Below are positions 1 to 64,000 of a stretch of 64,000 nucleotides of DNA, piece after piece. Under the pieces are notes generated by a model. The model saw nothing but the letters and a program-made list of their open reading frames with translations. It was not told the DNA's origin and did not search any database. Positions within the stretch are counted from its first letter, which is position 1, and each line of letters starts with the position of its first letter. Source of the stretch: a virus; the IMG/VR virus record IMGVR_UViG_3300023109_000014, positions 1 through 64,000 of that record; one strand, given 5' to 3'. The translations under genes and the position numbers were made by a program.

Positions 1-219
1 GTAAACATATAACAAATAAATAAGAAGCAAATAAAGAACAAATAAATATGACTTAAATAAATAATAATTCAAATACAATTATCGGCGAAATAAACATATA
101 GTGTAAGTCACTGAAGGGCAACGCTTTGTGCAAATCGCCAGGCGAATTTAAAAAGTCAAGCATAAAGTTTATCAAAATTAAGGGTTGACAAGCAGAGTTG
201 ATTATACTATATTATAGTT

Positions 220-444
220 ATGACAGATTTTATTGCAGACATGAAAGCATCTCTCGAAAGATGGAAAAGCCCAAAAGATTCTCAACCTCGCAAAGGTATG
301 ATGGTATACTTAGACAAAAGCACACCAATTCTCGTGCAGTACGCCAACGAAGATAGTTTCAACCACGCCAAGACGATTACTTCTCGCAAGGGTCAGCAAT
401 CTTGTCTTAGAAATGTAACACCAAACGGAGGAAAACTACAATGA
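220..444 (+). CDS. hypothetical early protein
   Basis: 74 aa ORF; TTGACA(185)-17-TATATT promoter ends 6 nt before ATG. Confidence 0.6.
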   Translation: MTDFIADMKASLERWKSPKDSQPRKGMMVYLDKSTPILVQYANEDSFNHAKTITSRKGQQSCLRNVTPNGGKLQ

Positions 445-632
445 TACTAACACAACCTAATCAAATCGCACAATTCAGAGCAAAAACCTTACTAAGAGGC
501 TTAAAGTTAGAAACTTTAGGAATGACCAAAAGAGGGCAGTCTTGCTATAGCATTATTAAGTCAGAATATGGTCTTAAAGGTAGCAAACAAAAAGTTTACG
601 ATCAATTCAAGAAAATCCTTGACATGGGTTAA
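441..632 (+). CDS. hypothetical phage protein
   Basis: 63 aa ORF with ATGA overlap to previous gene, GGAGG-like SD. Confidence 0.65.
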   Translation: MILTQPNQIAQFRAKTLLRGLKLETLGMTKRGQSCYSIIKSEYGLKGSKQKVYDQFKKILDMG

Positions 633-654
633 AACAAGAACTAGAATGACTACT

Positions 655-1869
655 ATGCAAAAACTTGATAAACTATACAAAATTGACTCCCTCGGTAAAT
701 TAAGAGAGTGGACAATGGTAATCGATGGAAACGCTTTCTACGCTGAGAAAGGTTTAGTCGGAGGTAAAATTCGATGCGATAAACCAACAACTACAACTAG
801 CAAGAACGAAGGCAAGAAAAATGCCACAACTGATATCGAACAAGCATTGGTTGAAGCAAAAGCTAGGTGGATAAAGAAACTTAAAGAGGGTTATGCCAAA
901 ACCCCCAAAGAAGCAGAGACAACTGCATTTTATGAACCCATGCTTGCACAAAAGTTTGAAGATAGGCAAAAAGAAATCAACAAATCTTTTTCAGATAACA
1001 TTGCCGTATGGAGTCAACCAAAACTAGATGGTATTCGTTGCATCATTCGTTCAGAAAATTGGGAAGTTGTTGCTCGAACACGCAAAGGTACAAGAATTGA
1101 TATGATTCCCCATGTATGCAAAGCATTGATGGAATTCTTCAACGAGTACCCCAATGCTATTTTGGATGGAGAGTTGTACAATCACGATTTGAAGCACGAC
1201 TTCAACAAGATTGTATCTCTTGTGCGTAAGCAAGCCCCCAAAAGAGGAAAAAATGACTCAGAAAAAGCGTGGGAAAAAAAGCTTAGAGCATATGCAGATA
1301 GACTTGACGAGGCAGAGAAATTGGTTCAGTATTGGATATATGATATTCCACGATTTAGCGAAGATTGGCACAATGAGTCAACCCCATTTGCTTCAAGAAT
1401 GTTTAACTTTCAAAGTTGCTATATGAGTATGGACGATTCAACACAAGATTACATAAAGTTAGTACATCCTACTTCTTGCAAGAATCACGATGACTTAGAT
1501 TTGTTTTACGGAAGTTATACAGATGAAGGGTACGAAGGGCAAATGGTAAGACTGAATTGTCCTTACGAAAGCAAAAGAAGTAAAAGTTTGCTCAAACGCA
1601 AAGAATTTCAAGATGCAGAATATAAAGTTATGGACATTGAAGAAGGTAATGGAAACAGAGGGGGAACTGCAAAACATTTGGTGTGTTATTGCCCCGAAGT
1701 AGATAAAACTTTTCACTCTAACATAAAAGGGTCATTTGATTATCTTGCAGAGATTTTGCAAAACAAAGATAATTACATTGGCAAACTCGCAACAATCAAA
1801 TTCTTTGAACTAACTCCTGATGGAGTGCCAAGATTCCCATATGCCATTGCATTTAGGGATTACGAATAA
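655..1869 (+). CDS. lig: ATP-dependent DNA ligase (N-terminal WGR-like extension)
   Basis: PMLA, motif I QPKLDGIRC, LDGELY, EGQMVR, LLKRK, C-terminal GVPRFP; start moved from 568 to ATG 655 because TTGACA(619)-17-TAGAAT lies just upstream. Confidence 0.93.
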   Translation: MQKLDKLYKIDSLGKLREWTMVIDGNAFYAEKGLVGGKIRCDKPTTTTSKNEGKKNATTDIEQALVEAKARWIKKLKEGYAKTPKEAETTAFYEPMLAQKFEDRQKEINKSFSDNIAVWSQPKLDGIRCIIRSENWEVVARTRKGTRIDMIPHVCKALMEFFNEYPNAILDGELYNHDLKHDFNKIVSLVRKQAPKRGKNDSEKAWEKKLRAYADRLDEAEKLVQYWIYDIPRFSEDWHNESTPFASRMFNFQSCYMSMDDSTQDYIKLVHPTSCKNHDDLDLFYGSYTDEGYEGQMVRLNCPYESKRSKSLLKRKEFQDAEYKVMDIEEGNGNRGGTAKHLVCYCPEVDKTFHSNIKGSFDYLAEILQNKDNYIGKLATIKFFELTPDGVPRFPYAIAFRDYE

Positions 1870-1890
1870 AAACAACCAACCCATGCTAAA

Positions 1891-2478
1891 ATGATTGATC
1901 CAAAAAAAGTAACTAATTATAAAAGAACTAAATCCGAACTGCAAGAATTCCTTTTGTTCTGTATTTGTGTCGCGGGCAAAAAAAGTACTATTGAAGCACC
2001 TAAGCTTGATAGATTTTTGAATTCACTTAAAAAAAGGTTTAAGTTAGAGGAACCTTTTGCTTTGATTGAATCCGCGAAAGAAGACGGAAGTCTTTGGGAT
2101 GAAATGCAAGAACATAGAATTGCTCCGTATGGACAAAGGTACAATAGTTTTGTGGATGTTATTTCAAAGCTTGATGCGTACAATCTAGAAGAATCTACTC
2201 TTGATCAATTACAATCGATTAGAGGTATTAGTACAAAGACTAGTAGGTTCTTTCTTACTCATTCTGTTGAGAAGTTTGATGATCCCGTTCTAGATACGCA
2301 TATCCTTAAATTTCTAACTGATTTCGGTTACAAAGATGTGCCAAAGTCAACCCCTCAAAACCCAAAGGTGTACGAAAGATTTTCTAAACTATTTCGTAGT
2401 ATCGCTAGATTTGAGGGAAAAAGTGTTGCAGATTTTGACTTAGAGATATGGACAAAATATTCCTACGGAAACGCTTGA
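1891..2478 (+). CDS. HhH-GPD family DNA glycosylase/AP lyase (OGG/EndoIII-like)
   Basis: HhH LQSIRGISTKTSRFFL followed by VLDTHI (catalytic Lys and Asp positions); ends DLEIW. Confidence 0.75.
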   Translation: MIDPKKVTNYKRTKSELQEFLLFCICVAGKKSTIEAPKLDRFLNSLKKRFKLEEPFALIESAKEDGSLWDEMQEHRIAPYGQRYNSFVDVISKLDAYNLEESTLDQLQSIRGISTKTSRFFLTHSVEKFDDPVLDTHILKFLTDFGYKDVPKSTPQNPKVYERFSKLFRSIARFEGKSVADFDLEIWTKYSYGNA

Positions 2479-2510
2479 CAAATTAAGATAACTTATATAA
2501 CATTATTATT

Positions 2511-3305
2511 ATGAAAATTGCTAAACAATCCGTCCTTGGTTTTATGGAAGATGTCTACCCTTTAGGGATAGATACGAGTTATTTTACAAATTGGCTCGAT
2601 TCTATTGATGAAGATAGAATGAAAACATATCAAAGTTATTGGGAGTCTCTTCGACCCAAAACAGAAGCTGACTTTATTAGAGTGTGGTTATTCGCCTTTA
2701 TGAGTATACATACCACATGGGAGAGTAATGTTAGAGGTTACGAAGCATTGAAAGACTTAAAGTGGATGAACGATAAAAAACTCTTACGAGAAAAGCTTGT
2801 AGAATGTAGAGCAGGTTTGTACAACATGAGAACAGATAGGTTGTGGAAATTTCGCAATCAATGGCTAAAGGATTCTAGCCAATTTTACAAAAAAACCAAT
2901 GAAGCTTGGCAAGATTACAGAGATCGTTTGACTGATAATGTGTATGGCATTGGTCTTGCGAAAACATCATTCGTAATTGAGATGGCATATCCAAATGCAG
3001 ATATCTGTTGTCTAGATGTTCATATCTTGCGTTACCTTGGTAGAGAACAAGAAAATGGATCTCTCAACAAGAAGACTTACCGAATCCGAGAAAATTATTG
3101 GATTGACGAATGCAGAAAAAGAAACTATGATCCAGCGATGGTAAGGCATTATTATTGGGATGATATGAAGGGATATAATGATACTCGTTATTGGTCATAT
3201 GTTCTAGAAGGTCAAAAACGATTCGACTTATCTTTATTTACTCAAAAACTTAAACATAAAATTACATCATGGACACCAAAGAAGACAGAATTACAAGCAG
3301 TTTAG
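2511..3305 (+). CDS. second HhH-GPD family DNA glycosylase-like protein
   Basis: HhH VYGIGLAKTSF followed by CLDVHILRYL. Confidence 0.7.
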   Translation: MKIAKQSVLGFMEDVYPLGIDTSYFTNWLDSIDEDRMKTYQSYWESLRPKTEADFIRVWLFAFMSIHTTWESNVRGYEALKDLKWMNDKKLLREKLVECRAGLYNMRTDRLWKFRNQWLKDSSQFYKKTNEAWQDYRDRLTDNVYGIGLAKTSFVIEMAYPNADICCLDVHILRYLGREQENGSLNKKTYRIRENYWIDECRKRNYDPAMVRHYYWDDMKGYNDTRYWSYVLEGQKRFDLSLFTQKLKHKITSWTPKKTELQAV

Positions 3306-3514
3306 ACGAGGAGGCGATAGTGTATACAGAATATGCAGACGCACTAATTGGGGTTGACTCGAAAGGTCGAGCAACCTACAATCTTGAAAAATGTATTAAC
3401 ATACTTATTGAAAGAGATGGTATGGATTACGAAGAGGCGACAGAATATTTTTGGTTCAATACTGAGGGGGCTTACTTTGGAGAACTAACTCCTTTGTTTG
3501 TTGAAGTATACTAA
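3269..3514 (+). CDS. conserved phage hypothetical protein
   Basis: 81 aa, DALIG...DGMDYEEATEYFWFN..GAY pattern recalled from uncultured phages. Confidence 0.6.
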   Translation: MDTKEDRITSSLDEEAIVYTEYADALIGVDSKGRATYNLEKCINILIERDGMDYEEATEYFWFNTEGAYFGELTPLFVEVY

Positions 3515-3777
3515 GTGGATGCGGTTACGCTTTTTATAATCATCTCTGCTTACTTTTTTTACCTCAAACTGAAATGAATATATCTGAAATCGAGTCTTAT
3601 TTTGATGCAATAGATTTTTTCGATAAAGTGTTTGACAAGGGCAAAATGAGCGCGGAAGAAACAGTAAAGAAAATGTATAAACATTGGCCAAATACCACTC
3701 TAAGGTTAACCGCTCAAGGTTTTTTTATGGCAATAGTAGAAAGAAATTAGTTTAGTTCAAATAGCATGGTAGCAATA

Positions 3778-3804
3778 GCCTTAGGGGCGTAAACCCCTGA
3801 GGCT
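3778..3804 (+). terminator. GC hairpin preceding palindrome copy
   Basis: gccttaggggcgtaaacccctgaggc followed by ttagctgttt. Confidence 0.5.
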
Positions 3805-3907
3805 TAGCTGTTTATAAAATCGCCCGCCGATTTCATGCCAACTTTTAAAATATTTTTTTCTCAGAAAAAAGCTTGACTTTATACGATAAAGTGTCAAACT
3901 AACATAT

Positions 3908-4309
3908 ATGATACCACTAGCTAAGAAGTTGCAAACTAGATACAAACTAAACCTTAACAAACCCGTCTTTGTTTATAAAAACCTTCATCGAGATTGTTGG
4001 AGCGTCAAGCAAGATGGCTTAGTCAAGACTCACGCCCAAAACATAACCATGCATAGTTGCACTTTTAAGGTTAATAAAAATGGTAGGGAAAAAGTATTAA
4101 CAGAGAAAAGAAAGAATGTCCATGCGGGAGTACTTGGTTATATAGAAAAATGGATAGATTTAGATTGGGAGAAGAATCATTCTACCGCCCGACCCGTAAC
4201 ATATAATCCATATAAGTATAAGAATTTTGTTGACAAAGACACGGAACAAATGGTAGATTACTCTATTGCAGTTAAACTAGAAGGAAACCATGTATTGGCA
4301 GTATTATGA
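3908..4309 (+). CDS. conserved phage hypothetical protein
   Basis: VYKNLH...WSVK...GREKVL.EKRKNVHA...VTYNPYK pattern. Confidence 0.7.
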   Translation: MIPLAKKLQTRYKLNLNKPVFVYKNLHRDCWSVKQDGLVKTHAQNITMHSCTFKVNKNGREKVLTEKRKNVHAGVLGYIEKWIDLDWEKNHSTARPVTYNPYKYKNFVDKDTEQMVDYSIAVKLEGNHVLAVL

Positions 4310-4616
4310 ATGAAACACAAATGACAAAAACAAAATTGAAAAAAGAAATCTTAGATGAATTTGATTATTTATCACCAAAAGAGTTAATTCAAATTTTCGA
4401 GATGATTTTCGGAAATGGCGAAGTAAAGCTTAACGAAGTAGATTGGAGCAAGTAATTATGACCCTTATTGACCACATTATTCTTTTACCATCAGCTATAG
4501 CAGTTTTTGGTTTTATTTGGCACATGACATATGAGACATTCTTTGCAGAAGATAAAAGCGAAGATCTTTTCAAATTAGTTGTTGACAACAACAACAAACA
4601 AGGTTAGATTATTATT

Positions 4617-4844
4617 ATGAAAAACATTGCAGAAAAACTCGCAGAAATCAAACAATGCTTTTTGGGTAACTTGCGTTACGCTGACCCAAGCGACCCAATC
4701 AATTTGGAACGAGCTAAACAGGTAGGTGTTAAAGGTTTTGCGATTCAGTCGCTTGATGAAGCACTAGCAGATGCCATTGCTGATTGCCAAGATGCTCATT
4801 ATGAGTATTTATTAGAAGAATCTAGAGAAGGAGCTTCTTTATAA
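4617..4844 (+). CDS. hypothetical protein
   Basis: ORF with TTGACA(4582)-17-TAGATT 6 nt before ATG. Confidence 0.65.
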   Translation: MKNIAEKLAEIKQCFLGNLRYADPSDPINLERAKQVGVKGFAIQSLDEALADAIADCQDAHYEYLLEESREGASL

Positions 4845-5251
4845 TGGGTTTAGATCAATACGCTTACGCTCGTCCTCCACGCAAACGCAATGGAGATGAC
4901 GATGAACAGATTGCCGAATGGCGAAAGCATAATCGCTTGCAAGGTTGGATGGAGCAGTTGTGGAACGATAAAGGATGCCCTAATGCAGATGAGAGTGACA
5001 ATTTCAACTGCGTTGCACTTCAAATCACAGAAGAGGACTTAATCAATCTAGAAGATGCAATCGACAACTTTGAACTGCCCGAATCCAATGGTTTCTTTTG
5101 GGGAAGTGATTCTTATTTTTGGACAGATGAAAATGACGAGCCATTTCCCGAAAACGAATATTGGTATAAAGAATCAGATCTTAATTTTGTAAAAGATGCA
5201 AAAAAGATGCTTGACAAAGGTTATCGAATTTATTATAGTAGTTGGTATTGA
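4844..5251 (+). CDS. conserved phage protein (MGLD...WRKHN family)
   Basis: MGLDQY, WRKHNRLQGWM, GFFWG, terminal YYSSW. Confidence 0.75.
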   Translation: MGLDQYAYARPPRKRNGDDDEQIAEWRKHNRLQGWMEQLWNDKGCPNADESDNFNCVALQITEEDLINLEDAIDNFELPESNGFFWGSDSYFWTDENDEPFPENEYWYKESDLNFVKDAKKMLDKGYRIYYSSWY

Positions 5252-5259
5252 TAAAAACT

Positions 5260-5511
5260 ATGAAAACACTAAAAGATATAATTTCCCAAATGGGCTTCGT
5301 AAACTCTCTACAATGCGATGAACTTGCAGAACATTTCCCTCATACTAGAGTTGTTATTCAATGGGGCGGAATGCCTCGTGAGCGAGTGTCTGCTTTTGAG
5401 GTTGCAAAAAGAATTAAGTATGTAGAAGATAATGACATTGATTATGTAAGGCAATGCTTTATATGTTCTAAAGAATATAATATGTTGAAAGAAGTATTTG
5501 GGGTTGCATAA
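5260..5511 (+). CDS. hypothetical protein
   Basis: ORF track 5242..5511; ATG 5260 preferred. Confidence 0.6.
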   Translation: MKTLKDIISQMGFVNSLQCDELAEHFPHTRVVIQWGGMPRERVSAFEVAKRIKYVEDNDIDYVRQCFICSKEYNMLKEVFGVA

Positions 5512-5657
5512 TGAACTTAGAGGAAGCAATAGAACTGATTCAAGAGCAACTTAAGCTCGGCGAAAGAATGGTCATTACTAAAACCACATTTTCTTTAGAG
5601 GAGAATGATGATGATATTGATCTTGACATGATTAACCAAATGTACAATAATTAAGAT

Positions 5658-5906
5658 ATGAAGCAAAAAGAATATATAGATGCAGTATGCGACCACGACC
5701 AATTTGGTATAAAGCCACCTATTTCTGACGAGGTAGAACATGACCAAGATGCAGATATGTGGAGGTTATGGTTTGAATTTAGGAACGAATTTACGGGCGA
5801 AGAGGATATAATTCCTGTTCATTTTGAAACAAAGGAGGATGCAGATGAAGCAATACAAGAAATCAACAATACTAGAATTTTTCAAGAAGAGCGTAAAAGT
5901 GCTTGA
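5658..5906 (+). CDS. acidic hypothetical protein
   Basis: ORF preceded by TTGACA(5623) promoter. Confidence 0.6.
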   Translation: MKQKEYIDAVCDHDQFGIKPPISDEVEHDQDADMWRLWFEFRNEFTGEEDIIPVHFETKEDADEAIQEINNTRIFQEERKSA

Positions 5907-5940
5907 CTTTATACATCGTATATGCGATAATACTAACATA

Positions 5941-6231
5941 ATGAAGAAAATGAAAATGAAGAAACTAACTACTACTATAACTAATTTGCTTGGTCGAGGA
6001 ACTGCCATTGCAAGCTTTGACTACAACGGAACAACTCGAAATGTTGTTATTGGTGCTAACGCATCTTCTCAAGGAGAGAGGGTTTGGGGAGCAATGACCA
6101 ATCGAGCCATTATCGAGCATAAAGGTAACGCTTACTTATCCGCAAGGGTAAACAATGATCCTGCGGGTTATGTTAAAGCTTTTCGACTCGATAAGATCAG
6201 CAATTTTAAGGTAGACGGATCAGTCGTCTAG
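5941..6231 (+). CDS. WYL/Sm-like domain protein
   Basis: SFDYNGTTRNV...VKAFRLDKISNFKV resembles the WYL RxFRLDRI signature; followed by terminator. Confidence 0.55.
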   Translation: MKKMKMKKLTTTITNLLGRGTAIASFDYNGTTRNVVIGANASSQGERVWGAMTNRAIIEHKGNAYLSARVNNDPAGYVKAFRLDKISNFKVDGSVV

Positions 6232-6255
6232 TCTAGCAAGTTAGTAGCGGTGTTA

Positions 6256-6287
6256 AGCGGGGTCTGCGTAGCGGACCCCGTTTTTTT
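6256..6287 (+). terminator. rho-independent terminator
   Basis: gcggggtctgc-gta-gcggaccccg followed by a T-run. Confidence 0.85.
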
Positions 6288-6638
6288 ATACCCACTTAAA
6301 TAGGTTGCCTTAAATAGTATAATGTTTGGCACAAAAATCGCCAGCCGATTTAATGCCACAAATTGCATGGTATATCAAGCATAATGACGGCTAAACACAG
6401 AAAGGCTAAGGGTTTAGGCTTAAAACTTAACTTATGCATCTTATATCATGCATTCCTCATTGTTTCAAAAAAACTTATCAAATTAAGTATTTTTTGCTTG
6501 CGTTTAACATAAAAAAGTTTATTATTGTATATATAGAATGAAAAAGATCAAAGTAAGAAAACCAATTTTATTTACTAAGTCTCGACCACATAAGGTCAAG
6601 AAGGTAATCCATCGCAAACTAAAACATAAAGAACAATT

Positions 6639-6869
6639 ATGAATATTAACGAAAATTATATAGAACAAGATATGCCAAGTGCAGTTCAGATCACAAACCT
6701 TGTCATGGATTCATTATTTGATATTGCTATCAAGCCTATGGAATCGAAACTTAACGAACAGCAAACAGCTTTAGTTGTCGAAGCGGGCATAGCGTTAAAG
6801 ATTATCGCTAAAGAGGCAGACGCTTATAGAAAACTAAAATTACACGGAAACGAATATTATAAAAATTAA
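6639..6869 (+). CDS. hypothetical protein
   Basis: 76 aa ORF in co-oriented run. Confidence 0.55.
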   Translation: MNINENYIEQDMPSAVQITNLVMDSLFDIAIKPMESKLNEQQTALVVEAGIALKIIAKEADAYRKLKLHGNEYYKN

Positions 6870-6937
6870 GTGTTGACAATTGCACGAAAATTTAAGATAA
6901 TTATAAACATAACCTAATCAAACGAAAGAAAAAAATT

Positions 6938-7690
6938 ATGAATAGACTAAACCTAAACATCTGCGGTGGCGAACATACTAAAGTAGGCTTTGATGAAGTC
7001 TGTGCGGTGGAAACACCTCAAGCTACCGATACTTGGAGACCAATTAGCCATAGCTACCTCATTGATAGAGTTCGCTCTCACCTTGACGATAATGGATACG
7101 ATATCGTTGCAGAGAATCATAACCTCGCTCGCTTCGGTCAACGCTATTTTGGGTTATTCCAAGTAAACGATAAGAATAGAGAAGATGAAGATCGGGGTAC
7201 TATTCTTGGTCTTCGTAATGCTCATGACAAATGCTTTCCTGCAGGACTTTGTGCAGGTGACGCCCCTTTCGTGTGTGACAACCTTGTTTTTCACAATGAG
7301 ATTGTGCTTGCTCGTAGGCATACTAAAAACATCATGACCGACCTTCCTCAAGTCATTGCTCGTACCATTGGCAAGTTGTCGGGAATGTGGAATACTCAAG
7401 ACAAGAGGATAGACGCTTATAAAGATTTCGAGGTTACAAACGCTCAAGCTAATGATCTTGTCATTCGTGCTTATCAGTCGGGTGCAATCAGCAAGGCTAA
7501 AATTGCAGATGTTGTTACTCAATGGCAAACGCCCGAACACCCCGAATTTAAGGATCGCAACATGAATTCCTTATACAATGGTTTTACTGCGGTATTGCGT
7601 GGTGGAGTCATGCAATTACCAAAGCGTTCTGATGCTTTGCATTCTGTGCTTGACTCAGAAGTCGGTCTAACTCTCTCAACTAAATCTTAA
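6938..7690 (+). CDS. DUF932/DUF945 family protein
   Basis: TDTWRPISH, LGLRNAHDK, FVCDNL, RRHT, LYNGFT motifs. Confidence 0.8.
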   Translation: MNRLNLNICGGEHTKVGFDEVCAVETPQATDTWRPISHSYLIDRVRSHLDDNGYDIVAENHNLARFGQRYFGLFQVNDKNREDEDRGTILGLRNAHDKCFPAGLCAGDAPFVCDNLVFHNEIVLARRHTKNIMTDLPQVIARTIGKLSGMWNTQDKRIDAYKDFEVTNAQANDLVIRAYQSGAISKAKIADVVTQWQTPEHPEFKDRNMNSLYNGFTAVLRGGVMQLPKRSDALHSVLDSEVGLTLSTKS

Positions 7691-7709
7691 TTCTAAGAAA
7701 GGATATACT

Positions 7710-7952
7710 ATGAAACATCATAATCTCTCAAGCGTACTCAATAACCTTCAAGGACGATTTGTTTCGGTTCTTGTAAAGAATGGGCAGACCCGTCAAGCCT
7801 ATTCAGCAAAGCTAGTTGGGCATTCTCCTTCAACTGTAACTTTTGTAGACACAAACGAAAACAAAGGGCGGAATTACCGCAAGGTAGATCGTAAATCTAT
7901 TATTGGCCTTAAAAGCGGATCAAATAGTTTTCGAAGAACAAAACAGCTTTAG
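7710..7952 (+). CDS. hypothetical basic protein (Sm/SH3-like)
   Basis: 80 aa ORF with AAGGA SD. Confidence 0.6.
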   Translation: MKHHNLSSVLNNLQGRFVSVLVKNGQTRQAYSAKLVGHSPSTVTFVDTNENKGRNYRKVDRKSIIGLKSGSNSFRRTKQL

Positions 7953-7976
7953 GTTAATAGGTAGTAGTCAAATAGT

Positions 7977-7999
7977 CCCAAGGGCGCAAGCCCTTGGGG
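7977..7999 (+). terminator. GC hairpin with GCAA loop preceding palindrome copy
   Basis: cccaagggc-gcaa-gcccttggg followed by gcttaactgttt. Confidence 0.55.
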
Positions 8000-8127
8000 C
8001 TTAACTGTTTGTGAAATCGCCTGCCGATTTCGTGCCAATTTTAAAAAGTTAATTTTAGAAAAAAAAGGGTTGACTTTAAGTTAATTTACTTCATAATTGT
8101 ATACATAACACTAAAGAAAGGATTGCT

Positions 8128-8328
8128 ATGAAAAGAATTGTAAAAATACTAATGGAAAGAGACCAACTAAGCAAAGAAGATGCTATTCGCCAAACGGCCA
8201 CATTTTTTCGTGAAATGTCCGAAGATATTGCAACGGGCGGAGATCCGTCTGAATGGGAAGACAACTTTATGTCCGAGTTCGGATTAGAGCCAGATTTTTT
8301 CGAAGATTTGCTTTTTAGGCTTGCATAA
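8128..8328 (+). CDS. conserved phage hypothetical protein
   Basis: ILMERD...FGLEPD pattern; SD AAGGA. Confidence 0.65.
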   Translation: MKRIVKILMERDQLSKEDAIRQTATFFREMSEDIATGGDPSEWEDNFMSEFGLEPDFFEDLLFRLA

Positions 8329-8355
8329 ACCACTTAACTAGACTATATTCTATAT

Positions 8356-9084
8356 ATGATTACAACAACATTGCTTACTCAAGGAAACTCCAAAATTGTA
8401 AAGGGAGAAAAACTAGGATACATAACAAAGGGAATTCATTTTGCCCCCGCAAATCTTTCAGGGTTTGAAGTTTGCCAATGGCGGTCAAAAGGTTGTACAA
8501 TGTCTTGTCTTAACACGGCAGGTCGTGGGCAAATGAATTCTATTCAAAATTCACGCATTGCAAAGACAAAGTTATTTTTCAATCAACAATTAGATTTCCT
8601 TGCCAAGCTATCGAAAGAAATTTCTAATTCAATTAAGAGTGCAACAAAGAAAGGGATGAAGTCAGCTTTTAGACTCAATCTCACAAGCGACATTGCTTGG
8701 GAATCCGTTTTCTTGAATGAAGATCAGCCAAAATCAATTTTTGACAAGTTTTCATCAACTCAATTTTACGATTACACAAAGTCGTTCAAAAGAATGGCTC
8801 AGTATCTTGGCAAGGATAAAGAATTTCCTAGCAACTATCATTTGACTTTTTCGCTTTCCGAAACTAATCAAAAGCTTGGGGAAATGATTCTTGAAATGGG
8901 CGGTAATGTTGCCGTTGTATTTCGCAATCAATTACCTAAGACATGGAAAGGTTACGAAGTTGTCAATGGCGATGACAATGACCTTCGCTTTCTTGACAAG
9001 AAAGGTGTTGTTGTAGGGCTTATCGAGAAAGGTATGGCAAAGAAAGATTCAACGGGATTTGTAAAAGAAGGGATTGATTCTTAA
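8356..9084 (+). CDS. GP88-like phage protein (Cys-rich, possible Fe-S)
   Basis: C..RS.GC...CL..AGRG, FRLNLTSDI, QFYDYTK, NYHLTFS.SE, GD..DLRFLD. Confidence 0.75.
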   Translation: MITTTLLTQGNSKIVKGEKLGYITKGIHFAPANLSGFEVCQWRSKGCTMSCLNTAGRGQMNSIQNSRIAKTKLFFNQQLDFLAKLSKEISNSIKSATKKGMKSAFRLNLTSDIAWESVFLNEDQPKSIFDKFSSTQFYDYTKSFKRMAQYLGKDKEFPSNYHLTFSLSETNQKLGEMILEMGGNVAVVFRNQLPKTWKGYEVVNGDDNDLRFLDKKGVVVGLIEKGMAKKDSTGFVKEGIDS

Positions 9085-9128
9085 ATTAGTTATTGACAAA
9101 AGGCTTTTATTTATTCATTATTAGCATT

Positions 9129-9332
9129 ATGACAGATTACAACTTATTATTCGAATCAGGCGACACTTATTATGACTCAGCTTATGCAATGGACATTTCA
9201 CAGGATAGAGCGTTACAAGAATTGGCTAACCATGGAGTTACTACTAATGAGGGCATTGTAGAGTTTTATGAAGACATGGGAGACAAAGAGTCTTATCCTG
9301 CTCAAAAAGTGCTTGAATGGCTTGGCTATTGA
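9129..9332 (+). CDS. hypothetical protein
   Basis: ATG 9129 follows TTGACA(9093)-17-CATTAT; ends VLEWLGY. Confidence 0.6.
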   Translation: MTDYNLLFESGDTYYDSAYAMDISQDRALQELANHGVTTNEGIVEFYEDMGDKESYPAQKVLEWLGY

Positions 9333-9484
9333 ACCCTAAATAGGTCAAATAGAAATAGTTAACTTTTTAGGCGTATTGTAAATCGCCAGGCGATTTTTTT
9401 TGATTTAAATTCGATTTTATTTGACAAACTATCTTTTTTAGCTTAGTTTATATATATTAACGCTAATACTAACACATAATCAAA

Positions 9485-9718
9485 ATGACAGATACTACAT
9501 ATAACGGATGGACAAATCGCACAACATGGCTTATTAATGTATGGTACAACCCTACTACCGCAGACCTTGATTGGATCAGGGAGGACTTAGAAGATAAGGT
9601 TAACAAGCTAGCTGATTCAGAGCAGGTATCTGATAAAGTGCTTGCAGATATGATAAACCTTGAAGAGGTAAACTGGTCCGAATTGGAAGAAAGCTTAGAA
9701 GACCCCGAGGACGAGTAG
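9485..9718 (+). CDS. conserved phage protein (YNGWTN family)
   Basis: YNGWTNRTTWLINVW...EVNW.E. Confidence 0.7.
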   Translation: MTDTTYNGWTNRTTWLINVWYNPTTADLDWIREDLEDKVNKLADSEQVSDKVLADMINLEEVNWSELEESLEDPEDE

Positions 9719-9920
9719 GGGTCAAATCGCCAGCCGATTCCGTGCCAATTACTTAGCAGGAATCAATCTATATCGAAGCCGTTTTGCTCCCGTGTTTTGC
9801 ATTAGCCGTACTTTAAGCAAGGCATCTGCTTGCTTCTTATACATAGGGATAGATTCTGTTATCCATCCTGTTTTTTTTGTTAATGGAATTGATTGGAGAA
9901 TTAACATATTAGCCTTTTGT

Positions 9921-10196
9921 TTAGGATTCTATTTCGTGCCAAAATGAACTTACCGAGTTCATGTCGACTAGGTTTTCGTCAGAGTCAAAATCTTCCTCTT
10001 CTTCTTCTTTATGCTCAAGAGAATCAAATTCTTCTTGAATGTCTTCTTTCTTTGCTTCGATTAAGCCATGCTCTACAACTAGCTTTTCTGCTAATTGCTC
10101 TGCCTTCAATTCGTCTAAAAGATTTTTGAATTTAGAGGTAACTTTGTTACTTTCTGCGTTATCTACTGCTTGTTTTATTAGGTCAATGTTATTCAT
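9921..10196 (-). CDS. acidic hypothetical protein
   Basis: start ATG 10196 after TTGACT-17-TAGATT on minus strand; E/D-rich C-terminus. Confidence 0.6.
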   Translation of the reverse strand: MNNIDLIKQAVDNAESNKVTSKFKNLLDELKAEQLAEKLVVEHGLIEAKKEDIQEEFDSLEHKEEEEEDFDSDENLVDMNSVSSFWHEIES

Positions 10197-10708
10197 ATTT
10201 ATATACAATCTAATGGTTAAAGGTGTTAAAGTCAAGCCCAAAAAGGATGTTTTTTTACAGATGACATAGGTACTGCAACCCTTTTGTTTGTGTTATATAT
10301 GCGAGCTAAAACAAAAGTTTCTGCTCCATCTTGTTGAATTCCCTCTACATGAAGGATGCGTTTTTGGTAATCTATTACAACATCGTTTTTGTTAATCATA
10401 CCTTAATCTAATCAATTTTTTTGTTAATTGCAAGCTAAATCGTCTTTTTTTTAGCATTTTTATTTTATTTTTTTTGGCACGAAAATCGCGGGGCGATTTG
10501 CCCTTATTCGCTTAGCTCTGTTTGGGCAATTCTGTCAAGATCGGCTTGTGCGGCTATGACTTGCATCTGTGCTGATGCAGAGCCGTTATTTGCCGCCTCG
10601 ATATTCTCATCGATGATTTTAGATAGTCTTCTTTTTTCTTGTAGTAGTGTGTTTGTCATATGTATATAAGTTAAACGATTTTTTAGATTAAGTCAAATTT
10701 ATTTTCAA

Positions 10709-10936
10709 TTACATTTCAAATTGATCATGGTAGCCGTAATCAAAGTCTTCGTAATGATCCCTACATTCTGGCTCTTCATGATTTCTATGCACTTCTGACA
10801 TAGGAGAATGCTTGCGAGAGTTATTTGCCTTATTGAAGGCATCAACTTCATCATTCATCTTCTGCATGAGTTCTTCTTGTTTTTTGAGAATCTCGGCGTT
10901 AACAGGTCGGTCAATGTGTGAGTATTTACTAATCAT
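10709..10936 (-). CDS. hypothetical protein
   Basis: ORF track 10709..11023; ATG 10936 follows a minus-strand promoter. Confidence 0.55.
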   Translation of the reverse strand: MISKYSHIDRPVNAEILKKQEELMQKMNDEVDAFNKANNSRKHSPMSEVHRNHEEPECRDHYEDFDYGYHDQFEM

Positions 10937-11023
10937 AACTAAGTATAATCTAAGGGATAAAGAAGTTAATTGCAAGCAAAAACGTATTTTTCTTAAAAAA
11001 ATCGGCAGCCGATTTTGTGCCAA

Positions 11024-11257
11024 TCAGCTTTCCTCTAGCAAGCCATCCCTCAAGAGATTGAGTTCTTGCAAGACTTTATTATATTCTTTTCTAGCTTGTT
11101 GTATCGCATGAAGTGCATCAAGAACGGCAGTGCCTTGAGTAATTGAAGCTGACTTTGATTCAGCAAGAAATTTAAGATTACCCTCGGCTTTAGACATTGA
11201 TAAAGCACATTGCAATGTAGGGTATTTTTTAAGAAGATCTTTTGTTGAGTTATTCAT
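11024..11257 (-). CDS. hypothetical protein
   Basis: 77 aa ORF co-oriented with neighbours. Confidence 0.6.
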   Translation of the reverse strand: MNNSTKDLLKKYPTLQCALSMSKAEGNLKFLAESKSASITQGTAVLDALHAIQQARKEYNKVLQELNLLRDGLLEES

Positions 11258-11260
11258 GTA

Positions 11261-11734
11261 TTATTTCGTTTGGTTTTCAAGTTCCCACAATTCGGGATGC
11301 GATGCGTAGTGAAAAAAGAATCTGCCTTGATTTTGTTTGGCAGTTTTGATTTCAAATTCAGATGGCTCAACACCATAGGTTAAGCGAAAGTTTGCCTCAG
11401 AAGCAGAAATTCCAAGTTCTTTTTTGAGTTCAACTACTTGTCCCATGCGTGGGCGAGTTAATTTATTTTTGAACACTTTGACTTGAGTTACCTTTGGGGC
11501 GAAACGGTCTTCGTTAATTTTATATCGCTTAGGGGCATAAAAATTCCAAAGAATGGATACTTCTTTTGGTGTTGCTTGTTTAGTTTTCACAAGTGTTAAA
11601 GCGACATTTTCAAGCTGTTTTCGTGCGTTAAAACCTTTTTTCCATACGGAATGGTCATCCGAGAAGTCGTAAAACCAATCGTGATATTCTAGGTCGTTAG
11701 AGAATTCTGTTTTCAAGTCTTTTATCATAATCAT
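11261..11734 (-). CDS. hypothetical protein (HDWFY..SDD..VW..G motif)
   Basis: N-terminal HDWFYDFSDDHSVWKKG motif recalled from phage proteins. Confidence 0.65.
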   Translation of the reverse strand: MIMIKDLKTEFSNDLEYHDWFYDFSDDHSVWKKGFNARKQLENVALTLVKTKQATPKEVSILWNFYAPKRYKINEDRFAPKVTQVKVFKNKLTRPRMGQVVELKKELGISASEANFRLTYGVEPSEFEIKTAKQNQGRFFFHYASHPELWELENQTK

Positions 11735-11801
11735 TTATCTTTCTATATATATAAGGTAGTCTAGTTTTTAACTAAAGTCAAATTTATTTGCAATTATTTT
11801 A

Positions 11802-12077
11802 CTATTTTTTTTCTCTTATTTCTTGGATGTAGTATTGAGCATTATCACCATCTTTGCGTTGAATGCTTGTTTGGAATTGCAACTTTGGTTGAAGTGTGCG
11901 AATCATGCGAGCAACTTTGCGTCTGACTTCATGCTTATCTTCAGCTTGTATAGTGATTGCGTGGTGCGTCTTGTCAATGTCAATGTATGACTTAGTATTA
12001 CTATTCCATAAGGAAATTGCTTCACCATCGAGGGAAGAGACATGAACGCTTGCAATGAATGTTTTATTCTTAATCAT
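11802..12077 (-). CDS. hypothetical protein
   Basis: 91 aa ORF with upstream TTGACT promoter. Confidence 0.6.
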   Translation of the reverse strand: MIKNKTFIASVHVSSLDGEAISLWNSNTKSYIDIDKTHHAITIQAEDKHEVRRKVARMIRTLQPKLQFQTSIQRKDGDNAQYYIQEIREKK

Positions 12078-12337
12078 ATATACAATATGACATACAAATT
12101 AACAAAAGTCAAATTTTTTTTCAATTACCTTTCAACTATGTTTTTGCACAATCCTACTGAATCGCCTGCCGATTTCATGCCAATTTATTTTTAAAAAAAG
12201 CTCTTGACATTTAAAACATTTCTCTTTAGTGTGTTGTTATGGACATTATTATTATACTTATCATATTTGCGATTATGACTTGCCGAGAAGTGGTAAATTG
12301 TAGTTGACATTATTATTAAAACTATCATACTTGTATT

Positions 12338-12970
12338 ATGAACCTTGCGAAAAACATAGACCACAATTTACTTAACAATTCCCTAAACAAAATTGCTTCT
12401 GATGGCTCAACCCATCATGGATATAGCTTTGAAGATTTTGTAACTCTTGCTTTAGGATTTACCGAAGCTGACGGCACACCCTATCGAGACAGAAAACAAG
12501 GAGGCACAAAAAATCATCGGCAGAGCTTTGACATCCCTCAAGAAGTTGCCGAACGCAACCCAATTTTACCCGAAGCATACAAGCTCCCATGGTCAATCAA
12601 AGCAGTAAAAATTGGAAGTCCTATTGGTCTAGGAACTGCACGACTTCAGTATGATGCGTGGTCAGCTTCGGGGCTTGTGCAGGTATCGGGCTTTTACTCC
12701 AAGAAAGGTGGAGAGAAAAGGCTTGAGCATTTTTCGATTGAAGTTGTTCCTCCTGATGTTGAATATTGGGGAAACATAACAAAAGAATTAGTTTATCGGC
12801 TTGATCCCAAAGGCGTTTCTAGAGAATGTTATTCTAGAAAAGAATTCGAGGCAGAAACAGGTCGAGTTAACAAAAGCAGAACAGGTGTTATCGGTTTGCG
12901 AGCATTAGGCAGACAGAGAAACTTGCAAGCGTATATGAATTTTTCTGACTATAACACTCTTGTTGCTTGA
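12338..12970 (+). CDS. putative restriction-endonuclease-fold (PD-(D/E)xK-like) nuclease
   Basis: HGYSFE...SFDIP...WSIK arrangement (E, D, S-x-K). Confidence 0.5.
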   Translation: MNLAKNIDHNLLNNSLNKIASDGSTHHGYSFEDFVTLALGFTEADGTPYRDRKQGGTKNHRQSFDIPQEVAERNPILPEAYKLPWSIKAVKIGSPIGLGTARLQYDAWSASGLVQVSGFYSKKGGEKRLEHFSIEVVPPDVEYWGNITKELVYRLDPKGVSRECYSRKEFEAETGRVNKSRTGVIGLRALGRQRNLQAYMNFSDYNTLVA

Positions 12971-13001
12971 CATTTTGACAAAAAACATTACTATAAAACT
13001 T

Positions 13002-13187
13002 ATGATTAAAACAAAGATAGATAACCTCACAGAAATGCTTAAGAAGTTAAGTGCCCAAAAAAATGCAGAATTAAGGGTTGGCAACATTATTTCTGCTAAC
13101 GCTTTAGAGTCAGTGCAAATGGATATCGAAGCAAAGATTCTTGAGCTTTCAGCAAAAACAGAAAAAGGTTTAGTCGTTAAGGCTTGA
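13002..13187 (+). CDS. small coiled-coil protein
   Basis: ATG 13002 follows TTGACA promoter. Confidence 0.55.
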   Translation: MIKTKIDNLTEMLKKLSAQKNAELRVGNIISANALESVQMDIEAKILELSAKTEKGLVVKA

Positions 13188-13322
13188 CTTTCTTCTTAAA
13201 CTCTTATAGATTATTATTATGCGAAAATTATTTGATATGTTTACTATTGCGTTCATTCCATTTATTATTGGTGCAGTCCTACTTTTTGGATGTGCCTTAA
13301 TTGCTAACCTCATAAACCCATC

Positions 13323-13514
13323 ATGATTAAGATAAAAACACACCCTAATTTCGGTAATTGGTTTAACATATTTGCATTCAACAAATTAGTTGAACAAGTT
13401 CATACAAAATCCCAAGCACTAAAAAAGGCTAAAGAACTCGCTCGAAACAACGAGCAATCTTTTTATTTGCATGACGGAGTAAGAAAGGCGGTAGTTGTAA
13501 ATGAACCAAGCTGA
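13323..13514 (+). CDS. small protein, paralog of 13824..14006
   Basis: MIKIKTHPNFGNWFNI...ALKKAK. Confidence 0.65.
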   Translation: MIKIKTHPNFGNWFNIFAFNKLVEQVHTKSQALKKAKELARNNEQSFYLHDGVRKAVVVNEPS

Positions 13515-13695
13515 ACTTGAATCAAAAAATCCTTTTGTAATTACCGCTATAGAGAGAAGAACGATTATTCTCAGAAAAGATAGCCCGTACTACAAGCCAA
13601 AGCTGAATGACAGGGTTTTATCAATTGACTGCGTACTTGCAAATTCAGATCGACTGATAGAAATCCAGAAAGGAATCTTTGAGTTGACAGACTAA
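13501..13695 (+). CDS. hypothetical protein
   Basis: 64 aa ORF overlapping previous stop. Confidence 0.5.
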   Translation: MNQAELESKNPFVITAIERRTIILRKDSPYYKPKLNDRVLSIDCVLANSDRLIEIQKGIFELTD

Positions 13696-13823
13696 AGTTG
13701 GCACGAAAATCGCGGGGCGATTCTACATAAACCATTGGTTATTAGTAGTTTAAGTATGTAAAAAAATCAATTATTTTTTCATTTGGGCTTGACTTTTGGA
13801 GCTAGCTATACTATATTCTATAT

Positions 13824-14006
13824 ATGATTAAGATTGAAACACACCCAAACTTTTCCGAATGGCTTAACATTTCATTATGGGGAAAGTTGATTGATAACGC
13901 TAAGTCTGAAGTTCAGGCATTAAAAATTGCTAAAACTATTCAGAAAGAACGCCAAGCTCAAGGCGAAAGAATAATGATTATTAACCATGTAGAGGAAAAC
14001 AACTAA
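13824..14006 (+). CDS. small protein, paralog of 13323..13514
   Basis: MIKIETHPNFSEWLNI...ALKIAK. Confidence 0.65.
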   Translation: MIKIETHPNFSEWLNISLWGKLIDNAKSEVQALKIAKTIQKERQAQGERIMIINHVEENN

Positions 14007-14007
14007 A

Positions 14008-14313
14008 ATGACTAAAATTTCACAACAGATTAAAGAGGCATTTCTTGCAGGCGTTCACGCTAAACATTCAAACACTACGACAGACGGAAACAATGTTTGG
14101 CTTTATGGTCACAAAATTATTAAGCGTACCGCAGATGGACTCATTCAAGCAAGTTGGGCGGGTTACCCAACAGCGACTACAGCAGAACGACTAAGAAACA
14201 TTACTGATGCCGACTTCAGAAGAAAGGGCGGCAATGTACTACTCAACAACGAAGTTGTTAACCCGCATGATTGGTACGCTATCAGGTTTGATTCTAATTG
14301 TCAAGATTTTTAG
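14008..14313 (+). CDS. conserved phage hypothetical protein
   Basis: LYGHKI...GYPTATTAERL pattern. Confidence 0.65.
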   Translation: MTKISQQIKEAFLAGVHAKHSNTTTDGNNVWLYGHKIIKRTADGLIQASWAGYPTATTAERLRNITDADFRRKGGNVLLNNEVVNPHDWYAIRFDSNCQDF

Positions 14314-14461
14314 CCAAACAACCCCCCCCATTTTTTGGAATTTTACCTAACCCTTTCTCTGAGGAAAGGGCGGGGGTGGTAGTTTTCAGTATAAAAACGA
14401 AAACATATTTATTTAGAATAATTGCTCGACCAAAAAAAAATCGGACCTTAACCAAAAATAG

Positions 14462-14848
14462 TTAAGTAATCTCTATGGTTTTTTTGCGTTGTTCGCTTTT
14501 TTCTTCTTTTAATTGAATCTCTAGAATTCCATTTTTAATGGATGCGTTAGATTTTGCGAGGTCAACTTTTATTTTCGTGGCAAACTCTCGATTTATTTTA
14601 GATGTCATGGTTTCGCTGATTTTCTTGTTGCCAGTAATTCTGACTGATCTACCATCAATATTAATTTTAAGGTCCTCCTTGGTCATCCCAGGGGCCGCCA
14701 AACGAATGATACAACCATCTTTAGTCTCTTCAATATCTGTGCCAGCATTAAAACTGCAGACTCTATCTTTTAAAGAGTTTTCGTTACTATTAAAAAAATC
14801 AGACAACCATGAGGTGTCGAAACCAGAATTTATAAGTGAATATTTCAT
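14462..14848 (-). CDS. Hsp20/alpha-crystallin small heat shock protein
   Basis: DIEET...AAPGMTKEDLKI...ITG...ASIKNGILEIQL. Confidence 0.9.
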   Translation of the reverse strand: MKYSLINSGFDTSWLSDFFNSNENSLKDRVCSFNAGTDIEETKDGCIIRLAAPGMTKEDLKINIDGRSVRITGNKKISETMTSKINREFATKIKVDLAKSNASIKNGILEIQLKEEKSEQRKKTIEIT

Positions 14849-14859
14849 ACAATATATAT

Positions 14860-14876
14860 TGCATAAGTCATGCCAA
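14860..14876 (-). promoter_or_regulatory. sigma54 (-24/-12) promoter of hsp20
   Basis: minus strand TTGGCATGACTTATGCA = GG-N10-GC, about 12 nt before the ATG. Confidence 0.65.
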
Positions 14877-14909
14877 CTAAAAACGCGGTAAAATCGCGGT
14901 AAAATCTAG

Positions 14910-15197
14910 TTAGTTGCGACTTTCTGACCCAAACGGAGTTTTCTGTTGGCATGCGCATGAGTCATCGTGGCGCAAGTTATATTTTTGGCATTTATTTTTA
15001 TATCGTTCCCACATATAGTAGGGCCAAAAGAAGTGGAAAGCTAAATCGTCTTGGTTTTTTAAGGCTGCAGCTAGCTCAAGGGCGTAAACCTTCTCCCAAT
15101 TCTTTTCTTCTTCAGAAAATTTAGTATCTTCTGGTTTTAATTTAGGTTCTTTTAGCGAACAAGTACAAAAAAATAATACAATTAATAAAAACCTCAT
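14910..15197 (-). CDS. putative lipoprotein/secreted protein
   Basis: hydrophobic N-terminus ending FFCTC; GTGTA-N9-ATG upstream. Confidence 0.55.
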   Translation of the reverse strand: MRFLLIVLFFCTCSLKEPKLKPEDTKFSEEEKNWEKVYALELAAALKNQDDLAFHFFWPYYMWERYKNKCQKYNLRHDDSCACQQKTPFGSESRN

Positions 15198-15296
15198 AAT
15201 ATGAGGTACACAATTATTAACTAATAAATTACCACTTGTATTTTTCCCAAGAGCAATATAAGTATAGTAGAGCTAGCACTCCAATAATAGCTAATG

Positions 15297-15803
15297 TCAT
15301 TTAACAATCCTTTCTTTAATAATTTGTTGGGCATATTCTTTACCATGCCAGCCTGAAAGTTCTACTCGGTTCCCAGAAGAAGATAAATCTTTATAATGTG
15401 CAAAAAAGTTTGTACAGATTTCAATAAAATGTTTATCTATACAAGACAGGTCTGAATATTTATCTTTGTAGAAATTCGGTACAGCAATTATTTTATAATC
15501 TTTTTCTCCATTGTCGTCCATGTCCAACACTCCCAAAACCTTAGCTTCAACGATTGTTCCCCTTTGAATAGGTTCTTTGTTAATAATTAATATATCTATT
15601 GGGTCTCCGTCTTCGCACATGGTCTGAGGGATGAATCCATAGTTAGCAGGATAAACCATTGAAGAGATTAAAGACCTGTCGAATATGAAACCCTGGAGGT
15701 CGGGGTCGTATTCATATTTATTTCGGTGACCTTCTTGTATTTCAATTATTGAATTAACTACAGATGGGCAGTGTTTATTTTGCGGGACATTATACAAATT
15801 CAT
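15297..15803 (-). CDS. ppa: family I inorganic pyrophosphatase
   Basis: NKYEYD, YPANYGFIPQT, DGDPIDIL, D.GEKDYKIIAVP, FFAHYK. Confidence 0.95.
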   Translation of the reverse strand: MNLYNVPQNKHCPSVVNSIIEIQEGHRNKYEYDPDLQGFIFDRSLISSMVYPANYGFIPQTMCEDGDPIDILIINKEPIQRGTIVEAKVLGVLDMDDNGEKDYKIIAVPNFYKDKYSDLSCIDKHFIEICTNFFAHYKDLSSSGNRVELSGWHGKEYAQQIIKERIVK

Positions 15804-15887
15804 TTTCTTAGCAAGTTCAACTATAATTACACGAGAATATTTTTTTTTGATTGACTTTTATTGAGAAAAACAGTAATATTACTACCA

Positions 15888-16715
15888 ATGAATATGTTTC
15901 AAGAAGAACAATCGAAAGAAGATAAAATAAAGTTAGAAGCAAAAGCTAAATATGGAGTTCATTTCAATTTTTTCGAACAAGCTGGCAAAGAGTTGAATTG
16001 GTTGGAGGAAAATAATCCAACATTCGCAAAAAAAAATAAAGTTTGTATCATTGGTAATGGTTTATCTTTGTTAAGCAAAAAAGCTGGAGAGGCTATAGAT
16101 AAGTTTGACTACGTTTGTAGGGTTGATGATTTTGTAACTCCTGTTGAAAAAACAAAGTTTATCTTAGGTAGTAAGACTACTCATGTTGTGCACGGCGCAA
16201 GCCCTCTAGCTTCTGCGTGGTCAAAAGGCAGGGTTCTTCCTCGCGTAAGCAACATCTTGTTAATTCCTGCGGATCAATTCACCAGTATGCAGGCATGGCT
16301 TTATTATTTCTGCGGTAAGAATGGTTCGCTATTTGATTCTACCCCATTAATAAAATTACTTCTTTTAGAAAGATTAGGTATAGAGAATATAGAACAACAA
16401 GATATATGGAAAAATATAAATAGCCATGATCTATATGATACAAATCAAAACTGGAATTTTGTGTCATTAGCTTTGTGTAGAGAAATCGCGAATAAAACAG
16501 TTGAATACCCATCGGTGGGTATTTCAACAATATTCTATTTTAGATATATTTTAAATTGGGACGTATCTGTTATTGGTTTTGATTTTGAAGACAAGCATAT
16601 TTGCGAAGAGCTGACCAAAGACATTAAGGCGCCCATGCATGAAAAAATCGACTACACAGAAGAATCTGTAGTATTTGACGAATGGGTAGGTAACAAAATC
16701 ATTAAACTTCTTTGA
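15888..16715 (+). CDS. glycosyltransferase family 29 (sialyltransferase-like)
   Basis: L-like motif VCIIGNG.SL...G.AIDKFD.V.R...GSKTT; S-like PSVG...IGFDF. Confidence 0.7.
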   Translation: MNMFQEEQSKEDKIKLEAKAKYGVHFNFFEQAGKELNWLEENNPTFAKKNKVCIIGNGLSLLSKKAGEAIDKFDYVCRVDDFVTPVEKTKFILGSKTTHVVHGASPLASAWSKGRVLPRVSNILLIPADQFTSMQAWLYYFCGKNGSLFDSTPLIKLLLLERLGIENIEQQDIWKNINSHDLYDTNQNWNFVSLALCREIANKTVEYPSVGISTIFYFRYILNWDVSVIGFDFEDKHICEELTKDIKAPMHEKIDYTEESVVFDEWVGNKIIKLL

Positions 16716-16742
16716 TCTTAAATCAAGTAGTTGTATTGTTTG

Positions 16743-16928
16743 TTATTTTATTTTTTTAATTGCTTCTTCTAGAAGATTAATTTGTGATAAGTTTAATTTT
16801 ACTTCTCCATTGTAATCATCTTTAATAATATATTCGTTATTTTTCGTTTTTATTATTTCGGGGCAACACTTGCCCCTACCACAACTTAATATAATTTTAT
16901 TTAAAATATGTGATTTTTCTTCTTTCAT
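16743..16928 (-). CDS. small Cys-containing hypothetical protein
   Basis: CGRGKCCPE...IKDDYNGEV. Confidence 0.55.
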   Translation of the reverse strand: MKEEKSHILNKIILSCGRGKCCPEIIKTKNNEYIIKDDYNGEVKLNLSQINLLEEAIKKIK

Positions 16929-16951
16929 AAAGTAACACAAGGAGCTGTTTG

Positions 16952-17170
16952 TCAGCTCCTTTTTTTCTTTTTAAGTTTTATTATTTTGATGTCCGCATTA
17001 AGTAGGGAAAATACCCTAGCTACATTTGTCCTCTTCATCATTTCATAAGGAGTCTTATTGTCAAGCTCTTGCCTGGGCATCCCTAGCCATGTAACTGACT
17101 CGTAGGAGTTCATGTGCTTTGCGAGCAGCTCCATTATTTGAATATGCGCTCGGTTAATTTTCAATTTCAT
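16952..17170 (-). CDS. Xre/MbcA/ParS C-terminal (DUF2384) antitoxin-like domain protein
   Basis: WL..P..EL...TP.EM pattern (WLGMPRQELDNKTPYEMM). Confidence 0.6.
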   Translation of the reverse strand: MKLKINRAHIQIMELLAKHMNSYESVTWLGMPRQELDNKTPYEMMKRTNVARVFSLLNADIKIIKLKKKKRS

Positions 17171-17226
17171 TGAAGTATAATATAAGATCTATCAAAAAAA
17201 ACTATTTTAATGTGTATATATTTTAT

Positions 17227-17658
17227 ATGGGACCAGTACTAAATACAATCATAGGAGCAGGAATAAAAGTTTTCGCAAACCTGCTTAATTACTGGATCGA
17301 ACAAAAAAGGCAGGATCAAATGGTGCTTGCAGCAAGAGACAATGCAATGTTAACTGCGTTAATAGATAATCATTCAAAGCAGGCCTCCGACCCATTTGTT
17401 AAAGTTACAAGAAGAATGCTTTTTCTAACTATAACATTTACAATGTGTTTTTTAATGATTTATTATGCAATGAATCCAAATATTCAATATGATGTAATAA
17501 TTGACAAACCTTCGAGTGGAGGCTTGTTTTCTTTTTTGTTTGGCGGGAATAAATCTTGGGAAAAGGTGCAATTAACAGGAGGATTACTATTGACATCTTT
17601 TATGGATTTATGTTTTATGGTAGTTGGTTTTTACGCAATCCCTAGTAGGTCCAAATGA
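17227..17658 (+). CDS. holin-like membrane protein
   Basis: 2-3 hydrophobic segments, F...TRR before a TM segment, terminal VVGFY; start reassigned to ATG 17227 after GTGTA motif. Confidence 0.55.
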   Translation: MGPVLNTIIGAGIKVFANLLNYWIEQKRQDQMVLAARDNAMLTALIDNHSKQASDPFVKVTRRMLFLTITFTMCFLMIYYAMNPNIQYDVIIDKPSSGGLFSFLFGGNKSWEKVQLTGGLLLTSFMDLCFMVVGFYAIPSRSK

Positions 17659-17936
17659 GAGTAATATATATCACATTTTGCTTACTCCTAATTAGTTGTT
17701 CTACTAGCATACTGAGGAATACTACAGAGCCAAAAGCGGTAAATTTTAATAGCAACACGAACGAATTCCAGAATATTGACCAAAATAACGACGGAGTTGT
17801 ATCAAAGAAAGAATTTGAAAAAGTTAAAACAAACCAACATAATTATGCTTATGATGAACCAATCACAATTACCCTTATTATATGCGGCATCACTCTTCTT
17901 TCGTGCGCCTTTAGTGGGGCTTTTAAAAAAAAATAA
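17655..17936 (+). CDS. lipoprotein with EF-hand and C-terminal TM helix
   Basis: lipobox LLISC; DQNNDGVVSKKE EF loop; hydrophobic C-terminal segment. Confidence 0.6.
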   Translation: MRVIYITFCLLLISCSTSILRNTTEPKAVNFNSNTNEFQNIDQNNDGVVSKKEFEKVKTNQHNYAYDEPITITLIICGITLLSCAFSGAFKKK

Positions 17937-18569
17937 ATGAATATTCTTGAATACGAAACTTTACTAGCGTCAATCATAACACTAGGATCCACCCTTGGAG
18001 GTTTATGGTTGAGGACGTATCTTCAGAAGAAGAACTCAAACCAAAGTTTGCACCCAAATAAAAAGGCTCAGCAAAAAATGGAGGCAATAGGCAAAATCAA
18101 TCAGGAGGTATATAATTTTCTATCACATACTAGAAAAGAGCTTAATGCAGATAGATCATATATTTTTGAATTTAGTAATGGAAGCTATTTTTCTTCAGGC
18201 TTACCCATATCAAAATTCACATGCACCTATGAAACCGTAGGAGAGGGTATAACCTCTGAAAGCCATAATCCTGGAGAGTATAGAGTATCTAATTTTAATG
18301 AATATATTAAAATATTAATAGATGGAGAAAATTTCATTCTAGAGGATATAAGGTCTTGCGAGAAAACATTGCTAAAAGAGCTTTTAATTAAAAAAGGAGT
18401 TTCCAGTCTATATAACTTTCCGATTAAAGATATTCATGGTAGAGTAATTGGTTTTTTGGGTTTAGACTTTGTTAAAACTCCCCAGAAGTTAACATCTGGT
18501 CAAATTAACCATTGCAATAAAGCTGCTGATAAGTTGAGTGGTTATTTAAATGCAGATGATATCTGTTAA
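17937..18569 (+). CDS. single-TM GAF-domain protein (possible T4 T-like holin)
   Basis: N-terminal TM; LNADRSYIFEF...GVSSLYNFPI...GRVIGFLGLDF GAF pattern. Confidence 0.65.
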   Translation: MNILEYETLLASIITLGSTLGGLWLRTYLQKKNSNQSLHPNKKAQQKMEAIGKINQEVYNFLSHTRKELNADRSYIFEFSNGSYFSSGLPISKFTCTYETVGEGITSESHNPGEYRVSNFNEYIKILIDGENFILEDIRSCEKTLLKELLIKKGVSSLYNFPIKDIHGRVIGFLGLDFVKTPQKLTSGQINHCNKAADKLSGYLNADDIC

Positions 18570-18611
18570 AAACAAAAGCTAGAATTTTAATATTTAAATA
18601 TTATCATAGGT

Positions 18612-18968
18612 ATGGCTTTTACCTACTGTCAACACTGCGGAACTAAACACGAATACTCTTCATCTATACCCAACTTTTGCACGAATTGCGGCACCTCCTT
18701 TGGCGCAGCAAGAGCACCTTCAGGCAATTTAAAAAATGAAGAAGAAGAAATTACTAAAAAACCCTCATCAATTCCAGAGATCAACAAGTTAGATTATGAG
18801 ATAAAACATAATGATTATCAAGAATCTACAATTGGTTCAGTAATGAAGGAAGAAAAATTAAATATCTCTACTCCTCGAAGGTCCCGAAAAAGTTTAACTG
18901 GAGATTCAGTAAAAGACTGTATTGAAGAATGTAAGCCTGCCAGGGAAGCGAAAGAGATTGACGGATAA
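18612..18968 (+). CDS. zinc-ribbon protein
   Basis: YCQHCG...PNFCTNCG. Confidence 0.75.
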   Translation: MAFTYCQHCGTKHEYSSSIPNFCTNCGTSFGAARAPSGNLKNEEEEITKKPSSIPEINKLDYEIKHNDYQESTIGSVMKEEKLNISTPRRSRKSLTGDSVKDCIEECKPAREAKEIDG

Positions 18969-19665
18969 AAATAAAAAATTAACCTACGAAGAATGCCACG
19001 ATATTGTGGTTGAAGAGATTTTAAAACGTAGGCATAAATGGTTCTTAACTTCTGTTTCGTGGATGGATTTTGACGACGTTACTCAAATTATTTCTTCGCA
19101 TATATACGTTAAGTGGGATAAGTTTGACCAGTCCAAACCACTAAAGCCATGGTTGAATAAAACAATCTCGAATCAATTGAAGAATATTCTTCGAAATAAT
19201 TATTCTAACTTTGTTCGCCCATGCATGAGCTGCCCTTTTAACCTTTCTGGTTCTGGGGGTGATGATGGAGCTTGTTCATTTACCCCTTCAGGCGCACAAG
19301 ATTCATCATGCCCGCTGTTTGCAAAATGGGAAAAAACAAAAAAAAGCGCTTATGACATAAAATTACCTTTATCAATTCACGCAGAAGAAACTGACTATAT
19401 AGAAATAAAAGACTCTCATGCAGAAATTCAAAACCCAGAGCAAAGACTGCACCTAGAAATGAAAAAAGTACTTGCTCCTAGACAATACATAATCTATGAT
19501 ATGTTATATATACAACACAAGTCAGAAGAAGATGTTGCATTAAGAATGGGTTATAAAACTTCAGAAACTGGAAGGAAGGCTGGATACAAGCAAATAAAAA
19601 ACCTAAAAAAACAATTTAAAGAAAAAGCAAAAATGTTAATTGCAACCAAGGATATTTTCATTTAA
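18922..19665 (+). CDS. phage sigma70-family factor with Cys insert (candidate late sigma)
   Basis: region 2 FDDVTQ...KPWLNKTISNQLKNILR; CxxC...C...C insert; region 4 LAPRQ...SEEDVALRMGY; true start may be TTG 18958. Confidence 0.7.
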   Translation: MKNVSLPGKRKRLTDKNKKLTYEECHDIVVEEILKRRHKWFLTSVSWMDFDDVTQIISSHIYVKWDKFDQSKPLKPWLNKTISNQLKNILRNNYSNFVRPCMSCPFNLSGSGGDDGACSFTPSGAQDSSCPLFAKWEKTKKSAYDIKLPLSIHAEETDYIEIKDSHAEIQNPEQRLHLEMKKVLAPRQYIIYDMLYIQHKSEEDVALRMGYKTSETGRKAGYKQIKNLKKQFKEKAKMLIATKDIFI

Positions 19666-20723
19666 TGAATAAAGTTAATTTAACAGAAGACCAAAAACAG
19701 TTTATTCAAAAAAACAAAGATAAACTTACCGACCTTGGAGAAATGACTCGGTCTGTATTTATGGACGAAAGCCTTGATGGAAGAACTACTGAAGGTAGAT
19801 CTGTGAGAGAATATTTGATTGAGATAGGTCAAAAGTTCGACACGACAAAAGCTGTACCCGCTAAAAATATTACTTTATCAGAAGAGCAAAAAAGTTTCAT
19901 ATCTGGCTATGCGAAAGACGGAATGAACGCTTTTCAGATTTCTAAAATTATTTTTGCAGATGGAGGCGTAACCCCTTTGAGTAAAGAAACTATCGTTATA
20001 GCCGACTTTATTAGAGAGAGTATGCCTGAGGGCTTAGCAGATCAAGATTCTGCAAGAGGGGTTGAGTACAACCCTCCTTGTTCTGTACTTGCTGCAGTTA
20101 AAAAAATTAACTCCGTATCTGGAACAAAATTAAATCAAGAAAAACTCACGAGGCACGAAAAGCTTTGCGCAGAAAATTTAACTAACCTACTATCTTCTCC
20201 AAGGTTCACTTCTCAGATTAATAGTTATACCAGTCAGGGAGATAGGCTTTTATTTGAAGCTGAGTTTACGAGAGCTTGTTGGGATAAGCCAGACCTTACT
20301 CCTGATGAAATAAATATGTATATTAACGTATGTATGGACTATATTAATTTAAAACAGATTGAGATTCAAAAATTAAAATTGAATGATATGTTTAATGCTG
20401 CTGAAGAAGAGACTGATCTTACTATGCGACTTACTGAAATATTAAAAACAAAGAGCGAAGAATATAATCAATGCATAAACAGAATTGATAGAGCAATAAC
20501 CAAGCTGCAGGGAGATAGATCGAAAAGATTACAATCTAGACAGCAAAGTACAGCAAGTATGCTATCATTAGTTAAACTATTTCAAGAAGAAGAAGAAAGA
20601 AATATAATGATTAAAATGGCTGAAATGCAGAAGAAAATAATTAGTGAAGAAGCGGAAAGAATGGAGGCCATGCCAGAATGGAAAGCTAGAGTACTTGGAA
20701 TATCCAGAGATGAAGCAATATGA
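19665..20723 (+). CDS. hypothetical protein, possible terminase small subunit
   Basis: helical/coiled-coil; located two genes upstream of terL. Confidence 0.45.
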   Translation: MNKVNLTEDQKQFIQKNKDKLTDLGEMTRSVFMDESLDGRTTEGRSVREYLIEIGQKFDTTKAVPAKNITLSEEQKSFISGYAKDGMNAFQISKIIFADGGVTPLSKETIVIADFIRESMPEGLADQDSARGVEYNPPCSVLAAVKKINSVSGTKLNQEKLTRHEKLCAENLTNLLSSPRFTSQINSYTSQGDRLLFEAEFTRACWDKPDLTPDEINMYINVCMDYINLKQIEIQKLKLNDMFNAAEEETDLTMRLTEILKTKSEEYNQCINRIDRAITKLQGDRSKRLQSRQQSTASMLSLVKLFQEEEERNIMIKMAEMQKKIISEEAERMEAMPEWKARVLGISRDEAI

Positions 20724-21685
20724 TTAATGAAGATAAAATGTATGTATGTAAAGTTTGCGGCGAATCCTTTAATACTGAACGTAGCCTACACGCGCATTTA
20801 AAAAAACATAATTTGACTGTTGCGGAATATTATACCACGCATTTTCCTAAAAAAGATTTATTGACAGGAGACCCTTTACCTTTTAAGAATAAAAAAGATT
20901 ACTTTAATAGAGATTTTTTATCTAGAAACAGATTGATAAAATGGTTAAGCATGCAGTCTAGGGAGGATGCTGAGGTAAGAAAATATATAATTAATAAACT
21001 TGAAAAAAGAATCAAGTCTAAAAATCTACCTCATGCTCCTTGCCATATAGAATTGCAATTATGTCAATTACCGCCTATAGAATATTACAAAAAGATATTT
21101 GGGAGTTATAGCGAAGCCTGCAAGGAATTGCAGGGCAGCAATATGGAACCTATCTATTCCCAGAATATTGTATCTGATTTTTTTGAATCCAATAAGCGTT
21201 ATGACGATGTTGAAGTATTGATAGACACTCGAGAGCAACAACCGTTACAGTTTAACAAATCAAGAATTTTAAAATTAGACTTTGGCGATTATACTACTGG
21301 TGGAGATCAATACTCTTACACTTACGTGGACAGAAAAAGCGAGGCAGACTTTAAGTCAACTCTTTCAGTTGGTTTCGAAAGATTTAAGAAAGAAATTTGC
21401 AGGGCTGTTGAGTTTGACAGTTTTTTATATATTGTTGTTGATTCTAGCATTAATCAAATAGAAAAGAATAATGGTTTCTCCGCTCATAAAGCTAACCTTG
21501 CTTTCATATGGCATAACATGCGATTTTTAATAAATGAATATCCTAAAAATTGCCAATTTATATTTTCTAGCAGTCGAGCAGCTTCTGAATTTTTAATTCC
21601 TAGATTACTAATTGAGGGAAAAAACTTATGGGGTTGCGACATGCAGTTTCATATAGACAAAAGAATAAGAGAAAAGAAACAATGA
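20720..21685 (+). CDS. C2H2 zinc finger + ERCC4 (XPF/Mus81-type) nuclease
   Basis: CKVC...HLKKH; IDTREQ, GDY, VDRKS..DF, ERF..E. Confidence 0.8.
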   Translation: MINEDKMYVCKVCGESFNTERSLHAHLKKHNLTVAEYYTTHFPKKDLLTGDPLPFKNKKDYFNRDFLSRNRLIKWLSMQSREDAEVRKYIINKLEKRIKSKNLPHAPCHIELQLCQLPPIEYYKKIFGSYSEACKELQGSNMEPIYSQNIVSDFFESNKRYDDVEVLIDTREQQPLQFNKSRILKLDFGDYTTGGDQYSYTYVDRKSEADFKSTLSVGFERFKKEICRAVEFDSFLYIVVDSSINQIEKNNGFSAHKANLAFIWHNMRFLINEYPKNCQFIFSSSRAASEFLIPRLLIEGKNLWGCDMQFHIDKRIREKKQ

Positions 21686-23547
21686 CCTGGGATACTGGAA
21701 AACAACTTCAAAGAGAATCGTTTAAAGATATTAACGATATCATACTAAATAAAAAAGGTTTTTTAGAAGAAAGGGAGGCGAAGTTACTTTTGTATAAATT
21801 CTTAAGAAACAATATTACTTTTGCTGCCGATTTACTTGCAGGAGTAAAACTTTTTCCTTTTCAGCATATGGGTGTTAAGTCAATGTTTCAGACTGATTAT
21901 TTCTTAGGCGTATGGAGTCGAGGAATGTCAAAATCATGGACTACTGGCGTTTTTGCGTTTCTCGACGCAATATTAAATCAAGGTGTTCAAATTGGTATTA
22001 TCTCTAAGTCCTTTAGGCAATCTAAGATGATATTTAAAAAAATTGAAGATATTGCCAACAAACCAGAAGCAGCTTTGCTTGCGCAATGTATCACTAAAAC
22101 TTCAAAGACTAATGATCAATGGACTATGCATATCGGGGAAAGTCAGATTCATGCTTTGCCATTGGGTGATGGAGAAAAATTGAGAGGTTTTCGATTTCAC
22201 AGAATTATTATCGACGAATTTCTTTTGATGCCAGAAAGAATTTATAACGAAGTTATTATTCCTTTTTTGAGTGTTGTTGAGAATCCCACTCAAAGGGATG
22301 ATCTTTACTCGCTTGAGACCGAACTTATTAATAGGGGAGAAATGGAAGAAAAGGATAGGTATGTTTGGCCAAACAATAAGTTGATTATGCTTTCTTCTGC
22401 AAGTTATAAATTTGAATATATGTATAAAGTGTATTCACAATTTGATGAATTGATAAAGACTGGAAATAAGAAGCCTTCTGAAGCAAATAGGGTTGTTATG
22501 CATTTTAGCTATGACTGCGCCCCTACTCAATTATATGATCAAAATTTAATAGATCAGGCAAGAAGCTCAATGAGTCAATCTCAGTTTGATAGAGAATTTG
22601 GAGCCGTCTTTACTGATGATAGCTCAGGTTATTTCAAGACCTCTAAAATGGCAGAGTGTACGCTTCCTGAAGGCGCTTCTCCTAGCGTTGAGGTCGCTGG
22701 AGAGGTTGGTCAGAAGTATATCCTCTCTTTCGATCCCAGTTGGGCCGAAAGTGAAAGTAGTGATAATTTCGCCATGCAGGTGTTTAAATTAAGTGATGCA
22801 AAAAAACTAGGTACACTTGTTCACAGTTATGCGCTTGCTGGTGCGCCCATGCGGTCACATATATTGTATATGCATTACATTCTAACTCATTTTAATATTG
22901 TGGGAATGGTTGGAGATTACAATGGTGGCGTACAGTTTTTAAGCGCCGCCAATGAAAGTTCGATATTTAAAAAAGATGGAATTAATATAAAAATGATTGA
23001 CGCAGACTTTGATAATATTGAAGAATACAATAAGGCTTTATTGGATGCTAAGTCGCAATACGATTTAAAGAGCAAGAGAATATGTATTTTAAGAAAACCT
23101 ACAAGTGCATGGATTCGAAGAGCTAACGAACTACTTCAGTCAAACTTTGATCATAAGAGGATATTTTTTGCCTCTCCTGCTATTGATGATTTTTACGAAG
23201 AGCAAAGAAAAAAAAGGATTCCAATTAATAAATTAAAATTTTCAAACGTTATCGATAAAGACAATAGTTCTGAGGCGTCGAAAATGATCGACTTTGTTGA
23301 GCATCAGGAATCTATGATTTATGCCACAAAGGGAGAATGTTCACTAATTCAAATTACTACTTCTCCACAAGGAACACAAACTTTTGACTTGCCTCCGTCT
23401 CTTAAAAGACAAACTGGCCCAGAGAAGGCTAGAAAAGACAGTTACTCCGCCTTAATCTTGGGCAACTGGATGATTAAGACATATTATGATTTTTCAAATT
23501 CTAAAGATAATACTATTTATACATTTACCCCAATGTTTATTCGTTAA
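21682..23547 (+). CDS. terL: terminase large subunit
   Basis: LFPFQ, Walker A SRGMSKS, LRGFR, Walker B IIIDE, LSSA, REFGA.F, nuclease SFDP...D...KDSYSAL. Confidence 0.9.
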   Translation: MTWDTGKQLQRESFKDINDIILNKKGFLEEREAKLLLYKFLRNNITFAADLLAGVKLFPFQHMGVKSMFQTDYFLGVWSRGMSKSWTTGVFAFLDAILNQGVQIGIISKSFRQSKMIFKKIEDIANKPEAALLAQCITKTSKTNDQWTMHIGESQIHALPLGDGEKLRGFRFHRIIIDEFLLMPERIYNEVIIPFLSVVENPTQRDDLYSLETELINRGEMEEKDRYVWPNNKLIMLSSASYKFEYMYKVYSQFDELIKTGNKKPSEANRVVMHFSYDCAPTQLYDQNLIDQARSSMSQSQFDREFGAVFTDDSSGYFKTSKMAECTLPEGASPSVEVAGEVGQKYILSFDPSWAESESSDNFAMQVFKLSDAKKLGTLVHSYALAGAPMRSHILYMHYILTHFNIVGMVGDYNGGVQFLSAANESSIFKKDGINIKMIDADFDNIEEYNKALLDAKSQYDLKSKRICILRKPTSAWIRRANELLQSNFDHKRIFFASPAIDDFYEEQRKKRIPINKLKFSNVIDKDNSSEASKMIDFVEHQESMIYATKGECSLIQITTSPQGTQTFDLPPSLKRQTGPEKARKDSYSALILGNWMIKTYYDFSNSKDNTIYTFTPMFIR

Positions 23548-23600
23548 AGTTAAAAGTCGACTTTAACTTTACTTTTAAACTTTTTCGTGTATAATAATTT

Positions 23601-25640
23601 ATGTCTAGAAAATATACCAAACGTTCAGATTATTGGAAAAAATTTGACCAAACAAACAATAACCTTTCCGACCTTACCTCTCAAGATAATCCTGTCGAGC
23701 CTAAGTTTTGCGGCACAAACTATTACAGCAAGTCTTCGCAAATATCCAGAAGCCAACCATCTTCGGGCCGATCTGGCGCAAGCAAAAGCAATTCAACTTT
23801 TAAGAAATCAAAGCAGAATAAATATTCGAATATAAGAGAGGGTATTCTTCCTTTTGAGCCTGGATCATCTGGAGTTTCAATTCAAGATGCTATTGAACTT
23901 TGCCAGAAAGCTTATGCAAATATTGCTATATTTCGTAACGCTGTAGATATAATGTCAGAATTTGCAAACTCTAATATTCACCTTGAGGGAGGAACTGAGC
24001 CCGCTAGGCAGTTTATTGACCGTTGGTTAAATAAAATTAAAATCTGGAATTTAAAAGATCAATACTTTAGAGAATATTACAGATCTGGAAATGTTTTCTT
24101 GTACAGGGTTGATGGCAAATTTGATAAAGAAGACCTTAAGAAGATTTCTACGATTTACGCTTCGTCTTTACCTTTAGGGCAAGTACCCGTTAAGTATATA
24201 TTACTCAACCCCTATGATATTGTAGTAACAAAAACAACCTCTTTTGAAGAAGGAGATTATAAAAAGGTATTATCTGAGTATGAACTAGATCGATTAAGGA
24301 ACCCAAAAACTCAAGAGGATAAAGAGTTCTTTAATGCGCTTCCCGAAAAAACTAAAAAAGAAATTAAAGAAAAAAGATTTTCTCGAGAAGGAATATATGT
24401 TCAACTTGATCCAACAAAATTAAATTATAGCTTTTATAAAAAACAGGATTATGAACCTTTTGCAATTCCTTTTGGCTTTCCCGTATTGGATGATATTAAC
24501 TGGAAGTTAGAATTAAAAAAAGTTGACCAAGCAATTAGTAGAACTGTTGAAAATGTTATTCTTTTAATAACCATGGGTGCAGAGCCTGATAAGGGAGGAA
24601 TTAATCCAACCAATCTAAATGCCATGCAATCTTTATTTATGAATGAAAGTGTTGGTAGAGTGTTGGTTAGCGACCATACCACAAAAGCAAATTTTATTAT
24701 TCCAGAAATAAATAAAATTCTGGGGCCAGAAAAGTATGAAATTGTTAATGCCGACATTCGAGATGCATTACAGAATGTTATCGTCGGACAGGAAAAGTAT
24801 TCTAATACTCAAGTTAAGGCTCAAATATTTTTAGAAAGACTCAAAGAGGCTAGAAACGCTTTTATTCAAGATTTTCTACAGCCTCAAATTAAAATGGTCT
24901 GCCGCAATATGGGGTTTCGACAATTTCCAGAAGCCAAATTTGAAGATATTGATATTAAAGATGAAGTCCAACTGCAAAGAATCGCAACAAGATTAATTGA
25001 ATTAGGAATTTTAACTCCTGAAGATGGATTACGCACAATTCAGTCAGGCGTTTACCCGACGATAGATCAATTAGAGAAAAACCAAAAAGAATATGCAACT
25101 CAAAGAGAACAGGGGATGTATAACCCTCTAGTGGGCGGCGTACCTTCTGTAGAACCTCCTGGAGCAGAAGAAGATCGAAAGATTAACGAAAAACTGTCTA
25201 AGGAAAAGATTAAGCAGGATGCAAAAAATAAAAGCGAACAGGTTAAGCAACAAGGAGAGCAGGCTGGACAAAATCAAAATAAAGTACCTCAAGAAGTTGG
25301 TAGGCCAACAGGAGCAACAGCCAGCTATAGTCAAAAAGCAATCCAGGAAACCGTTTATGCTGTTGAGAGCTTGAGGTCTGAATTAAATAAAACAATGAAA
25401 AAGAAGATTAAAAAAAGAAAACTAAACGAACAGCAAGTTGATTCGATAGATAAACTCGTTCAGTCTGTTGTGGTTTCTTCAAAAATAGAAGATTGGCAAA
25501 ATACTGGAACTCAATGTATTGAAGATTTTAATAAAATCTCTCAACTTAATATTCTTGATGAGGTTAGTGAAATATCATCTGCTCACGAATTAGCAGATTA
25601 TCCTTCAGCGATTCTTTTTCACAGCAAGACAAAAAAATAA
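23601..25640 (+). CDS. portal protein
   Basis: position after terL, 679 aa, helical, GRP motif near C-terminus. Confidence 0.8.
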   Translation: MSRKYTKRSDYWKKFDQTNNNLSDLTSQDNPVEPKFCGTNYYSKSSQISRSQPSSGRSGASKSNSTFKKSKQNKYSNIREGILPFEPGSSGVSIQDAIELCQKAYANIAIFRNAVDIMSEFANSNIHLEGGTEPARQFIDRWLNKIKIWNLKDQYFREYYRSGNVFLYRVDGKFDKEDLKKISTIYASSLPLGQVPVKYILLNPYDIVVTKTTSFEEGDYKKVLSEYELDRLRNPKTQEDKEFFNALPEKTKKEIKEKRFSREGIYVQLDPTKLNYSFYKKQDYEPFAIPFGFPVLDDINWKLELKKVDQAISRTVENVILLITMGAEPDKGGINPTNLNAMQSLFMNESVGRVLVSDHTTKANFIIPEINKILGPEKYEIVNADIRDALQNVIVGQEKYSNTQVKAQIFLERLKEARNAFIQDFLQPQIKMVCRNMGFRQFPEAKFEDIDIKDEVQLQRIATRLIELGILTPEDGLRTIQSGVYPTIDQLEKNQKEYATQREQGMYNPLVGGVPSVEPPGAEEDRKINEKLSKEKIKQDAKNKSEQVKQQGEQAGQNQNKVPQEVGRPTGATASYSQKAIQETVYAVESLRSELNKTMKKKIKKRKLNEQQVDSIDKLVQSVVVSSKIEDWQNTGTQCIEDFNKISQLNILDEVSEISSAHELADYPSAILFHSKTKK

Positions 25641-25659
25641 AATACGTGTATCTATCCTT

Positions 25660-25854
25660 ATGATTCAATTTTACAACGTTAGAAAAAAAGAAAAAGTGCA
25701 GATTGATCCATCTAAAGTAGAAAAAAAAGTTTATACTAGAACTACTAAAAATGGAAAGATTAGTGAACGTTATGCATTCGCAGCGGTGGATGAAGATGGA
25801 ACAAAAATGACTAAATTCTGCAGTAAAGCAGATTACGATAAATTAGAAAACTAA
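25660..25854 (+). CDS. small basic protein (DUF5679-like)
   Basis: FYNVRKKEKV...NG...TKMTKF. Confidence 0.55.
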   Translation: MIQFYNVRKKEKVQIDPSKVEKKVYTRTTKNGKISERYAFAAVDEDGTKMTKFCSKADYDKLEN

Positions 25855-27401
25855 TGAGTAAGTTTAAATATTCTACGACATTTAATTTTGAAGCAGTCGC
25901 TTCAGCTTCTCCAATTTCTAAAACAGAAATATCTAAGGCATCGATTACGAATCTAGAAGGCTTAATTCCTAAAAATATTGATCTCGAGAGAAATATTGAT
26001 TTGTTAGGAGTTGCATTTAATGCAGCTGTTGTAAATAAATTCAATAAAAATGGCGACGGTATTGATTCTAATACCGCTTTAGCTATAAAAGATTACTTTG
26101 TTCACAAACCTACAAACATAGAACATAATAGGGATCAGGTTGTTGGGCATATAGTTTCTTCTGGTTTTTCTTCTTATGAAGATAGCGTCATAATGTCTGA
26201 CGAACAAGTAAAATCTCAAGAAGAACCTTTTAATATTTCTTTGGCTGCAGTAGTTTATAAAAACTCGAGTCCGCAATTTTCAGATCTTTTAGAATCATCT
26301 GCAGATGAAAATGGAGATTTTTCCACGATAATATCTACAAGTTGGGAATTGGGGTTTAATGAGTTTGCTGTATCAATTGGATCTGAAGAGTTAAAAGATA
26401 ATGAGGTTGTTTACGGCGAAGATATAGAAAAATATAAAGAACATCTTGTGGCATTCGGCGGTAGTGGAAAATTAGAAGACGGAAGAACTGTTCATCGACT
26501 AGTTACTGGCGAAGTTTATCCTCTTGGAGTAGCGTTTACAACAAAGCCTGCTGCGGATGTTAATGGTGTTTTGCTTGCCGATCGGGAAGAAAATAATCAA
26601 GACGCTCCAAGCACTAATGATGCTTTTTTAAATAAAATTCAAGAAAAAAGTTCTCATCTGAATAAAAACAATGTAATTCTACCAAAGGAAACAAATTTAG
26701 ATAATACTATGGAAACAGAAAAAATAATTAATAGCTTAGAAGCTCTTCTTGATGAGAAGCGTCGTGCAAACGATTTCTCTGATGAAGCCGTGGCTAGCAT
26801 TTCTAAACTCGTCAATGATGTGATTATAGAAAAGTCCTCAGAATGGAAGTCTCAAGTAGAAGAAGCTCAAAGTAAAGCTGAGCAACTTGAAAACTCCCAA
26901 GCTGAAATGGCTGAAAAATATGATTTACTTCAGAAGGATTTTGAAGATGCTAATAAAAATTTAGAACAACTGAAAATAGATAATGCCGAAAGAGATGCTC
27001 AGGAATCTTTCAATTCTAGAATGGAATCCCTTTCAAGCGATTACGATTTAAGCGAAGAAGATCTTAAGATCGTCGCTTCGGAATTACAATCTATTCCTGT
27101 TGGTATAGAGGCTTTTGCAGGATACAAAGAAAAATTCATGCAAATTTGGTCTCATAAAAATAAAGAAGTTATCGCAACTAAAGAAGCTGAAATTGAGTCT
27201 AGAATTCTTGCCGAAGTCGAAAAAAGAACTTCAGGCGAAGAAAAGCAAGACTCAGCAGAAGTTGTTGATGCTGCGCTCGAAAACGTAGAAGAGTCTGAAG
27301 AATTGATTCCAAATAACAATTCCGAATCCTTGGAAGAAGAATCTTTATCAGATCGATTTGAGAAAGCATTTTCTCAAGAAAACATTTCAATCAAATACTA
27401 A
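25854..27401 (+). CDS. prohead protease / scaffold fusion
   Basis: NKNGD, KPTNIEH...VVGHI, SWE, TTKPAA followed by long acidic coiled coil; possible internal start at 26709. Confidence 0.75.
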   Translation: MSKFKYSTTFNFEAVASASPISKTEISKASITNLEGLIPKNIDLERNIDLLGVAFNAAVVNKFNKNGDGIDSNTALAIKDYFVHKPTNIEHNRDQVVGHIVSSGFSSYEDSVIMSDEQVKSQEEPFNISLAAVVYKNSSPQFSDLLESSADENGDFSTIISTSWELGFNEFAVSIGSEELKDNEVVYGEDIEKYKEHLVAFGGSGKLEDGRTVHRLVTGEVYPLGVAFTTKPAADVNGVLLADREENNQDAPSTNDAFLNKIQEKSSHLNKNNVILPKETNLDNTMETEKIINSLEALLDEKRRANDFSDEAVASISKLVNDVIIEKSSEWKSQVEEAQSKAEQLENSQAEMAEKYDLLQKDFEDANKNLEQLKIDNAERDAQESFNSRMESLSSDYDLSEEDLKIVASELQSIPVGIEAFAGYKEKFMQIWSHKNKEVIATKEAEIESRILAEVEKRTSGEEKQDSAEVVDAALENVEESEELIPNNNSESLEEESLSDRFEKAFSQENISIKY

Positions 27402-27418
27402 TTTAACAAAGATAAAAT

Positions 27419-28033
27419 ATGGCTATTCGAATACTACCATTCCGACAGTACGACGAAAATGACGTTGTCAATATGTTCTCTATGGACGTTGCTAACAGCA
27501 ATCCTAGTGATACAGTTGCCGACGCTGGACTACTCGTCTCCGTGAGTGCGAAAGACATGGACAAAGATCCTATCGAGCTTAACGCCGCTGACGGCGGACT
27601 GCTCGGAAAGAGAGATTATCCTCATGTTGCTCGCAACTATTACCCTTCAGTTCCACTCAAGATTACAGCTTGCGATGGAGGAGTTCCTTTTGGAATTACT
27701 TTGGCTCAAACTTTAACTCACGACGAAAACGGCGAAAATCTTCTTCGTTATCCTCAAAAGAAAGCTGAATTATATGCAGTAACTTCTGGAGAAGCAGTTC
27801 CCGTTGCAACCAAAGGAATTTTTACCTTGGCTGAAAGCGCGTTTACAGCCGCTCCATTAGTCACCGATACATACGTTACAGCTGCTACTGGCAACAATAA
27901 AGGAAAATTAACCGCAGGAACCAATGCTTCTGGTGCTGTAGGAAAAATTCTTGGAGTTGGAAGCAGAACTTCTCAGAATGGAAATGCCGATCAGTTTGAG
28001 GGTAAATACGTAGTCGTAAAACTTGACCTTTAA
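27419..28033 (+). CDS. head decoration/cement protein
   Basis: Gly/Ala-rich beta protein directly upstream of MCP. Confidence 0.6.
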   Translation: MAIRILPFRQYDENDVVNMFSMDVANSNPSDTVADAGLLVSVSAKDMDKDPIELNAADGGLLGKRDYPHVARNYYPSVPLKITACDGGVPFGITLAQTLTHDENGENLLRYPQKKAELYAVTSGEAVPVATKGIFTLAESAFTAAPLVTDTYVTAATGNNKGKLTAGTNASGAVGKILGVGSRTSQNGNADQFEGKYVVVKLDL

Positions 28034-28056
28034 TATAGGAGATAAATTATATAATT

Positions 28057-29196
28057 ATGGAAATTACACTTAAACATACTGACGAACAGGTAGAACTTGT
28101 AAAAGCTATGGCCTCAAACGATAGAGATATCGCTTATGAAGCTCAAGCAGCTTTAGCAAAATTTATCGCTCCCGTCCTCGCAGAAGTTGTTAATCAAGCT
28201 CCTACGCTTGCTAATAAATTTCAAAGCTTTTCTTTTAATTCTGAAGATAACCCCAGTTTTCCTCTTGACTTGTACTATGATGTAACTGACGAAGATTACA
28301 TTCATACTTGGAGTCAAACTCTTGCTGGTGGACTACCAACCAATCAGGTTCAGCCCACTCATAGCGAAATGAAGTTTACCACTTATCGTCTTGATAGTGC
28401 TATTAGCTTCGAAAAACGTTATGCAGCTAAATCTCGCATGGATGTTATCGGAAAGAGCATGACTCGCATTGCCCAAGAAATCATGATCAAGCAGGAAACT
28501 ACTTCTGCTAATTTGATTCTTGGAGCTCTTGCAGAAGCTAAAACCGATAGCATATCTCATATCCACGAATCTACTCATGGCAAGCTCATGTTGGAAGATT
28601 TTAATAAGCTTATCACTCTCTCCAAGAGAATTCATAAGTCCTGGTATGGCGGAACTCCTGACAGCAGTGCTCGTCGTGGAGTAACTGACTTGTTGGTATC
28701 CCCTGAAGTTATCGAAAACCTTCGCTCGCTCGCTTACAACCCTGTTAACACCTCTGCTGGCGTTAAGGTTGATGGTACTGGTACTGGAGTAGCTGATTCT
28801 TCAATCGCTGCTACTGACTCTATGCGTGAAGGTCTCTGGCGTAACTCTGGCATTCCTGAATTTTTTGGAATTCGACTTCAAGAGTTCTCTGAGCTTGGTA
28901 GAGGTGAGCGTTTCAATAATGTTTTCGCAAGCATGATTACTGCTGCTGGCAACAATAAGTCTGTATCTTCTTTCACTAGTGCTAGTGGAGCAGGAGATGA
29001 GATTGTTATTGGTCTTGACGCGTCTGTAAGTTCTCTTTGGAGAGCTGTTGCAACAGATTCAGAAACTGGTTCTGAATTCTCGTTGGCCGTGGACGATCAA
29101 TACAGCGTTCGCCAAGGAAAGATTGGTTACTATGGAAGCCTTGAAGAAGGTCGAGTTATTCTTGACAATCGGGCTTTATATGGTATAAAGATCTAA
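28057..29196 (+). CDS. major capsid protein (HK97-type)
   Basis: size, synteny, strong codon bias, DLLVSPE segment, strong SD, terminator downstream. Confidence 0.8.
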   Translation: MEITLKHTDEQVELVKAMASNDRDIAYEAQAALAKFIAPVLAEVVNQAPTLANKFQSFSFNSEDNPSFPLDLYYDVTDEDYIHTWSQTLAGGLPTNQVQPTHSEMKFTTYRLDSAISFEKRYAAKSRMDVIGKSMTRIAQEIMIKQETTSANLILGALAEAKTDSISHIHESTHGKLMLEDFNKLITLSKRIHKSWYGGTPDSSARRGVTDLLVSPEVIENLRSLAYNPVNTSAGVKVDGTGTGVADSSIAATDSMREGLWRNSGIPEFFGIRLQEFSELGRGERFNNVFASMITAAGNNKSVSSFTSASGAGDEIVIGLDASVSSLWRAVATDSETGSEFSLAVDDQYSVRQGKIGYYGSLEEGRVILDNRALYGIKI

Positions 29197-29222
29197 GTTT
29201 CTTTGTTCCCCCCACTCCTCAA

Positions 29223-29260
29223 AAGGGTCTGTGCCAAGTGCGCAGGCCCTTTTGTTTTTT
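29223..29260 (+). terminator. rho-independent terminator
   Basis: aagggtctgtgc-caagt-gcgcaggccctt followed by T-run. Confidence 0.8.
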
Positions 29261-29313
29261 CACAAGAAATGGACTTTTGTGTATGATATATATATAATAT
29301 ATAAAGGATAACT

Positions 29314-29712
29314 ATGGCAAAATCAAAAAATACAAATAAAAAAATCACCGATCAAGTTCATGGAAAAGACGAAAGTCCTAGAGACGAGGTCCAGGCAAGA
29401 ATTAAATTACAAAAAGATTTAAATGAAATAATGGGAATAAAGAAGAGCAATCCTTACAAGGTAAACTCTGAGAAAGAGTTGAGCGAAGCTTTATCTTCAA
29501 TGAATTTATCTGACATGCGGGAGATGGCTGTTTCTGCAGGTATTTTTCCTAGTGGAAATCGAACTGTTTTAAAGAAAAAGTTAGAAAAAGGATTTTCTGA
29601 ATATTCCCGAGGAGGTTCTCAAGATGTCAAGACAATACCTATGAATAATTCTGCTCGAGCTCCTGACTCGAAACTTCAAAAAGAAATTGATGAAATTTGG
29701 TCAAGAAAGTAA
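29314..29712 (+). CDS. hypothetical head-associated protein
   Basis: ORF after MCP with AAGGA SD. Confidence 0.6.
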   Translation: MAKSKNTNKKITDQVHGKDESPRDEVQARIKLQKDLNEIMGIKKSNPYKVNSEKELSEALSSMNLSDMREMAVSAGIFPSGNRTVLKKKLEKGFSEYSRGGSQDVKTIPMNNSARAPDSKLQKEIDEIWSRK

Positions 29713-29724
29713 TGCTTAAAAATA

Positions 29725-30306
29725 ATGTACAAATTAGATGCTACCTATAATGTCGGCGATTTGGCTGATGAAATTTTTGAAAATGAATTTGATGGTGATT
29801 TAACACTTTCCAATACAACAAGGATTTCTGGCTGGCTGTCTGCAAATATAGGCAAGCTAAACAATAGGATTTACACAGAATTCGTTGATGTTAGCGGGCA
29901 TTTTGCTGCACCCGAAGAACTTGGATATTCTTTCGGTTATGAAGAAGCATCTATTTTTACTCAGATGTACATGGCAAATTATTACCAAAAATCTTCAAGA
30001 AAAACTTTAATGGGTCAAACCATTGAAATTCCGACTGGGGTTAGCGGAGGAACAAGTACAGGTGGAAGTAGCCAGGTTTATTTGGGAATGAGTGAGTGGA
30101 CCAAAATACAAGAGGGAGATACAACTATTGAGCGGCAGCCATTATACACGACCTCTTCGGGAGCCACAGTTACTTCTGCTTCTTCTACCGTAGATATTGA
30201 CGCTCTAGCTAAAGAATATCGAGGGTTAATGAATGATGCAAAAAGCCATATGGAGCAGTTAATTATTGCTTACAATCTTCACGGCGCTAAGCCAAGGCAG
30301 ACATAA
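29725..30306 (+). CDS. head-tail adaptor-like protein
   Basis: synteny; IQEGDTTIER beta segment. Confidence 0.5.
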   Translation: MYKLDATYNVGDLADEIFENEFDGDLTLSNTTRISGWLSANIGKLNNRIYTEFVDVSGHFAAPEELGYSFGYEEASIFTQMYMANYYQKSSRKTLMGQTIEIPTGVSGGTSTGGSSQVYLGMSEWTKIQEGDTTIERQPLYTTSSGATVTSASSTVDIDALAKEYRGLMNDAKSHMEQLIIAYNLHGAKPRQT

Positions 30307-30758
30307 TGGCAAAAAACCTTATTGATTCAGAAATGAGGTCTCAAATAGAAGAGGCTCTTGACGACGTGCATGAAACATTCGCAAAGGAAATTAAAATCTT
30401 TCAAAGGAAAACAGAAACATTTGTAGCAACATCTACAAGCACATATAATGCCCTGTACAACCGTTTGAAAAACGAGCAAAAAACTTTAGGGAAGGTTACA
30501 GAAACTTCTGCTCAAGCTAGAGTTGAGTATATTAACACTACGGAAGATTCTCGGTTATCTGGAACAAGCGCTCAAACAAATTTAATTTTGCCTGACGGAT
30601 CTGTTAGACTAAAAATAGATTCGGACGGATATCAAAAAATCAAAAGAGCTTCTAAAGTTGAAATTGATGAAAAGCTGTACGAGTTAGTTAGCGATTCTGG
30701 ATTTACTGGACCATTCGAGACAAAGTATCACGTATTGTACCTAAAAAGGAAAGATTAA
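30306..30758 (+). CDS. head closure/stopper-like protein
   Basis: synteny, 150 aa beta-rich. Confidence 0.5.
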   Translation: MAKNLIDSEMRSQIEEALDDVHETFAKEIKIFQRKTETFVATSTSTYNALYNRLKNEQKTLGKVTETSAQARVEYINTTEDSRLSGTSAQTNLILPDGSVRLKIDSDGYQKIKRASKVEIDEKLYELVSDSGFTGPFETKYHVLYLKRKD

Positions 30759-30760
30759 TT

Positions 30761-31345
30761 GTGGCCTGGATTAACATGAAAGGTTTGCAGAGAGAGATAT
30801 CTAAACAATACTCAATGGGATTCAGAAAAAGGGTTGAGAGAAAAATAAGACAAGATGTTAAAAAAGCTCAATTAAGAATGATTCTGGCATTTGAATCTCA
30901 TGAAGTTACCCGAGATCTAGATAAAGGCGCTTCTGGTTCATCTTTTCCTGGGGGAGGAAGTTTATTTTCCTTTATAGGTTTTAATTCTGGGGATCAACCA
31001 ACAAACGCATTGAGGCTTTTATTAACTAAAAATATTAAAGTTAAATTTATTAAGTCTGCAAAGAGCGAAATCGAAGCGACTTTCCAAATTGACTTACCCT
31101 CTCGAGAACAAATCGAAATGCTTACTCCAATGCCTTGGGCTTCAGGCAGAAGTTGGGCTAGGGAAGTTGAGTTTGGTATTCCTGGGCTTGGGCAATATTT
31201 AGTAAAAGATTCTCAAGCTAGTCGTTCTGGAAAAGCTATACAGGTAAAAAGTGTAATACGTACCGCTCAGTTCGGAGCAAAACCATATATGACAAAAATC
31301 CTTTCAACTTTTATTTTGGACTTAACCAAAACATTATCCAAATGA
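30761..31345 (+). CDS. neck/tail-completion protein
   Basis: WAREVEFG...KPYMTKI pattern, synteny. Confidence 0.5.
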   Translation: MAWINMKGLQREISKQYSMGFRKRVERKIRQDVKKAQLRMILAFESHEVTRDLDKGASGSSFPGGGSLFSFIGFNSGDQPTNALRLLLTKNIKVKFIKSAKSEIEATFQIDLPSREQIEMLTPMPWASGRSWAREVEFGIPGLGQYLVKDSQASRSGKAIQVKSVIRTAQFGAKPYMTKILSTFILDLTKTLSK

Positions 31346-32253
31346 AAGAACAATTTGATCATTTATTACAATCTAGTTTTTACTTATGGTTTGACGACCG
31401 ACTAACTAGGGCTGGCCAGGCTTATACTCAGCCAGTTAATGGGCAGTCGTTTGACGTTGTTGTGAGGGGAGAAAATGGAGGTGGATTAGATTTACCCACA
31501 AATTATGATGCATATTACTGCGCTGATAGACAGCTTGTTGCAAACGGCTCCTCTGAGCCTAGTGGAATTTATATTAATGGATCGTTTGTAGAACAAGGAG
31601 ACTTAACGCATAATTTAATCATCGATCACAACGAGGGCAGAATACTAACCAAAGCTGCGTCGCAAGGCGGTCAAGATTTATCAAGCTCAACAATTAGTGG
31701 GTATTTTAAAAAGAAAGAAATTAATGTTTATATTACAAACGAAACAGAAGAACAATTACTTCTTCAAAATGATTTTATATTAAGTGATATTGCTGGAGAA
31801 CCAACATATCTTCAGCAACAATCAGACCTTGGCGATAAGAAATATTCTTTGCCAGCCGCTTTTATCAGTTTAAATTCTTCGTCTAATGAACCATGGGCAA
31901 TGGGAGGTGTTGATGATACAAGAACAGTTATTAGAGTGGTTGTTATTGCTGATAGTAATTATAGCCTTGACGCAACCTTGTCTTTGTTTAGGGACGCGCA
32001 AAAAACAAAATTTGACCTCGTTGAGTTTGAAGACTTTCCATTTGGAGAGTTTTTTAGAGTAAAAGAATTTCCTTATAGTTATCCAGATTTCATAAAAAAT
32101 AAAAGCCAAAATAGATTTCCAGCGTTTATCGAGAGGGTTTTGGTCTCAAAATTATTTGATCGTTCAGGAACTCAGATTCCGCAAGGGTTAAGGATTGGAT
32201 TTATGGACTTTGAGATATCCTCTATTCGAAAACCTAGAAGTGATAGTTATTAA
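31342..32253 (+). CDS. tail terminator-like protein
   Basis: LPAAFI...PWAMGG, located just before tube gene. Confidence 0.5.
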   Translation: MKEQFDHLLQSSFYLWFDDRLTRAGQAYTQPVNGQSFDVVVRGENGGGLDLPTNYDAYYCADRQLVANGSSEPSGIYINGSFVEQGDLTHNLIIDHNEGRILTKAASQGGQDLSSSTISGYFKKKEINVYITNETEEQLLLQNDFILSDIAGEPTYLQQQSDLGDKKYSLPAAFISLNSSSNEPWAMGGVDDTRTVIRVVVIADSNYSLDATLSLFRDAQKTKFDLVEFEDFPFGEFFRVKEFPYSYPDFIKNKSQNRFPAFIERVLVSKLFDRSGTQIPQGLRIGFMDFEISSIRKPRSDSY

Positions 32254-32338
32254 TTTTTTTTAAAAAAAAAGTTCTCATTTTAGTTTTGCCTATGTAATAT
32301 AGGGTAACCCCTAATCTTACAATCAAAATTTAATAATT

Positions 32339-33610
32339 ATGGCTAGAAACAGAGTAATATATCAATCAGAAGCTTTATTCGTAAAAGAGAAAGATCAACA
32401 TCATCAGTTGTCTTCCGCTGACCAGCTTCTTCGTGTACAAGACATCTCTCATGGTGTTGAAATTAATCGTACAGACATCAATGAATTTGGTCAATTGACC
32501 GCAATCGAAAGAAAAGTTGTTGAGCCTCCTGTAGTGAACCTTGACTTTAGTTACTATGCTCATGGTGGACACAACGAGAAAAATGTCGGTTTTCAATTTA
32601 CTACCGATCGTGCTGTTGACTCCGCAGATGGCTTAAAGCAAGCACTGTCTGGTTTTATGACCGCCGCTTCTGACGACAAAAACTATTACATTAGTGTTGC
32701 TTCTTATGGAGACGACAATAATGAGTTGGTAGATGGAGCTCAAGAAGGTGTTATTGGTATCGGAAATGGTTCTGTTACTAGTTACAGTCTTGAAGCTGCA
32801 GTTGGAGATATCGCTACATGTTCCGTAAGTGTTGAAGCAAGTAATATCCTTTTCCAGTCTTCTGGAACAAACATTGCTAATCCTGCCCTTAATGCTGGAA
32901 CTGGTGCAACGCTTTATCCTCAAGACGCAGGTGGCGCAGGAAATCTTACGGCTTTCCCTGCTGGTGCACTTGCTGGATCAAAAGCTGACGACTATGACGT
33001 TGCTTGTGTACGTCCTGGTGATATCATCATCAACTTCAATGACGCTGGTAATGCTGGAGCAAAAGACTCAAGTACTCTTACTGGAAACGCTGCCGCAATG
33101 GGTGGTGCATTCATGGAGAGTGATAGTTCCTGCCACATTCAAAGCTTTACTTTGGACGTGCCAATGTCTCGTACCGCTCTTAATCGTATTGGAAGTGTAT
33201 TTCCTTATGGTCGTGAGCTTGACACCCCAATGACTCTTACCTTGAGTGTAAGTGCATTGATGTCTGATATGGCTGACGGCGCACTTGCCGACTTGCTTTG
33301 TTCTGACGCAGAACAGCGTAACGTTCGTATCACACTTCGTGAGCCATGTTCCGCTGATGCAGCCGATGGTGAAAATGCAGCAAACTCTGAAATTGTTCAA
33401 GAATATCTTATCAAGGGATTATCCTTGGATAGTCAAAACTTCTCCGCTTCAATTGGAGATAACAAGACTGTCGACTTGGTATTCAGCACACAACAAGGTG
33501 GCGCTAATGGTACTGGAAATGGTCTTTACATGTGGAAGACTAGCACCCTAGACTATGCAATCGGAGATAATCCGAAGGTTTATGGTCAGGATAAATCAAA
33601 CCCTAACTGA
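32339..33610 (+). CDS. major tail tube protein
   Basis: MARNRVIYQSEAL, RTDINEFGQL, strong codon bias, terminator downstream. Confidence 0.75.
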   Translation: MARNRVIYQSEALFVKEKDQHHQLSSADQLLRVQDISHGVEINRTDINEFGQLTAIERKVVEPPVVNLDFSYYAHGGHNEKNVGFQFTTDRAVDSADGLKQALSGFMTAASDDKNYYISVASYGDDNNELVDGAQEGVIGIGNGSVTSYSLEAAVGDIATCSVSVEASNILFQSSGTNIANPALNAGTGATLYPQDAGGAGNLTAFPAGALAGSKADDYDVACVRPGDIIINFNDAGNAGAKDSSTLTGNAAAMGGAFMESDSSCHIQSFTLDVPMSRTALNRIGSVFPYGRELDTPMTLTLSVSALMSDMADGALADLLCSDAEQRNVRITLREPCSADAADGENAANSEIVQEYLIKGLSLDSQNFSASIGDNKTVDLVFSTQQGGANGTGNGLYMWKTSTLDYAIGDNPKVYGQDKSNPN

Positions 33611-33635
33611 TAAGTTAGATAAATCTTAAAATAAA

Positions 33636-33665
33636 AAACCTCCGTCAATTGGCGGGGGTTTTTTT
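33636..33665 (+). terminator. rho-independent terminator
   Basis: aacctccgtc-aatt-ggcggggtt followed by T-run. Confidence 0.8.
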
Positions 33666-33679
33666 GTGTATATATTACA

Positions 33680-34531
33680 ATGAGAGGGCATAAACACGAT
33701 ACTCAAAATTTATATATCAATCGAGAAAGAATACGAGGGGTTCAATCATGTGCAGTAGGATGGTCCGCCGAAGAAACATATGTTAATGCCATCGGAAGAG
33801 ATGCGGGTTTTTTAGGAGGTGTAGTTGAACAACCCTTAACATCTACGTGTGATATCGAAAGATTCATGGTTTCTCCAACAGATCCTATTATTGATTTATT
33901 TAATAGCGTGGAAATTTATGGAGAAACAAAATATACAAATGGACAAAATTATATTTTTTCAAGAGCTCAAATAACAAATTATTCATGCGAATGCGCTGTT
34001 GGATCTATACCTACGCTAAATTTCTCCTTGTTGTGTTATGGAAATTCTGGAGGAGATACAGATATATTTCTTAATCAATCCCCAGAACGTGATCCTACCA
34101 TTATGATCGCTAGCCCAGGAAGCGTGTCTTTAAATGTTAAAGGTCATTCCTCTAATAGAATTCAATCTTTTAATTTTCAAATTAATGTTGACAGAGATCC
34201 AATTTTTAAATTAGGCTCACTAGAGCCTTTAGATTTTCGGGTAGAATTTCCGATACAAGTGGATTGTCAGTTTGTTCTACATGTAGATGATTATGAATCT
34301 AAAAATTTATTTGATTTTATTTGTTCCCCCGAGATTCAAGATTTAACACTTGGTTTTAAAGATTGTGAGTCAGGAGAAAATATTAGAAGTTTTTTCATGA
34401 AAGATGCTAAATTAATGGATTACAATCAGTCTGGTTCGATTCATGAATTTTTAGAGGCCACATTCTCTTATAAGTCATACATTACAAACATTCAAGACTT
34501 AAGAAAAATATTAAATGGTCTTTCTTATTGA
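33680..34531 (+). CDS. tail tube-like minor tail protein
   Basis: shares SYS...VG.I.T and IQSF...R..I..LGS segments with the tube protein. Confidence 0.55.
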   Translation: MRGHKHDTQNLYINRERIRGVQSCAVGWSAEETYVNAIGRDAGFLGGVVEQPLTSTCDIERFMVSPTDPIIDLFNSVEIYGETKYTNGQNYIFSRAQITNYSCECAVGSIPTLNFSLLCYGNSGGDTDIFLNQSPERDPTIMIASPGSVSLNVKGHSSNRIQSFNFQINVDRDPIFKLGSLEPLDFRVEFPIQVDCQFVLHVDDYESKNLFDFICSPEIQDLTLGFKDCESGENIRSFFMKDAKLMDYNQSGSIHEFLEATFSYKSYITNIQDLRKILNGLSY

Positions 34532-34551
34532 TTTTTAGTGTATTAATAGTT

Positions 34552-35325
34552 ATGGCGATATTTTATTCAGATGTGTTAGTTAAGATTGGTGAGCATGAAT
34601 TTTTTGCTTCGAGCGCAAGCATGAATGCTCAGAAAGGGTACGAAGGAATTCGTAGTGTAGGTTATAAAGGTACGGTTGGCGTTGTTCCATCTGGCCCATC
34701 AGGAGGAGATGCTAATTTTGAAATGGTTGGTTCTGCTCTAGATCCTGAATATTTTGAAATGCTTAATCCAGAAGTGAATGGAGAAAACATACAGGTCGGA
34801 GGAAGTGCTGGCCAGGACGGTTTACTAACAGATCTATCTGTAGATGTTGAACCCAATCAAGTTGTTACTTCATCCGCTAGTTTTCAATTTTTTGCACCAC
34901 CTTCTCTAGATCCAAATACCACCCCGAGGGGCGGAGGCATTGAGGTTGCAAATAAAGCGGTAGTCGGTGGAGATTTGCTTCACGGCGCAGGAGATGGAAC
35001 TACTGTTGGTTTAGATTCTTTTCGAGCGTCATATAGTTTATCTCAAGGATTCGACTCGATCTATGGATTGGGAGGTTTTTGTCCAATTTTTAAATATCGT
35101 ACAGACGGAACAGAAGAGTTAACTATGGAGGGAGATAATTTGAGTGGAGCTATTGGAGATTGCGGTTATAAATGCCCAGAAATGCAATCTCTTGTTCTAA
35201 ATCTTGGAGGTCTTTGTGGAGGACAGTGGAAGCGTCAGGTCGATGGATTTATAACTTCTCAAGGAGTTACAGTGAGTGAAGGTGGCGTTTTAACTGGAAC
35301 AATGACTGTAACTGATTTTAGTTAA
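34552..35325 (+). CDS. tail tube-like minor tail protein
   Basis: beta/Gly-rich; start reassigned to ATG 34552 (GTGTA-N9-ATG). Confidence 0.5.
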   Translation: MAIFYSDVLVKIGEHEFFASSASMNAQKGYEGIRSVGYKGTVGVVPSGPSGGDANFEMVGSALDPEYFEMLNPEVNGENIQVGGSAGQDGLLTDLSVDVEPNQVVTSSASFQFFAPPSLDPNTTPRGGGIEVANKAVVGGDLLHGAGDGTTVGLDSFRASYSLSQGFDSIYGLGGFCPIFKYRTDGTEELTMEGDNLSGAIGDCGYKCPEMQSLVLNLGGLCGGQWKRQVDGFITSQGVTVSEGGVLTGTMTVTDFS

Positions 35326-35382
35326 AAATAAATTTAAATTTTTAAATAACTAGATATAATAGTCTAGTTAAAACTATTTATT

Positions 35383-36252
35383 ATGGCCGTTACTGCAATT
35401 AACAAAGAATTATATTCCTTCTCCGTGTCTCTTGAGGTAAACTCTCAAAAAGAAGTTGAAGTCGAGAAAGAGGTTGAAATTGAAAAAGAAGTTGAAGTCG
35501 AAAGAAAAAGAAAAAACAAAGAAACTAAAAAAATGGAAACGGTTCTTGTTACAGAAACAAGAAAAGTTAAAGAGAAAAAAATCGTCAAAGAAATGCGAGA
35601 TGTTGTTGAAGAGCAGCCCGTCAGAATTATTTTAAGGAAACCTACTCGTACTCAATTAGAGGATGGAGATATGTTTTATAGTATTTGGCTAAACAAGTAC
35701 ATTAAGATGGGTTTGCTTACTAGAGCAATGCTAGCCAAGCAACATTTAGATGTTGGTGGGTCCTTGACGGAAGAAGAAAAACAAAGATATTCTCAGCTTT
35801 ACGTAAGACTTTACGAAAAGCAACAAGCTGTTCAAAGGTTTAGCTTAAAAACAGAAGAAGAAAGAACTAACGACGAATCAGAAAGATTAAAGGTCGCTGT
35901 AGAAGAATTAGGGATCATCAGGAAAGAATTGACCGATTTTGAAGCTGTGCAGGCCAGTATGTTTGATCATACCGCAGATATTAAAGCAAGAAATAAAACT
36001 ATTACTTGGTACCTATTAAGTCTTGCAAATGTTTCTTATGGAGATCAAGATAATTCAGAAGTTATTCCTTTGTTTCCTGGAGAAACTTACGATGATAAGT
36101 ATCAATCTTACCTAGAGCTTGACGAACAAAACGATGAAGTTTATTTGAGATCAATTGATAAAATTAGTTCTCTCGTCACAATTTGGTACATGAGTGGAGT
36201 CTCCAATCAAGAAGATTTTGATAGACTGTTAGAAGAGATTGACTCCGAATAA
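35383..36252 (+). CDS. tail assembly chaperone (putative)
   Basis: synteny upstream of TMP; ILRKPTR; E/V/K low-complexity insert. Confidence 0.55.
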   Translation: MAVTAINKELYSFSVSLEVNSQKEVEVEKEVEIEKEVEVERKRKNKETKKMETVLVTETRKVKEKKIVKEMRDVVEEQPVRIILRKPTRTQLEDGDMFYSIWLNKYIKMGLLTRAMLAKQHLDVGGSLTEEEKQRYSQLYVRLYEKQQAVQRFSLKTEEERTNDESERLKVAVEELGIIRKELTDFEAVQASMFDHTADIKARNKTITWYLLSLANVSYGDQDNSEVIPLFPGETYDDKYQSYLELDEQNDEVYLRSIDKISSLVTIWYMSGVSNQEDFDRLLEEIDSE

Positions 36253-36265
36253 CATGCCATGAAGC

Positions 36266-37342
36266 ATGGTCGAGAAACCTTCTAAAGAAAAAGAGCTTAG
36301 TCCAGACAAAATTGAAGAGCTGAATGAAATTCGGCTCCGAAAAGTACTTAGTGCCCTAATTCAAGGATCTTCTTTGATTAAAATATCTCCCAGTAAAGAT
36401 AGCGTTATGCATGACATTAGCAGGACAGAGATAAAGTGTTACGCTAAGCATTTCTCGCTTGCCGATCAAATTCATCTAGATCAGAAATATGAAGAGTTTT
36501 TTTCCAAAGCTCAGGCAGGAGAAATTCCTACTAAGCAAGAAGCCTTGCAAAGAATGTACGATAATGGGCTATGGACAGAGGAAAATGAAAAATGGGTCGC
36601 CGCTCAAAAAGAATTTATTAAAAATCTAGAACAAACAAAGTTAAAATTGACTATGTCTGCGCAGATTGCTAGCGTCCAAAAAAGCATTGATGGGGTTGAA
36701 GGTAAACTTAAAAAGCAGCAAGAAAAACGAGCAAAGCATATAGGAACTACTTGCGAGAGTTACGCAAACGTACAAATGAATTCTTATACAATGATTTATT
36801 GTTTGTTTTCAGATGCAGAATGTAGCGAGCCCTTATTCTCTAAAGAAGATCAGGATTATTTATCTCACGAAGATATTGGTTTGATAGTCATGTCTTACAA
36901 TCAAGGCATGAAAAATCTTGATATTAGCGCAGTTAAAGAGTTATCTGTTAGCCCTTTTTTTACTTCTTATTTTTCTTTAATTGAGGAGTCTCCCGCAGAT
37001 TTTTTCGGAAGGCCTGTGCATCAGTTGAGTTTTTACCAGTTAAATTTATTAAGCTACGCAAGAGTTTTGAGATCAATAATTAAAAATACAGCTCCTCCAA
37101 AACAATATCACAGAGACCCAGACAAACTATTTGAGTGGGCAGAAAAAGGAGATAAGGCTAGAAAGCTAATGGAAAAAGCTGGTAACGAAGACAAGGCCTT
37201 TTCAATGGTTGGCGCAAAAAAAGAAGATTATGAACAAGCGGGTGTCGAAAGGCAAGGTAAAGATATTTTTGATTTAGCTAAAAGCAAAAAAGGTAAAAAG
37301 TCAGGAACTTTATCAATTATGGATTTCTTGGATGAATCTTAG
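36266..37342 (+). CDS. second tail assembly chaperone (putative)
   Basis: directly upstream of TMP; FFG.P...L..YQ..L..Y...DPDKLFEW. Confidence 0.55.
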   Translation: MVEKPSKEKELSPDKIEELNEIRLRKVLSALIQGSSLIKISPSKDSVMHDISRTEIKCYAKHFSLADQIHLDQKYEEFFSKAQAGEIPTKQEALQRMYDNGLWTEENEKWVAAQKEFIKNLEQTKLKLTMSAQIASVQKSIDGVEGKLKKQQEKRAKHIGTTCESYANVQMNSYTMIYCLFSDAECSEPLFSKEDQDYLSHEDIGLIVMSYNQGMKNLDISAVKELSVSPFFTSYFSLIEESPADFFGRPVHQLSFYQLNLLSYARVLRSIIKNTAPPKQYHRDPDKLFEWAEKGDKARKLMEKAGNEDKAFSMVGAKKEDYEQAGVERQGKDIFDLAKSKKGKKSGTLSIMDFLDES

Positions 37343-37377
37343 ATAAATAGATTAGTTTAGTGTAAATACTATTTGAA

Positions 37378-40300
37378 ATGGCGCAAGAAAATATTAGAGT
37401 AAGAGTTAAGGCGATTGGGTTAGATCAAGACATCGCCAACCAAGCAAAAATAGGCGAAAAGAAAATAAAACCTATTAAGCTTTCTTTGAATGAAAAAGGG
37501 CTTGTGCAACCTCTCGGTAGAATTACTGGGCAAATGGGAGAATTCGAGAAATCGATGGATGCTGCGGTTGCTCGTGTATTCGCTTTTGGAGCTGCTGTTT
37601 CTGTTATAAATGGAGTATCTAGCGCATTAAAAGCTATGGCGCAATCTGCAATGGAAGTTCAAAAAGCTTTGAAGGATATCAATGTTATTATGAATATGTC
37701 AGAATCTGCTTTGCAAAATTTTGGCGGAGCTTTATTTGATGTTGCTAGAGATACTGCTTCATCATTTGATGATATTTCTGCAGCAGCAACTGAATTTGCC
37801 AGACAAGGCTTAAGCGCTGACGAAACACTGCAGAGAATTGCTGACGCTATGACCTTAACGAGATTGTCTGGCATGGACTCTGTAGAAGCTGTAAATGCTT
37901 TAACCGCTGCAATTAATGGTTTTAATGACGCAGCAATCAATTCCTCTGATATTGTGAATAGGCTAGCTAATGTTGATGCCGCATTCGCTGTATCTTCAAA
38001 AGATTTAGCTGATGGATTGGCGCGAGCAGGGGCAACTGCCCAAGCTGCAAAAGTAGAATTTAACGAGCTGCTTGCTGCAGTTACAAGCGTTCAACAGCAA
38101 ACCGCTAGAGGTGGCGCAGTGATTGGAAACTCTTTTAAAAGTATATTTACTAGGCTTCAGAGATCGAGCGTAAAAGAAGCTATGGAGGCTATAGGTGTCG
38201 CGACCCAGGATGCTTCTGGTTCATTTAGGTCTGGAATGGCAATCTTGCAAGATTATGCTAGAGGTTATGATAATTTATCTGACTCGCAAAAAGCTGCCAC
38301 TGACGAATTAGTTGCTGGGGTTTTTCAGGTTAATAATTTAAAAGCTTTGATTAAAGATTTAAATAGTGAGTTTAGTATATACGATCAAGCTTTAAAAACT
38401 GCAAACAGTAGTACAAACGAAGCCACTCAAAGAAATCAAGAATTGAACAAGACTATGTCGGCTTTGATGACTCAAACTGGTCTATCTATTAAAGAGCTTG
38501 CTGCAGGCCTTGGAGAAATGACCCTTGGGCCTGGGATCGAGAAAGTTCTCGAAACAGTAAAATCTTTATCTGACGGTTTAAATAACTTAATAGGTGAAGA
38601 TACTGGCTCAAGCATAGGTAAAACTCTTTTAAAAGGCATTGGTAGTTTTATTAGTGGTCCTGGGATGGTTTTAATTGGGGGTGCGTTTATTAAATTATTT
38701 GCGTTTGTCGCACAACAAGGTTCGAGTGCACTAAAATCAATCTTTTCCATCAATAGCGAAACTAAAAGACAAGAAGGTTTGCAGGCAGCAATTCTGCAAA
38801 TATTAATGAATGAAGAAAGTATTCGACAGAAAATCCTGGGTGGCGCCGCAAGTCAAGCGGCGAAAGAGCAAACGATTTTAAGCGTTTTAAAAAAGCAAAC
38901 CATGGAAAGGCAGGCGCAAGATGCGCTTTTAAAAAAAATCGCTGCGTCGTCTACATTAGCAAATGTCGCAATAAGTAATCAAGGAACCATTGTTCCGCAT
39001 GGTAGGGGTTCTAGAGCTGCCGCAGGCAGAAAAGATCTTGGAATGTCTAAGGGTTATGTTCCTCCAGCCACTAAAGATTCTAAATTTATTCCATCTTTCG
39101 AGGCTGAACAAAAAGATATAGAGAGAAGGGTTGGAGGCGCAACTAAATCAGCTTCTCCAGTTTTAATAAAAGGTTTTCAAAAAACTAAAACGCAAAAACA
39201 AGATGTCGTCGCTAATACGGACGAGGTTGTTGTTGAAAATTATATGGGTTCGGGCGCTTCCGCCATTTTAAACAAAAACATGGCTCAAAGGTTTAGTTTT
39301 GATAATGGGGTAGAGAAATATTACTCTGCTGCAGAATATGGTTCAAAAAATTTCTATTCGTCTGGCTATGTTCCTAATTTCAAAGCAACAAATAAGCAGG
39401 TAATTAAATTAAATGCAGCTGGACAAGGAATTATAACTGCAGAAGCTGGAAAGTCAGAAGTTGGTAAAAATCATACAGTTACTGCTTCTTCAGTTTTTGA
39501 TGGCCCAGTTCCTCCAGCATTTAAAGGTTCAAAATTTGAAGCAAGAAATTTTACAGTTGGAAGATTAGAACAATCTAAAGGAGGCTTTCATAGTATTGTA
39601 GATAAGCATATGACTACTGCATTAAGAGACGTTGCCCAAGATGTTGTTCCAGGTGGAAAGGTTAAAGGTTCTGGACCCCTGAGTGATTATTTAGATAAAT
39701 CTGCAGGACCTCAATTTACTGGAAGAATTTTTGAGGCAACCTTAAATTATATTAAAAATTCAGTAGTTAAAAATGATCCTGGAACAGCTGGCTGGGATTT
39801 TCCTGGAGGACAGTTTCAAAAAAATCTAACTACTGCATTTAATCTTGATTCAAGAAAAGGAAAAAATGTCGATGCAAAAGTGTCATCCAGCAAAAAAAAC
39901 ATAGGAAGCGGCATTAAGAAAATTATTGACTCTAGGGGTGGTTATAAAAATTTAAAGCAGTACAAAGATTTTGAAAAACAAAATAAAACTAAAAAAGCTT
40001 CTGCAGTTGGAAAACCAAGAGCTTCAAAAGGAATGATTCCATCAAATACCGCAAGTGTTCCGAATTTTGTATCCACTTGGGGTAAACCAGAATTGCTTAA
40101 AAAGATTAGAGAAAAGAATTTATCAAGAGCTCAAAAAGATATTAAAGGTTTTGACGGCATGAAGGCAACTAATGAATGGAGCGGTCAATTACCTATTATA
40201 CAAGTCGCCGATAAAAAAACTGGAACAACAACTAGATTTACTTATGGTAAGGGAGAGTATGATAACGAAAATAAGACTGACATTTTATATTCAGAAAGAG

Positions 40301-43300
40301 CTAAAGGGGTAGACGTAAACGATCCTTCTATGAAAGGTGGAGCTAATAGAAATTTTGATAAAATCGCAGAGTTTACAGGAAAAAGAAGTTGGAAAAATAA
40401 AGAGATTCATAGCACCTTTGACCAAATTCGAGCTTCTTCAGGCAAGACTCCTTGGGAAACCATAATCAATTCATTCCCGCAATTAAAACAAAGAGTTAAG
40501 CCAGGAATGTCAACCTCGGGAACTTTTCAAATTGGTACTGATGAAATCGAATATAGAAATATTAAATCTTTAAAAACTAAAGTTAATAAATGGGTTAAAG
40601 AAAATGGTATAGAGTCATTTAATAATTGGTCAGAAGCAAATTTAGGCTTTAATACAAAAAACTCAATTTTAAGCGGAACTGCATCTGGCGAATATTTTGC
40701 TATGGATGCATATACAAAAATATTAAAAAAAGGAGACAAGCATTTTAATCGAGATGAAAAAGCTGGCTTTTATTCTCAGGGAACTGTCCCTAATTTTATT
40801 ATTGATAAGAATACTGAAAGATCTATATTGCTTAAACAATGGCAGGGAAAACTTGATCAAGCCAGAACTCTCGCTAAATCAGGAAAACCCAGAGCTCAAA
40901 CAGACCCTCAAATTAGCCAACTGAATGGCGAAGCAAATGGAATATGGAGCCAGATTGTTAAAATGCAATCCCCTCAAAAGCCAAAAACCAAAAACGAAAA
41001 AAGCCACTCTGAAGGTTTGATCCCTAACTTCTCTAGTTATTTAGATGCTGGCAGCAATGTTGATAAAAGTTTTGGAGGAGGGATTGTTCCTAATTTTGTC
41101 AAGGTTGGCGAAACAAATCTAGAGAGAGACCGCCTTTTAAAGCAATGGCAAGGCAAACTTGCACAAGCAAAAACCTTATCTCAATCGGGTAAACCCAGAG
41201 CTCAAATAGATCCTCAAATTAGCCAGCTTAACGCAGAGGCAAATGGGGTATGGAGCCAAATCCAAAGTTTAAAAACTTCAAAAAAAGAAAAAACAGGAAA
41301 ATTAGGAAAAGGTTCTACGCTTAGAAGATCTGAGGGTCTTGTTCCCGCTTTGGCAAAAGGTGGAATACCAAACTTTAGCGAAGATAAGATGCGTGAAGAA
41401 ACGTTAAGTAGGACAATATCGAAAATGTCTGAAGGTTTAGTTCCCAACTTTGCTCTCAAAAGAAATGCTGGACTAAGAAAGTTTTACGATTTTGACGAAA
41501 CTTTAGGAACGTATTCTAAAAACGTTAAATCTAAGGATTTATTTCAAGCGGAGTCAGCAGGGCTTGCGAAACCAACCCCTCTCGCAAAAGAACTTGAGGG
41601 GCAAGCCGTAACTATTTTAACCGCAAGAGCAAAGCAGTCAACTCCATTTATTGAAGAAAAATTAAAGAAGTGGGGTATTAATCCTGAAAAGATTATGACT
41701 ACTGCGGATATGTTTAATAATCTTAAAATTGCTAATGACGGGTCTGGAAAAATTATTAAGGCTCAAGGAGGAAGAATCTCTGGTTATAGAAATTTAAAAC
41801 CTGCCGAGAAAAAAGCTATTCTTCTTGAAAGAATATGGAAAAAACAAGGAGGTCAATACGATTTAATTGATGATGCGATTGAAAACATCGAAGCAATTAA
41901 AAACTTAAGGAATGAAAATATAACTGGCACTCATTATCAATTTAGTGGTCAGCATTCTGGAAGAGGTAGTGGGAATGCCGAAGGTTTAGTTCCCAACTTT
42001 GTTCAATCAGAAAATACTCAAAAAGATCTTGTCCCCAATTTTGCTGCAAAAAGCATGCCTGTTCCTGGTTATTTAGAAAAAGTTTCCAGAGAAATTCAGT
42101 CTGCAGGGGGTAGTGCTCAAATTGTTGGTGGGGCTCCTAGAGATTTTTTAATGGGAAAATTTCCTAAAGATTGGGATGTAGAGGTTTTTGGTTTAGAACA
42201 AGAAAAGTTGCAAAAAATATTGTCTCCATCTTTAACTAAAGAAGGTTTAGTTGGTAAAGATTTTGGAGTATTCAAAGCTAAAAGTGGAGGTCAAGATTTT
42301 GAGTTCTCGATGCCAAGAAGAGAAAAGAAAGTGGGTGTTGGGCATAGAGGTTTTGAGGTTGAAGTAGATCCTAACATGGGGCGTAAAGAAGCTGCACAAA
42401 GAAGAGATTTAACAATCAATTCTATTTCTTACGACCCCCTTACAAAGAAATTTATTGACCCCTTGGGGGGGAGGAAGGATTTACAAGACGGCATCATGAA
42501 GCCTACGTCTCCCAGATTTAAAGAAGACCCTTTGAGAGTGTTAAGATCTATGCAGATGGCTGGAAGGTTTAATCTTTCTGCAGATAAAGAATTGGTCAAC
42601 TATTCTCGAGAAATGACTGGACAATTTAAAGACCTTCCGAAAGAAAGAGTGAGAGAAGAATGGATGAAATGGGCATCTAAATCTACCAATCCAGAAAAAG
42701 GTTTACAATTTTTAAAAGAGTCTGGGTGGATAAAACATTTTCCTGAAATTGATCAATTGCAGGGAGTTCCCCAGTCTCCCAAGCATCACCCTGAAGGAGA
42801 TGTGTTTAATCACACAAAGCTTGTGACGAATGCAATGGCGAATAATAAAAACTGGCAAATGCTTCCAGAGAAAGAGAGGGGTAAATTAATGTTTTCTGCT
42901 TTGACTCATGATTTTGGAAAAGTTACAAATACACAAATAAGTAAAGATGGCGCTATAACTTCTTATGGGCACGAGAAAGCTGGAGTAGCACCAATGAAAA
43001 GTTTCTTGGGTAGGATTATGTCTCAAGGAGAAGCGAGTAAATTATCTAAAGACTTAACGCCTTTTGTTGAAAGACATATGTTTCACTCAAATTTTCCTCA
43101 GAATTTGACGCAGAAATCTATTAATAGGTTGACTAAGGACGTAGGGGACCTAAGCAAGTTTCAAATATTGCTTGAATCTGACATGGGTAAAAATTTATCG
43201 GATGATGTAACTGCCAGAAAATTTACTCAGGTTGACGAAAAAAATATTAATAAGATGAGTTCAATCGCAAAAGAAAGTGGAATATATAAAGAGCCGCCTA

Positions 43301-46300
43301 AGCCGATTGTACAAGGTAGGGATTTGATGCAAGAAAAATTAATAGAACCTGGCCCTCAAATGGGTTCTGTATTAAAACATCTAGAAGAAGCTCAAATAAG
43401 TGGAGAGTTTAAAACTAAAAAAGGGGGAATTGAATATTTTAAAAATAACAAAGAAGATATATTAAAACGTATTAATAAATTTACCCCAAAAGGTAGAATG
43501 TTGAGAGGGAGAGCTAGCGGAGAAGTTCCAGAAAAAATAAATTATTCTCAAGGCTTGGTGCCTAATTTTGCTAGAATACCTTCTATGTTTAACGTTAAGC
43601 AAACTAAAACTGGCAAGGATTACGTAATGCAAAAAGATTTGGAACTTGCTAAGACGCAGTTTCCTGACGCAACTTTTAAACAATGGGGCAAGAATCCAAA
43701 GATGCATTTCATTTCTGGACATAAACCTCAAAATAAAATAACGAAGGACAAGGTATCCTTCGCGTCTAACGTAGACTTGCAGGAGTTCGGTAGCTTTGCC
43801 GCCCAAAAAGGATATCCAGAAGTAATGGGAGCGATTGTTAAGTCAACTCAAGTTAAACAGAATTCTTCAGGTAATAGAAATTATGATCGATTGACATCTT
43901 GGAAAAACAAAAAAGAAGAAGTTCCTAATCAAATAAATATTAAAGATGCCCAATCTCTCTCTACTGAAGACTACAAATCTTTTCCAATGGGTAAAGCTGG
44001 AGCAGATTTAAAAAGATTATATAATCCTGACAGTTTTGATAATGTATCTAATACAATTTTTACTTCTTCAGCACCTCAAAAAGCTCTTGCAAAATCCGCA
44101 GAGAAATTCACTACAAATAAGATAGAAAATTCTGAGGATATATTAAATTTTGTTAAGAAATCTCGTGGGTCAGAATCAATTTCAACCGAACAAATAAATA
44201 AATTATATCAAGAGTTTGCTGAAATGAAAGGTCTTGCAGTTATGTCTGATGGACATGTGCCTAATTTTGCTTCTCCTGCTTTTAATAAATTCATAAAAGA
44301 TAATATACATAATAAAAATTATAAAAATATTTCTGATAAAGTAACTAAATTGAATCTATCTGTTGGCAATGCGTATGGAGTTGGTGGTGATATTCCTCAA
44401 GATGTTAAAATTTTAAATCGTTTAACTTCTCAATTATCTAAAGTAACAAACCCGCTCATGGGTCCAACAGGCAAAGGTTCAAGGGATAGAGTATACGAAT
44501 CAAAAGAATTTGCGCAGAAATTTAACAAAACTGAGTATGACAAAATCTCAAAAGAAATTACAACATTGCAAAAAGAAAAGTTTCAATTAAGTCGCCCATC
44601 AAATCCAGACAAAAATCCAGACAGAGTTAAAAAAATTGAGTCTCAAATTTTAAAGAAAAAAGAGCAGGCAACTAATACGCAATTTTATAAAGCTAAATCT
44701 GAAGCGGTGAAGAAAGAAGATCAAGGAATAGAAAGGTTGTTTCAAGAAAAATTTACCGTCCAAAAAGATCAAATTGTTTCGCCTACAGGTAAAACTGTAT
44801 CAACTAAAGATTTAAATTCTATTGAAGAAGAGTTTAATGAATATATGTTTGCCAAGCAACAAAAAAGAACTAATACAAACGAAGAATTAGTCTTGCCCAA
44901 TTTTTCTGTTACTGCCCCAGAAACAGTCCCAAACTTTGTCAACGTAAAAGCAATGAGAGAGCTTGCAAAAAGAGGTGCAACTGAAGGAGAGAGAGCTGCC
45001 GCTCAAAACATGTTAGCAAAGCATGGGTTTAAGAGTAAAACAATCACATCTAGAAGTTGGCACGATAAAATATTTTTAGAAAATTATATTAAAAATAACG
45101 GTCCTAAGTCTGACCTTGAGATGTTAATTAAGAAAGGTTATGCTGAGAAAGAATTAGTTTCCCTAAAAAAACAATATCAAAATGACCCTCAATCTGTTAA
45201 AATTGCAAATCACGGTATTGTTCCAAGCTTCTCAAAACAAAAAGACCGAATAAGTGAAGCGGATTACGAAACCCAATTGTATAAAGAAAACTTTAAAGAC
45301 TCATCTCAAAAACAAAACGTCAACAATTTTAGCTTTGTCGATGACAGAACAACCTCTTCTTCAGGCTCTCAAAGTTTTGCAGAGGGTATGGTTTCTAAAG
45401 ACGTAAGCTCTAGCAGTTCTTCTGTAGACTCCAAAAGTTTTGCAAGTGGAACTGTTTCCAATATTTCTTCGCAAGAAACTGAAACTTTAGCAACTGGGTT
45501 TATTCCAAACTTTGGTATTCAATCTGACCGAATCAAGGAAGCGAGTCAAGCCTCTCAACTTTACGGACAAAATGTTGGGTATAAAGATACTCAAGTTAAA
45601 AAATTAGAAATTAACGGAAAGAAAGAGAGAGTTGTAGTAAACAATAAAGAAAAATTTTACTCTACTGGTTCAGAAGTTCAAAAAGCTTTTAGCCTCCCTT
45701 TTAAACCTAATGGAGGAATGGTTTTGCCTCCAAAAAATACTAAAGTCGGAAAAGAAAGAAGTAGAGAGTTTAGTAGTTTGGTTAATTCTTTTTCTAGCGG
45801 CGTAACTCCTACTGCCGATTCTTCTCCTCCTACTTTGGCTTATGGAGCTATGCCAAATTTCGCGGTATTCAGAAAATATTCTCCAAACACCTTAAGGAAA
45901 TCCAAGATTAAGGATTATTCTAACGAAGAGTTTTCTTCGATAAGTAGAGCTTTATCGGAATTTAACCTTATGTCTATGGGGTCTAGAGGAGGTTTGATGG
46001 GTCAAAAATTAAAGTCTGAGTCTCGAGCAGAAGGTTTATTTAAGACTAAGACGCAAGAGCAAAAAGATGATTTTAGACAATTTTTTAATTCAAGAGAGTT
46101 TAGAAGCTTAACAAAGAATGTTCAGGAAAAACTTAAAGTTGATTTTCCCGATTTATCCAGGGGTTACGGTTATAACGTTGACCCTTTTGCTGTGAGGCAA
46201 CTCGAGAATGTAAGCGCTGGAACAGTTCCAAATTATGCAAATTTAAGTTTATATAGAGGGCAAAAAAAATCAACTATAGATAAACCCAGCGTTGGTAAAA

Positions 46301-49300
46301 ATATGCCAAGCTTTGGCGGCGCACAAACTCCTCGAGACATTATTAATATAATTCAAAATTTTGTTAAGTCTCACGTCAGCGGCCCTCTCTCTGGAAGAAG
46401 AGATATTGGAGAGTTAGATAATGTTGCTCCGTCTGGCGCTACCTCATTTAGCACTTCAGAAACTGTCGCTAAGAAATTTGCTGGAGGAGGTTTAAATAAG
46501 CCTGCAAAAGATAATATACTTTCCACTCAGGTTCCAGAAAAAAATGTATTTAATAAAAAGAAAATTCTTAAATTATTAAATCGAGGAGCTAATCCAAAAA
46601 AAGGCCAATACCCAGAAGTAGAAAAATTTAAAAAAGCGATGGCTTCTGGACAAATTCAAAAATGGGCAGAGCAAGCTGGGGGACTTTTCTTGAATGTTTC
46701 TGGCAGAAGAAATGATAAGTCTCTTCAGAAATTTAATAAAACGGAATACGGTCGAAAAGAGTATGATTTTTATGATAGACCTATGAGTTCAATTGTGCCT
46801 GAGTCTGATATTGGTTGGAATCCTAGTGGAACTAAACAAATCAGTCCCCACGAGAATGAGGTTATGCAAATTTTTGACGAAGGAATTGTACCTAATTTTT
46901 CTGGAGCAGCTGGTTCTGCAGGCAGGCAAAAAAATAAAGCCTATCAGGACGACCCCGACAATATTATAGATTTAAGGCCGTTTACTACATTTGATTATTC
47001 TTTATTATTTCCCCAAAGAGGTGCTGGAAAATCTAAAGATGAAACATTAAGAGGGAGTGGGCCATATGCAAAAAAATATCAAAGTCAATTTCTTGTTGGT
47101 TGGAATGCAAAAGGAATAAATCCAAAAATCCCTAAAGAAGCTGATAAGATCGCAAAAATAGGAGACGCTGTAGAAAGAGATGTTAAAACTATAGTTAAAG
47201 CTCATTCTGAAAATTTCGTTAGAGCTTTTGGCGAAGAAAAGATTAGAATACAGGATTCGTCTGCAATTGATGGAGTTGTTCAAAAACATTTTAACGAAGG
47301 AACTTTAACGGCGATGGCTGGGAACGCTTTTGAGGCCGCTGCAAATACAGCTTTTAGCAACGTACCTGTAAACGCGGGAGGAGGAGATTTTGATGTTAGA
47401 GGCCCAACCGATCAGTTAAGGAGGTTTTTTAATTGGCCTTCTGCTCACGGATCCGTAGGAGATTTTAAGGCCAACTCTCAGTCGGGAGATATTAAAGCTA
47501 GCATGGCGGACAAGATATTAAAGGAGCTTGATTATAGAGGTTTATTATCTGGACAAGTTGCAAAAGAAAAAGCTGACTTTGATCAGTATGATAAAGATAA
47601 GGCGGCAAAAAACAAAGCAGCTACCATCTCTCGATTTAAAAATGTTCCTGGGTCAAATTCTTTAAGAGGAGGGATTACCCAAAAAGCTCCAAAAGGTTCA
47701 GCACCTTCGGAATCAAACCAGCAACATTCTAAAATCGTCGGCTCTAGTCGATCGGGTCAGGAACAAGAGGATTTCTACTTTTCTCAAGATAAAAACTTAT
47801 CTCTCGGTTGGGTTCCAAACTTTAAAATAAATCAAAATCTTGCGGGAGATTCTGTTCCAAGTTTTATTGATAAACCTAAGGAGCAGTTAAATAATTCGCT
47901 AAAAGTTAAAAGCGAAAAAGTTGACTTGCAAAAATCCCTTAAAGCAAAAAAAGGTACTTCTGTAGATTCTCAGAACGAGCTCAGAAGTCAAAATGTATCT
48001 AACGCTTCGGCGAAAAAGTTTGAGTCAATCATTAATAATCGATTTATTGATTCGCAGGAAAACAAAAAGTTTTCTTCTAGCTCTTTCGCAGATTCCGCTC
48101 AGTCTAAAAGTTTACAATTTTCTCGATCATCCAGCAACCTTTCTTCAGATTTTCTTAATACTCGATCTGAAAATAAAGTTTCGAAAGACGCTTCTGTGGA
48201 TTCGCAAACTTACTCGCAGGGCATGGTGTCGAAAGACGCTTCTGTGGATTCGCAAACTTACTCGCAGGGCATGGTGTCGAAAGATAACCAAGTGCCTTCT
48301 AAATCTTTAGAAGCCTCTAAATTTGATTTGACTACCATACATAGGCTGAGAGATAAATTTTTGTCAAGAGAGGAAGCTGTACAGAAAAATATTTCGCCTA
48401 GTGAGCGTAAGCTTGCGTTGCCTAAAGGTAAAAAGCAAGAAGGCAACTCTGAGTTAATCAATTCAATTTATTCTCACGGCAAAGATTTCTCTGCGGATAG
48501 GTTATCTAATGGTTACATTCCTAACTTTGCAATTAATGCAAATAATTATTCAAAGACTAATGATGCTTTAGGTTCCGCAATTAAAAGAGAAAATCAGGCG
48601 GGAATTCCAATGAATAAAATTAGAGTGGGTCAAAGCAATCGATTGAAAAATGAAAAAAATCCTGGAGGAGTTGGAGTGTTTAATACAATTGATGAACCAA
48701 GAGGTTTAAATCAAGGTATTAGTAGGTCTATATCTCAAGGAATCAATCCTCATAAACATGGCCTTGTTTCTTCTGGTTATGTCCCCCAACAAACAATTAA
48801 CGTTCCTAATTTTGTTGGAAGGTTTATTCCTAAAATGTTTAAAGGCGGAAGTAAGGGGGGTAAAGGTGTTGACGCTCCAATTCCAACTTCGGGTGGAGGT
48901 GGAGGCGGAATGTTAGGGGGTGGCGGAGGCTTAATGAATACTATATTTATGGGGCAAATGATGTTTGGAGGCATAGAAGGTAAAACTGGTACTGCAGGAG
49001 GATATGCGGCAGATGCTACTGGAGACGCTTTGCAGATTGCAGGAATAACATCAATGATCACAGATAAAAAGAAGTGGGTTGCTTTAGCTGCAACAGTTGG
49101 AGCTTTGAATGGAATGCTTGACCAATATTCAAAAAGCTTAAAAATGCAGGGAGAGCAAATCCAGAAGAATATTCAAATTAATGGAAAAGCTATTGAGAGC
49201 GCAACTCAAGTTGTTTCTGCCCAAACAAGACTTAATTCTGCAATAGAATCTGGCAACACAGACAATATATCTAAAGCTATTGAATCCCTCCAAAAAGAAA

Positions 49301-52300
49301 TAGAAAGGTTTCCAACAAATGGAAGCGACGCTATAATTAAACTTCGCAGCGACCTTGTTGGCGCTGGTGGAGATGTAGAGATTATGTCGAAAGCTTTAGA
49401 ATCATTTTCTCAATCTGCTCTTAAGGTTTCTAAATTAGGAGAACTAACAGTTAAAACTCAAGCTGTTAACGAAAATAGAGAAGGTTTAATTTTTGGAATG
49501 GGGCCTTCTCAACTGCCTGAATGGATGGGTGGAGCTAAAGGAGATTTAAAAGAAGAGGGTTCAAATGAAATTAGGCAAATAGGTAGAGAATCTGTGACTA
49601 ACTTAGCGCTTGCAGAAGATCAGGTTTCAGCATTTTCTTCTAAAATTTCAAAAATTGATTTTACAAAAATGTCTCCCGATGATATTAAGTCTACGATTAA
49701 AGAGTTTTCTAGAACTTTAGACGAAGAAACTAGAGTTTTGTTCGATCAGATTGTTGATAATGTTCCTGATGATGCTGTTGTCGATTTTACCATGGGTATT
49801 GGCGAGCAATTAAAGCTAAGAAAATCTTCCATAGAGGCTGGCAAGGCTGTTGGAAAAACATCTCAAGCTCTTGGTAATTTAAAAAGTACAATTGTAAATT
49901 TATCTACAGCTGTCAGCAGAAGTATATCAGAATTAAATTCTAATATTTCTAAAGCTTTTGATATTGCTGAAAACCAATTAAATTCTGAATTGAGTATTAT
50001 GACAGGGATGAATTATATTAGCCCTAAGGAAGCGAATGAAACTAAGGAACAGTTTGAGGTTACAAGAATCGAAAGTGAAGCTGCTGCAGGCACTGAATTT
50101 GAGGTATCTAAATTCGTATCTCAATTAATTAAAGATACGAAACTTGACGATGTAGAGGGTAAGGATGCATCTATTTTTTCTGGAAAACTTGGAAATATTC
50201 TTTCAAAAATGGGAGAGCGAGCAAATCCATTGCAAGACGAAGATCCGAGGTTTATGGCAAATGAAATAGTTTCTGCTATAAGTCAAATGGATCCAGCAGA
50301 CCGAACTCAAGGCGAACAAGAATTATTAGATGCAGTCAAGCAGATTGGGGACAAGGCCGCTTCTCAAATTACTTTATTAAAACAGGCTAACGAATTGGCT
50401 TCTAGACAGCAAACAATGCAGAGCAGAATGAACCTGCAAAATGCTCAAATCGATATGGAGAGAGACGGCGATACGCTATCTCAATTTTCATGGTCTCAAG
50501 GCTTAGAACCTAGAACTCAGCTAGATAAAGATATGCAGACTCGCTCTAGTATGGATATGATTGGTTTACTTGAGCCTTTATTTGGACCTAGTGAAGATCT
50601 GACTAAAATGAAGCAAGACGTAGGCGTTCAAAATGCAATTGGCAATGTACAAAGAATACTTCTTGGAATGGGTATTGAAAACGATGCTGGTTTTGATGCT
50701 GGCGCTAATGAAGATATTAGTATGCAAACAATGATTTCTGAAATGCAAAAAGTTTTAGCTCAAGGAGATTTAAATAAAGGGCAAGAAAAAATCGTAAACT
50801 ACATGGTTGGCCAATTAAAAAAGCAGGAGGCCGCTATTTCTGCAACCCCGCAAAATACAGAAGATCTAAAGAGACAGACTGTTCAGTCTACATCTGATGT
50901 TCTCGGTGTTGATTTAAGCGAAGTTGGTATTGATTTAGAGTCTTTGGATTTTAGTTCCCTCAATGCTATTGCTGATCAACTCGCAGAAGATGGCGTTGAG
51001 ATAAAATATTTATCAAGCATCGAAGAAAATACGAAAGTTATGGCTGCAAAATTAAATGATGCCCAAGGAATTACCAAGGAAGATATAATAAGCGCTATAC
51101 AGAACATACAAATTAAAGATGCTGAAAAAGTAGAGAAAAGAAAGGAAGCTGTTAAGCAAAAAGAAGACACTCGTAGTAAAATACAAGATATTGCTATATC
51201 TGGCGCCGATGTGAAAGTTGAAGGGGGTGCAGATATAAATGTAGGCGGTAGCACTACTATTAACGCTAACCCTCAAAGTTCTCAACCTCCTCAACCGCAA
51301 TTTAATCCATTTGTACCTAACTTTGCAAAAGATGAGTCCAGCAATAATAAACAATCTCCAATGCGAGGTTTTGTGAAATCCCTTAAAAGAGATAACAATA
51401 CTGAAAACAGGGGTTTTGAAAAGTTTGATGGAAAAACTTTTACTGGCGGTAAGGCATTGCAAGTGGCAAATTATTATCCTGGAGCTATCGACTCAATCTA
51501 TAGAGAAGTTGACGTTTTGGAAAATAGAGGTGTGCAGAATGCTATTAGCAAAATACAGTTAACTGTTCCATCTACATCTAACTCGACCACAAAATATCAA
51601 GGCCCAGTAGTTACAAATATGATGGACGAAGGAAGCGTTTCTGCCCAAAGCTATTTGAATAAAATTAACAACGTACATAATTTAAAACATTCTGATTCAA
51701 ATTTTAGTATTGCTGGCGCAGTTCCTAATTTTGCATCCTCTTCTCAGTCTCGCGGTTCAGTTAATGCTTCTGTGAGAAATGTTAATGCTAAATCAATTGC
51801 AAATAATATTTCAAGAATAAATCAAAAAAGTGATTGGAAGATGGCAAGAGGGGAAGAGAGCGCTGGAAAAACTTATTCTTCTGGAGCTGCATTAAGGGTT
51901 GCGAATTATTACCCAGAAACAAAAGAAATGTTAGACCAGGAAATTTCAATTCTTAAAAGTAGGGGTATAGATAGCCCATTAAGCCAAGTTCAGTTAACTG
52001 TTCCAGACGAAAACACTACAACTTTTCAAAATAAGAATACATTAGATCCTACAATATCGAATCGATTTGATGATGGTTCTGTATCAATATCAAATTATAC
52101 AAAAAAAATTAGGAACGCTCACAAGGTAGGGTTGCTGACTCCCCAGAAACCAGCAAGCGTCGGAGAGCATGCTCGTGAAAGGGCAAAAAATTTAGTTAAT
52201 AACGAACAAGCTTTAAGGAATCAGCTGCACGAAAACATTCTTAAGAAAAGAAAATCCGTTGTTCTCTCCGAGGAGTTAAAATCCAGAAATGAAAGTATAG

Positions 52301-55300
52301 ATGAGCCTGAGGCAAAAAAAATAAATATTACTGAGAAAGAGGGTTTGAAGTATGAAGGAGGAACATTTTCTGCGGGAGCTGCTTTGAGGGTTGCAAAATA
52401 TTATCCTGGAGCAACAGAATCTATATTTAGGGAAATTCGATCTTTGGAAGAAAAAGGCGTTTCAAGCCCTCTTGATCAAGTCCAGCTTACTATTCCAGAA
52501 AAAGGTTCGAAAGAATTTTCTTCTTATAACGGACCAGTGGTTACGAACAAAATTGATGAAGGAGGAGTAAGTTCTAAAAATTATCTTAATAAAATTAGAA
52601 GCGTTCATAAGGTAACTCCTAATGAAGGGCAATTTGCTTCTGTAGGAATGCCTAATATTGATGCGAAAAGTCAATATACTAGAGGGGCAATAAATAGCTT
52701 TTCTCAATTCGATTATGTTCCTAATTTTAGCAAAACAGAGGGTCGAGCAAAGGGAATTATTCGTTCTGCTAGAGAGCTAAGTATTGCTATGGAAAAAATG
52801 AATGAGCTTCCTGAAAATATTACCCCTTCTCAAATTGCGGAATTTAATCAAAAGGGGTCTGCCGTATTAGAAAATATTAATAGCTTAGGCAACCCAAACC
52901 AGCAAACTCTCACAAAAACACAAAAAGCTCTTGTTTCAAAAATGCAGGATCCAGAAGTTGTTAAAACTTTTCAGTCCATTGGGATAGATAACTTTAATTC
53001 TGATCTTGCTCAATTTGTTAACCCTGACAGTCTTGGAGAACCTCCTCAACCAGCTAGATTTAACCCTTTAGTTATTCAAAGTGCCGAAACAGGGCGGGCG
53101 GTTGAAAGCGGCACAAAGGTACTTCCGAGAGATATTAAGAGCGGTAAGTTTAACGTTGCGCAAGTTATGCTTAATGATGAAAATTTAGATGAATTTATTG
53201 AACCTTCAGAATCTAAAAATATTCAAGCAGTCGTTCAGTCTTCTCAAGACAGCGGGCAAAAGTTTAACGAAAATAAGAAAAAGTTACAAGAAAAGCGGCC
53301 AAATTATGCTAGTGGTAAGGGTACTCGCTATACTGATGAACCTACCGCTCCAAAAGCTGGAACACTAACTACCGCAAAGAAAGAAGGTTTTGTTGGTATA
53401 GAGTCTCACGGCCCTTCAAAAGCGCTCGCAACCCAAGTGAGAAACGAGGAAAACGCTTTAAAGAACACTACAAAAGAATTAGTTAAGGATGGTGAAGGAG
53501 GATTCATGAGAAATGCTTCCTCTTGGATTCGCAAAAAATTACAAACTATAAGGTTTCTTGATGGCAGCTCCAACGAGCAGAAACAAGGGATGTCTATAGA
53601 AAAAGAAAATGCTGTATTAAAGCAAATAGAAGATGATGGAATTGTTCGATACCCATCAGATGATAGCGCTTCCCCTTTAGAGAAATCGCCAGAATTTAAA
53701 CAACAAATTTCTGAAGTTTTAGACAATCAAGATTTGTCTTCTCAGGAAAGGGGTACGTCCCAAATTGAACAGCAAACAGAAACTTGGAGAAAAAGAGAGC
53801 ACTCTCTTACAGAAAAAATTCAGAGAGCTACAAAAGCAAGACAACTCAAAAGACAAAGAAGCAGGGCTCAAGAGCTAGGTTCTGCCGAACGACAAAGAAA
53901 AACAAATTTAGATGCCAAAAATAAAAGACAAGAAGCTAAAGAAAGAGAGAAGCGGAAGGTTCGAGAAATCCAAGAAAGGCAAATTGATGAAGGTTTAGGT
54001 CGACAGAAAATTGGCACCAATTCAGAAACTGGAAAAAGTATTTATCATTACGATAACCCTCAACTTAGAGAATTAAGCTCTTGGGATAAGTTGAAGCATC
54101 ACATGCTAAAATTTGTTGGGTTAGACGAGGGTTCGTATTACGAAGAGGTTGAACGTCAAAATAAGATCGTAAGAAACAAACAAATGCAGGATATTGCTAC
54201 TGGCGGAATTAATACTCAGCAATCTAAGTCTATGTCAACTCTTGAGAAGCTTAAATTAATGTCTGAACGCGATGTTCTAATTGAGTCTAGCGAGTTTGCA
54301 AAAGAAACAGACGGACAAAAAATATTAAGAGGAACTCCAGGCGAGCGAAGAAAATCTTCTTTGTTTGACATTCAACAAAAAGCAGGGGTCGGCGGAAAGC
54401 CTGCGGTTATTAATCTTGCGGGAGATATTTCTAGCCAAACGAATATCGCTGGCAGTTCATCTAAGTCTAGTAGTTTGACTCAATTATCTCAATCTAGAGC
54501 TGCCGAAGCTCAGCCCACGTTAATGGATAAGATAAGGAACGTTAAAAAACAACTGTCTGAAAAATTTGGAAAAGTAACATTAAGTCCAACAAGCTCGGCC
54601 TCTGTTCTGCAAGAGTATGATATTCTTGATTCTAGTGGAAGGGTCGTAGCTAAAATGGGTTCCAATGGTGAGGTGCTACCTTTTGAAGTTGATAATTCAC
54701 CTGTTATATATAACGCTCAGGGTCAAAAAATAGGAGCGGATAAAGTAATTCAAGTTCAGGAGAAACAGTTTGCGTTGCAAAGCTCTCCCATGAATGATGG
54801 CCAGTTATCTACAAGCGTTAATCAATCTGACGTGTTAGAACAAAAAGCTTTATTTGATATTGGTGAAAAAATTAAAAGCGGAGCGCCTATTTCTTCAGCG
54901 GAAACTAATTTAGTTCAAAATTGGGCAAATAAAAATTCAGAACTTGTCGGCTCGATTAATGCAGACGATGTAGATAACGCTCTTTTGTTAGAAAATAACG
55001 TTGTCGATAATAAGCAAATTAGAATTGGTAGGATGGGCGAGGAACTTTCAAATTTAACATCTGTTACGAATGCAGCAAATGCAGAAGCTCAGGTAGAGTC
55101 TTTAATTAAAGACCCTCAGTTCGTTGATAGCGCAACTAGGACAATGCCTGGAGATAACTTGCATTTGCAAAGAGTTTTTGATTCTATAGATGATAAAAAT
55201 AGGAAAACGAAAAGTACCCCAATCAAAACAGAGACTGCGTTGGATAGGGTTAAGAGCAATGCTAATATAAATCAAAGAGCAAATGCTTTAAGCAAAGAAA

Positions 55301-58300
55301 TGGTATCTAGAGATATAAGAAAAAATTCATCCCTAGAACTTCAGAAAAGATTAAGACTAAACAAAGGTTTTGATACAACCGAATTAAATACAAAGTTTTC
55401 CAACGAAAAATCCAGGCTTGAGGAGTTATTGAAAAATCCAAGTATTCCTTCTGATAAGAAAGTTGGCCTAAACGAAGATTTAAAAATATTGACAAGAAAT
55501 CGGAATGAGCATTTAAATACTCTTAGACCTGGTTTTATGGAGAGAAAGGAAATATTAATAAACGAACAGTTTAAAAATATTATGAGAGACACTGGTTTAA
55601 TGTCGTTGACTGGAGGTGGCGCAGACGGAGTTTCTTCTAACGATCCAGTTAATCAGTTTATGAAAGATAAGCTTGGGCCGAAAGTTTGGAACATGGATGG
55701 AAATTTTGTTAAAACTAAACAGCATTTGGCCAGCGCAATTTTTGGCGAAGAGCATAAATTTAATAAAGAGTTGACTGAGTCATTAGTTGATAGGCAGTTA
55801 AGATCGACAATATTAAATACAAAAAGTGAAACTTTTGGGTTGAGTGATCATATGCGTTCTAACCTTATAGACATGGATAAATTTGTAGGTATGGGTTTAG
55901 GCGATGAATTTTTGAACAGTGCAAAAAAACAAGGATTACATCAATCAGATATAGGCGTTTCTAAAATGGTGGACTTTATGGATCTTATGGATCCTGCTGG
56001 CAATAAAATTGACGGAGAGGGTAAACAAAAATTAAAAAAACAAGGCATTCAAAAGATATTTCAAAAAATCCAGAACGGAGAATTATTTTCTCAAACTGCG
56101 ATTAGAGGAAGAACAGTTCCTATAATACCTAAAGATGCAGAAACTGTCTTAAAGAACCTTTCTGGAGAAAGTACATCCGCACAAATAAACGCTGCGAGAT
56201 TAATTGAAAATGAACAGAAGATATCTTCTTTAGCTGCAGAAAAAGGAAGTGGCGTAATTAGCCAGTCAAATTTAAAAATCGCTGCAAGTGAATTAGAGGC
56301 GGGAGATATTAACGAAAATGGTATAGACTTTGACAAAGTTAGGATGAGCTCTGAAGAAATTTCAAACGTTCAATCTATGATGGATTCTATTGACGCAGAC
56401 CCCGATCAAAAAACAGATCAAAGAGTTTCTCAATTGTCTGAAGCTCTTGATCCACAATCAAGCAACGAATCTGTGCGAAGTTTATCTCAATTAAAATCTC
56501 TTGAATTAGAGGCTGACAGAGCTGCAGAAAAAGCAGAATTTAAAAAGTTATTAAGTTTGGGTAGCGGGGCTACTCCTGAAGATGTAGGTAGAATGTCTGA
56601 CCTGCTTCAGTTACATGACCAAAAAATAGAATTAGGTAGATCTTCTAATTTTGATTTAGAAGACGTAAATCAAGCGAGAACAACTATTAAAAATACCGCC
56701 AAGGAAAAAGTTGCAACAGCTAGCTCCACTATTGGTAAAGAACTTTCTCAAAAGAGTGAGCCTGGACAAGCACAAAAAAGAGCTATAGAGGAATTAGAAA
56801 AAATTGATCAAGCTGATCCTGTTGAGCAGGCTGAAGCTATACGTTCAACAAATCAAGAGGCAGAGGCAAAGGTTCGGTCAGCGAGTTTGGATCAGGGAGA
56901 AGATATAGTTCAACAAACAGTTGATCAGGTCGAAGATGTTGATGAAACATGGAAGGAAACTAAGGAGTCTCACATGTCTGATCCAGATAGAGCTGCTTCT
57001 GCTGGAAGACTGGAAGAATTGGGTGAAAAGTATCGAGCAATAATCCAATCCGCTACAGATAGTAAAGCATGGAGAACGACAAGGTCATTAACTAAAAATG
57101 TTCTAGGTGCTGGAATGGGACTTGTTCATCTTCCAGGAAAAGCTAAAGATTTAACAACTGAAGCTTATGGAAGCGTTAAGGAAAGAATTGATGCATTTAA
57201 AAAGGCTCAGGCAGAGAAATTTAATAAAAGAAAAGCAGAACAAATAAAGCATCCAGACGGAAAATCTTCAGGAAATTTTGAACAGCAAGAGAAAAGCAGA
57301 GTAATTGACGCTAAACTAGCTCAGCTGCCAAACACGAAAACAAGCAGAGGGGATTCAAGCTTGGACGATAGCCTTCAGAAAACAAAAAGATTTCATATTG
57401 ATGGAGAAAATATGACACCCTTTGAGCAAGATCTTCATGATAGAATGACTGGCAAAGTTAGAGTCAAGGATTCTGCAGGCAAAACAGTAGAAACTTTTTA
57501 CGATAAAAAAATTGCATCAGTGATTACAAACTCAGATGTTGGTAGAATTTCCAGGGTTGAGGATTCTATTACTGGTAGCTCTTATACTAATCGAGGTTTA
57601 AAGTTGAGAAATCTTCTTCCTGGAACTGCAAGTAGAAACATTGAGGGTCGATCTTTTATTCCTCCAGCTTTGCAGGAGATCGCATCGCTAGGTGGTCTTG
57701 ATGGTCAAGGTAGCAAATTAAAGCTTGATAAAGAAGGCCTTGCTCAAAGAGCTAAAAATATTGGCTCAGAAATATTTACTGGAAAACTTAGCTCTCCCGT
57801 TCAGAGCCTTTTTTCTACTAAAGAATTTCAGACTCAACTTGCGGAAACTAAATCTAGCGGAGCTCATGTAGCAATTCCTGAAGAATTTTCAAAAACCGTA
57901 AAATACGGAAAAAAGGGAGAAGCTAGTGTTTTAGATATAGATGGTGCTGCAGATGAACTTATAAAAGAAACAAGATTGATTGATCATGTTGGAGATGATG
58001 GCAAGCTAACTAGTTTTTCTTCAGATGAATTTCAAGCTTTCAGGGAATCAGAATTTCAAAAAATAGAACAAAGATTTGCGGGCGTTGATAATCCTGCAGA
58101 TCCAGTTCAGAACGAACAAAGAATAACTCAAATTAACGAACAAAAAGAAATGTTCGATAATAAAATTCTTGCCAATAATGCAGTTGATGAATCTGGCCAA
58201 GTTGTTGGTAGAAACACATTAACCTCAGAAGCCGCTCGAAAAAGAATTGCAAACATCCAAAAAATGTCGGTATCTGATGGTATGATTAGAAAGCAAAAGG

Positions 58301-61300
58301 CTATTAGTGATGCAGCCAATTTTGGTGGAGGGTCTGCCCGAGGAATGACTGTATCGAGCTTGATTAATATAGGAGCAATTGGTTTGGCTCAAACCGAAAC
58401 TGGAATGTCTACTATTGATTCTCTCGCAGGGTCGTTTGATTTTAGCAGAAAAGATAAATTTGGCGTAAGGCTAGCTGGCGGCGAACTTGCGACTTCTTCT
58501 GGGGTAAGTGTTAAAAGTCAGCAACACTTACTTAACGAAGAAAAAATGAGTCAATTAAAATCTATGGCCGAGAGCAAGCGAGATGGAGATCGAGCTGCTA
58601 CGGAAAAATATAGAACACAAGGCAAAGACTTTTTAGAATCTACTGGCCTTGCAGAAGCTGGTTCCGCTAAACCAATTCTTTTTGACACAAAAGAAGAGGC
58701 AGAACAATGGTCTAAGACTATGACAGACAAACATGGTACTCAATTCGCTGGCACTCAAAATTTATCAGCCTCCAAAGACGGACAGAAAATATTGAGAGAA
58801 ATGGGGGTAAGTTTTTCTCAAGAAGAATTAATTGCTGGTCAGTCGGGCGCAACTGTAGTTGGCGCTACAGGAGGTTTACTTGCTGAAAGTGGCGCAATGG
58901 CTCTAAAGGCTAGAATAGGAATTAATGGAACAAGAATGACTACGGGAGCAGCTTTACGAATAGGCGCTACACAGGCTTTCTTGCCTGGTTTAGCTATTGA
59001 GGCTGGTATTGCTACAGGAGAACATTTTAGAGATAGTCATTCTGGCCACCTGTTTAGTGTTGCGGGAATTGATGTCGATGAGGGCGAAGCTTTAGGTCTA
59101 GCTGGTTATATGGCAGGAGGCGCTGTTGCAGGAACTTTCTTGGGGGGCCCTATGGGTGCTGTGGTCGGTGGCCTTGCTGGAGCAGGGGCGTATGGGGCAA
59201 GAGTCGCAATTGGTGAGCATGTAAATTTTGACCCAGATGAAATAAATTCTGGAACGTTTAGAATGAGTCCCGATGAGCTTAAGGCTAGACAACAAGAAAT
59301 TATAGAACTTGCAAGAAGTAAATCCAACGAAATTAGGAAAATTATGGATACTGCTGCAATGTCTAATTATACCTCTCGCAATAAAAAAATTAAAAGCGAT
59401 TTTGTTTCAGAGGAGGGGTTTGAGACGTTTTATGAGAGATCTGAAATGCAAAAACAACAAAGACTATTGACTGAAAAAGCTTCAATAATAAGAGAGAGTT
59501 TTTTACTCGCAGAGAAAATGGACGCAAAAATATTAGCGAACAGAGAATTAAAGCAGAAAGGGGAGGTTAATGATAATTGGTTTGCTGAAGACGATCCAGT
59601 ATTTAAGCAGAATTATACTGCTGACGCTATTTCTAAAATTTTAAGTGATACAACCTCTCTTTATGACCCTAATATGTTTACAGATATTAAGACTATGAGA
59701 AAGATGGCTAAAGAAGGAAAAACTCAAAATGAAATTCATGCAGAGATGCAGTCTGCAGATTTTAAGTTTGAAAGAATAAATCCAGACACTGGACAGATGG
59801 AAACTATTATGCCTAACACAGAAGAAGCTTTAGCGCAGAGAGGTATTAAGTCTCAGAAGTATTTAAGTGGCTTAGGTAGAATAAATGACTTCAATGCCAA
59901 ACAAGGCTTAATGAGATCTAGTACTGATTTTGCCTCTGCAAGTTCTGTAGAGGAAGCTATAGAAATTGGTTCTATGTCTCAAGGCCAGTTTGAGGAAGAA
60001 AAGCTTCGCTGGAATCCCAAGTCTGAAGGAAAATTTGCAAAGCTAAAAGACAGAAGACATAAATTATTTTATTCAGAAGGTAAAAAAATTACCAATCATG
60101 ATCAGTGGTTAGAAGCTATTCAAAGAGGGCAATTGGATTACGGTCGAATTAACTATCCGATGGAAATGGCTCAAGTAATGGGAGTACCTACAATGGAGGG
60201 GGAGAGAGTCGTGAAGAATGCTGATATCACTTCTGATGTCAAAAATGCATTTAATTATTTTCAAGATAAGGGTACTTTGTATAGAAAACCTATTCAGGCT
60301 ACAGATAGAATTATAGAATCTATGGGAATGAAGAGTAAGGGTTCAGATGATCAGGGAGAGTCTAAAATTGATGAATGGATGTTAGGAAAGCAAGATGATG
60401 GATGGAATGTTCAGTATCATCCTGAATCAAAATCTGTTATGATGCAGCACGAAAAGCACGGCCTCATTTCTTTTCCAAGAGGAGCTGATCCTAGTGATCC
60501 TAGAAGTCTTGAAAGCTTGTATGAGAAATATATGTTTGATATTACAAAGAGTAAGTATGAGGATGGAATTATTCATAATAATAAGAGTGGGTATGACCCT
60601 GCTAATACTGCTGGAATGTCAGATTCTGACCCGCTTAGGGATATTAACTCTTCTGATCAAGTGGGTTTTTCAAAAAGTAAATTTAAAACATTTGAAGAAT
60701 TTGATAAAACTATTCCCGAAGAACAGAGAGTTATGCTTTCTGCGATGTCCGCTTTGTTTAAAAGAGGCGAAGGCTTAAATGATGTTCGAAAAAATAGAGT
60801 AAGTACTGGCAATAAAGTTGACGAGTACGCTCAAGCTTTTGAGGATTTGAAAAATGATCACAGTATGTATGGAGAATTCCAGAAAGCAATCACAGAAAGA
60901 AATATTGGAATAAACACTTCTAAAACAATGATTGGGCAAGCTGGTTTTGATATGCAAAAAGGTTTGGGTAATACAAGTCAGTTGGAAAATATTAATTCAG
61001 AACTTGGTATTAAAGATAAAGCTTATAATTTTAACCTTGGAAACTTAAGCGAAGAAGATCTTCAATCTTATACAAGTAGGTTTAGCGGAGCTATTGCAAA
61101 AAAACAACAAGATTATCAAGTAGTAAAAGAAAAGGTTTCAAGCAGGCAGGCAGAAATATCTCTCATAAATAAAAAAATAAATAGCGGAGTTAATCAAGAC
61201 GAGAAAAATAAACTTATAACAAAAAGAACAAAAATTGAAGAAGCTCTAAAACAAACAAAAATTAAAAAAGGCAACTTAGAATCTTTTATTACTGCTCCAG

Positions 61301-64000
61301 AAAAAATTAAACAAGCTAACCAATTAAAGAGAGGTTCTCAATTTAAGTTTCAAGAGAGTATAAATAGGTTATCTAAGAAATTTAATATTGATGAGGGCGC
61401 TTCTCTGGGAAGTAAGGTCGCAAGATTGCAGGGTCACTTTGATCGCAATCCTGCACTCCAATCAAAAAGTAGTTGGATGGATAGAGAAAAAGCTATTCAA
61501 ATGAACGTTCTTAAGAACAGAAGACTCGCTAAACAAAAAAGAGATGGCAAGAAACTTTTAACAGATCAAGATTTAACGGATGCAAATGGTAACTCTGTAG
61601 ATAGCCTTGTCGCTCAAAGAGCAAAACGTTTAAAAGAGGGTGGAGCTAAAATGTTAGATAGTAATCTTTTTGCGTCAGATGTTGGTCGACAAAAACAATT
61701 AAAGCAAAATGTTGATGATTGGGCAAATAAAAGAGGCGATTACCACTTAGGCACAGTTGGTAATGTGAGTTATAGCCCAGAAACACTAAATTTGGAGAAA
61801 AAGATGAAGCTTTCTCAAAAACAGAAAGGTATGGTTATCGCTGATTTTGATAAAGAAAATATTCATGGAGAAAGAAGAGAAACTGCAATCAAATTGTATG
61901 ACAAAGAAATTCAAGATTACATGGTTAAATTTGAGGAAAGTAAAGCGAAAGATGTTCTTAATTATAAATTAATTAATCCAACTGTAACGAAAAGCGCTGT
62001 AGAAGATCAGAAAAAATTCCAAGACCTCCAAAGCAAACATAGTCACTGGGATGAAGTTATATCTAGCAACGAGTCTACAGATGATTTCGAATCTCTATAT
62101 AAACAAAAACAGGAAGCTTTTCAAGATTGGGATTTGGTTCGAGGCTTACCTAATATGATGAAGCATACCGCTACCATGCAGGCTGCTGGAAGGAAGCAAG
62201 CTGGATTTTTCTTAGAGCCAGATGTAGCTGTTGGAGCAATTCCTTACAAAGAGATTAAAAGCGAAAAAGCTTCCTTAAATAAACATTTAAGTACTGCAGG
62301 GCTATCGATGGATTGGTGGCGACAAAAAGATGTTGGCTCCAGACCCGCAGAATTTAATAAATTATTAATGCGTAACGCTAGAACTCAATCTAAACTTGTT
62401 GGAAAAGATCAAATTTCAGAAGTTGGAGGGGCTAGAATTTCTGGAAATTTAGGTCAAGGCGTTATAGATGGAGATAGGGCAAAACAAGACTTTACTAATA
62501 TAGTCGATCCTGATGGAAACCTTGCTCGTTCTGGGCATGATAGGGCTAAGGGAGCCCTCATGAAAGTAATCAAGAATGACTGGGACTTATTTGACCTCAA
62601 TAAAGATGGAAAGTTAACTTCTGAAGAAATATCAATTATGGGTGGAACGTTTGATCCTACTAAGTTTACTTCTTCCGCTATTACTGGAAAGAATAATGAT
62701 CCCTATAGCGAGCTGCAAAGAAATATGTTTGGCGCTAGAGCGGGCACAATTACGCCTGAAGTTTTTCAAGATTTACTTTCTTTTGATAAGGCAGTTAGCG
62801 GGGGAAATGAAGACGGCGTACTCGATCGAAATGAAATTTTTGCAAACGATCCAGAGAAGGGTAATGAAATTATACAAACTAGAGTCAAAGACTTTTTGAC
62901 AAAAAAATATGTCAAGGAAGTTTCACCTTATGGAGAAACTTTAAAGCACGGGCTTGAGTCATATTTCACTGGTTCGGACGAAGGCGGACTTTCCTCAATT
63001 AATACGTGGAAAGAATTATCTAATCTTGAGAAATCTAATTTGCCAGAAAATATTAGAGAAGAGTATTCTTCTGCCAAGACAGAAGCGGAAGCTTTGATTA
63101 CTTCCGTTCCTTACCATAAAACAATTATTAATAAAGGTTCAAAATTAGAAGAAGACTCTCAATCGAAGTTTGGGAAATTGTTTGACATGAAAGAAAGGAT
63201 AAAGCTTTCTCCTTCAGAAATTGAAGCGGGTGGACAGCTAAACCTTCAGTTAAAAAGTATGAAGGGAAAAGAGGCTACTCCCGCTTACAAACAAAAGAAA
63301 GCTCAGTTTGATTCCTTAATGCAAAGAAAGCAAGATTATAAAAATATAGAAAAAGAACTTAATTCATCTTTTACAGAAGATGGAATGATTAAGGGTCGAC
63401 CATTTAGCTTGCCTCATTTTTTAACTAAAAAAGGTTTGCTTAATTCTGGAGATATTAAACAAAATCCAAACTGGGCTCCTGCTAGCATAGATGACAATTG
63501 GAAAAATTATGATGAAAAATATTTTGGAAATGTTCAGGGTGTTGCCAGACAGATAGATGCTGTGCAGGCAGCTACCGTAGATTCAAATATTGGTGTATCT
63601 GTCGGTGGTGGCGTTGCCGATGCAGAGGAAAATAAATTCTTTAATGAAACCATAAGAAAGGCGAAGGAAGAAAAAGTTACCAAAGAAAGAGAAAAGTTTC
63701 TTAAAGAAAATACCAACGAAAGAGCAAGAAAAATATTTGAACAAGAAATGATTGGAGCAGACCCTTCTTCTAGAAACTTGTTTGATCCTTCTGCGAATAT
63801 TAAGCTTCAGGCGCAAGGTTTTAGAAGTGGAGAAAAGCAGGCGCAGGAAAAGCGTGACGAAGGCTTAAAACGTATGGTTGATAATGCAAAACAAAGAAAT
63901 GCGCAGCGTCAAGCTTTTACAGATGTTAGAGATCCGTTGCAGTTTATACAAAATTACAGCAGCGATTACAACGAAAGAAAAGGTCAGCTCTGGAGAAATG
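37378..64000 (+). CDS. giant tape measure protein fused to a multi-effector array (>8,870 aa, 3'-incomplete)
   Basis: ATG 37378 MAQENIRVRVK; TP901-type TMP core (EFARQG...LTRLSG...NRLANVDAAFAVSSKDLADGLARAG...TARGGAVIGNSFKSIFTRL); no in-frame stop in the lines translated, and no ORF in this frame in the track, consistent with running off the window. Confidence 0.92.
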   Translation, partial: MAQENIRVRVKAIGLDQDIANQAKIGEKKIKPIKLSLNEKGLVQPLGRITGQMGEFEKSMDAAVARVFAFGAAVSVINGVSSALKAMAQSAMEVQKALKDINVIMNMSESALQNFGGALFDVARDTASSFDDISAAATEFARQGLSADETLQRIADAMTLTRLSGMDSVEAVNALTAAINGFNDAAINSSDIVNRLANVDAAFAVSSKDLADGLARAGATAQAAKVEFNELLAAVTSVQQQTARGGAVIGNSFKSIFTRLQRSSVKEAMEAIGVATQDASGSFRSGMAILQDYARGYDNLSDSQKAATDELVAGVFQVNNLKALIKDLNSEFSIYDQALKTANSSTNEATQRNQELNKTMSALMTQTGLSIKELAAGLGEMTLGPGIEKVLETVKSLSDGLNNLIGEDTGSSIGKTLLKGIGSFISGPGMVLIGGAFIKLFAFVAQQGSSALKSIFSINSETKRQEGLQAAILQILMNEESIRQKILGGAASQAAKEQTILSVLKKQTMERQAQDALLKKIAASSTLANVAISNQGTIVPHGRGSRAAAGRKDLGMSKGYVPPATKDSKFIPSFEAEQKDIERRVGGATKSASPVLIKGFQKTKTQKQDVVANTDEVVVENYMGSGASAILNKNMAQRFSFDNGVEKYYSAAEYGSKNFYSSGYVPNFKATNKQVIKLNAAGQGIITAEAGKSEVGKNHTVTASSVFDGPVPPAFKGSKFEARNFTVGRLEQSKGGFHSIVDKHMTTALRDVAQDVVPGGKVKGSGPLSDYLDKSAGPQFTGRIFEATLNYIKNSVVKNDPGTAGWDFPGGQFQKNLTTAFNLDSRKGKNVDAKVSSSKKNIGSGIKKIIDSRGGYKNLKQYKDFEKQNKTKKASAVGKPRASKGMIPSNTASVPNFVSTWGKPELLKKIREKNLSRAQKDIKGFDGMKATNEWSGQLPIIQVADKKTGTTTRFTYGKGEYDNENKTDILYSERAKGVDVNDPSMKGGANRNFDKIAEFTGKRSWKNKEIHSTFDQIRASSGKTPWETIINSFPQLKQRVKPGMSTSGTFQIGTDEIEYRNIKSLKTKVNKWVKENGIESFNNWSEANLGFNTKNSILSGTASGEYFAMDAYTKILKKGDKHFNRDEKAGFYSQGTVPNFIIDKNTERSILLKQWQGKLDQARTLAKSGKPRAQTDPQISQLNGEANGIWSQIVKMQSPQKPKTKNEKSHSEGLIPNFSSYLDAGSNVDKSFGGGIVPNFVKVGETNLERDRLLKQWQGKLAQAKTLSQSGKPRAQIDPQISQLNAEANGVWSQIQSLKTSKKEKTGKLGKGSTLRRSEGLVPALAKGGIPNFSEDKMREETLSRTISKMSEGLVPNFALKRNAGLRKFYDFDETLGTYSKNVKSKDLFQAESAGLAKPTPLAKELEGQAVTILTARAKQSTPFIEEKLKKWGINPEKIMTTADMFNNLKIANDGSGKIIKAQGGRISGYRNLKPAEKKAILLERIWKKQGGQYDLIDDAIENIEAIKNLRNENITGTHYQFSGQHSGRGSGNAEGLVPNFVQSENTQKDLVPNFAAKSMPVPGYLEKVSREIQSAGGSAQIVGGAPRDFLMGKFPKDWDVEVFGLEQEKLQKILSPSLTKEGLVGKDFGVFKAKSGGQDFEFSMPRREKKVGVGHRGFEVEVDPNMGRKEAAQRRDLTINSISYDPLTKKFIDPLGGRKDLQDGIMKPTSPRFKEDPLRVLRSMQMAGRFNLSADKELVNYSREMTGQFKDLPKERVREEWMKWASKSTNPEKGLQFLKESGWIKHFPEIDQLQGVPQSPKHHPEGDVFNHTKLVTNAMANNKNWQMLPEKERGKLMFSALTHDFGKVTNTQISKDGAITSYGHEKAGVAPMKSFLGRIMSQGEASKLSKDLTPFVERHMFHSNFPQNLTQKSINRLTKDVGDLSKFQILLESDMGKNLSDDVTARKFTQVDEKNINKMSSIAKESGIYKEPPKPIVQGRDLMQEKLIEPGPQMGSVLKHLEEAQISGEFKTKKGGIEYFKNNKEDILKRINKFTPKGRMLRGRASGEVPEKINYSQGLVPNFARIPSMFNVKQTKTGKDYVMQKDLELAKTQFPDATFKQWGKNPKMHFISGHKPQNKITKDKVSFASNVDLQEFGSFAAQKGYPEVMGAIVKSTQVKQNSSGNRNYDRLTSWKNKKEEVPNQINIKDAQSLSTEDYKSFPMGKAGADLKRLYNPDSFDNVSNTIFTSSAPQKALAKSAEKFTTNKIENSEDILNFVKKSRGSESISTEQINKLYQEFAEMKGLAVMSDGHVPNFASPAFNKFIKDNIHNKNYKNISDKVTKLNLSVGNAYGVGGDIPQDVKILNRLTSQLSKVTNPLMGPTGKGSRDRVYESKEFAQKFNKTEYDKISKEITTLQKEKFQLSRPSNPDKNPDRVKKIESQILKKKEQATNTQFYKAKSEAVKKEDQGIERLFQEKFTVQKDQIVSPTGKTVSTKDLNSIEEEFNEYMFAKQQKRTNTNEELVLPNFSVTAPETVPNFVNVKAMRELAKRGATEGERAAAQNMLAKHGFKSKTITSRSWHDKIFLENYIKNNGPKSDLEMLIKKGYAEKELVSLKKQYQNDPQSVKIANHGIVPSFSKQKDRISEADYETQLYKENFKDSSQKQNVNNFSFVDDRTTSSSGSQSFAEGMVSKDVSSSSSSVDSKSFASGTVSNISSQETETLATGFIPNFGIQSDRIKEASQASQLYGQNVGYKDTQVKKLEINGKKERVVVNNKEKFYSTGSEVQKAFSLPFKPNGGMVLPPKNTKVGKERSREFSSLVNSFSSGVTPTADSSPPTLAYGAMPNFAVFRKYSPNTLRKSKIKDYSNEEFSSISRALSEFNLMSMGSRGGLMGQKLKSESRAEGLFKTKTQEQKDDFRQFFNSREFRSLTKNVQEKLKVDFPDLSRGYGYNVDPFAVRQLENVSAGTVPNYANLSLYRGQKKSTIDKPSVGKNMPSFGGAQTPRDIINIIQNFVKSHVSGPLSGRRDIGELDNVAPSGATSFSTSETVAKKFAGGGLNKPAKDNILSTQVPEKNVFNKKKILKLLNRGANPKKGQYPEVEKFKKAMASGQIQKWAEQAGGLFLNVSGRRNDKSLQKFNKTEYGRKEYDFYDRPMSSIVPESDIGWNPSGTKQISPHENEVMQIFDEGIVPNFSGAAGSAGRQKNKAYQDDPDNIIDLRPFTTFDYSLLFPQRGAGKSKDETLRGSGPYAKKYQSQFLVGWNAKGINPKIPKEADKIAKIGDAVERDVKTIVKAHSENFVRAFGEEKIRIQDSSAIDGVVQKHFNEGTLTAMAGNAFEAAANTAFSNVPVNAGGGDFDVRGPTDQLRRFFNWPSAHGSVGDFKANSQSGDIKASMADKILKELDYRGLLSGQVAKEKADFDQYDKDKAAKNKAATISRFKNVPGSNSLRGGITQKAPKGSAPSESNQQHSKIVGSSRSGQEQEDFYFSQDKNLSLGWVPNFKINQNLAGDSVPSFIDKPKEQLNNSLKVKSEKVDLQKSLKAKKGTSVDSQNELRSQNVSNASAKKFESIINNRFIDSQENKKFSSSSFADSAQSKSLQFSRSSSNLSSDFLNTRSENKVSKDASVDSQTYSQGMVSKDASVDSQTYSQGMVSKDNQVPSKSLEASKFDLTTIHRLRDKFLSREEAVQKNISPSERKLALPKGKKQEGNSELINSIYSHGKDFSADRLSNGYIPNFAINANNYSKTNDALGSAIKRENQAGIPMNKIRVGQSNRLKNEKNPGGVGVFNTIDEPRGLNQGISRSISQGINPHKHGLVSSGYVPQQTINVPNFVGRFIPKMFKGGSKGGKGVDAPIPTSGGGGGGMLGGGGGLMNTIFMGQMMFGGIEGKTGTAGGYAADATGDALQIAGITSMITDKKKWVALAATVGALNGMLDQYSKSLKMQGEQIQKNIQINGKAIESATQVVSAQTRLNSAIESGNTDNISKAIESLQKEIERFPTNGSDAIIKLRSDLVGAGGDVEIMSKALESFSQSALKVSKLGELTVKTQAVNENREGLIFGMGPSQLPEWMGGAKGDLKEEGSNEIRQIGRESVTNLALAEDQVSAFSSKISKIDFTKMSPDDIKSTIKEFSRTLDEETRVLFDQIVDNVPDDAVVDFTMGIGEQLKLRKSSIEAGKAVGKTSQALGNLKSTIVNLSTAVSRSISELNSNISKAFDIAENQLNSELSIMTGMNYISPKEANETKEQFEVTRIESEAAAGTEFEVSKFVSQLIKDTKLDDVEGKDASIFSGKLGNILSKMGERANPLQDEDPRFMANEIVSAISQMDPADRTQGEQELLDAVKQIGDKAASQITLLKQANELASRQQTMQSRMNLQNAQIDMERDGDTLSQFSWSQGLEPRTQLDKDMQTRSSMDMIGLLEPLFGPSEDLTKMKQDVGVQNAIGNVQRILLGMGIENDAGFDAGANEDISMQTMISEMQKVLAQGDLNKGQEKIVNYMVGQLKKQEAAISATPQNTEDLKRQTVQSTSDVLGVDLSEVGIDLESLDFSSLNAIADQLAEDGVEIKYLSSIEENTKVMAAKLNDAQGITKEDIISAIQNIQIKDAEKVEKRKEAVKQKEDTRSKIQDIAISGADVKVEGGADINVGGSTTINANPQSSQPPQPQFNPFVPNFAKDESSNNKQSPMRGFVKSLKRDNNTENRGFEKFDGKTFTGGKALQVANYYPGAIDSIYREVDVLENRGVQNAISKIQLTVPSTSNSTTKYQGPVVTNMMDEGSVSAQSYLNKINNVHNLKHSDSNFSIAGAVPNFASSSQSRGSVNASVRNVNAKSIANNISRINQKSDWKMARGEESAGKTYSSGAALRVANYYPETKEMLDQEISILKSRGIDSPLSQVQLTVPDENTTTFQNKNTLDPTISNRFDDGSVSISNYTKKIRNAHKVGLLTPQKPASVGEHARERAKNLVNNEQALRNQLHENILKKRKSVVLSEELKSRNESIDEPEAKKINITEKEGLKYEGGTFSAGAALRVAKYYPGATESIFREIRSLEEKGVSSPLDQVQLTIPEKGSKEFSSYNGPVVTNKIDEGGVSSKNYLNKIRSVHKVTPNEGQFASVGMPNIDAKSQYTRGAINSFSQFDYVPNFSKTEGRAKGIIRSARELSIAMEKMNELPENITPSQIAEFNQKGSAVLENINSLGNPNQQTLTKTQKALVSKMQDPEVVKTFQSIGIDNFNSDLAQFVNPDSLGEPPQPARFNPLVIQSAETGRAVESGTKVLPRDIKSGKFNVAQVMLNDENLDEFIEPSESKNIQAVVQSSQDSGQKFNENKKKLQEKRPNYASGKGTRYTDEPTAPKAGTLTTAKKEGFVGIESHGPSKALATQVRNEENALKNTTKELVKDGEGGFMRNASSWIRKKLQTIRFLDGSSNEQKQGMSIEKENAVLKQIEDDGIVRYPSDDSASPLEKSPEFKQQISEVLDNQDLSSQERGTSQIEQQTETWRKREHSLTEKIQRATKARQLKRQRSRAQELGSAERQRKTNLDAKNKRQEAKEREKRKVREIQERQIDEGLGRQKIGTNSETGKSIYHYDNPQLRELSSWDKLKHHMLKFVGLDEGSYYEEVERQNKIVRNKQMQDIATGGINTQQSKSMSTLEKLKLMSERDVLIESSEFAKETDGQKILRGTPGERRKSSLFDIQQKAGVGGKPAVINLAGDISSQTNIAGSSSKSSSLTQLSQSRAAEAQPTLMDKIRNVKKQLSEKFGKVTLSPTSSASVLQEYDILDSSGRVVAKMGSNGEVLPFEVDNSPVIYNAQGQKIGADKVIQVQEKQFALQSSPMNDGQLSTSVNQSDVLEQKALFDIGEKIKSGAPISSAETNLVQNWANKNSELVGSINADDVDNALLLENNVVDNKQIRIGRMGEELSNLTSVTNAANAEAQVESLIKDPQFVDSATRTMPGDNLHLQRVFDSIDDKNRKTKSTPIKTETALDRVKSNANINQRANALSKEMVSRDIRKNSSLELQKRLRLNKGFDTTELNTKFSNEKSRLEELLKNPSIPSDKKVGLNEDLKILTRNRNEHLNTLRPGFMERKEILINEQFKNIMRDTGLMSLTGGGADGVSSNDPVNQFMKDKLGPKVWNMDGNFVKTKQHLASAIFGEEHKFNKELTESLVDRQLRSTILNTKSETFGLSDHMRSNLIDMDKFVGMGLGDEFLNSAKKQGLHQSDIGVSKMVDFMDLMDPAGNKIDGEGKQKLKKQGIQKIFQKIQNGELFSQTAIRGRTVPIIPKDAETVLKNLSGESTSAQINAARLIENEQKISSLAAEKGSGVISQSNLKIAASELEAGDINENGIDFDKVRMSSEEISNVQSMMDSIDADPDQKTDQRVSQLSEALDPQSSNESVRSLSQLKSLELEADRAAEKAEFKKLLSLGSGATPEDVGRMSDLLQLHDQKIELGRSSNFDLEDVNQARTTIKNTAKEKVATASSTIGKELSQKSEPGQAQKRAIEELEKIDQADPVEQAEAIRSTNQEAEAKVRSASLDQGEDIVQQTVDQVEDVDETWKETKESHMSDPDRAASAGRLEELGEKYRAIIQSATDSKAWRTTRSLTKNVLGAGMGLVHLPGKAKDLTTEAYGSVKERIDAFKKAQAEKFNKRKAEQIKHPDGKSSGNFEQQEKSRVIDAKLAQLPNTKTSRGDSSLDDSLQKTKRFHIDGENMTPFEQDLHDRMTGKVRVKDSAGKTVETFYDKKIASVITNSDVGRISRVEDSITGSSYTNRGLKLRNLLPGTASRNIEGRSFIPPALQEIASLGGLDGQGSKLKLDKEGLAQRAKNIGSEIFTGKLSSPVQSLFSTKEFQTQLAETKSSGAHVAIPEEFSKTVKYGKKGEASVLDIDGAADELIKETRLIDHVGDDGKLTSFSSDEFQAFRESEFQKIEQRFAGVDNPADPVQNEQRITQINEQKEMFDNKILANNAVDESGQVVGRNTLTSEAARKRIANIQKMSVSDGMIRKQKAISDAANFGGGSARGMTVSSLINIGAIGLAQTETGMSTIDSLAGSFDFSRKDKFGVRLAGGELATSSGVSVKSQQHLLNEEKMSQLKSMAESKRDGDRAATEKYRTQGKDFLESTGLAEAGSAKPILFDTKEEAEQWSKTMTDKHGTQFAGTQNLSASKDGQKILREMGVSFSQEELIAGQSGATVVGATGGLLAESGAMALKARIGINGTRMTTGAALRIGATQAFLPGLAIEAGIATGEHFRDSHSGHLFSVAGIDVDEGEALGLAGYMAGGAVAGTFLGGPMGAVVGGLAGAGAYGARVAIGEHVNFDPDEINSGTFRMSPDELKARQQEIIELARSKSNEIRKIMDTAAMSNYTSRNKKIKSDFVSEEGFETFYERSEMQKQQRLLTEKASIIRESFLLAEKMDAKILANRELKQKGEVNDNWFAEDDPVFKQNYTADAISKILSDTTSLYDPNMFTDIKTMRKMAKEGKTQNEIHAEMQSADFKFERINPDTGQMETIMPNTEEALAQRGIKSQKYLSGLGRINDFNAKQGLMRSSTDFASASSVEEAIEIGSMSQGQFEEEKLRWNPKSEGKFAKLKDRRHKLFYSEGKKITNHDQWLEAIQRGQLDYGRINYPMEMAQVMGVPTMEGERVVKNADITSDVKNAFNYFQDKGTLYRKPIQATDRIIESMGMKSKGSDDQGESKIDEWMLGKQDDGWNVQYHPESKSVMMQHEKHGLISFPRGADPSDPRSLESLYEKYMFDITKSKYEDGIIHNNKSGYDPANTAGMSDSDPLRDINSSDQVGFSKSKFKTFEEFDKTIPEEQRVMLSAMSALFKRGEGLNDVRKNRVSTGNKVDEYAQAFEDLKNDHSMYGEFQKAITERNIGINTSKTMIGQAGFDMQKGLGNTSQLENINSELGIKDKAYNFNLGNLSEEDLQSYTSRFSGAIAKKQQDYQVVKEKVSSRQAEISLINKKINSGVNQDEKNKLITKRTKIEEALKQTKIKKGNLESFITAPEKIKQANQLKRGSQFKFQESINRLSKKFNIDEGASLGSKVARLQGHFDRNPALQSKSSWMDREKAIQMNVLKNRRLAKQKRDGKKLLTDQDLTDANGNSVDSLVAQRAKRLKEGGAKMLDSNLFASDVGRQKQLKQNVDDWANKRGDYHLGTVGNVSYSPETLNLEKKMKLSQKQKGMVIADFDKENIHGERRETAIKLYDKEIQDYMVKFEESKAKDVLNYKLINPTVTKSAVEDQKKFQDLQSKHSHWDEVISSNESTDDFESLYKQKQEAFQDWDLVRGLPNMMKHTATMQAAGRKQAGFFLEPDVAVGAIPYKEIKSEKASLNKHLSTAGLSMDWWRQKDVGSRPAEFNKLLMRNARTQSKLVGKDQISEVGGARISGNLGQGVIDGDRAKQDFTNIVDPDGNLARSGHDRAKGALMKVIKNDWDLFDLNKDGKLTSEEISIMGGTFDPTKFTSSAITGKNNDPYSELQRNMFGARAGTITPEVFQDLLSFDKAVSGGNEDGVLDRNEIFANDPEKGNEIIQTRVKDFLTKKYVKEVSPYGETLKHGLESYFTGSDEGGLSSINTWKELSNLEKSNLPENIREEYSSAKTEAEALITSVPYHKTIINKGSKLEEDSQSKFGKLFDMKERIKLSPSEIEAGGQLNLQLKSMKGKEATPAYKQKKAQFDSLMQRKQDYKNIEKELNSSFTEDGMIKGRPFSLPHFLTKKGLLNSGDIKQNPNWAPASIDDNWKNYDEKYFGNVQGVARQIDAVQAATVDSNIGVSVGGGVADAEENKFFNETIRKAKEEKVTKEREKFLKENTNERARKIFEQEMIGADPSSRNLFDPSANIKLQAQGFRSGEKQAQEKRDEGLKRMVDNAKQRNAQRQAFTDVRDPLQFIQNYSSDYNERKGQLWRN
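39382..40056 (+). other. PD-(D/E)xK nuclease-like module 1 in giant protein
   Basis: GRIFEA...WDF...VDAK between VPNF motifs. Confidence 0.5.
41452..41988 (+). other. HAD-superfamily phosphatase module in giant protein
   Basis: motif I FYDFDETL (41488), II ILTAR (41614), III EKK, IV LIDDAIEN (41869). Confidence 0.85.
42043..43557 (+). other. cca: complete class II CCA-adding tRNA nucleotidyltransferase with HD domain in giant protein
   Basis: VGGAPRD..PKDWD, RRDLTIN, DPLGG..DL, EDPLRVLR, ERVREEW.K, HHPEGDVFNHT, HDFGK, GHE, GRDL..PGP..G. Confidence 0.93.
44938..45219 (+). other. DUF2786-like module in giant protein
   Basis: ELAKRGATEGERAAAQNMLAKHG. Confidence 0.5.
46237..46887 (+). other. 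R-S-E class ADP-ribosyltransferase module in giant protein
   Basis: LYRG (46249), TSFSTS.TVAKKFA (46441), ENEV (46852). Confidence 0.75.
46900..47811 (+). other. PD-(D/E)xK nuclease-like module 2 in giant protein
   Basis: GNAFEA...DFDV...GDFK. Confidence 0.5.
48181..48284 (+). repeat. perfect 48-bp tandem repeat (x2 plus partial), in frame
   Basis: tcgaaagacgcttctgtggattcgcaaacttactcgcagggcatggtg twice; encodes SKDASVDSQTYSQGMV. Confidence 0.95.
51420..52620 (+). repeat. three copies of a ~85 aa domain in giant protein
   Basis: AL.VA.YYP...E...L...G....QLT.P...V.N..D[ED]G.VS..Y..KI...H at ~51430, ~51865, ~52355. Confidence 0.85.
62593..62628 (+). other. EF-hand Ca-binding loop in giant protein
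   Basis: FDLNKDGKLTSEE. Confidence 0.6.

What the first reader, a model, noticed from the sequence alone, without database searches (positions are those of the whole stretch)
41452..41988. HAD phosphatase module adjacent to the CCA enzyme: a two-step RNA end-healing kit
Seen: DxDxT (FYDFDETL), ILTAR, a conserved Lys and DDxxxN, all four HAD motifs within ~170 aa, immediately N-terminal to the CCA module. Established: capless HADs of this pattern include the T4 Pnkp 3'-phosphatase used in tRNA repair. Inference: it removes 3'-phosphates so the neighbouring CCA enzyme can extend the tRNA.
Basis: partly seen in the sequence, partly recalled or inferred. Interest (0 to 1): 0.75.

Follow-up and report, generated by a model that had tools for sequence, protein, structure and literature searches.

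The report
Pnkp-like phosphatase cassette in tape measure
A small, apparently active phosphatase that most resembles the RNA-end-healing phosphatase of phage T4 sits as a swappable cassette inside a giant phage tail protein next to a tRNA CCA-repair enzyme, so the phage may bring ready-made RNA-repair enzymes into its host, but the two cassettes are not tied together in related phages.

Summary
Observation confirmed. Window 41452-41988 encodes a 179-aa cassette of a 10,437-aa tape measure protein (TMP). All four HAD motifs (DFDET, LTAR, AEKK, DDxxxN) are invariant or nearly so in 11 relatives, and dN/dS is 0.02 against a sister phage.

Interpretation partly supported. The HAD-to-CCA order recurs in a second, separate HAD clade (P0012). 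It also recurs in natural 2H-WYL-HAD_PNKP-CCA fusion proteins. However, at least six complete related TMPs have the HAD without any CCA module, and two CCA-bearing TMP fragments have a different upstream cassette. The record holds no kinase or ligase. The substrate is untested.

Best reading: an autonomous, tail-delivered Pnkp-type phosphomonoesterase, probably acting on RNA 3' ends. A nucleotidase role is not excluded.

This scan reached the same conclusion earlier on another genome (e1-5854324).

The parts
37378..64000 (+). Giant tape measure protein ORF. It runs off the window and ends at 68691 of the full record (10,437 aa). The N-terminal TMP core is followed by about 20 cassettes bounded by G-x-[VI]-P-N-F.
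   Evidence: (PF10145 E 3.6e-28 at aa 122-307)
41431..41455 (+). Upstream boundary motif E-G-L-V-P-N-F. It is the left copy of a direct repeat: 24 of 25 nt identical to the right copy, the first 22 exact.
   Evidence: family D1; copies 549 nt apart
41452..41988 (+). HAD (DxDxT) phosphatase cassette, 179 aa, with a T4 Pnkp-type fold
41488..41502 (+). Motif I, D-F-D-E-T: predicted nucleophile D13 and acid/base D15
   Evidence: In register with T4 D165/D167 in hhalign.
41617..41628 (+). Motif II, L-T-A-R: T57 and R59 invariant, corresponding to T4 S211-G-R213
41707..41796 (+). Variable three-strand insert between motifs II and III, at the C2-cap position. It is absent or much shortened in the cassettes of P0003/P0004, L004-L006, P0011 and P0012.
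   Evidence: alignment gap; strands E91-94, E101-103, E112-114; short variant folds without it
41803..41814 (+). Motif III, A-E-K-K: K120/K121 invariant, corresponding to T4 K258
41869..41886 (+). Motif IV, D-D-A-I-E-N: predicted Mg2+ ligands D140/D141, corresponding to T4 D277/D278. The same DDxxxN occurs in the HAD_PNKP domain of the CCA fusion proteins.
41980..42004 (+). Downstream boundary motif E-G-L-V-P-N-F, right copy of the direct repeat
41989..42042 (+). Eighteen residues between the HAD and CCA cassettes: two VPNF motifs and a 10-residue spacer
42043..43557 (+). Neighbouring class II CCA-adding enzyme with an HD domain. It is context for this finding and was the subject of another finding.

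Best explanation
Shown:
- The cassette is a folded HAD-superfamily (DxDxT) phosphatase of the T4 Pnkp structural type with every catalytic residue conserved, so it most likely is an active Mg2+-dependent phosphomonoesterase.
- It has a minimal core with almost no cap.
- It is built into the tape measure protein as a self-contained cassette between G-x-VPNF motifs.
- The motif codons form a near-exact 25-nt direct repeat on either side of it.
- Related phages carry the cassette in different cassette contexts.

Inferred:
- D13 forms the aspartyl-phosphate intermediate and D15 is the acid/base.
- T57 and K120/K121 hold the phosphate, and D140/D141 hold the metal.
- The domain leaves the virion with the TMP at infection and works in the host before any phage gene is expressed.

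Most likely substrate: 3'-phosphate, 2'-phosphate or 2',3'-cyclic phosphate ends of RNA, tRNA above all. Removing them would leave the 3'-OH that a nucleotidyltransferase needs. In this phage the adjacent CCA/HD cassette could then rebuild the acceptor end.

Most relatives carry the HAD without a CCA cassette. The phosphatase must therefore be useful by itself, and the CCA enzyme is an occasional partner, not an obligate one.
For: Motifs and constraint:
- All four motifs are conserved in 11 relatives.
- dN/dS is 0.024.
- The models are confident.

Structure:
- The same order appears in the Foldseek-seeded list.
- 11 of the 50 BFVD rows listed carry a polynucleotide kinase/phosphatase name.

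Sequence links, all weak:
- phrog_415 is matched by 5 of 11 members (best E 6.7e-6). It is also matched by the T4 PseT phosphatase domain at 3e-24.
- hhalign puts motifs I and II in register with T4 D165, D167, S211 and R213 (E 0.14).
- hhalign puts motifs II-IV in register with the HAD_PNKP domain of the CCA fusions (E 0.011 and 0.0049).
- Motif spacing is like T4: D-to-S/T 44 against 46 residues, K-to-DD 20 against 20.

Mechanism of T4 Pnkp: passages of PMC3592404.

Coupling to CCA:
- HAD directly upstream of CCA occurs in the window, in L003 and in P0012. These lie in two separately supported HAD clades.
- P0036-P0038 are 2H-SAK / WYL / HAD_PNKP (31.5-35.6 bits, cut-off 27.6) / CCA in one chain.
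- In a sample chosen without regard to HAD (80 TMP loci), HAD occurs in 4 and CCA in 1. By a hand calculation, 2 of 4 CCA-bearing lineages with an adjacent HAD is more than a 5% base rate predicts (binomial about 0.014). This ignores shared descent.

Delivery precedent: the P23-45 TMP-fused virion RNA polymerase transcribes pre-early genes (PMC10770324, abstract).

HAD phosphatases of a Pnk-fused family and of the SAK family are described as RNA-repair 3'-phosphatases of jumbo phages (PMC7824862, passages).
Against: - No Pfam model of a polynucleotide-phosphatase HAD family matches: PF25109, PF08645 and PF10307 give nothing.
- phrog_415 is a generic HAD profile that rings in 14 of 14 control genomes.
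- The other PHROG match, phrog_1238, is labelled 'phosphoheptose isomerase'.
- The hhalign probabilities are very low (0.4-7%).
- The cassette lacks the P-loop kinase that accompanies T4-type phosphatases. No AAA_33 kinase or RNA ligase was found in the 82-kb record, which is estimated 60% complete.
- HAD occurs without CCA in L004, L005, L006, P0005, P0007 and P0013.
- CCA occurs without an adjacent HAD in P0017 and P0018.
- The CCA module has its own HD domain, which in E. coli Cca is reported to have phosphatase and cyclic phosphodiesterase activity (recalled, not from a call). The HAD may therefore be redundant for CCA repair.
- A shared fold does not fix the substrate. T4 Pnkp itself also dephosphorylates 3'-TMP (PMC3592404 passage).
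- Ejection, cleavage at VPNF and folding after passage are all untested.
Confidence: 0.45

Rival explanations
1. It is a tail-delivered nucleotidase or small-molecule phosphatase, working like class B/C acid phosphatases (AphA, e(P4)) or the phage T5 deoxynucleotidase. It would hydrolyse free 3'- or 5'-nucleotides or a phosphorylated metabolite or signal in the host at the start of infection, independently of the CCA enzyme.
For: - Foldseek ranks 5'-nucleotidase III second.
- The language-model look-alikes include clusters with the T5 dNMPase family and Acid_phosphat_B (leads only).
- BFVD rows include 'Acid phosphatase' and 'Deoxynucleoside-5'-monophosphatase'.
- Most relatives have the HAD without CCA.
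- T4 Pnkp also works on 3'-TMP (PMC3592404).
Against: - The Pnkp-type chains stand about 2 Z units above these families in two models.
- The short variants have essentially no cap to enclose a small substrate. The rule that capless HADs take macromolecules is recalled, not from a call.
- No acid-phosphatase or nucleotidase Pfam model reaches significance: PF06189 in 1 of 11 at E 0.05, and PF03767 not at all.
Confidence: 0.3
2. It is a protein phosphatase effector, working like FCP/SCP, MDP-1 or the Legionella HAD effectors Lem4 and Ceg4. It would be injected to reverse host phosphorylation, for example by defence kinases.
For: - Capless 'DD'-type HADs include protein phosphatases.
- Some related TMPs carry a cassette that looks kinase-like by eye next to the HAD, as in P0013. 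This was not tested.
Against: These matches are 4 Z units below Pnkp and within the general HAD background. No sequence link was found. The kinase-like neighbour is an untested visual impression.
Confidence: 0.1
3. It is a catalytically irrelevant filler or structural module of the tape measure protein.
For: Cassettes are gained and lost freely: only 4 of 80 family TMP loci hold it. Many neighbouring cassettes have no recognisable enzyme fold.
Against: Every catalytic residue is invariant or nearly so across 33-61% identical relatives. It survives in the 26%-identical L007 copy. dN/dS is 0.024.
Confidence: 0.03

Closest known systems
T4 polynucleotide kinase-phosphatase (PseT/Pnkp), C-terminal 3'-phosphatase domain (Pfam PF25109 HAD_PNKP; PDB 5uj0, 1ltq)
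   Same: - DxDxT acylphosphatase fold of about 145 residues with almost no cap.
- Same motif set: DxDxT, S/T-x-R, K, DD, with like spacing.
- Phage enzyme.
   Different: - 11-13% identity.
- The PF25109 model does not detect it.
- No fused P-loop kinase and no RNA ligase partner in the record.
- Basic (pI 9.6 against 5.4).
- Embedded in a tail protein, not a soluble early protein.
- Some members have a three-strand insert between motifs II and III.
Pnkp1 of the bacterial Pnkp1/Rnl/Hen1 RNA repair complex (PDB 4xrp, 4xru)
   Different: Pnkp1 is fused to a kinase and works in a complex with a ligase and Hen1. None of these partners is present here.
Fusion proteins 2H-SAK / WYL / HAD_PNKP / CCA-adding enzyme (P0036-P0038, uncultured sources)
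   Same: - A Pnkp-type HAD sits directly N-terminal to a class II CCA-adding enzyme in one polypeptide, in the same order as in the window.
- Shared T-x-R and DDxxxN motifs, in register by hhalign.
   Different: - Their HAD passes the PF25109 cut-off; the window's does not.
- They add a 2H phosphoesterase and a WYL domain.
- They have no TMP context and no VPNF motifs.
- Their CCA module is 32-39% identical to the window's.
Thermus phage P23-45 gp96: tape measure protein fused to a virion RNA polymerase (PMC10770324)
   Same: A giant TMP carries an enzyme that acts inside the host at the very start of infection (abstract).
   Different: It carries one N-terminal polymerase. It has no array of motif-bounded cassettes, no phosphatase and no CCA enzyme.
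HAD phosphatases of phage RNA repair as catalogued for jumbo phages (Pnk-fused HAD and 'Swiss Army Knife' HAD; PMC7824862)
   Same: The proposed role is the same: removal of linear 3'-phosphates after RNase attack on tRNA (passages).
   Different: Those are cytoplasmic gene products, kinase-fused or stand-alone. PF10307 (HAD_SAK_1) does not match the window's record.

Membership tests
HAD (DxDxT acylphosphatase) superfamily | Motif I DxDx[TV] at the end of strand 1 | tested here: met
   D13-F-D15-E-T follows strand E8-12. D13, F14 and D15 are invariant in 11 of 11 sequences.
HAD (DxDxT acylphosphatase) superfamily | Motif II S/T, motif III K, motif IV DD or GDxxxD | tested here: met
   T57 and K120/K121 are invariant. 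D140/D141 are at least 90% conserved.
HAD (DxDxT acylphosphatase) superfamily | Rossmann-like alpha/beta core fold | tested here: met
   Models have pLDDT 89.3 and 87.9. All 50 listed rows are HAD-type domains (judged from the entry titles), and nearly all of those listed.
T4-type Pnkp phosphatase (Pfam PF25109 HAD_PNKP) | Match to the family profile above its cut-off (27.6 bits) | tested here: not met
   No PF25109 match in the cassette, in 11 relatives, or in the six-frame search of the record. T4 PseT scores 199.8 bits.
T4-type Pnkp phosphatase (Pfam PF25109 HAD_PNKP) | Closest three-dimensional relatives are Pnkp phosphatase domains | tested here: met
T4-type Pnkp phosphatase (Pfam PF25109 HAD_PNKP) | Counterparts of T4 D165, D167, S211, K258 and D278 (PMC3592404) | tested here: met
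   The counterparts are D13, D15, T57, K120/121 and D140/141. The register is supported by hhalign, but at weak significance.
T4-type Pnkp phosphatase (Pfam PF25109 HAD_PNKP) | Fusion to, or partnership with, a P-loop 5'-kinase and an RNA ligase | tested here: not met
   No convincing Walker A cassette in the TMP. PF13671 and PF09414 are absent from the 82-kb record, which is about 60% complete.
T4-type Pnkp phosphatase (Pfam PF25109 HAD_PNKP) | Hydrolysis of polynucleotide 3'-phosphate or 2',3'-cyclic phosphate ends | not testable with these tools
   Needs an enzyme assay.
Eukaryote-type PNK3P (PF08645) | Match to the family profile | tested here: not met
   No match in the record at E up to 10, nor in the Pfam scans.
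Swiss Army Knife RNA-repair HAD (PF10307 HAD_SAK_1) | Match to the family profile | tested here: not met
   No match at E up to 10. The only link is a language-model look-alike cluster and one BFVD row at rank 31.
Phage T5 deoxynucleotidase family (PF26880) | Match to the family profile | not testable with these tools
   The family is not in the Pfam copy at hand. The only lead is a language-model look-alike cluster.
Class B/C acid phosphatases (AphA, e(P4); PF03767) | Profile match and closest fold | tested here: inconclusive
VPNF-bounded cargo cassettes of this tape measure family | Lies between two G-x-[VI]-P-N-F motifs in a TMP with a PF10145 core, and is found in varied cassette contexts in relatives | tested here: met
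   (HAD cluster c0 is present in all 15 of 17 architectures that hold a HAD, next to different neighbours). One search shows the flanking direct repeat.

The most novel reading that the evidence does not exclude
The HAD cassette, with the CCA/HD cassette where present, is a pre-made tRNA 3'-end rescue kit delivered through the tail. It would strip blocking phosphate or pyrophosphate groups from tRNA acceptor ends and rebuild CCA. That would disarm host defences that act on the tRNA 3' end: toxSAS enzymes such as CapRel and FaRel2, which pyrophosphorylate the CCA end, or acceptor-end nucleases. All this would happen before the phage has expressed a single gene. It would be a counter-defence delivered as protein through the tape measure, with the phosphatase as the commoner, stand-alone component.
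Probability: 0.15. Interest if true: 0.85.

Novelty: new variant of a known kind. Interest (0 to 1): 0.55.

Why it matters
Phage RNA repair, with T4 Pnkp plus ligase as the model, is known as a set of early-expressed cytoplasmic enzymes. Here a Pnkp-type phosphatase is part of the tail's tape measure protein, so it would arrive as protein together with the DNA. That would extend the single published case of a TMP-fused enzyme (the P23-45 virion RNA polymerase) to RNA-end chemistry.

The cassette also defines a narrow HAD family that Pfam misses: 12 hits among 1.84 billion representative proteins, nearly all inside marine phage TMPs.

The question is directly testable with a 179-aa domain that should be easy to express. 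The HAD_PNKP-CCA fusion proteins found here give an independent reason to test a coupled 'dephosphorylate, then add CCA' reaction, including on tRNA whose CCA end was pyrophosphorylated by defence toxins.

Searches for print precedent found none:
- 'tape measure protein' + 'tRNA nucleotidyltransferase'
- RNA repair, HAD phosphatase and CCA-adding terms
- 'tape measure protein' + 'haloacid dehalogenase'
- 'tape measure protein' + 'polynucleotide kinase' + 'phosphatase domain'

For these searches only titles and abstract starts were seen. The polyvalent-protein survey PMC5512222 has 0 occurrences of 'tape measure' and of 'CCA' in its main text.

Tried and rejected
Searches that gave nothing useful or only weak links:
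- Direct Pfam, NCBIfam and PDB sequence searches of the cassette gave only noise. The nearest to a HAD signal was PF11019/DUF2608 in 3 of 11 members, best E 0.041.
- tblastn against 50,697 phage records found one partial hit at E 0.2.
- The word-indexed protein search with the profile added only P0014, P0015 and P0016.
- hhalign against T4 PseT alone gave E 0.14.
- phrog_415 at first looked like a specific link to Pnkp. I rejected it as such because it rings in 14 of 14 control genomes.
- The phrog_1238 label 'phosphoheptose isomerase' was not followed up.
- I looked for a kinase or ligase to complete a heal-and-seal kit. The Walker A and KxDG regex hits in the TMP are unconvincing. PF13671 and PF09414 are absent from the record.
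- No tRNA genes are in the window.
- High pI as a sign of nucleic-acid binding was rejected, because nearly all cassettes of this TMP are basic.

Rows dropped:
- P0009 and P0016 (partial cassettes) were left out of the tree by a 110-residue filter.
- P0004 (cassette identical to P0003's), P0009, and the last 12 residues of P0008 were left out of alignment A1. Those 12 residues did not look like part of the family.
- Of 89 c2-type loci, the tool kept the best 80.
- 20 of those 80 are cut at the N-terminal side, so absence of a cassette there is not informative.

Tools and files closed:
- Supplementary files of papers were closed.
Full report
WHAT IS THERE

The window is the first 64 kb of an 82,461-bp uncultured virus record from IMG/VR, classed linear and estimated 60% complete. 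A terminase large subunit (phrog_2, E 8e-21) and a minor tail protein lie upstream.

From 37378 a single frame stays open to 68691, giving 10,437 residues. Its first 570 residues are a tape measure core (PF10145, E 3.6e-28). About 27 copies of [VILM]-P-[NS]-[FYI], mostly G-x-V-P-N-F, cut residues 570-5120 into cassettes of 11 to 840 residues.

The finding is one of these cassettes: residues 1359-1537, nt 41452-41988. The next large cassette is a class II CCA-adding enzyme with an HD domain. Its matches are PF01743 at 6e-19, phrog_2244 at 3e-68, and NF008137 at 4e-52, the last below its cut-off. Only 18 residues (two VPNF motifs and a 10-residue spacer) separate the two.

Yes.

An exhaustive phmmer search of 1.84 billion representative proteins found only 12 relatives at E up to 0.001, 11 of them at 1e-10 or better. 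Most are long proteins with the same TMP core and VPNF motifs.

In an 11-row alignment, D13, F14, D15, T57, A58, R59, K120 and K121 are invariant. D140, D141 and N145 are at least 90% conserved. A 26%-identical copy in L007 keeps D-x-D, T-A-R, K-K and D-D.

Against the sister phage L003 (94% identical protein) the cassette has 78 synonymous and 18 non-synonymous differences, dN/dS 0.024. It is a protein domain under strong constraint.

WHAT KIND OF HAD?

Sequence libraries barely see it:
- Pfam gives no significant match. PF11019 appears in 3 of 11 members, best E 0.041.
- PDB sequence searches give noise.
- PF25109, PF08645 and PF10307 give nothing even in a one-genome search.
- PHROGs gives phrog_1238 (6 of 11 members, best 3.4e-6, labelled 'phosphoheptose isomerase') and phrog_415 (5 of 11, best 6.7e-6, labelled 'polynucleotide kinase').
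- The T4 PseT phosphatase domain matches phrog_415 at 3e-24. But phrog_415 rings in all 14 control genomes, so it is a broad HAD profile and not a Pnkp marker.

Structure is more informative:
- The AlphaFold model of the window's cassette (pLDDT 89.3, pTM 0.84) has the HAD core, three short helices after motif I, and a three-strand insert between motifs II and III.
- Foldseek's best PDB match is the T4 Pnkp 3'-phosphatase (5uj0_A, E 3.3e-4).
- I repeated this with a different family member, the 148-aa short variant of L005, which lacks the insert (pLDDT 87.9). The result was 5uj0_B 12.2 (125 of 142 residues aligned), 4xrp_A 11.9 and 1ltq_A 11.7, then 4fyp_B 9.8.
- Among predicted viral structures, 22 match at E up to 0.001, and 11 of the 50 listed rows carry a polynucleotide kinase/phosphatase name.

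The catalytic residues of T4 Pnkp are named in PMC3592404 (passages): Asp165 nucleophile, Asp167 acid/base, Ser211, Lys258, Asp278. They have counterparts here with similar spacing: 44 against 46 residues from nucleophile to S/T, and 20 against 20 from K to DD. T4's S211-G-R213 corresponds to the invariant T57-A-R59.

hhalign places motifs I and II in register with T4 (E 0.14) and motifs II-IV in register with another HAD_PNKP domain (E 0.011 and 0.0049). These statistics are weak.

My reading: this is a distinct, narrow HAD family whose nearest known relatives are the T4-type polynucleotide phosphatases. It is not a member of PF25109 by that family's own test.

IS IT COUPLED TO THE CCA ENZYME?

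I tested this in four ways.

(a) Among 21 sequences that hold the HAD family (the TMP, five IMG/VR ORFs, P0002-P0016), the CCA module is found in three: the window, its sister L003 and P0012. In each it lies just downstream of the HAD. Complete TMPs L004, L005, L006, P0005, P0007 and P0013 have the HAD and no CCA. The cassette after the HAD differs from lineage to lineage.

(b) Starting from the CCA module, 79 longer proteins were found, and none holds this HAD family (best E 0.14). Only two, P0017 and P0018, are VPNF-type TMP fragments, and their upstream cassettes are not HADs.

(c) For a sample blind to both cassettes I used the conserved cassette that closes the cargo region, which I call c2 here. 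Of 89 loci found, 80 were kept:
- The HAD is present in 4 and the CCA module in 1 (the sister phage).
- Of the 60 loci whose TMP start lies inside the locus, 3 have the HAD, 0 have CCA, and 57 have neither.
- Both cassettes are therefore rare. By hand, 2 of 4 CCA-bearing lineages with an adjacent HAD is more than a 5% base rate predicts (binomial about 0.014). This figure ignores shared ancestry and rests on very small numbers.

(d) A maximum-likelihood tree of 19 HAD cassettes places the CCA-adjacent ones in two separately supported clades. The label needs at least 2 changes, and 0 of 200 bootstrap trees allow 1. The adjacency was therefore either assembled twice, or is old and was lost several times. 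The window and P0012 also share a third cassette type, c6, which fits some shared ancestry of the cargo set.

An independent argument came from the CCA search. P0036-P0038 are single proteins with the order 2H-SAK phosphoesterase, WYL, HAD_PNKP (31.5-35.6 bits, cut-off 27.6), CCA-adding enzyme. A Pnkp-type HAD directly N-terminal to a CCA enzyme is thus a recurring natural arrangement outside TMPs. It sits next to a 2H domain of the kind that opens cyclic phosphates. This makes 'dephosphorylate the 3' end, then add CCA' a reasonable pathway, but it does not show that the window's two cassettes cooperate.

HOW THE CASSETTE MOVES

The E-G-L-V-P-N-F codons on either side of the HAD form a 25-nt direct repeat, 24 of 25 identical, 549 nt apart. 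Meanwhile synonymous sites inside the cassette have diverged heavily from the sister phage (dS about 1.8). This fits exchange of whole cassettes by recombination within the motif codons, as earlier notes of this scan proposed for relatives. I did not test recombination further.

MECHANISM, WITH ITS STATUS

Shown:
- an intact, constrained HAD active site on a Pnkp-type minimal fold
- cassette architecture inside the TMP
- free combination with other cassettes

Inferred from family knowledge (PMC3592404): a Mg2+-dependent two-step reaction through aspartyl-phosphate on D13.

Inferred from context: delivery into the host with the TMP. The precedent is the P23-45 TMP-fused virion RNA polymerase, which transcribes pre-early genes (PMC10770324, abstract).

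Inferred from structure and the fusion precedent: the substrate is an RNA 3'-terminal phosphate, cyclic phosphate or 2'-phosphate. This fits the role given to HAD phosphatases in phage RNA repair (PMC7824862, passages).

Against a full heal-and-seal system:
- No kinase or ligase was found.
- A lone 3'-phosphatase cannot rejoin a cut anticodon loop.
- It makes most sense at the acceptor end, or on substrates other than tRNA.

The CCA module's own HD domain may already have phosphatase activity. This rests on my recollection of work on E. coli Cca, not on a call.

The nucleotidase rival stays open at about 0.3. The next-best folds are nucleotide-acting acid phosphatases, and the HAD is mostly found alone.

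THE BOLDEST READING NOT EXCLUDED

Defence toxins of the toxSAS type pyrophosphorylate the tRNA CCA end to stop phage production. This comes from abstracts seen in the listing: 10.1101/2024.07.05.602228, PMC11782079 and PMC9712102. A tail-delivered 3'-phosphatase, with a CCA/HD enzyme where present, could undo exactly such blocks. No evidence here bears on it beyond the fold and the neighbour.

COMPARISON AND NOVELTY

- It works like the phosphatase half of T4 Pnkp.
- It is not a member of PF25109, PF08645 or PF10307 by their profiles.
- It lacks the kinase partner.
- It sits in a structural tail protein.

I rate it a new variant of a known kind: a Pnkp-type HAD used as tail-borne cargo.

The scan had already reached the same conclusion for a 10,562-residue TMP of another genome (note e1-5854324). 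My calls reproduce that independently on this DNA and add three things:
- the HAD-blind frequency estimate
- the two-clade tree
- the HAD_PNKP-CCA fusion proteins

Literature searches (listings only) and the main text of PMC5512222 gave no description of a HAD or CCA enzyme inside a tape measure protein. Supplements were closed.

Noticed in passing
P0036, P0037, P0038 (proteins): Natural fusion proteins of 888-1008 aa with the order 2H-SAK phosphoesterase, WYL, HAD_PNKP, CCA-adding enzyme. This looks like a complete single-chain 'open the cyclic phosphate, remove the phosphate, add CCA' repair protein. Their source organisms are unknown.
   Followed up: partly
P0021, P0022, P0024, P0028, P0029, P0034, P0059, P0062 and others: By precomputed Pfam hits, CCA-adding enzymes are fused in long proteins to Phage_Mu_F (PF04233), PF18810, PF18760, ADP-ribosyl toxin (PF03496), SprT-like, cytidylyltransferase-like (PF01467) and AAA_33 kinase domains. 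CCA enzymes therefore seem to be recurrent cargo of virion-associated polyvalent proteins, not only of tape measure proteins.
   Followed up: no
window 48529-48813 (TMP aa 3718-3812) and 80 IMG/VR loci L010-L089: A conserved cassette of about 77-95 aa (invariant N-P..V.N..DE..G..QG) closes the variable cargo region in every TMP of this family examined. It is followed by the long C-terminal part. At least 89 IMG/VR contigs carry it. Most of these TMPs are 1,800-3,000 aa and have neither HAD nor CCA.
   Followed up: partly
window 41431-41455 and 41980-42004: The boundary motif codons on both sides of the HAD cassette are 24 of 25 nt identical, although synonymous sites in the cassette are near saturation against the sister phage (dS about 1.8). 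This suggests recent or recurrent recombination at the motif.
   Followed up: partly
window 45232-45513 (TMP aa 2619-2712) and 48814-51324 (aa 3813-4649): Two cassettes are acidic (pI 4.6-4.7), whereas nearly all the others have pI 9-10.5. Their role is unknown.
   Followed up: no
P0013 residues about 1023-1200; P0003 residues about 100-350: By eye, the cassettes next to or near the HAD in these related TMPs look like protein-kinase-type domains, with a glycine-rich loop followed by a lysine and a D-x-H-x-x-N stretch. This was not tested with any tool.
   Followed up: no
L007 (IMGVR_UViG_3300035204_001773), ORF residues 1265-1500: A distant copy of the HAD cassette (26% identical) has larger inserts and E-D-Y-D-E-N as motif I. 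It sits in a TMP of more than 4,800 aa that shares almost no other cassette with the window's TMP.
   Followed up: partly
window 1-64000: No tRNA or tmRNA gene was found in the window, although the phage carries a tRNA CCA enzyme.
   Followed up: no
window 23601-33610: Five large ORFs of 303-679 aa in the head and tail region have no PHROG match at E up to 0.001. The structural module is very divergent from catalogued phages.
   Followed up: no
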